From Podarcis cretensis (lineage: Eukaryota), in contig OX638150.1 of NCBI GenBank assembly GCA_951804945.1, positions 50,840,001-50,904,000 on the forward strand: a stretch of DNA of 64,000 nt, in the 5' to 3' direction. The position numbers and the translations under genes are program-made. The notes beneath the pieces were generated by a model. It was not told the origin of the DNA, did no database searches, and worked only from the letters and a program-made list of their open reading frames with translations. The stretch's first letter is position 1, and every line of letters begins with the position of its first letter. Shown here piece after piece: positions 1-64,000 of this stretch.

Positions 1-452
1 GCTTGCCACTAGCAGCTGGCCTGCCACTTTTCAGCTAGTTATCTTTTTTTGTTGTTGTTCTGGCCCAGGCAATTGCAGCAGGGTTGGCCATGTACTTGCT
101 GCTCTTTCTTTTTCTGCAGTAATGTGTGCACTAGACAATACACACGGAGCCTTCTGGGAGCATCAAGCATGCTTCAGCCAAGCACCCCACATGTGCCTGA
201 AGACTTTCCCCCCTCCAGTATGTTCAATGGGTCACTGGGCTCCCTTACTTTATATGAGCTGCACCCCTGCGCCTAGGCATCCCATGACCATGAACAGCAG
301 TGTAGCGGTCCATTTAGAAGTGCAGGAGTTCATCATGACAGATGCAATTGTCACACCCTAAGGCAGGGAGATCTGTGTCATAAGTACTGACCTGGTGAGG
401 TCCTTGGTAGCAAATAAAAGGTTTAGGTGTGTAGTTGCAACCCTTACCGTAC

Positions 453-651
453 CTCCACTATCCACCAGCCATCGGTTAGTGTTGCCCTTGGTGTCCCTGT
501 CATGCAAGAGAGCCACAATCTGCCCCCTCTGCAATACCAAGTCCATGTTTTTGCTGCCACTGGTGTTGCTTGTCACTTGATATAGCTTTTCTGGGCCATG
601 TTTGCTCATGAGCAAATGGACTTTCCTCTCCTCTGCAGGGCTAAGAGGCTG
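453..651 (-). CDS. ARHGEF37: ARHGEF37 coding exon 10 (QPLSPAEERKV...LYQVTSN...RWLVDSGG), SH3 domain; both boundaries have alternatives (648 start, 448 end)
   Basis: SH3 motifs DLVLQRGQIVALL and RWLVDSGG; CAGCAG acceptor; GGAG|GTACGG donor. Confidence 0.87.
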
Positions 652-1666
652 CTGAAAAGACACAGGGAGAAGTGGGTCAGAAACATCTTTCTGCAGTCAA
701 CTGTGCGACCACGTTAGTGCACTGGAGGATGAGTCATCATAAGTAGGGTGCAGCCACATCTGAACCAAAATATCTTAGAAGATGATGAAACAAATCCTGC
801 AAATTGAACCAATTCTTTACATTTTACTGCATTGAACAGTGGGTTTGTGCAGATAACCTAACAGGATATATGCTTCCTATGGGGTAGATTTATTTTATTT
901 TTAAGAAAATAAGAGTTAAAATTGCAGCCGGGAAGCACTGAGGAAGCAGACGTTTTGTGGGTTAAAGATGAGCTATACTGTTGCAGAATTTAGCTGTGAA
1001 TAAAAACTCTGATGGGAAAAGGGGAAGGAAATTATTTGCATTTGCTTCTGTACTCACAGCTGCACTCCTTCCACAGAGATCCTCTGGGCTGGGGGGTGGC
1101 TGTGGAATGCTAGTGCTAAGGCCTTTATAAACATTTACTTAAATAAAAATAAATGCACAGTAGTTAATCACAGAATGCAGGGGATACAAACACCTTGCCT
1201 GAGAGACAGCCCACAATACATTTTAGTGTGCAAGAGTGAGAAACTATAATGTTCAAACAGTTTGTTTCCCTGTAAAGATATTCTGAAACCTGCTGCCTTT
1301 TGCTGCCTGCCTGATCCTGTCCAAGAGTTGGTTCTGTTTCATTTGTGTTTTGGTATTTTGCCTTGGGATTATTGTGGTTCCTGAGTACTAAAATTCCAAT
1401 ATTTTATTAGCATACGGGGTGGGGGGGTGGGGTGGGAATCCAGTTACTGCCTGAAACTAGGACATATATAGTGAAGAATAGTCTTATGCAAGTGTCATGG
1501 GGACCTGGTGGATAGCAGCAACAACACCACTGGTATGAGTAACTTCCCCCCTCTTTGCCCATGCCACATATTAATGTATCAATCAGCCATCGTGTCTGGG
1601 GAGTTGTGGGAGAGGCGGGGGAAGAAAGGTTGCAGGAACACCCTCTAACCTTCATCAGTCTCCTAC

Positions 1667-1795
1667 CTCTGCAACAGAGCTTGGCATAACAGTCTCAAAT
1701 TTCTTGCAGTAGGAGTAGAGCTGAGCTTCAGCCTGGCTTAAAGAGTCCTTCACCATCTTCCCAAAATCAGGTGCAGGGAGGTGTCTGTGTGGCAG
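1667..1795 (-). CDS. ARHGEF37: ARHGEF37 coding exon 9 (LPHRHLPAPDFGKMVKDSLSQAEAQL...SVAE)
   Basis: ttctttaCAG acceptor, GAG|GTAGGA donor, 129 nt phase 0/0. Confidence 0.85.
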
Positions 1796-3922
1796 CTGTA
1801 AAGAAGAACCTTATAATTAATTGGAGATTTGGGGGTGGGGGTGGGGGTGAATTATGGAAAGCAGAGAAAGGTACTTTTTATATTAAAAAATAAGATAATA
1901 ACAGAAGATAATGATGAGATTCGTAGCAGATTTTATGTACAAATATAAATTTTGCTAGAGGTTTCTGAAAGCATGCAAAAGATCCATCCTGTTTGCAAGC
2001 TAAGTCCATCCTGTTGTGTGCAGCATATGTCTCTGCCAGTGCTTACTTTGCATTTTCCTTGCTCCTTCTTTGTTTACAGTCACTGGAAGAGGGACAGAGA
2101 TGAATTGCATCCTTTTGTGTGTGGAAGGGATGAGGTTGTGAGAAGGAAGTAATCTCCTATAGCCATTGGGACTGCAAGGCAAGTCCTGCTCTCTGTAGTC
2201 GATTTATAAAACGATGTATGGTGCGGAGATGGAGATATATATATAATTTCTCCCTGTCCCAGAAGAATCCAAGAGTGCTGTATCACTCAGTGAAGAAAGC
2301 ACCTCTTCACACAATGCATCATTAATGTACGATACACTCCTGCCCCCAGAAATAGTAAAGACTCCTGATTTAAATGGCTTTAAAAGAAGATTAGTCAAAT
2401 TTCTAGAGATTAGGGCTATCCATGGCTATTTCTTGCAAAGGCTATACAGAACCTCCATGTTCAGAAGCAATATACTTCGGAATGCCAGTTGCTTGGGTAC
2501 AAATTGGGGAAGGGCTATTGCCTTCATGACCTGCTTGTGCAGTTTCCTTCTGGGGAATAAATGAGAGTTTCAGTGTGATCCAAAAGAGCTATTCTTCTGT
2601 ATTTTGATTTATTAAGGTAGTACGTTCTTCTAGTGCATCCAGCAGGGCTTTCTCAATGGTGGGGCCCATGTTATGGAAGAACCTCCCCCAGGAAAGAATC
2701 CACACTGCATGTTTTCAGCTGTCTGCAAAAGCACCTTCGCAAGTTGGTTTTCGTGGTTTTGTGAGTTTAACATGTGAAGGGCACAGACTAGTTAGTTTTA
2801 TTGCTGGTTTACATTATAGTGCATTGCCTCAAGCACACAGTGGCAAGGCAATGATGTCATATTTGGAGGAATTCAACCTCGCTCTAAGCTGATAGTTCCT
2901 TCGGGGCAAGGCTTTTGGCTTGCCAAATGGAAGGATCCCTCCTCTCTTGTCCTCCATGTCCTGTTCCAGGTGTTCTCCCAACCTGCCCTGAGCTACGTTT
3001 GCAGGGCAGAGAGACAGGGCAACCATGTTGCACATGTCCTTGCAGAGAGCATCCGCTGACAGGCTCATTAGCTGAATCTTGCTCACTGGGTGGTATGCTA
3101 CTTAATTTTACTCAGAGAAGACCCATTGAAATTAATAGGCATGACTAAATTAGAAACAATTAACTAAAATATGTTCAACTGTTGCTTGTGGAGCAGGCAG
3201 TGGGGCAGCTTACCAGATCTGGGTGAAAAACAGAAGCAGCAAGCACAGATCCTGGCATAGCAGGAAAGGGCATTGAAAGGCTGGTGGTGTGGGAAAGGAT
3301 CATATAAGGATCTGAAACTCTGAGTCTTTTAAAATTTGGAGAGTCTCCGAGAGATTGAGAACAAGCCTGTCTTAGTCAGGTGACTCACTGCTTGGGCAGG
3401 ATTCTAACACTGCTGAAGCACATGTCTTTGGCTGGGCAGGAGGAACAGAATCAGCTCTCCAAAGAAAAGGCATACAGCTTCATGGATATAAATGGAAGAT
3501 CTCTTTAATAAATATGCTAATAGATGCTAGCTTAATGCTCATTGTTATCAGAAGCAGGGAGGAAGGAAGAAGAGAGGGCAGTGGGCACCTGTTAGCCACA
3601 GTTAAACCTATTTCCTCTCTCTATTGAACTGTTTGAGGAGAGGGGAAGCGGCTTTTAGTCTTTCCCCAACAGCCTCACTGGTAACGTAGCAAATGTCACA
3701 GTCCAAACCCGGGGTCCCTTTCTTGGTCACCCATGCATATGACCAAGAGGTAGAGCCTGGGAACCATCTTTAACTGAGACGATAGTTTTACTAAGCACCC
3801 TTTCCCACTCCATCTGCCAGTGCATGTATGTCCCTAAGCCTGGGAGGCAATACAGTTATCTGTTGTCTCTAGGCACAAACACCATAACCCCACATCCTCA
3901 TCCTCCCTTCCAATCTTTTTAC

Positions 3923-4252
3923 CTGGGTAGCCTCCCGTTCTGCCTCTTGGAGAACTTGCTTGGCCAGATCCCTCAGAAGGGCCACAAAAGTACGCAGAAT
4001 ATGCCCCAGCCACTGCCGGGCCACCTGGTTGAACACTGGGAGCTCAGACACAAGCAGCGAATTTATAGCAAGATAGGTATTCATGGCAGCCTCCTCTTCA
4101 TATGTCACACTGCCTGTCTCGTTCCTCTTCTCCTCAAATTCCTCATAGTCCAGCTGCTTGTCCAAGCGCTTCTTGATCAGTTTTTGAGGCCCTTTCAGAG
4201 TCTCTGACAAGTTGACCAGCGGAAGGTACACCAGGTTCTCCAGTCGTCTCCT
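3923..4252 (-). CDS. ARHGEF37: ARHGEF37 coding exon 8 ([12 protein letters not shown]...[16 protein letters not shown]...ELPVFNQ...EATQ), BAR domain
   Basis: BAR motifs [13 protein letters not shown] and LLVSELP; CAG acceptor, CAG|GTAAAA donor; 330 nt. Confidence 0.92.
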
Positions 4253-4949
4253 CTGCAAAGCAAGGAAAATCAAATACAGTTCTGAAATCTTGGCCTCCCC
4301 TGACTCAGCAGATGGGAGGCATCGGGGACTGGGGCCCTTTGGGGTTCCACTAGGGAAGTGCTGAGGAATTCTTGCTCCAAAAGGTCAAGGAACATGCTCT
4401 GGGTCCCATCACCAGACTCCACCTTCTCACCTGTTATGCAACATGAACAGCCCAAGCCCAAAGGAACCCAGTTCCTAACAAAGATTTGCGGCATCATTTT
4501 ACAACAATGAGCAACATGGGTCAGAATACAGTCAAAGGAAAGGCTATGTATACAGCCAGGTCTCTCCCCCCCCCCCAAATTCAAATTGAAGTTGGAGGGC
4601 GGAATGCAGTATTTCATAAGAAGTAACAGGGTAGATATAGAAGAGAGATGGGTTTGTGGTGAATGCTGTGTGCACACTGCTTCCTAAACTAGCAGTGGGG
4701 ATGCACTGGATTTATAGTAAGCAGGAGTGTGTAAACAGCCAAACTTTCAGTGTTTGTAGAATCAAGGCAGATGTTGTAGAGCAGTAGAACATGTGTTCTG
4801 GATGATTCAGAGATAAGCAGCCATCAAATATGCTACCAGGAAATGGAAAAGCTCTGAAGCAGCCAGGATGGAGGAAGGTAGATCTGCTACATTCTTCCTC
4901 CCTACACCACAACCAGGCTGTAACTAGAAAGAACCAAGACGTTACTTAC

Positions 4950-5060
4950 AAACTCAGCAAAGACAGTGCTGTGGAGTTTTCCTGCAAGTTGGCAATATTG
5001 TTGGATAGTCCCTCCTTCTGTTCCTAGTTCGTTCTCATGCGGTTTATAGCTGAGGAACGC
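4950..5060 (-). CDS. ARHGEF37: ARHGEF37 coding exon 7 (AFLSYKPHENELGTEGGTIQQYCQLAGKLHSTVFAEF)
   Basis: Strong polypyrimidine acceptor, GTAAGT donor, 111 nt open frame; not in the ORF track, found by reading. Confidence 0.85.
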
Positions 5061-7816
5061 CTAAGAGACAAAGAAAAGAGCCTGATTACATGAAGAAGTG
5101 ATTAAGATATGTTTTTGCTGCTAGGCAGTGTCGCCAATACTGAACTAGATGGACCAGTATTCTGACCTGGTAGAAAGCAGCTCCCTACAGTCCCAGAGTA
5201 GGGAATTAATTTTCAATTAATTGACCCATCTGTATCCTGGTTTTCTGAAACACTGGGTAGCTAACAATGCTATGAGAGAGGAACCGTGAGTTATGACATT
5301 GATCCAATAAAGGAAGATCTGTGGTGAAACTTTCTTCAAAATGCACTGGGTGGTCTTTCATCTTCAAGTCCAAACATTCTTCTCCTTTCTGTTCTGGTTA
5401 CATAACCTGCTTAGAGTATCAGTGAAATATGTGACTGAATGGGGCCATTAGTACCAACAAATCTATTTTTAGATGGTGCTCTGAAGTCTCATAACTTCTT
5501 ACTGTGAGGCTGATTGTATACCAATAAAAACTTCCACAATCTATTGCAGAGTCCCAAAACCATAGAATCTGCAAAGCAGCGAATTGTGATCACAGATCAC
5601 TACTTTGTGTAACTAACAGCAAAGTCAACATATTTTTAATTTTTCTGATTTCAGCCAGCTCCTACTTCAGAAACATAACCTGCTCAAAGAATGAGTGAAG
5701 CAGCCTATTGTATGGAGCCGTTCACACTAATTCTCAGTGGCAAGTGTGTTTTTAGATGGGCACACTCCTGTTTCCTCTGCATCCAGTGAGCTCCCACTTC
5801 TGCTTTGGGAAGTGGTGTACACACCACGTTAACCACAATCCACATCTATTCTGTATCTACCCTTTCATTTTTAATGAAACATTGCATTTTGATGCATTTG
5901 AAGAAGAGGGATTTGCATGGGTTAACACAAAGAAGGAACATAAATATTCCCAGACTATCCCTGTACCTTTAACCTGTCAACTTACTTCTTCTCTATCCCC
6001 TTGTTTCTTAGACTGATATGTTGCATCCTGTTTACAACTTCCTGCTCCTCCTCACACTCCTCTCTTCGACCTCAAGATAAGAGGGTCATCTTCCTGCTTT
6101 CCTCTAAGAGAACAACGGAGCAGACATGACTGCCCTGTCCTCCTAGACTAATTAGTTAGGTCAGAACTTGAAACTTTCCCATCCATGTTATGTATTTCCT
6201 AAAACAAATAACATTATCATTTTCTCACCTACAAGCATCTCTCTGTGTGTGATTGCAGCAAAGATTCACCACCCAAATGCTGCTCACTACATTCAAAAGG
6301 GTTTCAGTAGGCAATTGGGCCCTGCTAACCCAGTGGATCCAAACTGAAAAATGAATGGCCTAGCTGCACTTTAAGATGGCCATTGTGCTCCAAAGTACCC
6401 CTATGGGATAGATCTGGTGTGGGGATGTATCTATCCTAAGGAAAACAGAGTCTTGTGAAAGAAAGCATCAGAATCAGTTATGAGAATAAAAAAGTGGGAG
6501 GATTTTCTGGTCACTCTGGGCTCATCCACACTTCCTCTTGTCCTGCAACTTTCCCCTGGGGAAAACTGCTCTTTAGAGCTCAATTGGAGCAAATGGCAAT
6601 TTGGGCTTTCTATGGATTGCTATTTGCTCCCAATTAGAGCTAAAGAGTGGATTCTCCCTGGGAAAGGAATGGGGCAAGGGAAAAAATGTTTGGACCCATG
6701 CTTTCCAGGCATGGGACAAGTGGAAGTGTGTTTAAGCCCTCTGTCTAACCTCTTTCAAGAAGTGCATTCTGAACTCCGTAATGTTGAGACTGTGCTTGAG
6801 GGTGAAGTCTGGGCTCTTTGTTTGTGGCCAAGGACTGATACTTGCAAATGTATGAGGAAGAAAAAAGCAGAGCAATTTAAAAGCTGTTGTCAACCTGCCA
6901 AACAATGCATTTGGAGGTCAGGTTGTTTCCGCCCTTGGTTCATATAATCCCGGGAGTTTATTCACACCTCCAACAGGATCTCCCCCAGGGCATGGAGCCT
7001 GAGTATGTTCGACATGATGAATCTCAAGAGCAGGGGATTGCAGCATGTGCCAAGCACTGTTAGCTTTGAGAACACTCTTTCTGATTCATTTTCTTGCTAG
7101 CAAAACACCAGAGCAGACTGGGCATAAAGCAATAATACCACTATGAAAGCTTAAACTGTGACACAGCCCATCTCTCAGGCTCAGCAGAAGAAAGATTGAT
7201 GTGTTTCCTAAGGTTTGGTTCCCTATCTGCTTTCAAAATCTTTACTGGTGGAAACTATCTCAATTCCTGCTGGAAGATTACAGCTTGCCTCCCAGAAGAG
7301 CATTTATTCATACTTACTCCTTTCCTTTCAATTACCTGTTAATATACCTGAGGAATTGTGGATGAACATCCCATCCACAGATATGAACCTGAAATGCACA
7401 GATGGCAAGGAAGACCCCAAAGGTGTAGCCAGGTGTTTGTGTCAGACTCACATCTGAAAATGTTCTCCAATGTAAAGATGTGCATCTGCAGCCATTTTAA
7501 GAGCATAAAAATATTCCTGCTAGATCCCTCATGCAGACTCATTTCCCCAAATTGAATTTGGATTAGTGCTGTTTCTCTGTGGCTTGCGGAAATCAGAACT
7601 AATGGGCCCAGGCACTTACATGCAAACTAAAAGTTTTAACTCTGATACAAATGGGCAGACCTCAGTCATGATTCTCCAAGTACTTTCTGACCAGCTACTG
7701 AAACTTTGTCAGAGACAATGACGGGTTGTCAAGGGTACTCTAAGAAATCCCTGCTGAGTACTCTGTGTACTTATCCCATGAGATAGCTTCAACATGAGAT
7801 AAATGAATATTAATAC

Positions 7817-7921
7817 CTCCGTGTTGCCCAGGAAAGAGGCCACATTCTCCTTCAGATCGGCTACAGCTGATGACAAATCTTGGAACTTTTCTTCCAGTGT
7901 GTCAAACTCTTTGTCCTTTGT
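7817..7921 (-). CDS. ARHGEF37: ARHGEF37 coding exon 6 (TKDKEFDTLEEKFQDL...NTE), BAR domain start
   Basis: TxDxEF BAR-start motif; tttAG acceptor, GAG|GTATTA donor; 105 nt. Confidence 0.88.
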
Positions 7922-8592
7922 CTAAAGACCAGAGAGAGGAAATTATATTATAGCCCCAATGGACAGCAAAGGGTTAGCCTTAAGTTACAGAATGCTAGGG
8001 GAGAAGATGAGACGCTAAATGTGTTGGCATGGTAGCAACAGTACATAGTGATGCCTGTGCATGTGCATCATTCCTTTACATTTGTATTGCAAATAATGGG
8101 TTGAATCCAATAGTGCCGTTCTGTTCATGTGACAGACTTCTACTTGTTCAGTGGAACTTCCTTCTCCTCTCCTCTGCAGCCCCATTCCCAAAATCTGCTC
8201 AAGAGGGCTAGGGGTGCCATGGAGCAGATTTTGGGGGTGCACAAGGACAGGAGAGGAAGTTCTATTGCACCTCTCATGCAGTGTTGAACAAAATATTAAT
8301 GAATTATTATCATTTACACAAAACAAGCACCTGTCGCCTTTGGAGTCTTCCAGGAAATTAAACATTATTCCTGATATATGCACACCTTAGATCAACAGGA
8401 AACTAAATACCTAATGCAAGACTTGCTATGTGAATTCTTCTTCTGTACTTCTGAAGTGCCCTGGTGCCTGATAACATTTTCCTGTTATATATCTGCTGCA
8501 TAAACAGCAGAGTTGGGATATTGAAAGGGATGGTTTCATTTTATTTTCAAATTATGCTAATAAAAAATTAAGATTAAAAAATAAGAACTATG

Positions 8593-8767
8593 GAGGGTCA
8601 TAGCTCAGTGGCAAAGCATCTGCTTTGCATGCAGGTCTCTGGTTCAGTCCCTGGCATCTCCAGGCAGACCCTTGTCTGAAAAACTGGAGAGCTGCTGCCA
8701 GCCAGTGTAGACAATACTGACTTAACCCAACCAGTGGTCTGACTCGGTATACAGTAGCTTCTTATGC
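8593..8767 (+). mobile_element. tRNA-Ala-derived SINE (Squam2-like); further copies at ~26752-26932 and ~38075-38220
   Basis: tagctcagtgg..agcatctgctttgcatgcag..ggttcagtccctggcatctcca head; shared tail gctgccagccagtgtagacaatactga...cagcttcctatg. Confidence 0.7.
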
Positions 8768-9511
8768 ACTTATGACTACTAGGACATGGAGAGAGGAGAT
8801 TAAATTTAAAACTATACAGATAAAAATTGAAATAAAAAGGCCAAGAGGATTCCTTGCAATTCCTGGATCCCCCCCCCCCCCCCGCCCCGGATTTTTTCAG
8901 TTCATTCTCACACTTCAGAAACCACATAAACCAGGTTGCAATGCCCTGACACTGCTAATTTTTTTGCTGATGGAAAGAACCATGACTTCGTTTCAGACTG
9001 CCAGCTCAGCTTCCCATTGTGGTTAATGACTGATCGGCTGCTCTTAAGCAGGGTCAAAGGGCTTAAACTTCTGTAAAATAGGAACCACCTTGAGCTTGAT
9101 ACCTCGGCAGGAGTGCAATGAGGACAGGAAAATGCTTTGCATTCTTACCACACTGCACAATTTACTGGTGTTGCCGTTAACTATGAAAGAAACACTCCTG
9201 GCCAGGTCACAAGTGGGCGCTGTTATGTGATCTCCTCAATGTTGATGTCATGATCCCAAAACCGACTGCATGAGCTCAGAGAGGCTAAAATGTGATAGCT
9301 TATTGCTATCTATGAAGCAGCCTGAAGACACCAAGTCAGTGAGTTCAGTCTGATGAAATAGAAACTATGGGTGGCATAGAAGAATGCTTTTCCAACAGCC
9401 AGTCTTGGTATGTGTGTGTGTCCTGAATTCACCCTCCCTTGCCACTCTAGGATGCTGCCAGCCCATCATTTCAGTGAGATAGTGGAGACAAGACAAGCAC
9501 AGAGCACTCAC

Positions 9512-9642
9512 CTTAGGCACAATTCCAGCCTCCTGCATAAAGAGGCGGCTCAGTCGTGTGGTCTTCTTGGCAATGGAATGGGGGTTGAGGCGAGCCAGGC
9601 GTTCCCGCAGAGTCAGATACCCAGGCTTGTTATATTTATTTG
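9512..9642 (-). CDS. ARHGEF37: ARHGEF37 coding exon 5 (NKYNKPGYLTLRERLARLNPHSIAKKTTRLSRL...IVPK)
   Basis: DNMBP/ARHGEF37-type HSIAKKTTRLS motif; AAG|GTGAGT donor; 131 nt restores phase 0. Confidence 0.88.
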
Positions 9643-9884
9643 CTATTTTCATGTCACATGGGTTAGAAGGTAGGAAAACAGGGAAGGAGCACATTACACA
9701 AGGTGGAAATGAATGCCCTGGGCATTTGGTGATACAGAACACTGTCCCAATACAAAAAGAAGACTATAGTTTCTGAGACATGGCTTTGGTGGTGGAGAAG
9801 CACCTTGTTCTGTTTTGAAGTATCAGCTATCTTTCAATTAAAACTGGCCCTGAGATTGCCATAAAGGATTTGCTGAGTTGGCCA

Positions 9885-9943
<59 letters not shown>

Positions 9944-9965
9944 TCATTCTTTCTTTCTTTCTTAT
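9885..9965. repeat. (TTTC)n microsatellite
   Basis: Direct tandem repeat. Confidence 0.95.
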
Positions 9966-11448
9966 TTTATTTTTATTTGCTTCTCTGTTACAGTTCTTCA
10001 TTAGTACATCAACATTAGCACAACTGTTGCATTCCAAAAGGATTGGTAAGAAAAATATTTCTTGGGTTGACCACTTTCAAGGAAGCAGCATATTAATTAA
10101 TTATTGGGATTATCACACACCACTCGTCTCTTTCTGTTACCCTTCCCTGTTACCCTTCCACTCTGCTTTGTTTACCATCTAGCCTGGTGAAGAGTTGCAG
10201 AGGACTCAAAACCTTGCACACTGTTTTGTGAAATTTTGGTTGGCCTAAAAAAGGAATTGCCCTACTGTGGGTTTTTTTAATGAGAGAAAATGGCTGCCTT
10301 TGGGTTTTTTAGCATGTACTGTGCCCATCTTCTGAGACCACAGTTAAGGGGCACACTCTGCCCCTTTTGCTTCAGTGCAAACTTTGCCGCTGAGTGCTCC
10401 CAGCTCGACAGGGGATACTCAGCCCAACTCCTCAGGTGCAACTGGGCAACAGCTCCAAAACAAAATGGAAGGATGCTTTCCTCATGTGTTTGCATGGTTG
10501 TGTTTGTGTGTGCGTGGGCATCCATAACACTGAGCAAGAAATTGGCTATCAAGAGACCATGCTGTCTATTGTGTGTCTTTATCTTATGCTGGTCTACTGT
10601 AATTGAGAGAATGAGTGTATGTACACTCTACTTCTGCAGTTGCCAATTGCCTATCTAGGATGTTTTATTTATGTATGGAGGTGCTTTTACTTATGGAGGT
10701 CTATGACTGTAATAATGATTTGGATTTGGATGGTTCAGATCCATATCCAATTGTGAGTATATGGTTCCTGATTCTTAGCCTATTAATTTTCTTAGGGCTG
10801 GTTTAGCAAACTACTCTCAGTGCAGAGGTGGAACTGACGTTAGAGTTACTGAATGATATTCAACTAAGTTTGACATCAGCGCATCCACTGTACTCTTTCT
10901 GGTGCCTGCTGAAAACCTTTTTGTTTAGGTAAGCCTACCAAGATATATAGAATGCTTGCATGTATTTTAATCTGTGTTTAGCTTATTGCTGATTTTAATT
11001 ATTATTTGAATGTTTCAGATGTCTGTTTTAAACTGCTTTTACTGATAAATTTGTTTCACTCTTTCTGAAAACTGCTGTGAGGAATTTTTTTTCTACACTC
11101 AAACTGTTTATAAGTTATATTAAATAATTAAATAAAACAAGTAAGTTTGCAATGTTTATTAATTTCAGTGGGCTTACTCAGAGTAAAACATAGCTCAATA
11201 CGAACTTTTTTTTTTTAAAAAAAATTTCTTTTCTACGCTGTCTGCATTTTTTCTTGTCATTATTGAGACACAGCCATCCTTGGGGTAACCCACTCAATGT
11301 AGACCTCAGAGTCCCACAAGGAGGCATCAAACGTATGCCCAGAGTGGCTTCAGGAGAATAAACAAGCCCAAGTGACTGAAACCACCCACACAGTACAGGG
11401 CTCCTGGAGTAGAGCAGATGGTGTCCAGAGAGCATCCATTTCCCTCAC

Positions 11449-11648
11449 CTACTTCCTTGCGTCTTTTGTACTCATTGATATTGGCATTGACGTCTGTCAT
11501 AGCAGCAGCTGCAGCTTGGAGAGCTCCATAGGCACTGTCGCTGACTGGGGTATTTTCCAATATCTTCTGCAGCAGCAGTGGGTATTTTGTGACCCGTTGC
11601 ACTGGCATCACCAGGAAGAAGCTCAGGTCTGAAGCCCCAATGTGAGGC
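11449..11648 (-). CDS. ARHGEF37: ARHGEF37 coding exon 4 ([19 protein letters not shown]...[13 protein letters not shown])
   Basis: Hallmark DH CR3 motif [12 protein letters not shown]; cAG acceptor, GTGAGG donor; 200 nt. Confidence 0.93.
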
Positions 11649-11768
11649 CTGTCGAAGAGATGCAGAAGGACAGCAAAATTTAAGCAGGCTTCAGAACTTA
11701 CTAGCCTAGTGATTCCCTAGGTTTCTCTAGTAGTACAAGTACTAGTGCTTTTACTTATGGTAGAAGCT

Positions 11769-11934
11769 CATGGGCGTAGCCAAGGGATCAAGTAAATAAA
11801 AATACTTAACTAAGTAGAAAGAATAAGAATAAGTAGAAAGAATCAGAATATTTGACTTCCGTGAATTGACTAATCACGTCACAGGTAGCTTGGTCCCCCC
11901 CCCCCCATTAACATAAATCCTGGCTACGCCCATG
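11769..11934. mobile_element. hAT-type MITE related to the 51.7-kb element
   Basis: TIR CATGGGCGTAGCCA / TGGCTACGCCCATG; no clean TSD seen. Confidence 0.65.
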
Positions 11935-13439
11935 CAGTAATTGTACCCTACTAGTTTGATTTTGTTTGTTTGTTGAAGCCTGTAAGAAAACTGGAACCAT
12001 TGCCTGGTGCCTAGTTATTCTGTCATGGTGCATGGTGATTGTATCATTGCCATGTTAACTGGTTACACCATGCAGCAGGGCCTGGAGAATTCATTTGCTG
12101 CTGTTACATTGACATTATGAATGAGGCCATCCGTGACCAGTGCAAGGCTTCATCTTCCAGCATCTTGTTTCAGCAGTGCCCAACCAGATACTTTTAGGAA
12201 GACCACAAGCAGGGCACAAAAGCAAGAGCCGTCCCCTGTTGTTGCTCCCCAACCACTGGTATTCAGCAGCACACTGCCTCTGAATATGGGGATAGTATAG
12301 CTACCCATAGCAATATCAATTGATAGACATCTCCTACATGATGAATTTGTATAATCCTTTAAACCACCTAAGCTGGTGGTCATAACACCTTATGGCAGTG
12401 AATTCCATAAATCAGTTGTTATGTGAAGAATTGCAGGGAGGGGCAAGAGGCCATTAGTTCTTGGCAATGGAGGCCACAGTACGGGCTTGAACACTGAATG
12501 CTGCCACATATGCATGGCACATCATGGATGCTGGATGCTGGGAACTATAAGAAATTAATGGAACCACAGTGGGAAGATGTAACATAGACCATATTTGCAC
12601 TCTGATCTTGCCCATTATTCTCTATTCATTCTCTTACTGATTCCACACAAACACCCCCCCCCCCCCCGATTCTGGGCTAGAAACTAGCTGGGGTTAACTA
12701 ATGTACGCTTTGTTCCATTGACCTGCGCAGACCTTGGCAGATTTCCACTCTCTGGTTTGGGGAGCTTGTCCTTGCTCATTTGCAAAAGAGAACTGTCGCC
12801 TCTCACAGCCGTGCTCAGTCACTCAGATAACAGTCTCAGCGAGCTGAAGTGATGGACTGACCCGAAGGACACAGATGCTGCCAGCCACTGACTGATGTCC
12901 TTGCCTCATTACACACAGTGTCATGTTTGTTTAGCTAACGAACTCACCCTGGGATTGATTCTTCTCCAACAGATGGAAGGAAGAAGTAACAGTGCCTGGG
13001 AATAGCTGCCTGCAGCAGGGCCTCTGAGTGGGCACTGCATCACAACATGGCCACGATCTTTTTAGCCATATCCAGAAACACACTGCTGAATAGGTTGAAA
13101 AACAGAAGTTCCTGGTTCAGTTCCTCATTGCCATTGGTGGACCTTCGGATTAACCACCAACAATGACACGGGCAACAGAAGCAAGAAGAGTGTGAGGAGT
13201 AACTATACATTGTGGAGGGCAAGTAAACCAGAAATAATGTGGGGCCCTCTAGATGTTGTTGGACTACAACTCCCATCAGCCCCAGCCAGGATAGCTAACA
13301 ATGAGGGATGATGGGAGTTGTAGTTCACAACACCTGGAGAGCATCACATTGGCTCCCCCTTAAGTAGACAAGCCCACTTCACAAGCCTATTTCACATTTG
13401 AAGTCTGGGTCACATGTTTCTATCAAGGGAGCTACTTAC

Positions 13440-13587
13440 ACTGTGACAGTCAGGGTATCCACAATCTCTTTCTGAAGCCTTGGCTCATTCCTGTAAATCT
13501 CCAGCAGTAGAAGAGCTTGATCATAGTCACCACAATAAATTTTATAGACATTCTCCATCTCCTCTTTGAGCTCTTGGAATAAGGTGC
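13440..13587 (-). CDS. ARHGEF37: ARHGEF37 coding exon 3 ([28 protein letters not shown]...)
   Basis: TAG acceptor, GTAAGT donor, 148 nt; DH motif YKIYC.DYDQA; phase matches neighbours. Confidence 0.9.
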
Positions 13588-14094
13588 CTACCATAGCAAA
13601 GGTACAATATTGATTCTGCAGCACACCAATCACATCTCCAAGACAGGTGCCTAAGAAAACCCTCAGAACCACCAAAGTAACAGCAGCAATAATTGTCCTC
13701 TAAACAATTAATCCTTGATCCTTACCTATGGAACATAAGAGGCCCCCTTCTCCTTTTTATGAAAAACTAAAAGCCTGTATCCAGAGCTGGCAAGTTAGTT
13801 AAAATTGAAACATAACATCAATAAGTCCAGTGTCTAAATTACCAAGCTGACCCACTGCCTTCAGTCTCCTTTGCTCTGGGCTCCCTACCTTTAGCTTCCC
13901 TACCACCTGGGTCCTCTTCCTAGTCTTCAGCTTGTCACTGTGGGAAGTTTTAATCCCTGCCAAGCTGACAACTTTCTCTTCCCTCACAGAAGTTGTTCTA
14001 TAAACTATTAGATGGCAGAACTCTTTTGTATTCCATCAGCATTACTTTCCTAGTAAGGAATCCTTAACAGGATATGCTGCTAAAAAAGGAAAGG

Positions 14095-15241
14095 GGAAAT
14101 GTTATACAGTGGTTCCGCTCCTTCCTCCTGTGCCATGTCCAGAAAGTGGTGTTGGGGAATGAGTGTTCGGACCCCTGGGCTTTCACTTGTGGGGTGCTTC
14201 AGGGTTCCGTCCTCTCCCCCATGCTTTTTAACATCTATATGAAGTTGCTGGGAGAGATCATCAGGGGGTTTGGGCTGGGTGTTCATCAGTATGTGGATGA
14301 AACCCAGCTCTACCTCTCTTTCAAATCAGAACCAGTGAAGGCAATGAAGGTACTGTGTGAGTGCCTGGAGGCGGTTGGAGGATGGATGGCGGCTAACAGA
14401 TTGAGGTTGAATCCTGACAAGACAGAAGTACTGTTTTGGGCAGACAGGGGGTGAGCAGGTTTGGGGGACTCCCTGGTCCTGAATGGGGTAACTGTGCCCC
14501 TGAAAGACCAGGTGCGCAGCCTGGGAATCATTATGGAATCACAGCTGTCCATGGAGGTGCAGGTCAGTTCTGTGTCCAGGGCAGCTGTCTATGAGCTCCA
14601 TCTGGTACACAGGCTGAGACCCTACCTGCCCACAGACTGTCTGGCCAAAGTGGTACATGTTCTAGTTATCTCCTGCTTGGATTACTGCAATGCACTCTAC
14701 ATGGAGCTACCTTTGAAGGTGATCTGGAAACTACAACTAATCCAGAATGCGGCAGCTAGACTGGTGACTGGGTGCGGCCACCGAAACCACATAACACTGG
14801 TCCTTAAACACCGGTCCAATGTAAACCTACATTGGCTCCCAGTAAGTTTCTGAGCACAATTCAAAGTGTTGCTGCTGACCATTAAAGCCCTAAACGGCTT
14901 TGGCCCAGTATACCTGAAGGAGCGTCTCCACCCCCATTGTTCAGCCCTGACACTGAGGTCCAGTGCCGAGTGCCTTCTGGCGGTTCCCTCACTGTGAGAA
15001 GTGAGGTTACAGGGAACCAGGCAGAGGGCCTTCTTGGTAGTGGCACCCGCCCTGTAGAACGCCCTCCCATTAGATGTCAAGGAAATAAACAACTAACTGA
15101 CTTTTAGAAGACATCTGAAGGCAGCCCTGTTTAGGGAAGTTGTTAATGTTTGAAGTTTTATTCTGTTTTTAGTCCTCTGTTAAGAGCTGCCCAGAGTGAC
15201 TGAGGAAACCCAGCCAGATGGGCGGGGTATAAATAATAAAA

Positions 15242-15287
<46 letters not shown>
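14095..15287 (+). mobile_element. 5'-truncated L2-type LINE (RT C-terminus + 3'UTR + (ATT)n tail) in an ARHGEF37 intron
   Basis: GVLQGSVLSPMLFNIYM, decayed YADD (YVDETQLY), LRLNPDKTEVL, LDYCNALY, LQLIQNAAARL, LHWLPV; stops present; (ATT)n tail. Confidence 0.85.
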
Positions 15288-15290
<3 letters not shown>

Positions 15291-16570
15291 AGCTAACATG
15301 AAAACATGTTGTGATGACCTAAAGAAGTAGTACTGACCATACTGCCCTTTAGACATTTCCCTAAACATGCGGGAGTCACTTGTCCGTGAGCAACTCCTGT
15401 GCAACTGTGAGAATGTTTAGGACCCTTGGTTTTGATCACCTTTTTCCTACCCACCCCAACTCTCAGAATTAGCAACCCTTTCACAGCATTGTGCCAATTC
15501 CATGAGAAAGGTGCAGTCTATCAGTCATTTAAATATGGTGAAACCTGTTGAATGGTTACTTTAAATGTAAAGGTTCATCATTGTTCCACCTAATGTGTAT
15601 GTCTTTAAGGGGCCAGAGCAAGGGCCAGAGCAAGATAACGAGACCCAGCTTTACAGCTGTGAAACATAGCAGGTGCTGCCGAGTTGCATTGATTAAGGGG
15701 TGTCAGCATTTGCATGTAGTATATAAGGAGCAGCACCTAGCTCTCCCATTACCCTGGGGGTTGGGTTGGTGGTTGGGTCTGCTTTGTTGTTAATGTATTT
15801 AGTGTATAAGGAGTTTTTGTTTTTTTTGTAATTAAAACCTTGCTTAAGTTATTTTTGAGTCCCTTTCTTTCTAATGCATGGTCACCCCAGCAAGCTCTCT
15901 GCAGCGCTACCATACTGCCAAATAGCCAACTTTCACCCAGTTATGTGGGAATACCTTACACACAAGCAGTTCTCATTCAGCTGGGGAAATGTATAAAGGG
16001 CATCTGTTTTCTCTTCACAAAAGAATGACCTAGAAGCCCGGGAAAACTGTAGCTTAGAAAACAATGCATGGTTGGCTCAGGTAGCAGTTGCCTGAGGACT
16101 CCTCTTTATGTTCTGCTAATTGGTTGCAACCTTGATGATTTCCCTGCACTTCTTTTTCTGTTCCAGCTGTGCAACCTATGCAGCTCAGTTATAGTTCCCC
16201 TTTCTTAATGGCTTGGTGCAATTGTATTACCAGTGAAACCGTACTATGACCTTTGTCCTGTCCATGATTTGGGGTTATGAATTAAATATTAGCACAAGTT
16301 ACCAAAGTTTGTTTAGCTCCTTGGCCATGTAAACACCTTCAGAGTAATTCTTTTCTGCTTCTACAGATGGTAGGATCAATATTGAAAACACAGGAGGAAT
16401 TAATATTAATAATAATAATGATAATAATCTTTATATCCCATCCCATCCATCTGGCTGGTCAGCATCACAGCAATTATTGCTAGCAATAAACAGAAGTTAA
16501 TGTAACACAAAGCATATCACTGATTTAATAACATCTGTCTCAGATGGCTGGTTGTTATAGTCCCACTCAC

Positions 16571-16694
16571 TGATATGGTAGAGCTGCTCGTGCTCCTGGT
16601 TCACTGCAGCTTCAAGTCCTTTCAGGAAACGTCTGGAGATGTGCAGGACATCATCTATATTGGAGAAAAGTCCTTCCAGGTCAATCTCAGGTAG
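16571..16694 (-). CDS. ARHGEF37: ARHGEF37 coding exon 2 (LPEIDLEGLFSNIDDVLHISRRFLKGLE...)
   Basis: ttTAG acceptor, GTGAGT donor, 124 nt; DH motif LFSNIDDV. Confidence 0.9.
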
Positions 16695-17567
16695 CTAAAA
16701 GGCATAATAGATTAGGAGAATGCATCAGTTATTTCTCGGTGTGTCCATGAGTGAGCAAATGATTACTGTTTGAACAGTGATCCGAATGTTGCTTCTAAAG
16801 GTACATCTAGAATCAAACACCTATGCATTCTGGGACTGCAGAAACAGAGATCACATCATTGCAGAATGGATGTACCAAAGATGGGGCTTAATTGTCATTG
16901 CCTACCAGGAGAAAACTTGCTGACAACAGGACCCAGTGGTCACCTGTAGACAGACCTCTAAATAGCCAGGTCTTGTCTTAGTCTATAAACTACAGCATCT
17001 CCCCAAACAGCTACCACATACTGTTACCCAAAGCATCTCACCCTGCAGCCTACACACCGACTATCATGGTAGCTTCTTAGACTACATTCACACCATATAT
17101 TTAAGGTATTATGATACCACTTTAAACAGACACAGTTTCCCCTAAACAATTCTGGGAGCTGTAGTTTGTGCTCCCAGTGCTTCAAATTGTTAGGAAACCT
17201 TCCCTCACCCCCCAAGCTACAATTCACAGAGTTCCCTGTGAAGAGGGATTGACTGTTAATCCATTGTTAAATATATAGTGTGGCCTTAGCCTACCCCAAG
17301 TTCTGAATTTCACTACTAGGAACAAATGCTTAGCTTTCTTAAGTTCCTTAATGCATCGTTGTTTTCTGAATTTGAGATTGCCTGTTGCGGATTTTAAAAA
17401 CATTTTGCTGCACAATTCACTCCCATGGAAATGTGTAGAGGAGGGATAGCCAACCTGGTGCCCTCCAGATGATGCTGGACTACAACTCCCATCATCCTGG
17501 CTATGATGGAAGTTGGTGTGCATCATCGTCTGGGGGGTCACCCCCAGGTGTGGAGGATCTGCCTCAC

Positions 17568-17768
17568 CTGCTTTTTCTGGAGGTGATTACGGATATCTGA
17601 AATGCACAGCTGAAGGTTCTGTACATAACTGGTCTCTGTGTTGATGAGCTCCTCCACAGCCAGCCGTTGGTTCTGCTCTGCTTTGTCCAGGAATGTCAGA
17701 GTTTCATATATGGGTTCAGCCTCTGGTGTCTCCTCAGCTGTCAGTTCATCTGTACTGTCATTTGCCAT
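17568..17768 (-). CDS. ARHGEF37: ARHGEF37 first coding exon (MANDSTDEL...AVEELINTETSYVQNL...KKQ), start of DH domain
   Basis: Acceptor ctctctttatag before 17776, ATG at 17768, donor CAG|GTGAGG; DH CR1 motif EELINTETSYVQNL; 201 nt, phase 0. Confidence 0.9.
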
Positions 17769-20700
17769 ATTGGGAGCTATAAAGAGAGAGGGAGACACAA
17801 GAGGAAAAGGTGGGTCATGAGTGCACAGAATCCACTTAATAATCTTCAGGCTCATTCTAATTCTACACTTCAGTGGGAACATGCTGCTGGGTTTATTATT
17901 TTGCAAATGTCTTAAGGCAGAAGCTACTGCCTGTGCTCTGCCATGAGGCTAGCTGCTCCACCCATTGACAGAGAGCTTCTGTAGGGCAGCAATGCCATCA
18001 CATTTCAGTTGTGAACCAGGAAGCTGCTTATTGTAATCTTGTCTGTGCCTTGGAAGTTACTAGGTGTCTTAATTTATTGAATGAGTAGATTTATATTCCA
18101 CTTTCTGACTGCAGTCCTCAAATCAGCTTGCAGCATTTATGAGTACACAACAGGTACCCTGAGGTGAGAATCACATAACGTTCCCCTAAGATGCCCCTGA
18201 AGTGGCTTGTGCTGCATTGCTTCAAATGACACATCTCCATCCTTGAGTCAAGTTACAATATATATCTACATAATATACTTAAAATCACTAAAGAGCAAAT
18301 TTTGATGTTGGCCTGGAATTGTGAGATAGCCTTTCAGAATATTTTGATGGTTGGGTTCTGCCGCCACCCACGTAAGCCACTTAGCACTCACTAGCATGTG
18401 GAAATGTGTTTCAGGACAGGACAGGAGGAGTGTGCAGCTTGCAAAGAAGTTTCTGAAACCCCACAAAAATAAAGTTTACAAATTGGTGGATTCAGCATGT
18501 TATCCTCAATAAAAACAGATGCGCTATCTTGGAGAATATCATATTGTTGTAAAATTGGGAGATTTAGACAGGAGAGGGTTAATGGAGCCAGAAGTTCTGT
18601 GAGGGACTCCCTTACTATGCTCTCCACATCCTGTTGCCCAAAGTGGCAACCCAAACGCTCTTGGAGTGCTTAAGTGTCATCTTACCCATAAAGCACCCAT
18701 GTTGTATGACTTTTACTAAGGACTTCTATACAACGTTATATTTGCGTTGTATGTTGTAAACTGCCCTATGGTCTTCTGACTAAGGGCCATATACAAATTC
18801 AATAAATAGTAATAATAATACTGTAAAGCAGTGAACTTCAGCTGGGGGGCCGGGACCCACTACTTGGGTCGTGGGCTGATCTAAGATGGGTCACAAAAGA
18901 AGACTGCCAACATATTATATGTGCTAGAAGCCACCCAGAGTGGCTGGGGAGACCCCGACAGATGGGTGGGGTATTAATAATAATAATATCATTATCAATA
19001 ATAAGTCAGTGACAAAAGTTGCCAAGTAAATAATTTTTTTAAGGCGATTTCTGGTTGATTGCACCCAGTGAGCTGGGACTTACTTAAGACTGGAGATCAG
19101 ATGGAGGGCTGGGATTTTGCTGTCTCTTGGAAGATTTAAACCAGGAGCATAGTAAGACTTGTCAAGGTTAAGGAGTCCAGAGTCAAACCCAACTCCCTAA
19201 CCAGTAGGCTGTCACCCTTCTAGGGAACCAAAATATTTGCAAAGTAACCAAATACAGCCAAGTAGATCTGAAGCAACTATTTAGACTAAGGCACTTTCCC
19301 AAATGATCACACAGAGGTATAGCATTATACAGAACAATACAGAACCCCATAAGATTCCAGTGATCTCCTTCCAAAAGAAACCAAACCTGGATAAGCGTTG
19401 TACTCCTAGAATTTCTCACTGCTTGAACAAAGTGTAACAATATTCTCACTTGACAAAGCATTCATTCTCTGTAAGCTGACAAAATTTCAGTATACCTTGA
19501 GAAAAGATCCCTGGCTATGCTACTGACAATTAGTAATGCGCACGTTTTTGTGTGTGTAGCATCCTCACCCCTAAAATAAAACCAGAAGACTTAAGAACTG
19601 AATGGAAATCGTCGACATAAATAAACAGACCATAGAGAAGATTTCTGTACACCACAAGACCGTGTCTTTACACCACAATATTATATTCTGAACAGCGTGC
19701 CAGTCTGTGCTATACATCCATAGTGCTGGGTTATTTTTATCTGATTGCTGCTGTTGATCAATTGTATTCACTGCAGGCTAGCTATTGCAAAAGACACTTT
19801 AAAATCTATTGAATCTAGCAAGGGGAACCACAGATGGCTCGTATGTAGAAGCTTCCTTTCACTTGAATAATTCAACACTATTTATTAATGCAACAGAATG
19901 GCGGCAAATAGAAAGCTGGAACCCTGGTCATCATTGTTCTGTCCTCCTGGATTTTAACCACAAAGGGGCTGCTTTACCTGAGAAGAGATGCACTTGTCAG
20001 GCCTGGAACCTTTTGTTCTGTTTGTATCCCATTATGCTGACTGACATTTTAGAGAGATGATATTGGAATAAAGAAGCAAAAGCAAAAAAAGGAGAAAGAT
20101 GGACTGAGACTGCCTATTTCTAAAATAGGTTAATCTAGTTGAGAACCAGTCCAGGGTTCCCAGGCCTGCGACCAGAAGAAAGGCTCCTGGGGAGGCTCAA
20201 GTAATGAGATGACCCACTATCACAAAAGTTGAGAATTCCCAATCTATACAGTGACTACAAAGGGGCTGGATCTAGACACATCCAAAAAGCGTTTCAGGAA
20301 AACGTGTTGTAAACTTTGTTATGGGAAATCACGCTGGTGAAACATGGGACTCCACAGCACCATCTGGTGTCAGAGTGTTATAACACATATAAAACGCTTT
20401 TTCTTTACTAAGGTAGCTGAGTCCAGGGTCTCAGTTAAAAGTTCTGAAGGAGATAAAAGTTCCAAAGATGCAGTCTTGCTATACAGTATTTCAGTGATGG
20501 GGACAACAAAACTACCTATCAACTGATTGCTGGTGCCCTTCATCAGGGCTCATAAGGGAAACTCTGTACCTTTTAAAGTATAGAGACCCTGGTTATTAGG
20601 TATAAACTAGGTTTGCTACATTGACAGAATTTGTGTACTTTTAACAGCTGTGCAATAGGGAAGTTCAGGAGGTAAAGTTGATGAGAAACTTTACCTATTC

Positions 20701-21231
20701 AATTACTGCCTGTCTTGAAGTTGTTACAGAAACAGAAAACTGCTAGGGAAAAATGGTTGCATTCCACAGCACAGGTGGGAATCTTTGGCACTTCAGATGT
20801 AGCTGAAATACAACTCCCACCAGCCCCAGCAAGCATGGCCAATGGCCAGGAATGATGGGAGTTGAAGTTCAGCAATATCTAGAGTGCAAGAGGTTCCCCA
20901 CATTTGCTGTAGCATAATCCTCATCACTATAATAAGACAAGACAACATATGTGACTAATACTATCAGGTTTCAAAACAGGTTGGTGCCAGACTTGGTAGG
21001 CATATTCCTATAGTAATGAAGGCAGATGGCAAAACACAGTCCCCTTTATTTTCCATTATCACCCTAGGCGTTCACCCTATTGTTTTTGGGGTTGTTGTTT
21101 TTTAAGTCACTTGAATATTCCTTCTGTTTTGATGCCAGCCATTTTTGCCTTATAGTTGATGCAGAGGTTTAGCTGTAGCTGGAAGGATTAATAATGATGC
21201 ATTTCTGGGGAATGCTGGCTTCACTTTAAAC

Positions 21232-21368
21232 CAGGCATAGGCAAACTCGGCCCTCCAGATGTTTTTTGGCCTACAACTCCCATCATCCCTAGCTAACAGG
21301 ACCATTGGTCAGGGATGATGGGAATTGTAGTCCCAAAACATCTGGAGGGCCGAGTTTGCCTATGCCTG
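21232..21368. mobile_element. Palindromic hAT-type MITE (137 bp)
   Basis: 34-bp perfect terminal inverted repeat CAGGCATAGGCAAACTCGGCCCTCCAGATGTTTT; 8-bp TSD CTTTAAAC; older relatives at ~13240-13360, 17445-17545, 20770-20905, 30660-30760. Confidence 0.88.
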
Positions 21369-23653
21369 CTTTAAACCATAGTTAAGCTCAACTGTGACTG
21401 AAAGGTGAATGTGCTGCGTGCTGCTGCATGGGGTGAAAATCACAATCACTTCACTCTTCCCCTGCTCCTGCTGTGCTGTCTGAACCTAGGCTTGTGTCTT
21501 GTGTCTCTCAAAAAAACCACAAGAACATAACCTAGGTTTGTTCCACTCTTTGTGGGAGACAAACAATAAGCCCATCTTGGCAGCACAAGAGCAGCTGGAG
21601 CAGGGGAGGGGAGGGGTGAACAACCACAAGTTTCTGCTCTGTGTACCAGCATGCTGCACAGTCACCTTTAAACCATACCTAAGTTTGACTCTTTTTTTAA
21701 AGCAGTGTGCAAACACTGCCACTATATGGACTTCTCCAGCACATAGTGTGTTAGGAATTGTCACATCCACAAGTCTGATATTGCTTAATTTGATTGTGCC
21801 TTTTGTCATTGTTGTTGTTGTTATGTGAGCAAAAAAGATATGCAGTTGGATCTGTGGAAGAGACTCATGCGTCCAAATGTCTGAAAATATAATATTTTTG
21901 CTACTAAGGATTTTAACCCCAGTATACAAGGGTTGCCCCTCCTTCAGTTCTACAAACTTTGCAGCAGACCTTCTGAAATACATTTCTGAGGGTGAAAGAG
22001 TTTGATTTTAAAATATGTGCCATTTGTTACAGAAAGAGTGGGGAACACTTGTTTATTGAAAGAAGCATGCCTTCTCCCTTTGTCTTATTTCTTTCCTGCT
22101 GGCAGAAAATTGAAGGAAATGAAACTGATAGCTTCTTCCCCGAACTCTCTATAAGGCTTGTTTCAAAGTGAAAGCAAGAGAGGCACAGACAAAATGTTCC
22201 AACCAGAATCACAAGGCAAGACCCCTGAAAGAAGATCTTCAAGAGAAACAACAGTTGAACCTGTGTCAGCGCTCATCACAGTATGGAAGAGTTTGTTTTC
22301 CCCTGGAACATCTATTGATTTTGAAGCAATCGTCAAGTGCTGGGCCTGAGGAGGCCACATGATGTGTGCTGAAGAAGAAGAAGAAGAAGAATGAATAGAG
22401 GGGGGTAATCAAGCAGATCAAAGCATTCTGGGCTAAACAAGAAAATTACAGTGGAAATTTTGAACATGCTGCAGGAATTTTAACTATCTAGTTGTGGAAT
22501 TAAGTGACTGAATTTGAGCTTGTTTACAAGTTGCATAAATGTCTGATATACCGTAATTTTGATGACTGCCAAAGAGGCCTTTGGAGAGGAGACTATGAGG
22601 TCTTCTTTTTTGTAGGAATCTGGAGTTGTACTCTTAAAATGTTTGTAAGAAGAACTGTTTTTTCTTTTCATTAGGATTCATGGCAGTCTCTCCACAGAAG
22701 GTTCAAGAAGCTAATGACATCTCTTTCCTACACATGAGGAAACTGTAAGTGATGGGACAGGAAGAATGAAGGAAGATTAAGGAGAACAGTAGGCCAGGGC
22801 CAAAATTTCTCATTTGATGTAAAGACAACAGGTACAGAAAGTGAAAAGATAATGATGGTTCTGGTAGACTCTGGGTCATTGAAACAGGAGCTGTTGGATC
22901 CAGAATCTGGACACAAAGAACTTCATCCTTGTTGCATCCAGCTGTGGCTTCTACTGTCACTGTAGCATTAAGAGTGATGCTGGATCAGGCCAAAAGCCCA
23001 GATGGCTATGGAAATCCCACAAGCAGGACCTGAGCACAACAGCAACTGGTATTCAGAGGCATACTGCCTCTGACAGTGAAAACAGAACATTGTGACATGG
23101 CAACCCTATAGGGAGGGCAGCAAAGGGCAAAACGATGTTGGGAAGCTGAATTTCACTTACTGATCTGAACTAACCAGGCCATTCTTTGGCTGAAGGCTTC
23201 TACATGGACTTGAAAGTGCATAACTTTGACAGTACTGGAGGCGGATGAAAAGCTAGTCAAAAGGGAAGAACTCATACTACCTTTCCTGCTGAACTGGTCT
23301 GTTATTTTGGGCAAGTCACTGGCCCTACATATACCTGAGAGACAGCCTGCTTTATAGAACTCCCAAATTTTCCAATCAACATATGGCAAAAATGAGGGAG
23401 AGAATGCCCAATGCAAACAAGTGACAGCGCTGAATAATGACAGTAAGCTGAGTACTCTGTGTTGGGCCCAATAGAAGAACCTATCTGCATGTTCAGAAAA
23501 AGCATGTGGTATGACTCTTTGGGGACGTGCCATTTCAGAGAATTCCATGACTGAGGGCTCTCACCTGCCTGCAAAACTCTACTGTATCTGTGTCTCTGAA
23601 TGTAGCCTTCTCTCACACATACTATTTTTCCAGATGCTGCTGGAAAGTATGTA

Positions 23654-23665
23654 ATGATAATAATA

Positions 23666-23713
<48 letters not shown>
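23654..23713. repeat. (AAT)n microsatellite, probably the tail of a minus-strand L2-type fragment (~23714-23960)
   Basis: Tandem repeat followed by tttataccctgccct...ctcagggcagctaac. Confidence 0.85.
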
Positions 23714-24667
23714 TTATACCCTGCCCTTCCCGGCCAGAACTGGGCTCAGGGCAGCTAACACAAATAAAATTACAATAAAACAATAGGGGGGGAAAGGTTA
23801 ATTAAAATACGGGTTAAAATACAATTTAAAATTCAGCCTCATTTTAATAGTAGCCCATAAATCAAAACCATAAGGGGATGGAAATGTAAGGGTCAGACTG
23901 AGTCTAAACCAAAGGCCAGGCGGAACAGCTCTGTCTTGCAGGCCCTGCGTAAAGATGCCATCCCTCACCTTCACTCTGAAGTGGTACAGTCCCAGCAGGG
24001 ACTTTCTGAACATGTACATGATGGTGTTTCCTGCTTGGCGGGGGGTTGGACTCGATGGCCCTTGTGGTCTCTTCCAGCTCTATGATTCTATGATTCTACA
24101 AACACCACACAGAAACCAGGCAGGCAGGAGCTTGCATCATCCACAGTCCCTTTCTGTACCTGCTGCAGGAGTCCTGCTGCCACCCAGTTCAGGTTGTTCC
24201 TTTTCCCAAGCAGGGCTTCTGTACTGTTAATAATTGGGAGGGGGAGATTAAAAACAGGTGATGCTTCTCACAACTCAACCGCACCTGTAGAATCCCTACT
24301 TGCCATGCAGCTGTTAAATGCTCAGGGATGCTGCCAGAAAGAAAGAAAGAAAAAAAGAAGTGGCAAACATATTGGTTCTCTAAAAACTATGGAAAAAGCG
24401 GCTTTCCCTTTTACCGCCTCCTGTGACAGGCACCTGCCCTTCCCCGCAGAAGTCAGTAAATGTGCAGGATCTGGAATGTGGTTATGCAACCTTCCCACTC
24501 ATCCTTGCAGGGAGAGACAGCCGTCCCTGATTAATGGCTGCCTGGGAGATTTTGTGAGACGCACACAATTCCAAGGACTTGGCCCCTGCCCTTTCGGAGG
24601 ACATCTCCTCCATCAGCAAAGCGCTTGCTGTCAGCTCTCCTTGGCTTTTTTGCCTCTTAATTCTTAC

Positions 24668-25200
24668 CTGCTAATTAGCCGGGGACTTCTCGACTTGTTT
24701 AAGCTGCCTCGCTGCCGCTGCCGCTGCCGCTGCCGCCTCTGAGTTAATGATCAACCCACTGCGTTCCAGCTGCAGAAGCACAGGCTTGTTTGTGTCTATG
24801 TGTGCCGAGGACTGGCTGGCCCTCTCAGCTGTGTGCAAGTAAGTGTCTGTGAGCCAGGCCGGGCTCCGTTCCCTCGCTGCCATTCTCTCGCTGCTCTGTT
24901 TACTGCAGCCACACAGGCTATGTGCGAGTCCAGGCGGGAGTCAGATGAGTGTATTCGCTCACAGTGCTCCAAAACAAGAGAATATGCATCCAAGGCAACC
25001 CCTGCCGGGGTGGCAGCAGGCCAGCTGTAGAGATTTCTAGATGGAAATGAATGGGCCCTGCGGCCTGGCAGGGGGGCCAGCTGCAGGGAAAAAGAAACAC
25101 CTTCACACACAATAGGAAAATCCTGTGGGGAGCGGAGAGCAGTGCAGGCCACAAACAGCAACTCAGCTGACTGAGCTTTGGCTGTCGGCCACCTCTCAGT
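24668..25200 (-). promoter_or_regulatory. Candidate ARHGEF37 promoter / non-coding first exon (5' end uncertain)
   Basis: Locally GC/CpG-rich unique sequence with (GCCGCT)n, ending in a consensus minus-strand donor CAG|GTAAGA at 24668; the first coding exon has an acceptor, so an upstream exon is required. Confidence 0.5.
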
Positions 25201-28170
25201 CCAAGGCACTCCCTCAAAGCCTGTTTACTAACTGGCAAACCCTCAGCATGTTCCAGCATCAGCGCAATGTCCCGTGGGCAGCTTCATTTACTCTTATTAA
25301 CAAGCATGGTCTGGAGGTTTATGACAGCCATGAGCAAACAGGCTTTGCTTTAAAAAGAAAAGATGCCCCGGAAAGTATATAAACTGCGGTCTGTATTCCT
25401 GCCGCTATGCCTGACAGGTGGGGACATAAGCTCTCCCTAGAGGCTGATTTCTGAGCATTTGGTAATTACAGGTTTTTGCACCATAATAGCCCCAAATCAA
25501 AACAGATTTGATTGGGAAGGAGCACAAATTGTACCAGCGGAGGAGGGAGGTTTAATGTTTAATTCATGTTTATTAAATTTCACATCTTTATAATCATGCC
25601 AGGGGCGGCACAGGCGATGACTCCAAAAAGCAGCCAGCCAGCCAGGCTTCTCAGATTTGATAGCATGACTTTCTTGTGGCCTAGCTGGCTCTCTTGGCGG
25701 TTTTGTGATAGTGTGTGTGGCTGTAGGTAGGTTTCCTCAAGGTGACCTGGGAAGGTTGAGAAGAAGGAATGGCATAGCAGCATATCCCCCAGTTCTACCA
25801 GTCAAATCAGTAGAATCTGTTATAATTCACTGGCTTCAGCATATTTGCCTTGCATCTTCTTCCCAAATTTGTCTTCCTGTTGCTAACAAATCTAATGTCA
25901 ACAACATTTAACAAAGCTTAGCTTGCGTGTTTTTAAGGGGTGGGATTTGCTAGCCTGACACCATTCTTTACTGTATGGTAGCTGTTTTACTTTTTAGGCT
26001 GTTGGTTTTCAGCTGTGCTGTTACTTCTGCTTGCTTATTTTATTTTGATGAATTGCTTTAAGCAAAGGTTTCTACAGAAAGGCAACTTATAAGAACATGT
26101 TGCTGTTTTAAAAGTTCTAGCACTAGATGCAGCCTTGTATACTGGGATGATGCAAATGGGGGCCTGCAGATTAAAAATTAGATTTGCTGAGGAAATCCCA
26201 AAACAGGTCCAGAAGGAGACACTGGAGCACTGTCAACAGGACACAAAAAAACAGCCAAGGGCTGAAAAGGGGACTGGGCAACCAGGAGGGCATACTTTAA
26301 AGCAGAGATCACCAACTGTTTCCCACCAGTAGACACATATAGAACTTTGAGAATGTTCAGTCGGTGCTAGCCATAAAATGTCTGCTCTGTGAGCATGGCA
26401 TAATGACTTCCACATCTAAAAAAGCAGAAAGATGGGACTTATCCACACCTCCATTTGCCCCACTGCCCACCCGACCCCCAGAAAACCCTATCATTAGTGC
26501 TGAATTGGCACAAATGACACTCAAGTTTTCTGTGGATTGCTGTTTGTTCCGATTCAGCACAAAAGAGTAGGTTTTCCAGGGGAAAGCAGTGAGGGAAAGG
26601 CCAAACTGCTCAGACCCATTTCTAGAAAGCATGGAACAAGCAGAAAACTGCTCAGATCCATGCTTCCTATGCATGGGACAAGCAGAACTGTGGACGAGCC
26701 CATACAGGATTGCAAAATGCTTGTGGGCGTGACCCGTATCAGCTGGGGTAGGTGGCCCCACAGCAGAGCATCTGCTTTGCATGCAGGAAGTCCCGGGTTC
26801 AATCCCTGGCATCTCCAGATAGGGTTAGGTGGGAGACACCCTGTCTGAAATTCTAGAGGACCACTGCCAGTCATTGTATAGACACTACTCAGCCAATGGT
26901 CTGACTCAATATAAGGCAGCTTCCCATGTTCCATGCAGGAATAGTACAGCCATCCCCTCCCCATCCAAGGCATTGCCTCCCACACTGGTGATTAGATTCC
27001 AAGTGTACCTGTTTTTAGACAACACATCCTTGAATGAATGCTCAGTGGACAAATCTAACTGAACATAGGAACCCGCAATAGTAAGATATTGTGATTTAAC
27101 CTCTGGTATGATACTAGAATTGTTTGTCACATAAAAAAACCAAGATAAGGGCAGGTCGGGATACAAAGGTTGACAGTGCCCAGCAATTGAAGGGGGCTCT
27201 ATAGTTGGGTCAAAAAACCTCAGGATAGTCAGTACAGGTAAGTTAGGATAGCCAGGATATGAATGTAAGCTGCCCCACAGGCCTATTTTCTTATTGTATG
27301 TTCTTGGGCTGGAAAGAGACCTTGGCTATGCAGGCCGTATGCTGGGTAAGACTCTCATTTTAAACCTTCCAACTTACGAAGCTTGTGCTCTTTCCTCAGA
27401 AGGCCTAATCTATCACTGTCACTTTTTCCTCCAGGTCAGCTGAAGTTACTTTTTGCCTCTTTAATCACCACCCACCGCTATCTATCCTATTCAGCTGTCC
27501 AGCAATTACATTAGGAACAGCCATATAATGTCATAATATTCACGGCTTTTGCTTGCCTTCCAATTTTACTTACAAGCCTCCTTATTCACAAGAATCTACA
27601 TATTTCTTGGTCTTGGCCTTTTCCATTTATTAATACATAATGAAATATAAAAACTCATGTTTGCGGTCTTTTGACACTCCATTCTCATTATGAGGCCAGA
27701 TCAATGTAGTCCTCTTTGTTGAGTTATTTATTGATCCTCCTTCGAATTTTCAGGCCTTCCATTTAATTTCATAGCTTGTGCCATCTGGTCACCTTGCCCA
27801 TAATATGTTCCTCCACTAGCCCATCTCTGTGATCAATCTTTTTTGTCCCATTTTCTCATCAACCCAGCATTACTGGGCTCAACACCAAATGAATATTTTC
27901 CCTTTATAGTTTTACTGAGATTGTTCCTGTTATTTCAAATGCTCTTGAGCTTTCCAAAAGTATTAACACATCATCTTATTATTTTTCTTTAAATTTATCT
28001 AGCACTGACATTCTTAATATCTCTCACTGATCTCCTTAGTCCTGCAGCACTAGGTTGCCTCTATTCACAAAGCAATGGTTTTGCTTCAGACTATTTCCAT
28101 ATAAGCTTCAAGGGGAGCATGTAGTATTTCATGCATACCCAACTCAGCAAATGTTTAAGACGTGGAAGTT

Positions 28171-28536
28171 GGGCGCGCAGGTGGCGCTGTGGGTTAAAGC
28201 TCAGCGCCTAGGGCTTGCCGATCGAAAGGTCGGCGGTTCGAATCCCTGCGGCGGGGTGCGCTCCCGCTGCTCGGTCCCAGCGCCTGCCAACCTAGCAGTT
28301 CGAAAGCACCTCCGGGTGCAAGTAGATAAATAGGGACCGCTTACCAGCGGGAAGGTAAACGGCGTTTCCGTGTGCGGCTCTGGCTCGCCAGAGCAGCGAT
28401 GTCACGCTGGCCATGTGACCCGGAAGTGTCTCCGGACAGCGCTGGCCCCTGGCCTCTTAAGTGAGATGGGCGCACAACCCCAGAGTCTGTCAAGACTGGC
28501 CCGTACGGGCAGGGGTACCTTTACCTTTACCTTTAC
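28171..28536 (+). mobile_element. Sauria SINE, full length, young subfamily
   Basis: tRNA-like head with A box (ggtggcgctgtgggttaa) and B box (ggttcgaatcc), CpG-rich body, (ACCTTT)n tail. Confidence 0.88.
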
Positions 28537-29441
28537 TTAAAGAAGTTACAGGGACTAATCTTAGCAATTCCGTCTGTTTGTCTCCATTAAATTGCTTCTA
28601 TTCCAGTAAATCATGCTGTTCAGACTGTTACGGTGCACATGATCTAATGGTAAAATAACCAACGATTTGAAAGAACATCAAGATCTAGAGATGCTTGGCT
28701 TGCAAAATGATTGCTCTGAAAACTATCGTTTAAAATGACCTCCCTCACAGAGAGATGAGTACATGTGAAGTGTGATAGAAGAGCAGTAACTAATCACAGA
28801 AGCGAGGTCATTAGCACATTGTGCCCAGACAAGGTAAGTAGGGTCTTAACATCTCTTAGGTGATATTCCATTTAATGTTCATTTGGTGTCATCATCCTAA
28901 TGATGGAATATCATGCCACCACATGGGGCTTTGGTCACTTGCTGTACTCAATTTCCAATGCACTCAAATTTTATGAGACTGGAAATTCAATCTGTTGTCA
29001 AGCCCATGTTCTGATTCAGGAATAAAAACAAACAAAAGGAAAGCAGGAAGAAGGGACAAAAATCAGTTGCCTATAACATACACCAATGGTCAGGTCATTT
29101 TTGCCACAGATGTGGAGTTATTAAAGTGGTGCAGGATATAACACTTCCATTTCCTTCACTTTCAGACAGGTTTTAATATCACCTAGAAAGAACGGTGATA
29201 CATATTGTATGTGTTTAAGTGAGTTGAAACAGAGATCCAATTCATGTGATACTTTGTGTCACAATTTCATTCAAGTCCATTTTTCCTATGTTGCACTGCT
29301 TACAACGCTAGACTACTTTACTTGTAAGAGAAAGCTTTTTGGGGTTTTTGAATATAAGCACTTGATTGTCAGAAGTGATTCTGAGTCAAGAACCCCTTTC
29401 ATTCATTATTTCTTATTTCTGATCCATGGAATTTGCAGAAA

Positions 29442-29748
29442 TGATCAGAAGGTCAGTGGTTCAAATCCCCGCAATGGAGTGAGCTCCCGTTGTTCAGTCC
29501 CAGCTCCAGCCAATCTAGCACTTCGAAAGCACACAGTGCAACTAGATAAATAGGTACCGCTCCGGCGGGAAGGTAAACGGTGTTTCTGTGTGCTGCTCTG
29601 GTTCGCCAGAAGCGGCTTAGTCATGTTGGCCACATGACCCGGAAGCTGTAAGCCGGCTCCCTCGGCCAATAAAGCGAGATAAGCGCCGCAACCCTGGAGT
29701 CGTTCGTGACTGGACCTAATGGTCAGGGGTCCCTTTACCTTTACCTTT
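29442..29748 (+). mobile_element. Sauria SINE, 5'-truncated, different subfamily
   Basis: Homologous to the 28.2-kb copy from the B box onward with diagnostic differences; (ACCTTT)n tail. Confidence 0.85.
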
Positions 29749-30284
29749 ATCTGCTTATGAAACCCTTAAGATAGATAACAAGGGCACATAGCTGCAGCTA
29801 AAATACTCTATGATTCCTTGTTCATTTAGATAGTGGTTGATATCAAACTCTAAATAAAGCTGTCCATCAACTTCTGGTTGATTAAACATGTCACCTTCTA
29901 TTTATCAAATAACTACCGATATTTTTAAACAAGCAAGCAAGCAAGCCAAAACTTATTTTGAGTTTTTCTGAGATATTAAGGAAAGTGGTAGCTATTAAGG
30001 TTTAGTGTGTACTGCAAAGTGTAATCAGTTGTGAAAATGGGTGTTGTAGAATCTTCCTTTCATGATTTCCCAGCATGGGGGCCTGATCTTAACCCTTTGC
30101 TCACTGCTGCAGTCCTGATCCAGATCTTCCCCTCTCCTGGTATGTGCTGGCTATTTCCAAAAGTAAAATCCTGCACTTAATGGCAAACCGCAAGACTCAT
30201 TGTAACTTGGTCCTTGTTTTCTACTGCTCCAGAGGCTGTTTCTTTTGCCTGGATTTTCACTTTTGGGAATATGGCAACCCTGAC

Positions 30285-30490
30285 TGTTCAAGTTACAAGA
30301 GAGCAGATTCTGACTAAACATCAGGAAGAACTGTTTGACAGTGGAACAGACTCCCTTGGGGGGGCTGGATTCTTCTTCCTTGGAGGATTTTGGATAACCA
30401 TCTGTCATAGATCCTTTAGTTGAGATTCCTGCATTGCAGGGGGTTGGGCTAGATGACGCTTGGGTCCCCTGCAACTCTACAATTTTCTTA
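30285..30490 (+). mobile_element. CR1 LINE 3' end fragment; shorter CR1 tails at ~24025-24097 and ~48250-48308
   Basis: gattcctgcattgcagggggttgggctagatgac...caactcta CR1 terminus. Confidence 0.6.
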
Positions 30491-31004
30491 TTCTTATTTT
30501 AATAAGCAAACACTACCATTCATTATTGGGAGGAAAGGGCATCTTACTTTTTCCTGTTACAGTGCCACACCCAAACCAAAATAGTTTGAGAAGCCAAGTT
30601 TGCCTTTAACCTTCAGCCCCAACAAATGTTCTTCACCTACTATTTAGCTAAAGCTTTCAATTTTGGCAACTAACCTGTGGCTCTCTAGATGTGGCTGGAC
30701 TGCACCTCCCATTATTCCTGATCATGCTGGCTGGAGCTGACAACATCTGGGGGCTCCCCGCTTTCAAATACTGTCCTATGCACACTTGTGAGTAAGCACC
30801 TCAGAACTCAATGGGACTTACACCTGAGTAAGCCGGCATATGGCCTGAGCTGCAGAATGGTTAATCTATTGACTTAGTCATAATGAGCTTTCACACCTGC
30901 TTCTGAATTTTGAATGCTTACAGAACCCTAATTGAGAAATATACATAACTGTTCTGTTTCAATGAACATTACTTAATGCACAATAAAGGCTCTATACACA
31001 GAAT

Positions 31005-31378
31005 TATGCTTTTGAATTATGGTGCTGGAGGAGACTCTTGAGAGTCCCATGGACTGCAATAAGATCAAACGTATCCATTCTTAAGGAAATCAGCCCTGAG
31101 TGCTCACTGGAAGGACAGATCATGAAGTTGAGGCTCCAATACTTTGGCCACCTCATGAGAAGAGAAGACTCCCTGGAAAAGACCCTGATGTTGGGAAAGA
31201 TGGAGGGCACAAGGAGAAGGGGACGACAGAAGACGAGATGGTTGGACAGTGTTCTCGAAACTACAAACATGAGCCTGACCAAACTGCGGGAGGCAGTGGG
31301 GGACAGGAGGGCCTGGCGTGCTCTGGTCCATGGGGTCACAAAGAGTCGGACACGACTAAACGACTAAACAACAACAAC
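31005..31378 (+). mobile_element. BovB (RTE) LINE 3' fragment with (CAA)n tail and 11-bp TSD ATACACAGAAT
   Basis: RVPWTAIRSN.SILKEISPECSLEG...KLRLQYFGHLMRREDSLEKTLMLGK; TSD at 30994-31004 and 31379-31389. Confidence 0.92.
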
Positions 31379-34300
31379 ATACACAGAATAACTGTTATAG
31401 CAAAGAATTATCACTCATTCCATAGATAAAAAAATTACTGAAAGATAGGGGAAAGTCTGTATCATGTGGTACTGCCTCTCTAACCACCTTAATTGTGTGG
31501 GTCACAGCATAAACAGCAAAAGAAAAAAAATTAAGAAGTCAATGAATATCAGCATAGGGGACCTAAGGTGAGCAGAACATATTAAATGTCAGCATTTTAG
31601 TTCCAAGAGGTGTATTTATGGGCTGGGAGCCTGTAATAGGCTTGGCTGTTCTGATGTCTGCCCATTTAATATAGGATAAAGGTCTCTTCGGTGATCAGGC
31701 TTGCACTCAGCAGAACATTATCTTTCAGAATTTTAAGCAACCTTCCCTCTAATTTCACCACCACCCACACAATTCGATCTAGTCCTTATGCATCCTCTGT
31801 CCTACATCTCTCTCCTCCCATCTGAACTTTATAAAAGAATGGAAAATCTTCACTGAAAACCTAATTGTTCTCTCCTGGGGCAGAAATGGTTGCTATTAAC
31901 TTTCATCTCTTGATCCTTTGAAAGGTCTCAATTGAGCAGTTTAAATGCAGCTAATCAGGGTGATAGGAAACCATCTCTTAAGGTTGCCAGTAACTGCAGT
32001 GGGTTGTTGCTTCCTGAACAGAGCATCGTCTCTTATGTTTTCCATTAGCTTCCTCTCCCAATCCAGTGCCTTCCATTTATTTTACTCCCTGCAATTTCCC
32101 CAAGGTTATCCTTAAGCAGTCTCACATCTAGAAGGATGGGGGAGGAGGACATAGAAAACAATCCTGGCCTCTCGCCATGTTGGCTAACGCAGCCAAAAAT
32201 AGTAAACAATGCCAATACTGTATGAACATAAGATAATGCAGCAACGCTGAGAGTCACTCCCACAGCATCCCTGGCAACTGCGCCATTACCTACCAATCAC
32301 AACACTGCACACTGCCCCCAAATTATCCATGCAGGAATGCATGATGACATCATGGAAACATTACCTCTAAACCTTAATGCATGGTGACCATACTCCCTTG
32401 AAGCGCCCATGGCACCTTGTCTATCAGATCCTCCCATGGCTCAGTGTGTATCAATACAGCAACTGATGCTTGCTGCCACGAGCTCTGGAGCTCTCCATAG
32501 AAAGAGGCTTGAACCCCCTCCCCTCCCACAGTCAGGGTTGCCATATTCCCAAATGTGAAAATCTGGGCAAAATTGTTGACCAGCTTTTCTCTTTAAAAAA
32601 ATCACCCTATTTGTCATACTCTGGTTTTTCCTGGACATTTTATCGATTCGGTGAAAACCTCTTTGACAAAGCCAGATCCAGAGTGGTAGGGTAGGGGGGA
32701 GAGGGAGGAAGTGCCATTCAAGTGAGAATAAACAAGCCTATTCCATAGACCAGTAGGCAGATCTGCATGTAAAATCCACAGCTAGTCTCTCCACTCCAGC
32801 CAAGGGCCTGGATCCCTTTGCTTTGCAGGCCCTACCTATACATTTGAATGCTCACAGATCTGTGGGTACAGGGAGTGGTGTTGCTCCATGTCTCTTAATA
32901 TATAAAATCTGAGATATCTGTTCTTGGTGTTTTATTCTGACTGGCTCCTGAGTCAAATGAGTTGTGTAGATAAGGATTGTATTGTCAGTAGAAATAGTAA
33001 ATGGCGTTTAAAGTTCTTTGTCGAATTCCTTTTTTTTAAAGAAAAAGAAAACAAAATGGCACAGGCATAGATGAGGGGCATTTTACTGCTTACTGTCTGT
33101 GATGGTATAAACACCATGCACAAGCAGTCTTCAACATCAGTGTAACATTTGTCACAGTAGATGCACTTGCTGGGGTGAAAAATGCTGTTTCTTCAGCAAA
33201 GCAGTTTCAGTGCTGGAAAACCCTGATTTCCCCCACATCTCAGGTGCTAGTTAGGGGAAAGACATTTTTATATGCGCTGTAACAAGTGCACATTCATTGC
33301 ACTGCAAAATGATGATCACCTGGAAAGGTCCATGGAGTCTTGCATTATTAGTCCAGTTAAATTAGAAGCAGTCTGAATTTAATGATGAGCAAAAAGCCTG
33401 GGAATTATAGGCAGAGCTTGATGATTAATACCTGGAAGCATACCGTAAATCTTTTCCCCACTTCCCTTTTCATTTGAAAGTTTTGATTCTCTCTCATTAT
33501 TTAAAGCAAGAATTCTATTCTTTAGCAACTTCTGCTGAGCTCTCAGCGTCCTCTTAATCACGTCTTTTAAAAGATGCTAAACAATGAAAGTATTACTTAG
33601 CTATTTTTCTTCCCCTTCTTACAGCAAACTGTGCAAAGGATGCAGGTGCTTCCATTGTTAAACGGGTTCCTTCTTTTAATTCTTGCTTTCATATTATGAA
33701 ATCATTTTAAGCCACAGACAAAGCCCTAAAAGATGCCTAGACTGGACAGTTAAGATACAGTGGTAAAAAGATGTAGAGGCTTTCATCTTCACAGCCCTGG
33801 TTCCAATCCAGACCTGGTTGGATAGAGGACATTGCTTTTTAAAGTATCCTTCATCCTGCATGAAATGGAGAATTGAATATACAGGCGTTAAGTTCTGGGG
33901 CCCCACACACATAAGTGAAATTGTATCCAGTGGGGAGCAACCTCTAAACACCCTCTCTGCCACTCTCTCTTCAATCCATGCCCAAAACACTGTGTTCATA
34001 AACATTCACAACCAGAATTAAAGCTCGAGGCCAGCTGGACGCTGGAGGACAAGTGGAAAAATGGCTGCTGTTGCTGTGCTACCGCGCATGCAAGCTGTTA
34101 GGTGGGGAGGCTGAGCAGCCTAAACAAAGTCCTGCTGCGCCCCTGGTCTCTTTGGGGCTTCCTCTGCCCTCACTGATGTCTTCAGGGGAGGGTCTTCTCA
34201 TGAAGAGGGCTTAATTCATCTGAGGAGTCTTCTCTGGATCCCCTCACCATTTGAATTTAAGTGTGCCTTCACTACAGATTGGGCCTTTTCAGTTGTGGTG

Positions 34301-34460
34301 CCCTGTGTACGGAATGCCCTCCCTAGGGAGGCTCACCTGCTGACAACTTTACTAGTACAGTGGTACCTCGGGTTACATACGCTTCAGGTTACATACGCTT
34401 CAGGTTACAGATTCCGCTAACCCAGAAATAGTGCTTCGGGTTAAGAACTTTGCTTCAGGG

Positions 34461-35236
34461 CAGTGGCGTAGCGTGGGGGGTGCAGGGGGTGCCAGCCGCA
34501 CCGGGCGCAACATTTTGGGGGGCGCACTCGCAGCTCTCTGCCCCTACCTGGCTCACTCACTCTCTCTCACAGTGCTGGTTGTGCGACTCCGATCCGAGCT
34601 GCCGGGTCGCTGCCCACTGTGCGGAGCGGAGAGAGAGCGAGGAAGGGACTATCTGGGGGAGGGACAGTGCAGCGGCTGCCCAGCGCAGCGCTGAGCGCGG
34701 GAGAGAACCACACCAGACCAGCCCAGGCAGCAGCAAGAAGAAGCTGGCAGCGGCGGCAGGTTAGGGGTTAGGGGCGCAAATTACTTGCCTTGCCCCGGGT
34801 TAGGTAAAGGTAAAGGTACCCCTGCCCGTACGGGCCAGTCTTGACAGACTCTGGGGTTGTGCGCCCATCTCACTTAAGAGGCCAGGGGCCAGCGCTGTCC
34901 GGAGACACTTCCGGGTCACGTGGCCAGTGTGACATCGCTGCTCTGGCCAGAGCCAGAGCCAGAGCCAGAGCCGCACACGGAAACGCCGTTTACCTTCCCG
35001 CTGGTAAGCGGTCCCTATTTATCTACTTGCACCCGGAGGTGCTTTCGAACTGCTAGGTTGGCAGGCGCTGGGACCGAGCAGCGGGAGCGCACCCCGCCGC
35101 AGGGATTCGAACCGCCGACCTTTCGATCGGCAAGCCCTAGGCGCTGAGGCTTTAACCCACAGCGCCACCTGCGTCCCCCTTTGCCCCGGGTTAGGGGGTG
35201 CAAATTAGGGTGCTGACAACCCACGCTACGCCGCTG
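34461..35236. mobile_element. hAT-type non-autonomous DNA element (interrupted by the Sauria SINE)
   Basis: 17-bp TIR CAGTGGCGTAGCGTGGG / CCCACGCTACGCCGCTG (1 mismatch); 8-bp TSD CTTCAGGG at 34453-34460 and 35237-35244. Confidence 0.85.
34805..35180 (-). mobile_element. Sauria SINE, full length, 15-bp TSD TTGCCCCGGGTTAGG
   Basis: Near-identical reverse complement of the 28.2-kb copy; TSD at 34790-34804 and 35181-35195. Confidence 0.9.
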
Positions 35237-35417
35237 CTTCAGGGTGAGAACAGAAATCGTGCTCCAGCCGTGCAGCAGCAGCAGGAGACACCATTAGCTA
35301 AAGTGGTGCTTCAGGTTAAGAACAGTTTCAGGTTAAGTACTGACCTCCGGGACGAATTAAGCACTATGGTAGTAGTAGTAGTAAATGGAAAAAATGAGGC
35401 CCTGAAGTATATTGGTA

Positions 35418-35421
<4 letters not shown>

Positions 35422-35469
<48 letters not shown>

Positions 35470-35471
35470 TG
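35422..35471. repeat. (CT)n(GT)n compound microsatellite
   Basis: Direct tandem repeat. Confidence 0.95.
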
Positions 35472-37429
35472 GTCATCCAGACAGGTTATATTTGACAGAA
35501 GAAATAATATTCTATTGGGAATGAGCTTTCCCCCACTTTCTCTCAACTTCATAAAGTTTTGCAAAAAAGAAAAGAAATTCCTTCTACAAAACTTGAGAGT
35601 TTGCATTCTTTGACATCTTAGAATGGCAGTAATAACAGGTATCCTTTGCACATCCAAAATAACAATTCCTCTGCTCCTTTTTGTTCATGAAAACACTCTA
35701 AACTGTAAAACAGCCAGAGCTGGGCATGTGGAAAATAATGACTCAAATATTCCATCAATTAACTCTAGGTGTAGCAACACGCTTTAACCACTAAGCCAAA
35801 GTGCAGTATCATATAAACATGATGAACAGATTTCAACACTGCAGTATTCCACCCATGCAACATTTCCTTGTTGCATATGATGATCTTTTTTATATTTAAA
35901 AGCCAGGATAATAATGCTAAGTACAAAGTTGGATATTGTCAGCTAAAATGTGTGAACATGATTCCTGTCTATTTAATAAAAAGCCTTACTTTTTGATCTG
36001 GGGCTTTACACAGACCCCACCATGCCATCCCACTTCCTGTCCCACTAATGTGTTGATTTGTACCCCAAATACACTTTCTTCCTTTCTACACTTTCCACGG
36101 CTTTCTGTGATGAATGCACAAAGGAAAAAGCATAATGGGGTTTCTATGCTACCCACTCACAACCCAACAACCACGCCTGTTGAATCACTTGCTTCCAGCC
36201 ACTGCTAGAAAGAATGATGCTTAATTGCAAATGGCACAATATCATTCACATTACTCAACATATATAACAACATCAGGAAAGCAGAGAACAATTTCCTCAG
36301 CTATCCAAGAAAGATTATAGGATGTAAATACTCAGTTCATCTAGCAGATTGTTGGTGCTTTCTGGTAGGGTGGAATCAAGATACCACAGGATGTGAACTA
36401 TTTCAGTACTTTTATGGAGATCTTCAAAAGAATGACACACACTATTCTATATGTGAGACACAGATTGGAGTATAAGTACTTTGGATGTGTTGGGTAAAGC
36501 AAATTTACTGTAAAGAAAGGAACAAATCCAACCCGCTTGGTTTATTTGCAGGAGACTTGTTTGCAAGTAAATAAGGAAATGTAGCACCATACATAGCACC
36601 ATTCCATGATATCTGCCGGAAGTTGCTGCCATCTCCAAACTGACATGCGTTCACCCTTGTACTTTGATCTCTACAACAGCACTCCTTACATTTTGATTGA
36701 TAGTTGAGGTATGTTTGCACTCTGCATCAGCAAACAATTGCATGATACTGTATATAGCTGAAGGTCAGCAATTGCTTGTGCAGCCCATGCCTTATCCCAA
36801 GTCCTGCCCCTGATTAGTGTTCCACCTCCATGTTTCTGCAAAAGTTAGAAAGTACTAACTTTCTAACAACATTAATTCCCTGGGTCAGGACAAACATTTG
36901 CACATATCTGGCATCTAACATTCCTCCTCTACTTGTAATAGCTTTACCACTAAAAAAAAAAAAAAGTATTAGATTTATACTCTGTTCTGACTCCAGAGTG
37001 CTCACAGTAGGAGCAGTATGGTTCCCAAGTGATCACCCCTTTAGGCACTATCACTGTGAGAAAATCCTAAAGTGCAGGCATCCTTCCTGACAACCTCCAT
37101 AGTCATGCCTCTTCTAAGATAATACAATAAAAATGAACTTTTGACCAAGGCAGACAGTATGGCTTCTATACCAAGGCAACCTTTCCCTCACCGCTCTATC
37201 CTCCCTACACCATTTACATCCAACTCAAAAACTTACCAATATGTCGTATCCAAAAGCTTGCTCACTGCTTTTGGATGGTCATAATAAAAGGGGTTTTGGA
37301 ATTTTTCAAAACAAAAGCAGCAGTGTAATACTTAGCCATGCACACTCATGAAAGCTCCTCCTCCTCTGGTCAGCTTGTCTGGTGAGTTTCTTTCTGAGAA
37401 AATCTTATATTCCACAAAAAAGGATTGGA

Positions 37430-37976
37430 ATAAAGAACTAGAGATCTCAGTTTCCACCATACAGTGGGAAACAGTTTTAACTGATATAACAAGGGTGTCT
37501 TTGGACCTTAAATTGAGCCTCATATAACAAAAAATAATATTTAGAATATACTGGACCCCATTACGGTTGTTTAAATAAGGGCTATCTAAGGTATCTAACT
37601 GCTGGAGATGTAACAGGGATAATGCTTCTCTAAAACATATGTTTTTTCATTGTCCTATATTGAAAGATTTTTGGCAGAAGGTAACTGAAACTAATAACAG
37701 AACTGTACGGAACAACCTTACAATTACAGAGCAAAGTATCCTCTTGAATTATATACCCAGCACATGGAACCTTACAAAAGGACAATATGAGTGGACTCTT
37801 CATGCCCTTACCACAGCAAAAAGACCAATACTGGTGAATTGGAAAAATAAAAATGCGGCTCCCTTCTACGATTGGATGGAAGACCTATAAAACTCACAAC
37901 ATACAAACAACTTGCATATAAACACAGACTTGCCATGGACAAATTCAATGATATTTGGAATCCATTCTTACAAATA
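37430..37976 (+). mobile_element. Older L1-clade ORF2 3' fragment
   Basis: FRIYWTPLRL, CWRC...HMFFHCPILKDFWQKV cysteine-rich C-terminal motif of L1 ORF2. Confidence 0.7.
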
Positions 37977-38036
37977 CAGTGGTGCCTCGGGTTACAGACG
38001 CTCCAGGTTACAGACTCTGCTAACCCAGAAATAGTA
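37977..38036. mobile_element. Truncated left end of the same Tc1/mariner MITE family
   Basis: TA|CAGTGGTGCCTCGGGTTACA...GCTAACCCAGAAATAGT. Confidence 0.7.
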
Positions 38037-39232
38037 CAATAACAACTTTGTAAAATAATTAAACAAACAAACAAAGGTCCTGGGTTCAAACCCTGGTGTC
38101 CCAAGATAGGGCTGGGGAAAACCCTGCCTGAAACCGCAGACAGTCTCCACCAGCTAGTTTAGGAAGTACTGTGACTGATGTACCAACAGTCTGTTTTGAT
38201 AGGAGGCAGCTTCCTATGTTGTTTATTTGATATGCAAGAAATCAGCAAATAGCACTCTTGGAAACTTCACAATCATCCCCGCTGTGAAATGTGTGGTCAT
38301 ATTTCGTCCCTGCCTGCAACTGAAGCTTAATTTCAGTGGTAGAAGAAAGTCATCCCGTGCCGTCAGACCATTCCCCAGGTCAGTGCCAATTTAATGCTTA
38401 CCTTGCACATGAAGCATTGTCACTCATTTGCTGCAGAGATTCAGGTAATTATTTTATACATTAAAATTAGATAGCCCCTGAAAGTAATGCTTCTCTTGGA
38501 AATATATCACATTTCCCCATTGTTCAACTGGCAACATCTTGTTACTGGCAATGTCTTGTCCCCTCCCCAGCTGATGTGTTTGGATAGTGACTGCTGCATG
38601 GTATGTGGCTGGGCCAGTTCATTGCCTATTTATTTTGTAGTGACATCAGAGAAATAGGTGGCATAACTACCCAGCTGTGCTCATTAATGTTGAAAGGTTT
38701 TTTTCCCCCAAGTGATGGTTGAGCATCTTTAGTCTTTGGAGACTAAATGCGCTCTTCACCATGCTGCCTAAGACGGTGAATGCTCATGCAGCCTATTAAA
38801 AATGAAGGCTAGGCTCCCTCCTTCAGCCGCATTTTGCTTTAATGCCACCACCAGCCAACCTATTTACTGAGCTTCATCCTGATTTACTAGCACAAAGCTT
38901 ACATGGAATGGTGGTTAGATTATAGCCAACCTTTATTGAGCATCCGTTCCAATTTGCTTAAAGCGTGGTAATATGACAATGAACATCCATCCTGCATTTG
39001 TCCTCATTCACATGTGCCGTGGGGTGTTTACATGTCTTATCTGCCATTAGTTCATCGCACACTTTTCAATGTATTTCCTCTCCACTTTCCAAACGGCAAA
39101 AAACCCCCAGCTCTTTTGAAAAGAGGATTTGTTGCGCTAGGGAGACAGAGCACTTTAAATGTGCAAACCTAGTTCCAGTATGCACTTGAATCCCTCCTGC
39201 AAAAGTTTGATAGACTGGAGACACCCCTCTTT

Positions 39233-39471
39233 GAGAGCCAATGTGGTGTAGTGGTTAAGAGCAGTAGACTCGTAACCTGGTGAACTGGGTTCGATTCTCC
39301 GCTCCTCCACATGCAGCTGCTGGGTGACCTTGGGTGACCAGTCACACTTCTCTGAAGTCTCTCAGCCCCACTCACCTCACAGAGTGTTTGTTGTGGGGGA
39401 GGAAGGGAAAGGAGAATGTTAGCCGCTTTGAGACTCCTTCGGGTAGTGATAAAGCGGGATATCAAATCCAA

Positions 39472-39502
<31 letters not shown>

Positions 39503-39543
39503 TTCTTCTTCTTCTTCTTCTTCTTCTTCTTCTTCTTCTTCTT
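39233..39543 (+). mobile_element. Squam3-type tRNA-derived SINE with (ACT)n(CTT)n tail
   Basis: A box tggtgtagtggtt, B box ggttcgattctc, gggtgaccttggg core, microsatellite tail; degenerate relative at ~61281-61430. Confidence 0.78.
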
Positions 39544-40435
39544 TGGTCTTGTTTCAGGATGTGCAAGTGGGAAGTGTTCTGGTAGCTCCACACTCCTGAT
39601 TCCAGGGGGACGGGGGCGGGAAGCATCTACTCATCCTTTGCTTGAAGCATACATTCTTCCACCACAGCAAGACTGTCTCCCTTGCCTCAACTGTTATGGG
39701 CCCGAGTCCTTTTTAATGTGCATTCATGAGGCAATCCTGTTTTCCATACTACTTGCACGTGCAAATGTTTTAGGGAAGTCACACTGCTTCATTTCCAGTC
39801 AGTACATATCCCATAACTTCCTGCGGAAGTCCTGTACTACAAAAGTTTTGGCTTATTTTCGTCCCAGTTTTGTTGTACAATAGCCGCTTCACACAGCAAT
39901 CGTGTGATAGCATCACCAAAGTATCACAGAACAAACTGAAGCAGAACAAACCCACCAATAATGGTGTCAAGAACATTTTGCAGAATACACAACATGGCCT
40001 TATGTCTGGATGATACACCACTGGTGTTGAATCAACCGTAGAGGACTATTCTGCAAAAGGTAAAATGTGGTTGGGGCAAACTTCAATGATTATATAAGTT
40101 TTAAGAAATGCAATGAACTAATAGAACATCCCTGTCTTCAACTTGGATCCTGGCAAACATTATTTCACCCCCTACCTCTAATTTGTGCAGCTGTCAATAT
40201 TTCCATCACTACGTGTCACAAATTTGGGTCAGTTCCAGATAACCTGCTTATTGAGCATTCATTCTGATTGCTTTGCAGGGAAGTTAGATGACGCCATCCC
40301 ACACTTTTGAGTGCATCTTCCCATCACTTTCCTTACTGCAAAAACTCCTATCTTTAGGGGTAAACAGGTTTGTTGTGCAAAAGCTCCCAGTCAAACTTTA
40401 CTACACAGCCTCAGTTTGCTGGTATGTGACTGAAT

Positions 40436-40600
40436 CATAGCTGTCAACTTTCAGATTTGAAAATAAGGGATCAGCAGCCTCACCTGTCCTGGGGACAGTC
40501 TACGGGATATCTAACAATCCGTGATAGCAGCGGGAAGCAGCAGGAAACAGCACTGGAATAAGGGAATTTCCCGCAAAAAAAGGGAAGGTTGACAGCTATG
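40436..40600. mobile_element. hAT-type MITE (165 bp) ~1 kb upstream of the TLR ATG
   Basis: 13-bp perfect TIR CATAGCTGTCAAC; 8-bp TSD GACTGAAT at 40428-40435 and 40601-40608. Confidence 0.88.
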
Positions 40601-41223
40601 GACTGAATCCCACCCCAAAAAAGCATCAGTCTGGAAGCGCCTTTCGAGCATTTTATTTACAGCCAAAGCTTTGAAAACACATATACAGGCAGATGCTTAC
40701 CTTAGTTGTGCTCTTCTTTTCTGTTATCTCCACTGTTTAACCATCCATGTTTTACTCCACATTTGCTAAGACGCCAGTCTCTGGGAGTCGCTCTCAGTTT
40801 GCAGTATCTGATCTCTGTTTTTCCTGATTGGCCGAAAAGTCTGGAATGGAAGGCTTGCAAAGAACGCATTATGAAGGAGAGAGAGAAAATCTTGCTGAGC
40901 CTGTTTGAGCACAAGCTCTGCTGGAAACATTCCCTCACCTGTGCTGATGCAATTTAAAGATGTTTACGTGTGTCCTAAGAGGCTGTGTCCCTGCCATACA
41001 TACAAATTATTGGTTCTTGCTGGGAAGGTGCACCTTAAACCAAATGTTTTGCTTGGGTTAGAATGCTATACACACTTGCTTGGAGGTAAGCCCCACTGAA
41101 CTCAAGAACTTGAATTTGAGAAGGCATGCATAGGATCGCACCACACATCTACATATGACAGCATCAAGCAACTAAGAAACGTGTAAAACAAATTGCTCTG
41201 GCAAACAAGGAAACAACAATAAT

Positions 41224-41352
41224 TGTTAGAGCATGAGACTCTTAATGTCAGGGTTGTGGGTTGGAACCCCACCTTGGGCAAAAGATTCCTGCACTGCAGG
41301 CGTTGGACTAGATGATCCTCATGGTCCCTTCCAACTCTATGATTCTATGATT
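41224..41352 (+). mobile_element. tRNA-Lys-derived SINE with CR1 3' tail, ~240 bp upstream of the TLR ATG
   Basis: gagcatgagactcttaat..agggttgtgggtt tRNA-Lys(CTT)-like head; CR1 end ggtcccttccaactctatgattctatgatt. Confidence 0.78.
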
Positions 41353-41589
41353 CAGTTGTACATGCTTCGACTGAATTATAGTAAGGCGTGGAAACTAGTT
41401 GGCCATACCAGTTCCGTTTTCTTCCTGTACACATCTCCAGTGAGCCAGCACTTTCATGTTCCGCATTTGGAACATTTCTTCTCATTTTGTAATTAGCTGA
41501 CTTTCCGATGCAGCAATGCACATATTTCACATTGTCAGTTTACCCATTTTGCTCTCAAACTCACTGGGAGCAGTTACACAACAAGGAGG

Positions 41590-44457
41590 ATGTTTTCTCT
41601 GAGGCTTGTATCAACACTGCTCCTTTTCTTCAGCCAAGACCAAAGGGTGACACCTTACTCATTTGAGAAATGTGAGGTGCATGAAGTCTTGGGGAACAGA
41701 ACAAAAGTTCTGTGCTACAACAGGAACTTGAAAAATGTCCCAACCCACCTACCTGGCAAAGTTGATGCTTTGGACTTGTCTGAGAATAAAATTAGAAGTC
41801 TGTGGAGGACTGACTTCAGAAACCTGGGTCACCTTCAAGTTCTGAACATTTCTCAGAACAAAATAGAACACATTGAAGGAGGTGCTTTCATACACACAGG
41901 CTACCTGGAGTTCTTGAACCTCACTGCAAACCGGCTGACTCTTCTCTCCAGCTCCATGTTTGATGGGCTTACAAATCTCACGGTCTTGATGCTTGGCAAC
42001 AATCAAATACTCAAGATTGAACCTTATGCCTTTGCCCATTTGGAGAAATTAAAGGTAATTGATTTATCTTCAAACAGATTGTATACCATGAATGCTATGC
42101 ATGCTGTGTTTAAAGTGGAATCCTTGCAGGAACTGCACATCAAAGACAATGATCTGCAGAATTTATCAACCAAACAAATCATTAGTGTACCTGAGCAGCT
42201 TCGTGAACTGGATGCATCTCATAACCCTATTTCTCTCATTGATGTTACAACTTCAGTATTACAAAGCCTTTCTTCACTTGATTTATCCTTCTCTATGCCT
42301 AATATCTCCATTATATGGTTGATACAAGACCCTTGCTTCCTAAAAGGCTTAAAGACATTATTTTTAGGAGGTATAGCTATGAAACCACCAGCTATCTCAG
42401 AGGTGATCCAAATGATCAATTGCACCTCGCTAGAGGCTATCCACCTAAACCAGTTACAGCTGACTGAAACAGATGGACTTATAGAGCAGGTATGTCTAAG
42501 GCATGGAAATGTTGAGACTCTTAACTTACAGCACAATTTGTTCACAAGTGTTAATGAAGGAGCCTTTGAAAACTGCACACATCTAAGGTATCTGAATATG
42601 GCATTTAACAAGCTGAAAGTGCTGCCAATGACACTGTTTCAGTCCTTGCATTCTTTGAAACTTCTTTCTTTGGCAAACAACAAGTTCACTGTGGTGCCAA
42701 ATGCTACCTCTAACATGCCATCATTAGAATGCCTGGATCTTAGTTTTAACAAGATCTACAGAATTCTTCCAGATGACTTTGCCCATCTAAATAATTTGAA
42801 GAGTCTCTATGCCAATGGAAACCGTATCTCTCATGTCCATTCAAATATCTTCGGTGACCTACACAGCTTGCAAGAACTGAATCTTGAAATAAACCTTTTA
42901 ACAGAAATCAACGAACCTTTCCCAGAAAGCTTAAAGAATCTGGAAACCCTGATACTAAGGCAAAATAAACTGGATTCGATAAAAAAAGACATTTTAAAGA
43001 ATCTTACTTCTCTGCTGGTTCTTAACCTGGCAGACAATCAGATTGCTGCTATAGAACCTGGAGCCTTTGAAGGTTTGAGTAGCCTGCAGAGCCTTGTTCT
43101 TGCTAGCAACAAGATCACCAAAGACACTTTCCAGGAAGGGCTATTTCAAGGTTTAAGCTCTTTAGTAGAACTAGACCTTTTCAGCAATTATATCAGTTAC
43201 AAGTCCTCCAAAATGCTTGTCAATCCTCCCTTTAAACTGCTGAAGTCCTTAAACAAATTTAATATAAACAGCCAACGTCATAACGGACTTGAAAATTTTC
43301 CAGTTAACTTCTTACAAGGACTGGAGTCCATTGTGCAAATCCACGCAGGCAACTTGGCAATATCTTTTTTGGATCCCAAGACTTTTAAATATACCCCTAC
43401 GCTTGAAGAGCTTGATTTGAGTGATAATTCTCTTAACAATGTCAGCAATATGCTCTTCTGGCCTGTACCAAACCTGAGGGAACTGCACCTCAATAAAAAC
43501 GGACTAAATTCACTCAGCTTTGTTTCCCATGGCAACCTTTCCAAGTTAACTCTTTTCAGAGGAGCTGAAAACCAAATAGACGTTATCACAAAAGAACAAA
43601 TAAGAGCTTTGCCTGCCCTTCGTTTTCTAGATCTCAGGGAAAATACGTTTGCCTGTTCCTGTAGTAATGAAATGTTCCTCAACTGGTCACTAAAGGATCC
43701 TAAAACTCAGGTGCTCCATTTCTACCAGTACATCTGTGCTTCCCCTTCAACACAAAAGGGGCAGAAATTGTGGACCTTTGAGACGTCTTCTTGCATAATC
43801 GACTATGGGTTTATCCTGTATATCACAAACACATCTGCAGCAATTTTACTGATGCTCGTCTGCTTCATTTATCAGTGGAGGTTGCACATGATCTACAGTT
43901 ACCACCTACTACTTGCATACTTCATTGACAAGAGGGAAAAAAGGAAGGAGCGAGTCATGGGTTATGCTTACGACGCTTTCCTTTCTTACAACACACACAA
44001 TGAAGAGTGGGTGATAAATGACCTCCTGCCAGTGCTAGAAAACCAGTATCATTGGAAGCTCTGTCTTCATCACCGAGACTTTGAGCCAGGACGGTCCATC
44101 CTGGAAAATATTGTAAACAACATCTACATGAGCAGGAAAACCATTTGTATCATAAGTCGCCACTACCTGGAAAGTGAGTGGTGCTCCAAGGAGATCCAGG
44201 TGGCCAGCTTTCGCCTTTTTGATGAACACAAGGATGTCCTGATTCTCATTTTTCTGGAGGACATTCCCAGCGAGTACTTATCACCCTACCATAGAATGAG
44301 AAAACTTATTAGGAAGAAGACATATCTCAAATGGCCCCAGGATGAGAAGGAAGTTGCACTGTTTTGGCAAAAGCTCAATATGGCTATGAAGACAGGTGAA
44401 GGAAAAGAAGAGGAACACCCCATTTTGCCTAGATTTGCTTCAGATGAAGTGCCATAA
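41590..44457 (+). CDS. TLR22: Toll-like receptor, TLR11/13/21/22 family, most like TLR22 (955 aa, single coding exon)
   Basis: Signal-peptide-like N-terminus, LRRNT (C...VLCYNRNL..VP), >20 LxxLxLxxNxL repeats, LRRCT (NTFACSC...YICASP...C), TM helix at ~43804-43872, TIR box1 YDAFLSY, BB-loop LCLHHRDFEPG, SEWCSKEIQVASFRLFDE..DVLILIFLE, LSPYHRMRKL. TLR call is secure; the paralog name is less so. Confidence 0.9.
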   Translation: MFSLRLVSTLLLFFSQDQRVTPYSFEKCEVHEVLGNRTKVLCYNRNLKNVPTHLPGKVDALDLSENKIRSLWRTDFRNLGHLQVLNISQNKIEHIEGGAFIHTGYLEFLNLTANRLTLLSSSMFDGLTNLTVLMLGNNQILKIEPYAFAHLEKLKVIDLSSNRLYTMNAMHAVFKVESLQELHIKDNDLQNLSTKQIISVPEQLRELDASHNPISLIDVTTSVLQSLSSLDLSFSMPNISIIWLIQDPCFLKGLKTLFLGGIAMKPPAISEVIQMINCTSLEAIHLNQLQLTETDGLIEQVCLRHGNVETLNLQHNLFTSVNEGAFENCTHLRYLNMAFNKLKVLPMTLFQSLHSLKLLSLANNKFTVVPNATSNMPSLECLDLSFNKIYRILPDDFAHLNNLKSLYANGNRISHVHSNIFGDLHSLQELNLEINLLTEINEPFPESLKNLETLILRQNKLDSIKKDILKNLTSLLVLNLADNQIAAIEPGAFEGLSSLQSLVLASNKITKDTFQEGLFQGLSSLVELDLFSNYISYKSSKMLVNPPFKLLKSLNKFNINSQRHNGLENFPVNFLQGLESIVQIHAGNLAISFLDPKTFKYTPTLEELDLSDNSLNNVSNMLFWPVPNLRELHLNKNGLNSLSFVSHGNLSKLTLFRGAENQIDVITKEQIRALPALRFLDLRENTFACSCSNEMFLNWSLKDPKTQVLHFYQYICASPSTQKGQKLWTFETSSCIIDYGFILYITNTSAAILLMLVCFIYQWRLHMIYSYHLLLAYFIDKREKRKERVMGYAYDAFLSYNTHNEEWVINDLLPVLENQYHWKLCLHHRDFEPGRSILENIVNNIYMSRKTICIISRHYLESEWCSKEIQVASFRLFDEHKDVLILIFLEDIPSEYLSPYHRMRKLIRKKTYLKWPQDEKEVALFWQKLNMAMKTGEGKEEEHPILPRFASDEVP

Positions 44458-45058
44458 AGGAAGTAGTCTGTGGGGGGAAATGTCTTGTATGTATATTATA
44501 CCTCGTTTATACAGTGGCATTACAAACAGATAACAACAATAGCCACTGGCACTGACAGCCACCATTCTGTCCCCATCAGGTATGTTTCACAAGGCGAGTT
44601 GCGATGAAACTTTTTCTTTCATGGAATAATAGATGTGGAAAAAATATAGCTGGAGAGCGTGGCATTCAGTGGTGGTGGGGGGGAATGGTTTGAGCAGGAT
44701 ACGAGATTCCTGCAAATCCAAACTTGCAATCTGATCCTATGCATACTTACTTAGAAGCAATTGCCACTATGTTCAATGGTCTTACTCCCATGTAGTTTGC
44801 ATAGGATTACAGGCTGCAATCCTGTGCATCTGAGTATAATCCCCATGAACACAGTGGGACTTACTTCTGAGGAAACCTCCACATCTCTGGGTGGGCAGGC
44901 AAGGAAAGGACATGTGTAGCAATCGTCTGGCGACTGTAGGTGGTGGGTAAATAATATCTAAACAATGACACTCCTAAACCGCCATCGTACCATATGTTCC
45001 TAGACCATATTTTGTTCTAAAAGGAGACCCACCCACAGATACGAAAGATTGAAAGTAG

Positions 45059-45124
45059 AATAAAATGGGAACTTGAGTTACAAAAGAATCGCATTGCCAG
45101 CCAGCACGACAATGCCAAAATAAA
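45059..45124 (+). terminator. Candidate polyadenylation signals of the TLR gene (AATAAA at 45059 and 45119)
   Basis: Two AATAAA hexamers ~600-670 nt after the TLR stop, followed by T/GT-rich sequence. Confidence 0.4.
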
Positions 45125-48100
45125 ATTAACAAAATCATTTCTGTTCCTGTATGGAATTATGATATACAGGAGGGCATATACTTCAGGTTTTTATAAACCT
45201 TTTACTAAAGTTATATCTTCAAAAATATTTGGCTGAATGCACCTTTATTTACCAAAGTCTGCTGTTGTTCTTATTGTTCTCTTCTGTTGAGAGATGAATG
45301 TGCCGTGCAATTAATTCTCAAGCATACTACCATGTTCTCCTTCCCTCCTCTTGTCATCTCAGATATGTGCCATTTCCCCCCAGCTATGGCTATAGTGCCG
45401 CCTGCTTTAAAGGTAATTGCATGGGATCCACCATGAAGCGCTCTAGAGTAGAAGCAATCCTGAAAAAGGAACACCAAGGTGTAAATGTGATACAGAAGAT
45501 CCAAGTGGGGTAGAAAGGAAAACATCTCAAGGGCAAATGGTTAGGCAACCAAACCTATGCTCTGGGATCTTCCAAAACAAGGGGGTGGCAATATGGATTG
45601 GAAAAAGAAACTTGGTCTAAGAGTCATAAAAACTACCTATTTGGATCTAACAATAATTCCTAATCAGCAGGGATGAGAGAGGGGTGAATATCTCATGCTA
45701 CTTACTGCATATTTGGGGTAGATATATTGCATATAATCTGTTGTTTCTGGAGGTAGAAAGTAGGTCTAGTTGAACCATATGCACTACAAAGCACTTATTC
45801 CAAGGTGCTTTGGGGATAAATTCAAGCTGATTGCACAGCTCCTGGTCTATGGAATTCCCTTCGCACCATAGGAACCAACTCCTAGGGGCCAAGGTCCCTT
45901 CAGCCGCCCCATAAAATATTTGAGGGGGCCACCCCCCAGTTGATGGCCATTGCCATTCAAATAGTGTGGGTGTGACCCATCATGTAATTAATTATGTGGG
46001 GCAGGGCTTACCTCCCCCCCCCCCAAATGTGAATCTGGCACAGTCGTTATATAGTTTGGAAACTATCTATGCTGAAGATGCACTGCTTTACCTTGGCCTC
46101 TGACACTTGAGATATGTGCTTTCAGCTCCCACCCTATTCCTGTGGCTGTAATTTGTTTCAACTCTTTTTAATATTGAATTTTAAATTGTTGTAACTCACT
46201 CTGGGACCTGCTGGGGGAAGGGCAGGTAATAACAACTGATGCTGCTGAACAATTTTGCTGTTTCATATTAACTTTTACCAGTTTCATTTCTGTGTAATGC
46301 TTTTTGTTTATATTGAGCTGCATTTTTAAAGTTTCAAGCCTCTTTGTCTGTTTTCTTTAAGACGTGACTCCCAAACTGTGGGCTGGGGCACACCATAATG
46401 GGAATCTCTGGCACAACGTGCACTATGACTGACAGGCATGAAGGAATCCTAGAAATCACCAGAGGGCAGGACATTCAAACACAGTTTTGGATTCTCTCTG
46501 TTTCTCATTTTCCCAATCTTAAAGCCAGTTGTCACATTTCCACAACAGTATGAGATTATTATTTTTATGTCCTCATGAAAATTTGTCAGCATTCTAGTGC
46601 GCATTTCTCCTAATGGTCACATTTTTGGATGCAAGCCATTTCCCTAAACATAATTTTATTTCCACTAATATATGGAAATTGTGCAAACTTTTGCCTTTTT
46701 GTACACATGATTAGTCATTGAAAAAATATGGAGATCTGCAAATTTTGAAGTCCATCGTTTACTATTTAGCTATCTCTGAATTCTGTCCCTACATTTCGTT
46801 GTGTACCATTTGACTTCTAACAGCATAAACCCTTCTCTTCATCTGCAGCCAAAAGCACAACAGGCAGCTCTAAAGTAGCCTCATAAACAAGCTCCTGTCT
46901 CCTGTAGTAATAATGCACCAGCCAAGGTCACAGGAAAGCCACAGATCTACTTCAGAATTGAAGCTATTAGCAGGGGCTGTGCCCTTGTATAAAGGGCAGA
47001 GTGCTGACATAATGGCATGGCAAGGGGGAGGGGGCGGTGGAGAGGTTGCTTGCGCATGCTAGCACAGAATGGGCGTCCTGAAAGCAATATCCTGCAAAGT
47101 CTGTGAATCCAGTCATCCAGAGCTAATTTTATAGAGAACTACTCAGCTGCAAGCAGCATGGGAAACACAAGGCCCCACAAGCAAAAGCATGTGCATGGTG
47201 GTGGTGTTTTTTAAGGTTCCTGCAGTGGCACTGATAATTATCTCACCCTATTATGCCAGCTCCAAAATGTGAAACTTAGAAATCCAAGCAGAGATGCTGT
47301 ACAATTTTTGCTTTTTTTCTGCGGGGGACGCAGGGACGCATACCCCTAAATATTTTGTGACTCTAATGGGAGAAGAAACTGAAAAAGTTAAAATTTTGTT
47401 TCTTCTCTAACATGGTGAATCATCAGTTCCGTTGCTACCCCCGATGGCAGCCACATTTCCTGTCATGGTGTTTCCTGAGTCTCAGATGCAATGAGTGTAC
47501 CCCTAAACATTTTTGAAGAAAAAAAAAGCACTGAGCAGACGTAATGTACAGTAGGCAACTTAGGACACAAGAGCGTTGGTTCAGGTAGACTACCTGGTTT
47601 TGCTGCAAGAGGAAAGCTGTCTCTCACCTTTGAACAAAAACGCACAGGAGCGATATGCTCCAGTGTGTGTGATGGGAAATGCACATCCTTCACAGGAACA
47701 AAAACGCAAGCACACATCGAAAGGAAGTGTTCTAACTTTGGCACAGACAACAAAGTTGCTTCGGTTCACCCCACTTTTGATGTTTTACAGCATTTTAAAG
47801 GGTTTTATGAACACCAACCCAGTACAGCAGAAAGGCACTTGTCCTAAAAAATACTGGGTTGTAGCCAATGCTGTGTGAGCAGGGATCTGCTCATTCAACT
47901 GGATTTCCCCTTCCTCTCCTCTCCTTGCAAGTCCCCAAAAGCTGTTCCAGAGGGTTGGTTCTTGGGGGGGGGGGGCACACACACTGCAGTGAAGAAGAGG
48001 GGAAGTTCTGCTGTGCAAGTAAAAGTCTCTTGTGCAAGCAGAACAGCAGCGCTGGATGCCAAATCTTTTTTTCTCCTTGAGAAGAAGAAGTGAAATAAAC

Positions 48101-51100
48101 TATTTAAAAATGCTCAAAACTGTACAAACATGAAGAAAGCACACAGATGCCGCTTTTCCTTTAGTTACACTTTAGCTGCTTTAAGGGAGAATGACAAATA
48201 CAATTTGAGATTCCTTCATGGCCTTTAGCCATGGCTCTGCATCCTTTGAGGTTGGACTAGATGACCCTAGGGTTCCCCTTCCAACTCTACCATTCTATGA
48301 TTCCATGACTTCTGTGGCTTTTGACCCAGCTCTAAGGGTTTAGCAGGGATTTGAATCTGTCATTGCAAACATAGTGATAAAGACCTTAAGCAGCACCATG
48401 GTCTAGAGAGGAAATAAAGAGCCAGCCTAAACCTGAAAGTCCCTTCTTTTATTGGTGCTAAACAGACATAATTATTGTGTGTTTCTCTTCAAGTTTTCCT
48501 GCTGCCAGTGCTGTACTATAAAGATGGTAGGCCACTTGCTCTGTTAGGCTCATTTCTGACCTCTGAGCGATACAGCAGAGGTTTGGACATATGGGCAGAA
48601 ATAATTGAATTGCAGCTGGGAGTGTACTGGGGCTCCCAAGGAAGCAAGAAAGATGTTTTACTGGGTGACCCATATATCACTTTCCTGATTTTATTCAAAA
48701 CAAACACCTAGGAGGACAGATTCTAGGCTAATATTTTGGGGTACACAGATCCTCACCACCACCACCTCTAACATATTCCCACGGAGGTGACAGTGTTCCA
48801 TTAAGGTTCTTTGGAAATCTCCCTGGGGGTTCTGTATGGGAAAGTTCCAGGAGTCAGCAGCAACTGGAGCAATATATGACCACACTCCTCCAAGTCAGAA
48901 GCCAATCATGACTTGAAGGTAGGTCCATTGGTCACATGTGTGGACCATACATAGGGAACCGATGCCAAAGGGGAGCCATAGAAAGGCTCCAAGGGCAGGA
49001 ATTCCAGGCTCATCCCTCCAGTTTGCGGTTTCTGTGGCTCCTTTCCTTTTTCTTTGTGTGGGTTGTGGGGGCGGGGGAGCAAGGTCCCGGCTGTATATTG
49101 CCGGGCCCAAGGAGGACCCAAAATTAAGAGACAGGAGAAATTTCCACTCAACTCCTTCTGCTGTTGGTGGACCAAATTATGGGAACCCTATGTTTGCTGC
49201 AATGCCAGACTGGATGCAACAATGCACACACACACAAAGAGATCCACTGTGAGACAGGCAGGAAGTAATAGCCAATTATTGTTATTTTGCTGAGATCATT
49301 GAATGGTAACTTCTCTTTCGTTGCTTACCTCTCAAGGTATAGCATCCCAATGGCATTCTGCAAATAGGAATACGGTCACACACCTGCTCACTGATAAACA
49401 CTTCAGGAAACATAATCCTACCCTCCAACATTTCTCTGATGAAAATAGGGATGTCCTATTTCATCATCATCATCATCATCATCAAGGTCATCATCATCAT
49501 GTTTATACCCTGCCTATCTGACTGGGTTGCCCCAGCCACCCTGGGTGGCTTCCAAAATATTTAGAAACATAATAAACATTAAACATTTAAAAAACCCTTT
49601 CCTATACAGGAGCTGCCTTCAGATATCTTCTAAAGGTTGTATCGCTATTTCTCTCCTTGGATCAGAGGTCTCATAACTCCCTCCAACATTTCTTCAGTCA
49701 AACTAGGGACATCTTAATGAAAAGTGGGACATTCCAGGATCAAATCAGAAACAGGGATGACTTCTGTAAATCCGAGACTGTTCCTGGAAAACAGGGACAC
49801 TTGGAGGGTCTGAGCATAATTTATATCCACATTTCCACAGCAAGTCAGAATCATGGCCACGTCATCTCAGTGCTATTTCAAATGTTTGCATGAACGTGCA
49901 GAGGTGTACTGGGAATACATGAAGGAGGAAATGTTTTAAGGAAGCTAGTTCCTGAGAAGTGTTTCAATATTGTAAATATAAGGTTATGCGTGGATAATAC
50001 TGCTTTACTGCAGAACCAGGTGACTGTGATCCATATGTGAACAACAATGTGGTTCAAGGACTTCCCCACATGTGTTGTGCTCACTCAATCCATAGCAACA
50101 TTCTGTGGGATCTTTGTCCTCTGGGCTGATTCGTGGGGGGAAAGCACATGCGCAAATGCTTAACTATTCTGCCAACCTGATTTTGAATTCATTCTCAGAT
50201 TCACTTCGCTAATATTGCAACATTGACTCCAAAAACGTTGAGTTGAAGTGATTTCTTTATAGTCCTGGTCCCCAGATAAGGATTTAAGTCACTTGGGGTA
50301 AGGAGGGTTGGTTTCATGGCAATTATATCCCTTTGCTTATCCGTGCATCAACAGAAATCATTCAAACAATAATGCAGGTATCCATTAGGTGGCAGCATTA
50401 TACAACATTGTAAATCTGGAGCAAGAATGTTCACTGCTTGCTTTTTAATACCCATATATGGTCTACTTGCAGGCACCTAGGTGGAGACCTGTTTTTCCTG
50501 ATTCTCCAAGAAGGCATGACTCAAGCTTCCAAACGGCTCAGCTCTCATAAAAAGCACCCATAAAAGAAAACTAGAAGTGCTTTTGTGTGCTTCTCAGCCA
50601 TAAACCATTTGCACATCGCTATCCAAAGAAGAACAAGAGGGCATTATGACAAAAGAGCACCTCACTTAGCAACAAAACTATCATGGGAGATTATGTACCA
50701 GAGATATCACAACCATCGCTGAAAAGCCATTTTCGGTGGCTCTTAAAACTCTATTCTTGTGCCAACTTTCTTTCGGGAGATCAGGGACAGTTAGCACACA
50801 TGCGAAGAAGGGGGAAGTACAAATAAATGAAAAATATCAAGTCCTCCTCAGCAACGAGCAATTCTCTGGAGGGTAGAAACTGCTGGAGGATGAGAGCAAA
50901 AGCGAGGACAAATAAAAAACGACAACCAAGATAGTTGGGCTGGAAAATCCTTACCGGCATCACAGTGCTAAATTAGAACAGCTGATTTGATAACTCCCAG
51001 CAGGAATGCATCTGCAGAAGTTAACTGCATGGCATGCATATTGCCAATGCACTCCAGAGAGGCTGGTTGCTGATCAAGGACATGAAGATACATCAAAGTA

Positions 51101-51742
51101 CATTGGTCTAGACCTGCCAAAGAAAAATATAAAGTGGTTCTGTATTAAGGAAATTGAGAGGGGGGGGACTCTACCATTCCACTCCACATTCAGCCCATTA
51201 TGTCTCTGAGGAGAGAATTAAGCAGTCTCAAAATAGCAGGCAATCTGAGGTGCCAAATATAACTCAATGTATTTTTTAAAAGCTGAAGTTGGGCACTTAA
51301 CATTAATCTCTCTAACAAATAAATCTTATAACACATCGACTTGGGAGTAAGTCCCACAGTGTTCTTACTCCAACGAAAGGGTGGCTAGGATTGTGGCCTG
51401 AGCCTCCTTGATGTACCTGACAAGGTACAAAGAGGAAGGAAGCCTAAATTTAAGTGGGAAGCGTATAAAGGTATTTTAAAAAAAGTACAGATGCATGAAC
51501 AGATGTTCTATATTTTTATTATTTAATATATTGATTAGTTACTTTTTCCTGCCAGTGCAACTCAGTACAACCTACAAAACACACAAAAAAACCCATTAAA
51601 ATCAAGGGGTGGAAATTCATACATTAAAAACATCCAGCCCCCATTAAAATGACTAAGATTATCAGACACAACAAGGATATTAAAACTTGGAGCAGCCATC
51701 CATAGAAGACCTTCTACTTTTAAAATAAAGCCATGCAGGAAC

Positions 51743-51914
51743 CATGGGTGTAGCCAATAGGGAAGGGAGCAGGGAGCAGCTGCCCCCCCCCATCAAGTAA
51801 AACAATAGAAATAACTATCTGACCAATCATGTCGGTTCTGCCCCCACTAATAAAAGTTCTGCCCCCCCAGAAAAGTACTGCTCCCCCCCAACAAAAATCC
51901 TGGCTACACCCATG
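51743..51914. mobile_element. hAT-type MITE (172 bp)
   Basis: TIR CATGGGTGTAGCCA / TGGCTACACCCATG; 8-bp TSD GCAGGAAC. Confidence 0.85.
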
Positions 51915-52990
51915 GCAGGAACTAACAATAACCTTGCAAGAGTATGATGGAACAGGCCTACAATCATGCATGGATATGCACTGTATAAAAATTCAGAGTT
52001 ACAGCAACATTCAGGGTTACAGCAAATTACAAGTTATTCCAGTTGGAGCTGCTAGCAAAGAATTGGGCTGCTGCCAAAGCAGTAAAAGACATAGCAATAT
52101 GAAGGGCTATAGCAGTACTTGATTACTCTTCAGTTTTCTCCAGGCTTTAAATCAGACTTGGAAAAGGAGCATTTTCTGTCTCAGCTTGGAGACCCTGTAT
52201 CACACACACCCTGTGGTGTCCTGTACATATACATAATATTATGTATTATCTCACTTATGTATTTGCAAACATGAGTGATTCTTTTTTTAAATATAAAAAG
52301 TTAGCTTCTCAGTTATAGGTAGGCTTAAAATGTTTTATCATCCAGCAGATATAACTGAAGCCAAATATTTAAGAGCAGCCTTTGGCTAACCAGGCTTTCC
52401 ATGCAAACTGGTTACTAATGAAATGAGATACATGGGAGGCAGAAACAATCATGGGTTGGGGGAAGCAATCGTGTTCTGCAGAGCCAGAAGAATTTTCCTC
52501 CGCCACTTTGCTCTTGTTTCTATTTTGGTGCTAAAGTGCCAAAAAAAGAAAAATGAAGAACTTCCAGGCAAGCATGACCTACTTCCTCCTGTGTGTTCCA
52601 GTTCAGCTGGATTTGCTGCAGTGCCTTAAAGAAAGACCTGAGAACACCTGACACTGTAGAATCGCGGAAGCTATGGATATGAACCTGGTAAGTGCTTAGA
52701 TTGGAAATCACGGGCAGCCCTGAGTAAGCAGTTTTGAAATTTCCTAGGAGGAACAGAAGTGTAGGTTGTGATTCAAAGAGATACCCAGGCTCTGCATGAG
52801 AGCTTTTTCGCCACTGCTCTTTAGCACAGCCCCTGTGTTTCCCACCCCGCCATAAGCTTTCCCTGCATTTTGGGGAATCCTTTGGAGTACCATTCTGTCA
52901 TGTATGAGGACTTACCTCTAGAAGGGGGTGGGGAATAAGCAGATCCTTTCACTAGGATATGGAAGAACTTTGTGGATGTTGACAGGATGC

Positions 52991-53180
52991 CATAGGAGCC
53001 AACTCCTAGGGGCCGTGGTGGCTTGTGCCCCCACAATAAAATATTTGACTGGGCTGGAGCCCCCCAAAGTTGATGGGCATTGCCATTCAAATGGTGTATG
53101 TGTACAGTGTCATTTGATGGATTATGCAGGGCGGGGCTTACCTGGTCCCCCACAATATTTTATTCAAGTTGGCGCCCCTG
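52991..53180. mobile_element. hAT-type MITE; second, truncated copy at ~45867-46030
   Basis: Imperfect TIR CATAGGAGCCAAC / GTTGGCGCCCCTG; TSD CAGGATGC / CAGGATGT (7 of 8). Confidence 0.7.
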
Positions 53181-55199
53181 CAGGATGTGGGTGATGTCAG
53201 AAGCATGATGAAGTTACTGTAAGGTTGTCTCGTGTAAATAAAAGCCTTGCTTCTTGCCACTAGCACACAAGAGGTTAGCTATATGCATGAAGGTGGCTCA
53301 TCTGAACTACCCATATGTCTCCACAGAATCCATCTTGCAGTTTTCTTGCGAGAATAAAGACAGCAATGTTGTAAAGGATGGGGAGAAATAAAATGAAAAC
53401 GGAATAAAATGAAAGTGGCTTTGAAAAACTAGTTAGCTCAGCGATGAAGCTGACCTCTTTACTATCTGCTCATGAAACCAAACTGCACTCACCTGTGCTT
53501 AAGCAAACTATTGCTTCCAGTCCAGAGGTTAGTAGCGCCCAAGTTATGATGAGATCAGTAGGCCACCCTGTCATGAATATGCATCACTCGTTTCAACTCG
53601 ATTTATTCTCGCTGAGGTAATAAAGCCATGTCTGGACAGTGCTGCAGTACTTCAGACTGCAGTTGAGCTGATATGATGGAATCCTCCACAGTAAAAAATA
53701 ACAAGATAAATAAATCCCTACGTATAGAGAACTAGCATGTCAGGGAGGAGGCTAGGTTGGAAACCTGTTCCCAGACATCTAGTATTTTATAGAGAGGGGA
53801 AATTTTGTATGGAGGAGCATTTCAGAGTCCCCACCCGCAGCCTGAAGTGCTACAGACACAGGTTTGCTAAGTAGGAGTTTTGTATCAATTAATCTATTGG
53901 CAAGCAGTCATTTAAGGCTATGTTAAGGTTTGGAGAAATGATGAACGCAGGGTAAGGGACTGCTAAATCCCCCCCCCTCCTGCCCCAGGACTGTTATGCT
54001 CAAAATCTCTCCACATACAAGCAATACTAGCAGTGGTATCTTTTCTAGAGCACAAACATGTTGGTGAACTCTTTTCCAACCATTCTTTGGGTTGGGGACA
54101 AAAGGAAATCCTGCAGGCCCAACCCCAAAAGGGCTCGCTCATATTGTCATTTAATGTGGCTAGTAACCATCCTGTACCTTCATGAGTTCTCTGTTGTTCA
54201 CCTGACGTTCTCCTCCATTCACTGCCTCCCACACCTTCCCTTCCCTCAACCTGGATTTTTTCCTGCCAACTGAGCAGCTCAGAGTGCCCAGGTAGAGATC
54301 AGGGGCTGAGAAATAATTGAAAGGAAGGGACGTCAGAAGAGGTAAGTTCTCAAAAAGTGAACGACCCCGACTCAAACAAAAGTGAAAGGTTTCTAGAACC
54401 TTTAAATGCATGCTGTCAATCTGCCCTTATGGTTTGAGCCTCCAGCCCCAAGTACTTAAGGATATCCCCCCCAAAAAAGTTCTGAAAGGCAGCCAGAGGG
54501 GAGTGGAATGGGACTCCTCTCTTGTCTCTCACCTCCTGCCCCCCCCTCCAATCCTTGGCAATGTGTTTGATGGCCAGCTCTGTGGTGGGAGGGGAGGAAG
54601 GAGGGATGTTTGCAGACAAACGAAACATGCATGCAGGTTCATTCATGCGTACTCATGATCAAGGAGAAAGGGGTGGTGGGTGCAGAGGTGGGCTAGAGGC
54701 AGGCAAATAGGAAAAGCATGAAATAAACACACCTACAAGTATGGACAAGGAGGATAGTTTGATCCAAGTATTAAGAAAGTACAAAGCGATCAGGTTTGGA
54801 CTACGATGGACCAATTCAGTAAGAAAAATGTGGATTTTTAGACATTTTATGTGATGGTGTGGATGAGTCCTAAACTGGAGGAAAGACATTTTCCCAAAAT
54901 TTCTAAGGCATTGTGACTTACCTTAGTTAACCTTACAAGGTGGCTAAGAGTTTTCCATTATTTTCCTTGGTTGTTTTTTTTTTTTAAAAAAAAACTTTTA
55001 AAAAGGCCTGCCCAGCTCACAGCAGTGCACACTGCAGTTTCCTGTTGCCGCACTAACTGAAATGCCATAGGAATGACACCACATTGCATCGCTGCCAAGC
55101 CATTCTGGAAAGTGAGGCCAGTGGGAAGTGGCAGTAGGCATTCAGCAGCCTCCACCCAGCTGTACTTCCTGGAATGCCAAGGGAGTAATGCAATTTGAA

Positions 55200-56312
55200 C
55201 ACAAGAAAATGTTGGCTGAATCAGGCCAAATACCCATCTAGTCCAGCATCCTGTTCTTACAGTAGCCAACCAGATGTTCACAAGCAGGACCTGAGTGGAA
55301 TTCATCTTTTTCACAGCTGCTACATACTGGATCAACATCTTTGAGCTATCCACTATACCCCCAAGTTCTTGTTCTTGGTGAATCACCATCAGTTCAGGCC
55401 TGATTAGTTTACATGTGAAATCAGGAAGATGAGAGATGAGAGATAGATAGACGATAGATATTTGTGCCAATCTGCATCACTTTGCACCTGCTTATGCTGA
55501 ATTGCATTCACCATTGTACTGCCCATTCACCTAATTTGGTAAGATCCTCTTGATCCCTTTTTGCTTAACCACCCTAAACAATTTGGTACCATTGACCTCA
55601 CTGCTCACAACTAACTCTAGATCATTTATGAACAAGTTAAAAAGCACAGGTCTCAACACATCTCCTTTGGGGACTCTACTTTCTATACCCCTCCACTGTG
55701 AGAACTGTCCATTTAGGGGACCTCTCCTCTTATTCTGCAACAGCTAAACATACTCAGGAGTTTTTGGTAAGGGACTCTTATCAAAAGCTTTTTGAACAAG
55801 TTTGCAATGTCAGCTGGGTCACCTTTATCTATATACTTGTTGACACTCTCAAAGAACTGTACAGAGTTAGAGAGATAGTGAGAGACTCTTGCAAAAGTCA
55901 TACTGGTTCTGCTTCAGAAAGACATATTATTCTATGTGCTTGGTATTTTTATCTTTAGTAGCAGTTTTACCAGAACAGATGTTTAGTGAACTGGCATGTA
56001 ATATTTAAGATTCCCCCAGGATTCCTTTTTTAAAATTGGTGTTACCTTGGCCATTTTTCAGTCCTCGGGTATGGAGCCTGCTCTTAAGTTACATATTTTT
56101 GTTAGACTATCAGCAATTTCACATTTGAGTTATTTTAGAGCTCTCAGGTGGATGCCATCTGGTGATTTGTCAGCTTTTAATTTGTCAATAAGACCTAGAA
56201 ATGTGTCTCTTGTCACTGCAACTTGCCTCAGTTCCAAGGACTCCATTCTCTGTAACATTTGTTCGGGAACAGATATTTGCCATACATCTTCGGTCGCAAA
56301 GACAGATGCAAA
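55200..56312 (-). mobile_element. Decayed CR1 LINE (RT region to 3' end)
   Basis: Minus-strand peptides FASVF, FFESVNKYIDKGDP, NGQFSQW...VPKGDVLRPVLFNLFINDLE, TKLFRVVK, LGGIVDSS. Confidence 0.75.
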
Positions 56313-58277
56313 TGTACTAGAAAGTGATGGATATCAACAATTGCTTGATACTGAAAGCATATGCTGACGACTTGGTAATATCAGTGGAGGACCCAAAACA
56401 AAGTATCGACAAAGTCCTGGTACTTCTAGAGGAATTTGGGAAAGTAGCGGGCTTTAAGTTAAACAAAACGAAAACTAAAATGATGGTTAAGAACATGGGA
56501 GAAGATCTAAGGAGGCAGTTAGAATTTCAATCGGGAATCAAAGAAGCAAAAAAGGTAAAATACCTAGGAGTGTAGCTAACGATGAAAAATATAAATTTAA
56601 TGGCTGATAACTACACAAATACCTGGAAGGAAATCCAAAAGGAATTAGATATTTGGAATAGGATAAAACTCTCCTGGTGAGGTAGAATGGCAGCAATTAA
56701 GATGTGCATACTGCTGAAACTATTATTCTTATTCCAAAATGTCCCGGTGATTAGAGGAAGTGTAATATTCAAAAATTGGCAGAAAATTCTCTCTAAATTC
56801 ATATGGCAAGGCAAAAGACCAAGAATTAGATTTAAATTGTTAACGGATAGAAAAGACAAAGGAGGATTCTCGGTCCCAAATTTGAGATTGTATTATGAAG
56901 CCTCGTGCCTTTGCTGGCTTAGAGAATGGATTACCTTAAAAAATACAGATCTGCTAGACTTAGAAGGCTTCGATTTAAGATTTGGTTGGCATGCTTATCT
57001 CTGGCAGAATAAGGAGAAGGTGCATAAAGGCTTCTCAAACCACATTATCAGAGGAACACTGTTAGAAGCATGGGAAAAGTATAGAAAACTATTGGGGAAA
57101 AATACCCCCTGGTGGCTATCGCCTATTGATATCTTAACTATTAAAAAAATAAACATGGAAGGTGAGAGATTGACCTATGAAGATCTCCTGGTAAGATCGG
57201 AAAGAGGATGGAAAATTAGACCATACGAAGAGTTAAAAAGCAAATTAACATGTTGGTTGTAGTATCATCAAATTAACGTCTTATGGAAGGAAGATAAAAA
57301 GATTGGAATGAATGAGAAAAAATCTAAGTTCCAGGTAGAGATAATAGAAAGCAAAACAAAACTCCTATCTAAAATGTATAATCAGCTATTAGATTGGGAC
57401 ACCAAGGACGAAGAGGTCAAGGAGGTTATGGTAAAATGGGCAACAGACATTGGATATAATTTGGATTTTGACAAATGGACGAGGTTGTGGACTAAAGGAA
57501 TGAAATTTACAGCCTGCACTACCCTTAGAGAAAATATGGAAAAGATGATGTACCGTTGGTACATCACCCCTGTGAAATTGCAAAAAATGTATAAGACTGG
57601 TGATAAAAGGTGTTGGAAGTGTAAATCCAAAGAAGGAAGTTTCTACCACTTGTGGTGGAAATGTGAAGAAGTTAAAAAAAAATGGGAATCCATATACAAC
57701 GAACTGAAAGAAATACTTAAATACACTTTCGTTAAAAAGCCCGAAGCCTTCCTTCTGGGAATGATCGGAGATGAGATTAAGAAAGAAGACCATATAATGT
57801 TTCAATACGCAACTGTAGCTGCCAGGATTCTGTTAGCACAAAACTGGAAAACCCCAAATATCCTGACCGTTAAAGACTGGCAAATTAAATTATTTGAATA
57901 TATGGATTTGGCAAAAATGACGCAGAATATCAGACAGCAAAAAGGTACAAAGTTTATTGACGATTGGACCAAATTCATAACATACATGGAAACAAACTCT
58001 AGAGACATAAAAATCACAGTAGGTTTAATATAACCCTTGTGATGTGTAGATGATATAAAATGAAAAACTGCAGAATGGATGTAATATTTACATAACCCAA
58101 AACCGAGATGGAGGGAAGTCAACCGTTATTTGTTGTTAATTAATGTTTGTCTTCTGGTTTGTTCATGTTTTTTGTGTTGGTTGATGTTTTTGTTTTTGTT
58201 TTTGTTTTGTTTTTTGGTGTGTGCTGTTTCTTTTTCTTTTTCTTTTTTGTTGTTTGGTTATAGAAAATGAATAAAAA
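56313..58277 (+). mobile_element. 5'-truncated L1-clade LINE, ORF2 3' half (RT YADD to CCHC knuckle) + 3'UTR
   Basis: AYADDL, FGKVAGFKLNKTKT, KYLGV, GGFSVPNLRLYY, CWKC..EGSFYHLWWKC; three ORF-track pieces share one frame separated by point stops; GT-rich 3'UTR and AATAAA near 58270. Confidence 0.9.
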
Positions 58278-58512
58278 GGGGGGGGGAATTGCTTGATATG
58301 ATGTTGTACAGTCTCCACACAAACAAGTCAGAATGAATGCAGCTGATATCATATATCATATAACCTTCACACAAACGCTGTGTAAACAAATTGGGATGAA
58401 TACGCAATAAACAGGCGTTTGGAAGCAACACGTGTTAGGACTTCCTTTGCAGCTGTCCATTTAGATAGATACTTGCTAACACTATGGTCACTGTTTCCAA
58501 TCAGTTCAACAA

Positions 58513-58652
58513 CCGGATAGGTCAGTTGGTAGAACATGAGAGTCTTAATCTTAGGGTTGTGGGTTTGAGCCCCACCTTGGGCAAAAAGATTCCTGCATTC
58601 CAGGGGGTTGGACTAGATGACCCTCATGATCCCTTCCAGCTCTACAATTATA
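58513..58652 (+). mobile_element. tRNA-Lys-derived SINE with CR1 3' tail
   Basis: Same family as 41224-41352 with a fuller tRNA head (ccggataggtcagttggtagaacatgagagtcttaatc). Confidence 0.78.
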
Positions 58653-58654
58653 TT

Positions 58655-58790
58655 ATTCTAGTTACATCTTCCACAAGGTCCTGGGCATTACTTAATACTA
58701 AGTCTATGGCTGCCACCCCTCTAGTCAGTTCCATGACCAACTGTACTACGGCATTGTCACACTGCATCACTCCAAAGCAAAGGCATTGCA
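58655..58790 (-). mobile_element. CR1 LINE endonuclease-end fragment, probably the upstream part of the 55.2-56.3 kb CR1
   Basis: QLVMELTRGVAAIDLVLSNAQDLVEDV resembles the CR1 PTR...LDLVL motif. Confidence 0.6.
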
Positions 58791-60767
58791 TAAAGTGCTG
58801 AAAGCCCTGTGACACTATTAAAAAGCAAGCAACGTGGAAAACATTTGGACTCCTCATGAGGTTAACAAAGATAAGGGCAGCTCCTCCCTCAAAAACAAAA
58901 TGGCGGAAACTACTTCTGTCCCAAGAAATGAGTAGGAAGCTGGTCCATATTTTCAGCAGGGATGTTTCCGGGAAACTGGGAGGTAAGGATTTTGGCCTAG
59001 ACTTAATCCTTTCACCAACAGATGGGAAAGCAATCCAACAGGAAAAAGGTTACATAGACTCTTCTCTTTATCCCTCTTCTGATTATATTTGCATCCCACT
59101 GCAGCTTTTTCAAAAAGAAAAAAACCTAACTCCAGAAACTTGCTAAATACAGCTTATGTGTTATACATATCTCTCAAGATCTAACTAAGACATTTAATTT
59201 GGCTTCAAGTACTAGGCCTACCATTCGTTTCAAGATTTTGCTTGTTAGCATATTCATGCAAAATACCGTATGCACTTATGATTTACTGTGCATTGTACCA
59301 GTCATCTATTGCTTGATTAGGCAGATGTTTCCTGTGTTCTCACGCTTATGAGAGAGAAAAAGCGGAAGTGCAAGCAGACAGAACTTTGAAAGCCAGGTGT
59401 TTTTGCTTACTCAAGAGCCACATTAAATGAGAGAAAACGAGATGTTAGTTGCTTAGGGTAAGAAGGAAGCTATGTGATTATGCTCAGAGACGGTTCAGTT
59501 TCACTGAGATAACTATTAGGACAAATGCCAACATATATTGAAAAATACACGCACCAATATTTGTACAGTAATACTCATGAGTATTGTGCTTAAGACAGCC
59601 ATGCACAAGAGAAAAGCACTGGCTGACTTGAGGTAAACCTGAGGGACACACAACAATTTTGAAATATGGAAATATTTCTATATATCTCCAAGCCAGCCCA
59701 TAATAACTCAATGGTATGGAATGCTGAGAAGTGGAGAGCTGAAATACCTGGCAGCCAGGTAGGAGGGGGGCTTAGAATGGAGTGGCTGGAAAAGGACATA
59801 CAGACAAGCATATGTATGGTAGAATGAACCATTGTCTGGACAGGTCATTTCTTGGTTCACACTGAGGAGGCCTTTTTAATTATTCCCAGGAATGGAAGTG
59901 AGAAAATTAAGAAATATCAAATTAAGATATCAAATTTTGATATAGCTGGGCCTCAGTGTGTCCACTCCAACCCATCCCTCAAAAGAGCACCCCAGAATAG
60001 AAACAGATATGAATTCCTGCTCTTTCTAATTCAGTTCTTATTTAGCATGAACCTGTTTGGCCCTGACACCAAAATCTTTTCAGCACCAAGTTAAGATTTT
60101 TCTTTTCTTGAACTATCAAAATACAGTTTAATCAAGCTGTGTGAAGGGTTTATGCTAGTGCCACTCTTGGTTGCTGATAAATTTCTCACCCCGTCTGTGG
60201 AACCTGGAGTTTTATATATTGATTTTCCATTATGGTGTACATTTTAAACAATTTTGCACGTTTTTAACTTGATTATAGGTCACCTAGATCCTAGAACAAG
60301 CATGGGGAACTGTTTCCAGCTGGCGGACATAATCCTACACTCCAGAAACCGTGCAGCCCATTTTGAGCGGTGCACCTGTCAATCATCTGATGTCACAATG
60401 ACAACAGGTGAAACATTTTCTCAGGTGGTGAAATGTTTTCCTTTGCCCATGCGATTTGAAATCCAACACCACAGGCAAAGACTCTATGAGGGTTGCAGAT
60501 GCTGATGTCTGCCAGCACCTGCGAACCCCAATTCTTTTGCCAAACTGGTTTGAAAGCCAAGGGATTGGAAGCTACCACTAACTTCAAACTCTGCTTTAGG
60601 CTGGGAGTCACATCTTTACATGCCCTCCCCTCATGTCACACGTGGTACAGATGGACATGGACTAAGGATAACGTTCTTGGGGCCCAAATTAGGGCTGCTT
60701 GTGTGCCATAAATGTCCCACCATTGGTGTAGAGACCGCTGTGTCTCAGAAGACCAATGCAATAAATA

Positions 60768-60993
60768 CAGTGGTACCTCAGGTTACATACGCTTCAGGTT
60801 ACAGACTCCACTAACCCAGAAATATTACCTTGGATTAAGAACTTTGCTTCTGTATGAGAACAGAAATCATGCAGCGGCGGCGCAAAGGCAGCAGGAGGCC
60901 CCATTAGCTAAAGTGGTGTTTCAGGTTAAGAACAGCTTCAGGTTAAGAAGCGACCTCCATATTGAATTAAGTTCTTAACCTGAGGTACCACTG
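60768..60993. mobile_element. Intact Tc1/mariner-type MITE (226 bp)
   Basis: Perfect 18-bp TIR CAGTGGTACCTCAGGTTA, flanked by TA on both sides. Confidence 0.88.
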
Positions 60994-61145
60994 TACATAA
61001 TTTGTGCCACACTTTTCTTCCCTGGAACTCAGATAGGTGTAGATGCCCTCCACCTGCATTTTAGCCTTGCAATTTGGGCATTTCCCTCCTGCTTCTTCTA
61101 AAGGTTTTCTGGATTGTATTCCTGTATGCCCAACATGAGTTTGTT

Positions 61146-61232
61146 CAAACTGCGGGAGGCATGGAAGACAGGAGTGCCTGGCATGCTCTGGTCCAGGGGG
61201 TCATGAAGAGTCGGACACGACTAAACAACAAC
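61146..61232 (+). mobile_element. Short BovB 3'-end fragment
   Basis: Matches the last ~90 nt of the 31.0-kb BovB copy (aaactgcgggaggca...gagtcggacacgactaaacaacaac). Confidence 0.75.
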
Positions 61233-61599
61233 GCCCATTCACTTGGGCATCTAACATAATTAGACGTGTGGACCCTATGGAAAGTGTGGTGTAGTGGTTA
61301 AGAGGGTAGGACCAAGACCTGGGAGACCAGGGTTTAAATCCCAACCCAGCCATGAAGCTCAGACTAACCTACCCCGCAGGGTTGTTGTGGGGATTACATG
61401 AGGAGGCGGAAGAGACACGCACGCCACCCCGAATTCCATGCAGCATGAACGCGATAAAAAGCAAACGATCAAGCCCCGCACACCTGGCACTTTCCAGTTA
61501 CAGTATAAGGGCTTGAACCGGTTGCTTCAGTCACTTCGAGAAGCCTCTCTTGGACTATACGCTATATTAAACTTTTCTTTCTTTCTTGTCTCCCCCTGC

Positions 61600-62660
61600 C
61601 CCTCCCAACCCCGTGTGTGGCGTGATGAAAACTGCGTAATTCAAAGAGTTGCCTACGGTACTTAACGGGCGGGTCTACTTTTAAGGGGGGGGGCAAACAC
61701 AACCCGCGCCTTTCTGCGCATGCGCCAAACCAGCCGATCCCTTCCAAGCCGTTAAGATCACGCACACTTCCTGCTTGTCCTCCCTCCGGGAAACGCATGC
61801 GCAGAGAGACGCTTCTCCTCCCCTGTTTCCCAGAGTGCTCTGCGCGGTGAAGAAGCGTCGGTCGCGGGCTGGAGGCATTTTGTGTCCTGGATATCAGCAG
61901 CGAAAGAGAGAGAGAAAGAGAGCGAGAGCAAGAGAGAGACAGACAAGATGGCGGCGGCGGCCGAATGAAGCGCCAGGCGGCGGCGGCGGCAGCCGGATCC
62001 GCTCGAGCTTCTCCCTCCCTTCCCAGCCCTCAGGGCTGCCTTTCCTGAGAGGGCAGAGAGAGCGCTGACAGTCGCGGAAGCGTGTGGAGGGGGACGTCCG
62101 CTTCCTACAAAGGGGCCTGGTTGCGAACGGAGCCTCGGGGACTGGAGTCCTCCCTCCCTCCCCCCATCCTCCACACACTTCCCCCCTCTTCTTCTTCTTC
62201 CTCCCACCGACAGACCCCTCGAAATCCTGGCTTTTTCGTAGCGGGGGCTCCTTGAGGAGAAAGTCGGCAGTCGGGCGCTCGACGTGTGAACAAGCTCCCC
62301 CCCTCCCCGCTCGCGCTCTCCCTCGGTCGCCATGGCGAGCAGCAGCGGCTCCAAGGCCGAGTTCATCGTCGGGGGCAAATACAAGCTGGTGCGGAAGATC
62401 GGCTCGGGCTCCTTCGGGGACATATACTTGGCCATCAATATCACCAACGGGGAGGTAAGGGCCGGCGGGCGCCCGGGCCTCTTCTTCCCCCCCCCCCCCC
62501 GTCGCGTCAGAGAAGAGGGGTCGCTTCTCGCTCCCCCCCCCCCCGCCTGGCAGAGCATCAACTCGGGGGAAAAGCGCCAGGAAAAGCTCCCCGGACTCTC
62601 TTGCCACAAAGTCTGGCCGCCCCCACTTCGCCCTTATGTCGAGGGCCGTTTCTGACTTCT
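61600..62660. promoter_or_regulatory. CSNK1A1: CpG island / CSNK1A1 promoter and 5'UTR with NRF1 (TGCGCATGCGC 61715-61725; CGCATGCGCA 61794-61803), ETS/GABP (CACTTCCTG 61765-61773) and YY1 (CAAGATGGCGGC 61944-61955) motifs
   Basis: Sharp rise in GC and CpG; canonical housekeeping-promoter motifs immediately upstream of the kinase ATG. Confidence 0.85.
62332..62454 (+). CDS. CSNK1A1: Casein kinase 1 alpha, coding exon 1 ([41 protein letters not shown])
   Basis: Recognisable CK1alpha N-terminus with GSGSFG glycine loop; strong Kozak gccATGG; donor GAG|GTAAGG; 123 nt. Confidence 0.97.
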
Positions 62661-63315
62661 CTCCGCTTTAGTGGTTTGTAGATAGTAGCGTCGGACTTTT
62701 TCCTCCTCATTTTTATTTTGGAACTTATTTCTTAGGTTCTTTTTTTTTGGGGGGGGAGGACACGATCGTGACAAATTATAATAAGCACCTTCACGGTGTA
62801 GGGTTTTGATTCGTATTTTTGTAATAGGGTTTCTATCCTGTCTTGGCAGTGATGAGTCTGCAATGCTTGGTTCAGTTTTGAAAATGTTCTCTCCCCCACC
62901 CCCCGACTCTCTTAATCGTTCGCTTAGTAGTGTTTGTAGTACATAAAACGCCAGGCTGCCTGGTAATAGATGGATAAAGAGGCCATTTGTATTGTTTGGG
63001 GGGGATCCTTATGTGATCTGTAGAGAAACTGCACCTAAGCTCATTTCTTGCATTCACAATTACCTTGTTCAAGAGGCAATGAAGGCACCTTCATCTAAGT
63101 GTTTAAACACTTTCTGGGAATAATGGATTAGTGTTAGTATCCCTAGGATGGATATTTACAGAAGTCGGCACTGTGTGGAATATGTTTGCGGAGCTTGTCA
63201 CTTACCAGGATATTCCTGTGGAAGGCTTTCCCATGCCCTCAAATATGCTGTAGTGGAGAAATGCAGTCCTCTTGCTCCAATAGGATCTCTGACCCATATT
63301 CCCTCTTCACTGCAG

Positions 63316-63422
63316 GAAGTAGCTGTGAAGTTGGAGTCTCAGAAGGCCAGACATCCCCAGCTGCTATATGAAAGCAAACTATACAAGATTCTGCAAGGGG
63401 GAGTTGGCATCCCTCACATACG
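63316..63422 (+). CDS. CSNK1A1: Casein kinase 1 alpha, coding exon 2 ([36 protein letters not shown]); gene continues beyond window
   Basis: tgCAG acceptor, CG|GTAAGA donor, 107 nt; VAVK catalytic lysine, HPQLLYE CK1 motif. Confidence 0.97.
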
Positions 63423-64000
63423 GTAAGAATTATAGCTCTTGGGAGATAAAGTAGTCATTATCTCTTTTCCCCAAAGGATGAGTGTATTTTGTTTTTCACT
63501 GCTGGAGGAAGTGATACATATATGTTGCCTGAAATAAGCCTTATTATGAGTGGTAGCAAGTTGCATCTAGAAAAAGATCTTGAAGGATCCTTCCCTACCA
63601 GCTGCTTGTTTCCCTTCCCCATCTCTGCACCAACAAAATTATCTAGTACTTGAGAATATGGCAGTAGTTGAAACAGGAGTACCGGTTACTCGTGAGGATT
63701 GGAATAGAACAGTGGAAATGGCTGCTCCCTTTTGTGTTTTTGTTCCAACATGTCTTCCTCCTCTGCTCAGAAAATGGCGGATGTCAGTACTTAAACATTC
63801 CCAAGAAGTGGAATATATTTCTTTAATTTCCCACCTCGCTCCCATTCCCTTCTACCATCAGTATTGTATCTTGAAAGATTGGGGCTTCTGAGGACTGGGG
63901 AGGGAAGGAAGAGTGCAGAAAGTGGAAGCCCCTTACAGTTGCTGACGACATATGCATCACTGAGCTCTTAATTACGCACTGCTGCTTAAATCACCTTCCT

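Follow-up and report, generated by a model that had tools for sequence, protein, structure and literature searches.

Published surveys treat toll-like receptor 22 (TLR22) as one lineage extending from jawless fish to reptiles, with several copies in many fish, and later papers report that it was lost in birds and mammals. The data on fish TLR22 disagree, describing either a dsRNA sensor at the surface or an endosomal receptor through which NF-kB is suppressed and MAPK activated. Liu et al. 2020 (PMC6946030) list TLR22 as a dsRNA sensor, another paper gives it as acting at the cell surface, and one review ascribes CpG DNA recognition to it. The loci of the TLR13/21/22/23 branch, which also includes mouse TLR13 (a sensor of a 23S rRNA segment) and TLR21 (the CpG-DNA sensor of chicken and fish), are described as poorly conserved overall.

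In reptiles, Liu et al. 2020 (PMC6946030) analysed 11 TLR22 sequences, including those of Pogona and a pit viper, with an omega of 0.395 and a reference length of 952; TLR13, TLR21 and TLR22 appear there as separate entries for Pogona and Protobothrops, TLR22 is marked '-' in Anolis and Gekko, and no lacertid was sampled. According to a 2023 review, the function and ligands of reptile TLR22 are uncharacterised, as the initial annotation of the present gene had guessed. That annotation had also presented the gene as the window's best candidate for an under-described system, a novelty that the 11 published sequences take away, and its own caveat that reptile TLR22 genes may already be catalogued was correct. 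Reptile TLR22 is already catalogued, and nothing about the lizard gene is out of the ordinary except its misleading name in databases.

The gene examined here lies in a window of 64,000 nt, meaning the whole stretch of Podarcis cretensis DNA that was analysed. It is very probably the lacertid orthologue (or co-orthologue) of vertebrate TLR22, within the TLR13/21/22/23 branch of the TLR11 superfamily, and belongs to the same gene lineage as the reptile and amphibian TLR22 of Liu et al. 2020 (PMC6946030).

Coding sequence, transcription and selection

The coding sequence is a single exon of 955 codons plus stop at 41590-44457 on the + strand, assigned by ORF calling, Pfam, the tree and approximately unbiased (AU) tests. 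The open frame itself begins at 41497, and its first ATG is taken as the start of translation. The uninterrupted 955-aa LRR-TM-TIR reading frame initially annotated is confirmed by the ORF call, by reading of the sequence and by Pfam, which detects nine LRR_8 stretches (E 4.8e-82) and a TIR domain at residues 793-931 (E 8.1e-25). The protein shows the type I layout of about 950 aa expected of TLR22, consisting of a signal peptide, a single-domain LRR region with LRRNT and LRRCT, one TM segment and TIR boxes 1-3. The same length and LRR-TM-TIR layout are found in teleost TLR22, the coding sequence being intronless in the lizard, and the length agrees with the reptile value of Liu et al. 2020 (PMC6946030).

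The ectodomain (residues 1-733; 41590-43788, +) was delimited by sequence reading, an AF2 model and a structure match. As read from the sequence, it begins with a hydrophobic leader, followed by an LRRNT with Cys28/Cys42, about 20 regular LRR motifs spread over residues 58-690, and an LRRCT with the pattern C689xC691...C716...C735; the protein contains 14 NxS/T sites. A single TM helix at about residues 740-762 (43807-43875, +) coincides with a Kyte-Doolittle peak at 740-760 and with a long helix at 739-787 in the AF2 model. The TIR domain (43966-44382, +) carries box 1 YDAFLSY, box 2 RDFEPG with the BB-loop proline, and box 3 FW, motifs conserved across the clade described below. All motifs that had been quoted at the outset are present in the protein, namely YDAFLSYNTHNEEWV at residue 794, WKLCLHHRDFEPG at 822, EIQVASFRLFDE at 868, LSPYHRMRKL at 897 and, in the ectodomain, SQRHNGLENFPVNFLQGL at 561. 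Across 28 clade members, 121 alignment columns are invariant, among them the LRRNT and LRRCT cysteines and TIR boxes 1-3. The window contains no runs of N.

Expression data come from a relative whose DNA is about 98% identical rather than from Podarcis cretensis itself. In run X1, which consists of full-length contigs and is guessed to be RNA, transcript-like contigs cover 41573-45388 at a depth of 9-11, the unique flanks have zero depth, and the whole coding sequence is covered without indels. In three stranded RNA-seq runs, of which about 12% each was read (depth about 0.2-3), sparse reads fall on the coding sequence, almost all in one (sense) orientation. This close relative shows low-level transcription of the gene.

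The relative's contig starts at 41573, next to a weak candidate splice acceptor (cAG, 41571-41573, +) 16 nt before the ATG. The upstream non-coding exon that this acceptor would imply was not found, and coverage of 41373-41569 is nil in each of the four runs. The reads piled up at 40388-40978 and 41176-41372 were rejected as an upstream exon, since these are high-copy repeats in which 98% of the reads continue into unlike sequence; a 3.5-kb joint, 41347>44849, was likewise dismissed as an intron, its TG..GA ends and the 25 foreign letters that separate its two sides marking it as a repeat artefact. Downstream, a 2688-nt contig of the relative continues from the coding sequence, with indels only at 44677 and 45040, and 44458-45388 (+) is a likely 3' UTR with an undefined end; no AATAAA or other poly(A) signal was found just before the contig end at 45388.

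The gene is under moderate purifying selection, with most changes in the ectodomain, which holds 31 of the 35 residue differences from Podarcis. A pN/pS of about 0.34 was obtained from 27 listed substitutions (12 synonymous and 15 nonsynonymous), a partial count that leaves 79 further differences across the stretch outside it; the reptile omega of Liu et al. 2020 (PMC6946030) agrees with it. The outcomes named beforehand as damaging to the TLR22 interpretation, a silent gene or a ratio near 1, were thus not observed. These results also bear on the possibility that the gene is a decaying or functionless relic heading to loss, as in birds, mammals, Anolis and geckos. Retention among squamates is indeed patchy: in addition to the '-' entries for Anolis and Gekko in Liu et al. 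(PMC6946030), a protein search returned no TLR22-type match from Anolis, Sceloporus, Phrynosoma or geckos. The RNA-seq runs are very shallow over the gene, and RefSeq labels its Podarcis muralis model 'LOW QUALITY PROTEIN', which could point to a fault of that assembly or to a defective gene in that species. However, the 955-codon frame is intact, every structural cysteine and TIR box is conserved, the coding sequence is free of indels in the relative's contigs, pN/pS is not near 1, and orthologues from across the squamates are full-length (946-960 aa), all of which makes decay very unlikely.

Placement among TLR13, TLR21 and TLR22

The careful maximum-likelihood tree (IQ-TREE, LG+C20+F+G4) was built from full-length proteins in 41 rows and 970 columns, with three source-named teleost TLR22s as anchors; source-named TLR23, TLR19, TLR20, TLR11 and TLR12, as well as chicken TLR21, lay outside it. 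The lizard protein falls within a sarcopterygian clade of lungfish, amphibian and reptile proteins (support 100/99), whose internal branching matches the species tree and which spans lungfish, amphibians, turtles, crocodilians and many squamates. All three named TLR22s sit in a teleost clade (100/100), and the two clades are sisters with joint support of 100/99, placing the lizard gene in one clade with the TLR22 of fugu, zebrafish, catfish and other teleosts. The acanthomorph clade adjoining the named TLR22s carries the author names 'TLR13a' and 'TLR13b'. A cluster look-up for a source-named TLR23 in the second acanthomorph clade returned only 'TLR13', 'TLR13a' and 'TLR13b', and the position of TLR23 relative to the lizard gene is therefore taken from the literature.

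Identity values run in the same direction. The best matches are reptile, amphibian and lungfish proteins at 47-96%, with the turtle, crocodilian, Pogona and snake counterparts of the same clade at 61-71%, followed by source-named teleost TLR22 at 38-41%, mammalian TLR13 at 33-34% and fish TLR21 at 31-32%. No match above 40% identity lies outside fish, lungfish, amphibians and reptiles, the mammalian matches being TLR13. The exact lizard protein is absent from a collection of 15 billion sequences. In the alignment, W822 and ASFRLFDE are signatures of the clade, and lizard and teleost TLR22 have in common the W of WKLCLHHRDF, ASFRLFDE and LSPYHRM. The TIR motifs quoted at the outset do tell the clades apart in this alignment.

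Database names point elsewhere, since the Podarcis, Elgaria, Varanus, snake, turtle and alligator counterparts are all called 'toll-like receptor 13' at NCBI, much as the initial annotation had guessed of automated pipelines. If taken literally, the name would make the gene a true TLR13 orthologue, a sensor of a bacterial 23S rRNA segment as in the mouse. Structural comparison also leads to TLR13. In the AF2 model (pLDDT about 90), the ectodomain is predicted to be a single-domain LRR horseshoe with the TLR13 fold, as in mouse TLR13, and the best solved match found by Foldseek is the TLR13-ssRNA complex 4z0c (E 8e-33, TM 0.83 on target, rmsd 3.6 A). The sequences align end to end over the ectodomain (lizard 23-723 versus mouse 1-699, E 4.7e-61). 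However, TLR13 is the best structural match by default, because it is the sole member of the TLR13/21/22/23 branch with a solved structure. The name is equally uninformative, since at NCBI it covers TLR22-, TLR13- and TLR21-type lizard genes alike, and for the lizard TLR22 it is a naming artefact.

The tree decides the matter. Mammalian TLR13 sides with proteins of the lizards Sceloporus and Phrynosoma and the frog Dendropsophus (99/99), so that a TLR13-type gene is present in lizards alongside the TLR22-type gene, and forcing the clade of the present protein into a union with TLR13 costs 102 log-likelihood units (AU test, p 1.5e-9). Its identity to mammalian TLR13 is lower than that to teleost TLR22, and mouse TLR13, 27-34% identical, is a separate paralogue whose TIR motifs differ, with ASMKMFYE and with F for W822. 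Orthology to TLR13 is therefore extremely unlikely.

A second candidate is TLR21, of the same TLR13 subfamily and similar in size and TIR boxes, in which case the gene would sense CpG DNA, as TLR21 does in chicken and fish. It is the branch member known to be kept by birds and reptiles, and its TIR motifs are near those of the lizard protein (ASYRLFDE versus ASFRLFDE, with LCLHHRDFEPG in common). Fish TLR21, however, groups with another lizard gene, Elgaria P0069, and with a shark protein (100/98), Elgaria thus carrying both a TLR22-type (P0003) and a TLR21-type protein. A union with TLR21, in a data set without chicken TLR21, is rejected (delta lnL 89.7, p 6.4e-9), and the gene is almost certainly not TLR21. 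In the TIR-only tree, TLR13 and TLR21 together are split from the rest at 95/96, so that neither the full-length tree, the AU tests nor the TIR domain groups the lizard protein with TLR13 or TLR21. The initially proposed retention of a TLR22 lineage in amniotes is thereby supported. The lizard gene should accordingly be read as TLR22, not TLR13, and TLR repertoires counted from annotation will be miscounted where three lizard paralogues share the name 'toll-like receptor 13'.

Gene neighbourhood, orthology and proposed function

To the left of the TLR gene, a RhoGEF gene (DH ... SH3) occupies 361-18669 on the - strand and reads away from it. Its DH domain is matched by Pfam at 11330-11716 (- strand, E 1.9e-14), with weaker pieces at 16500-16694 (DH) and 361-696 (SH3), and the DH exon, compared with the PDB, matched generic DH domains alone, such as those of intersectin and P-Rex. 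This gene is presumably ARHGEF37, a name that fits its domains and position and derives from the human gene order. To the right, exons 1 and 2 of CSNK1A1 (62332-63423, +) also read away from the TLR gene. Exon 1 (62332-62451, +) corresponds to residues 1-40 of CK1-alpha (E 1e-19, versus about 1e-7 for delta/epsilon), and exon 2 (63316-63423, +; E 4e-18 to CK1-alpha) is followed by a gtaag donor. The gene order is thus RhoGEF (leftward), TLR, CSNK1A1 (rightward). The initial placement between ARHGEF37 and CSNK1A1 stands for the CSNK1A1 exons and for a RhoGEF gene, the name ARHGEF37 being presumed. No repeat pair was found framing the TLR gene, no Rfam families were found within 38-48 kb of the window, and no paper mentioning both TLR22 and CSNK1A1 turned up in a literature search.

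The window holds a single TLR22 copy, in contrast to the several copies of many fish, and its surroundings differ from the published percomorph tlr22 neighbourhood, sh3kbp1-map3k15-cnksr2. Because percomorph tlr22 lies in another neighbourhood, synteny lends no support to orthology with the functionally tested fish genes, and strict orthology stands on phylogeny alone. This difference in location is what would be expected if the lungfish-tetrapod and teleost genes called TLR22 were old duplicates, reciprocally kept at different loci, in which case the lizard gene would be TLR22-like without being the one-to-one counterpart of the ligand-tested fish receptor, and its ligand could differ. Sister clades of sarcopterygian and teleost proteins fit orthology or reciprocal loss alike, and the TIR-only tree fails to resolve the two clades as sisters. 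On the other hand, the poor conservation of loci in this branch means that moved genes are to be expected, the published surveys recognise one lineage throughout, and none of the sampled species has one copy of each type. Such hidden paralogy is considered unlikely, and orthology to vertebrate TLR22 is preferred.

By analogy with other members of the branch, the lizard TLR22 may sense microbial or viral nucleic acid, and teleost TLR22 would suggest double-stranded RNA as the likeliest ligand. On binding ligand, the ectodomains would pair and thereby draw the TIR domains next to each other; the apposed TIR domains would recruit a TIR adaptor, leading to interferon and NF-kB/MAPK responses. The adaptor of fugu TLR22 is said to be TICAM-1/TRIF, reportedly the finding of Matsuo et al. 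in 2008. The ligand in the closest solved fold, 4z0c, is single-stranded RNA, not dsRNA, which counts against the dsRNA analogy. The description 'surface sensor of long dsRNA' would, for the lizard gene, be one carried over from fish, where results disagree.

The practical value of these observations is modest, and they hold no surprise for a TLR specialist. There is a slim chance that the tetrapod-lungfish 'TLR22' at the RhoGEF-CSNK1A1 locus is an ancient paralogue of the dsRNA-tested teleost TLR22, lost independently in birds, mammals and some squamates. If so, it would represent an amniote nucleic-acid sensor with a TLR13-like ectodomain and a specificity that could differ, and its losses would have occurred from a defined, inspectable interval. 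The RhoGEF-CSNK1A1 interval is short and well marked, and offers a place in which remnants could be sought in birds, mammals, Anolis and geckos, allowing the losses to be dated. For a first ligand assay of reptile TLR22, a lacertid whose copy is intact and transcribed would be a reasonable source.

Architecture and expression of the receptor gene

A single long open reading frame of 955 amino acids occupies positions 41590-44457 (+); the frame is already open from 41497, and the coding sequence is counted from its first ATG. In its product, Pfam recognises nine LRR_8 stretches (E = 4.8e-82) and places the TIR domain over residues 793-931 (E = 8.1e-25), and there is one hydrophobic segment at approximately 740-762; the uninterrupted LRR-TM-TIR frame described in the initial annotation is thereby confirmed, and all the motifs quoted there are found in the protein. 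Direct reading of the sequence adds a hydrophobic leader at the N-terminus, LRRNT cysteines 28 and 42, and about 20 regular LxxLxLxxN repeats over residues 58-690, together with an LRRCT cysteine cluster (C689, C691, C716 and C735) and 14 N-glycosylation sequons. The window contains no runs of N. Across 28 members of the TLR22 clade, 121 columns are invariant, among them the cysteines of LRRNT and LRRCT and the TIR boxes 1 (YDAFxSY), 2 (RDFxPG) and 3 (FW).

In public sequencing runs, 0.99 of sampled words were found in one organism, probably the window's own species sampled as DNA, and about 0.5 in a second organism (hereafter the relative), whose reads and contigs were mapped to positions 39600-45500. 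Contigs from a small run of the relative span 41573-42716 (18 differences) and 42703-45388 (55 differences) at a depth of 9-11; their only indels (44677 and 45040) lie past the stop codon, and the unique flanks at 40979-41175 and 41373-41569 have zero depth. Such coverage with empty flanks is the pattern of a transcript, on the presumption that this small run derives from RNA. A cAG lies 16 nt upstream of the ATG, at the same point where the relative's contig starts (41573), which hints at a possible splice acceptor for a non-coding first exon that was not seen. Three stranded RNA-seq runs of the relative, of which about 12% each was read, yielded sparse CDS reads (depth 0.2-3), nearly all with the first mate on the minus strand; in usual libraries, this orientation denotes plus-strand RNA. 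The 27 listed CDS substitutions between the relative and the window comprise 12 synonymous and 15 nonsynonymous changes, giving a pN/pS of about 0.34 (615 synonymous and 2250 nonsynonymous sites), in agreement with the omega of 0.395 that Liu et al. 2020 give for TLR22 in reptiles (PMC6946030), and 31 of the 35 residue differences between the two proteins fall in the ectodomain, with four in the TIR domain and tail. The gene is transcribed in the relative and is under purifying selection.

A high-copy dispersed repeat at 40388-40584 attracts hundreds of RNA reads per run, with a contig word depth of about 4800 versus 9-11 over the TLR CDS; nearly all of these reads continue into unlike sequence, and reads here are not assignable to the locus. 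Further high-copy repeats lie on either side of the gene (41176-41372 and 44722-44918). An apparent intron from a read joint at 41347>44849, skipping 3501 nt with 25 foreign letters between and TG..GA ends, was rejected as a repeat artefact. A search of 40200-45200 for repeat pairs found none.

Phylogenetic placement and nomenclature

A full-length maximum likelihood tree (IQ-TREE, LG+C20+F+G4 by PMSF; 41 rows, 970 columns, lungfish TLR3 as outgroup) was built without source-named TLR23, 19, 20, 11 and 12 and without chicken TLR21. The window protein falls within a lungfish-amphibian-reptile (sarcopterygian) clade (support 100/99), which branches as the species tree and is sister, with joint support of 100/99, to a teleost clade (100/100) holding all three source-named TLR22s. 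Mammalian TLR13 groups with lizard and frog proteins from Sceloporus, Phrynosoma and Dendropsophus (99/99), and fish TLR21 with a second Elgaria gene and a shark protein (100/98). Uniting the window's clade with TLR13 (delta lnL 102, p = 1.5e-9) or with TLR21 (delta lnL 89.7, p = 6.4e-9) is rejected by AU tests. In a TIR-only tree, TLR13 and TLR21 are split from the rest at 95/96, and the teleost and sarcopterygian groups are not resolved as sisters. These results support the TLR22 identity initially proposed, and the TIR motifs named at that stage serve as clade markers in our alignment: 16 of 16 TLR22-clade rows displayed have the W of WKLCLHHRDF, which is replaced by F, S, Y or H in TLR13/TLR21 rows, and the window's type carries ASFRLFDE, versus ASMKMFYE in rodent TLR13 and ASYRLFDE in TLR21.

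The closest match, at 96% identity, is a Podarcis muralis model named 'LOW QUALITY PROTEIN: toll-like receptor 13', followed by other squamates (64-71%), turtles and alligator (61-63%), caecilian (55%), lungfish (51%), frog (48%), source-named teleost TLR22 (38-41%), mammalian TLR13 (33-34%) and fish TLR21 (31-32%); the exact protein is absent from the large protein collection searched. As had been anticipated for automated pipelines, NCBI models bear the label 'toll-like receptor 13', which is uninformative since NCBI gives this one name to TLR22-type, TLR21-type (Elgaria XP_062996193.1) and TLR13-type (Sceloporus XP_042331418.1) lizard genes. Fish 'TLR13' naming is likewise unreliable, and a mudskipper paper shows that such genes are really tlr21, tlr22 and tlr23. 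A second acanthomorph clade within the teleost TLR22 group includes proteins that their authors named 'TLR13a' (Siniperca) and 'TLR13b' (Oreochromis); it forms large tandem families, and one cluster at 90%, for instance, holds 50 cichlid proteins.

Distribution, structure and candidate ligand

Published work already describes the TLR22 lineage, including that reptiles have kept it and that birds and mammals have lost it; the initial annotation had allowed that the reptile genes might be catalogued, and a frog paper agrees on the loss. Liu et al. 2020 (PMC6946030) analyzed 11 reptile TLR22 sequences (reference length 952 aa) and found one positively selected site. In their Table S2, TLR22 is entered for Chelonia, Chrysemys, Pelodiscus, Gavialis, Pogona (unannotated scaffold) and Protobothrops and marked '-' for Anolis, Gekko and Alligator sinensis, with no lacertids sampled. 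Among our protein matches, TLR22-type proteins are present in lacertids, Pogona, anguimorphs, a teiid (truncated model) and many snakes, and none came from Anolis, Sceloporus, Phrynosoma or geckos. Together with the published '-' for Anolis and Gekko, this suggests repeated loss and patchy retention within squamates.

An AlphaFold2 model built on the 28 clade members has a mean pLDDT of 81.7 (approximately 90 in the ectodomain and 55-68 in the TIR domain). Among solved structures, it is most similar to 4z0c, the mouse TLR13-ssRNA complex (Foldseek E = 8e-33, TM 0.83 on target, rmsd 3.6 A), TLR13 being the sole solved member of this TLR branch; TLR7, 8 and 9 (about 0.7) and TLR3 (about 0.6) follow. 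The predicted likeness to 4z0c is one of common fold and says nothing on common ligand specificity.

The receptor would sense nucleic acid, with dsRNA, listed for TLR22 in surveys, as the likeliest ligand; binding would lead to ectodomain dimerisation and TIR-adaptor signalling. By analogy, dsRNA has roughly an even chance of being the ligand in reptiles, because reports on fish TLR22 conflict (a surface dsRNA sensor versus an endosomal receptor damping NF-kB), a sea-turtle review assigns CpG DNA to TLR22, and mouse TLR13, the nearest solved relative, binds ssRNA. The same review records TLR22 in Chelonia mydas and describes the ligands of reptilian TLR21 and TLR22 as not fully characterised. 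The remaining value of the present gene lies in its corrected name (TLR22, not 'toll-like receptor 13') and in its candidacy for the first ligand test on a reptile TLR22.

Genomic neighbourhood

Exon matches on both sides bear out the proposed placement between a RhoGEF gene and CSNK1A1. RhoGEF exons span 361-18669 (-), with a DH domain exon at 11330-11716 (-, E = 1.9e-14) and weaker DH and SH3 pieces; this gene is presumably ARHGEF37, a name that fits the domains and, given human 5q32, the position. CSNK1A1 exon 1 (62332-62451, +) matches CK1-alpha residues 1-40 (E = 1e-19), and exon 2 (63316-63423, +) is followed by a gtaag donor. With these genes on the minus and plus strands, respectively, the TLR gene lies in the divergent intergenic space between them, a well-marked interval for tracing TLR22 losses.

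Percomorph tlr22 is reported to adjoin sh3kbp1-map3k15-cnksr2, not csnk1a1, and synteny therefore gives no support for orthology with the functionally tested fish genes. This difference in neighbourhood would fit sarcopterygian and teleost TLR22 being old duplicates that were reciprocally lost; however, loci of this TLR branch (TLR13/21/22/23) are generally poorly conserved according to the literature, and we consider such a history quite unlikely.

Both CSNK1A1 exons are near-identical to solved CK1-alpha chains, and the GC-rich stretch around them (about 0.48-0.50 over 60-64 kb) is probably a CpG-island promoter. Two GC-rich patches, at 24000-26000 (0.49) and 34000-36000 (0.51), separate the TLR gene from the final RhoGEF exon recognised; one of them may contain the promoter of the RhoGEF gene, whose exon 1 was not located. 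Reverse-transcriptase-like motifs occur in open frames at 14068-14850 (+), 55534-55743 (-) and 56321-58030 (+), one of which is 256 aa long (57263-58030); these are probably LINE debris in a RhoGEF intron and the TLR-CSNK1A1 spacer.
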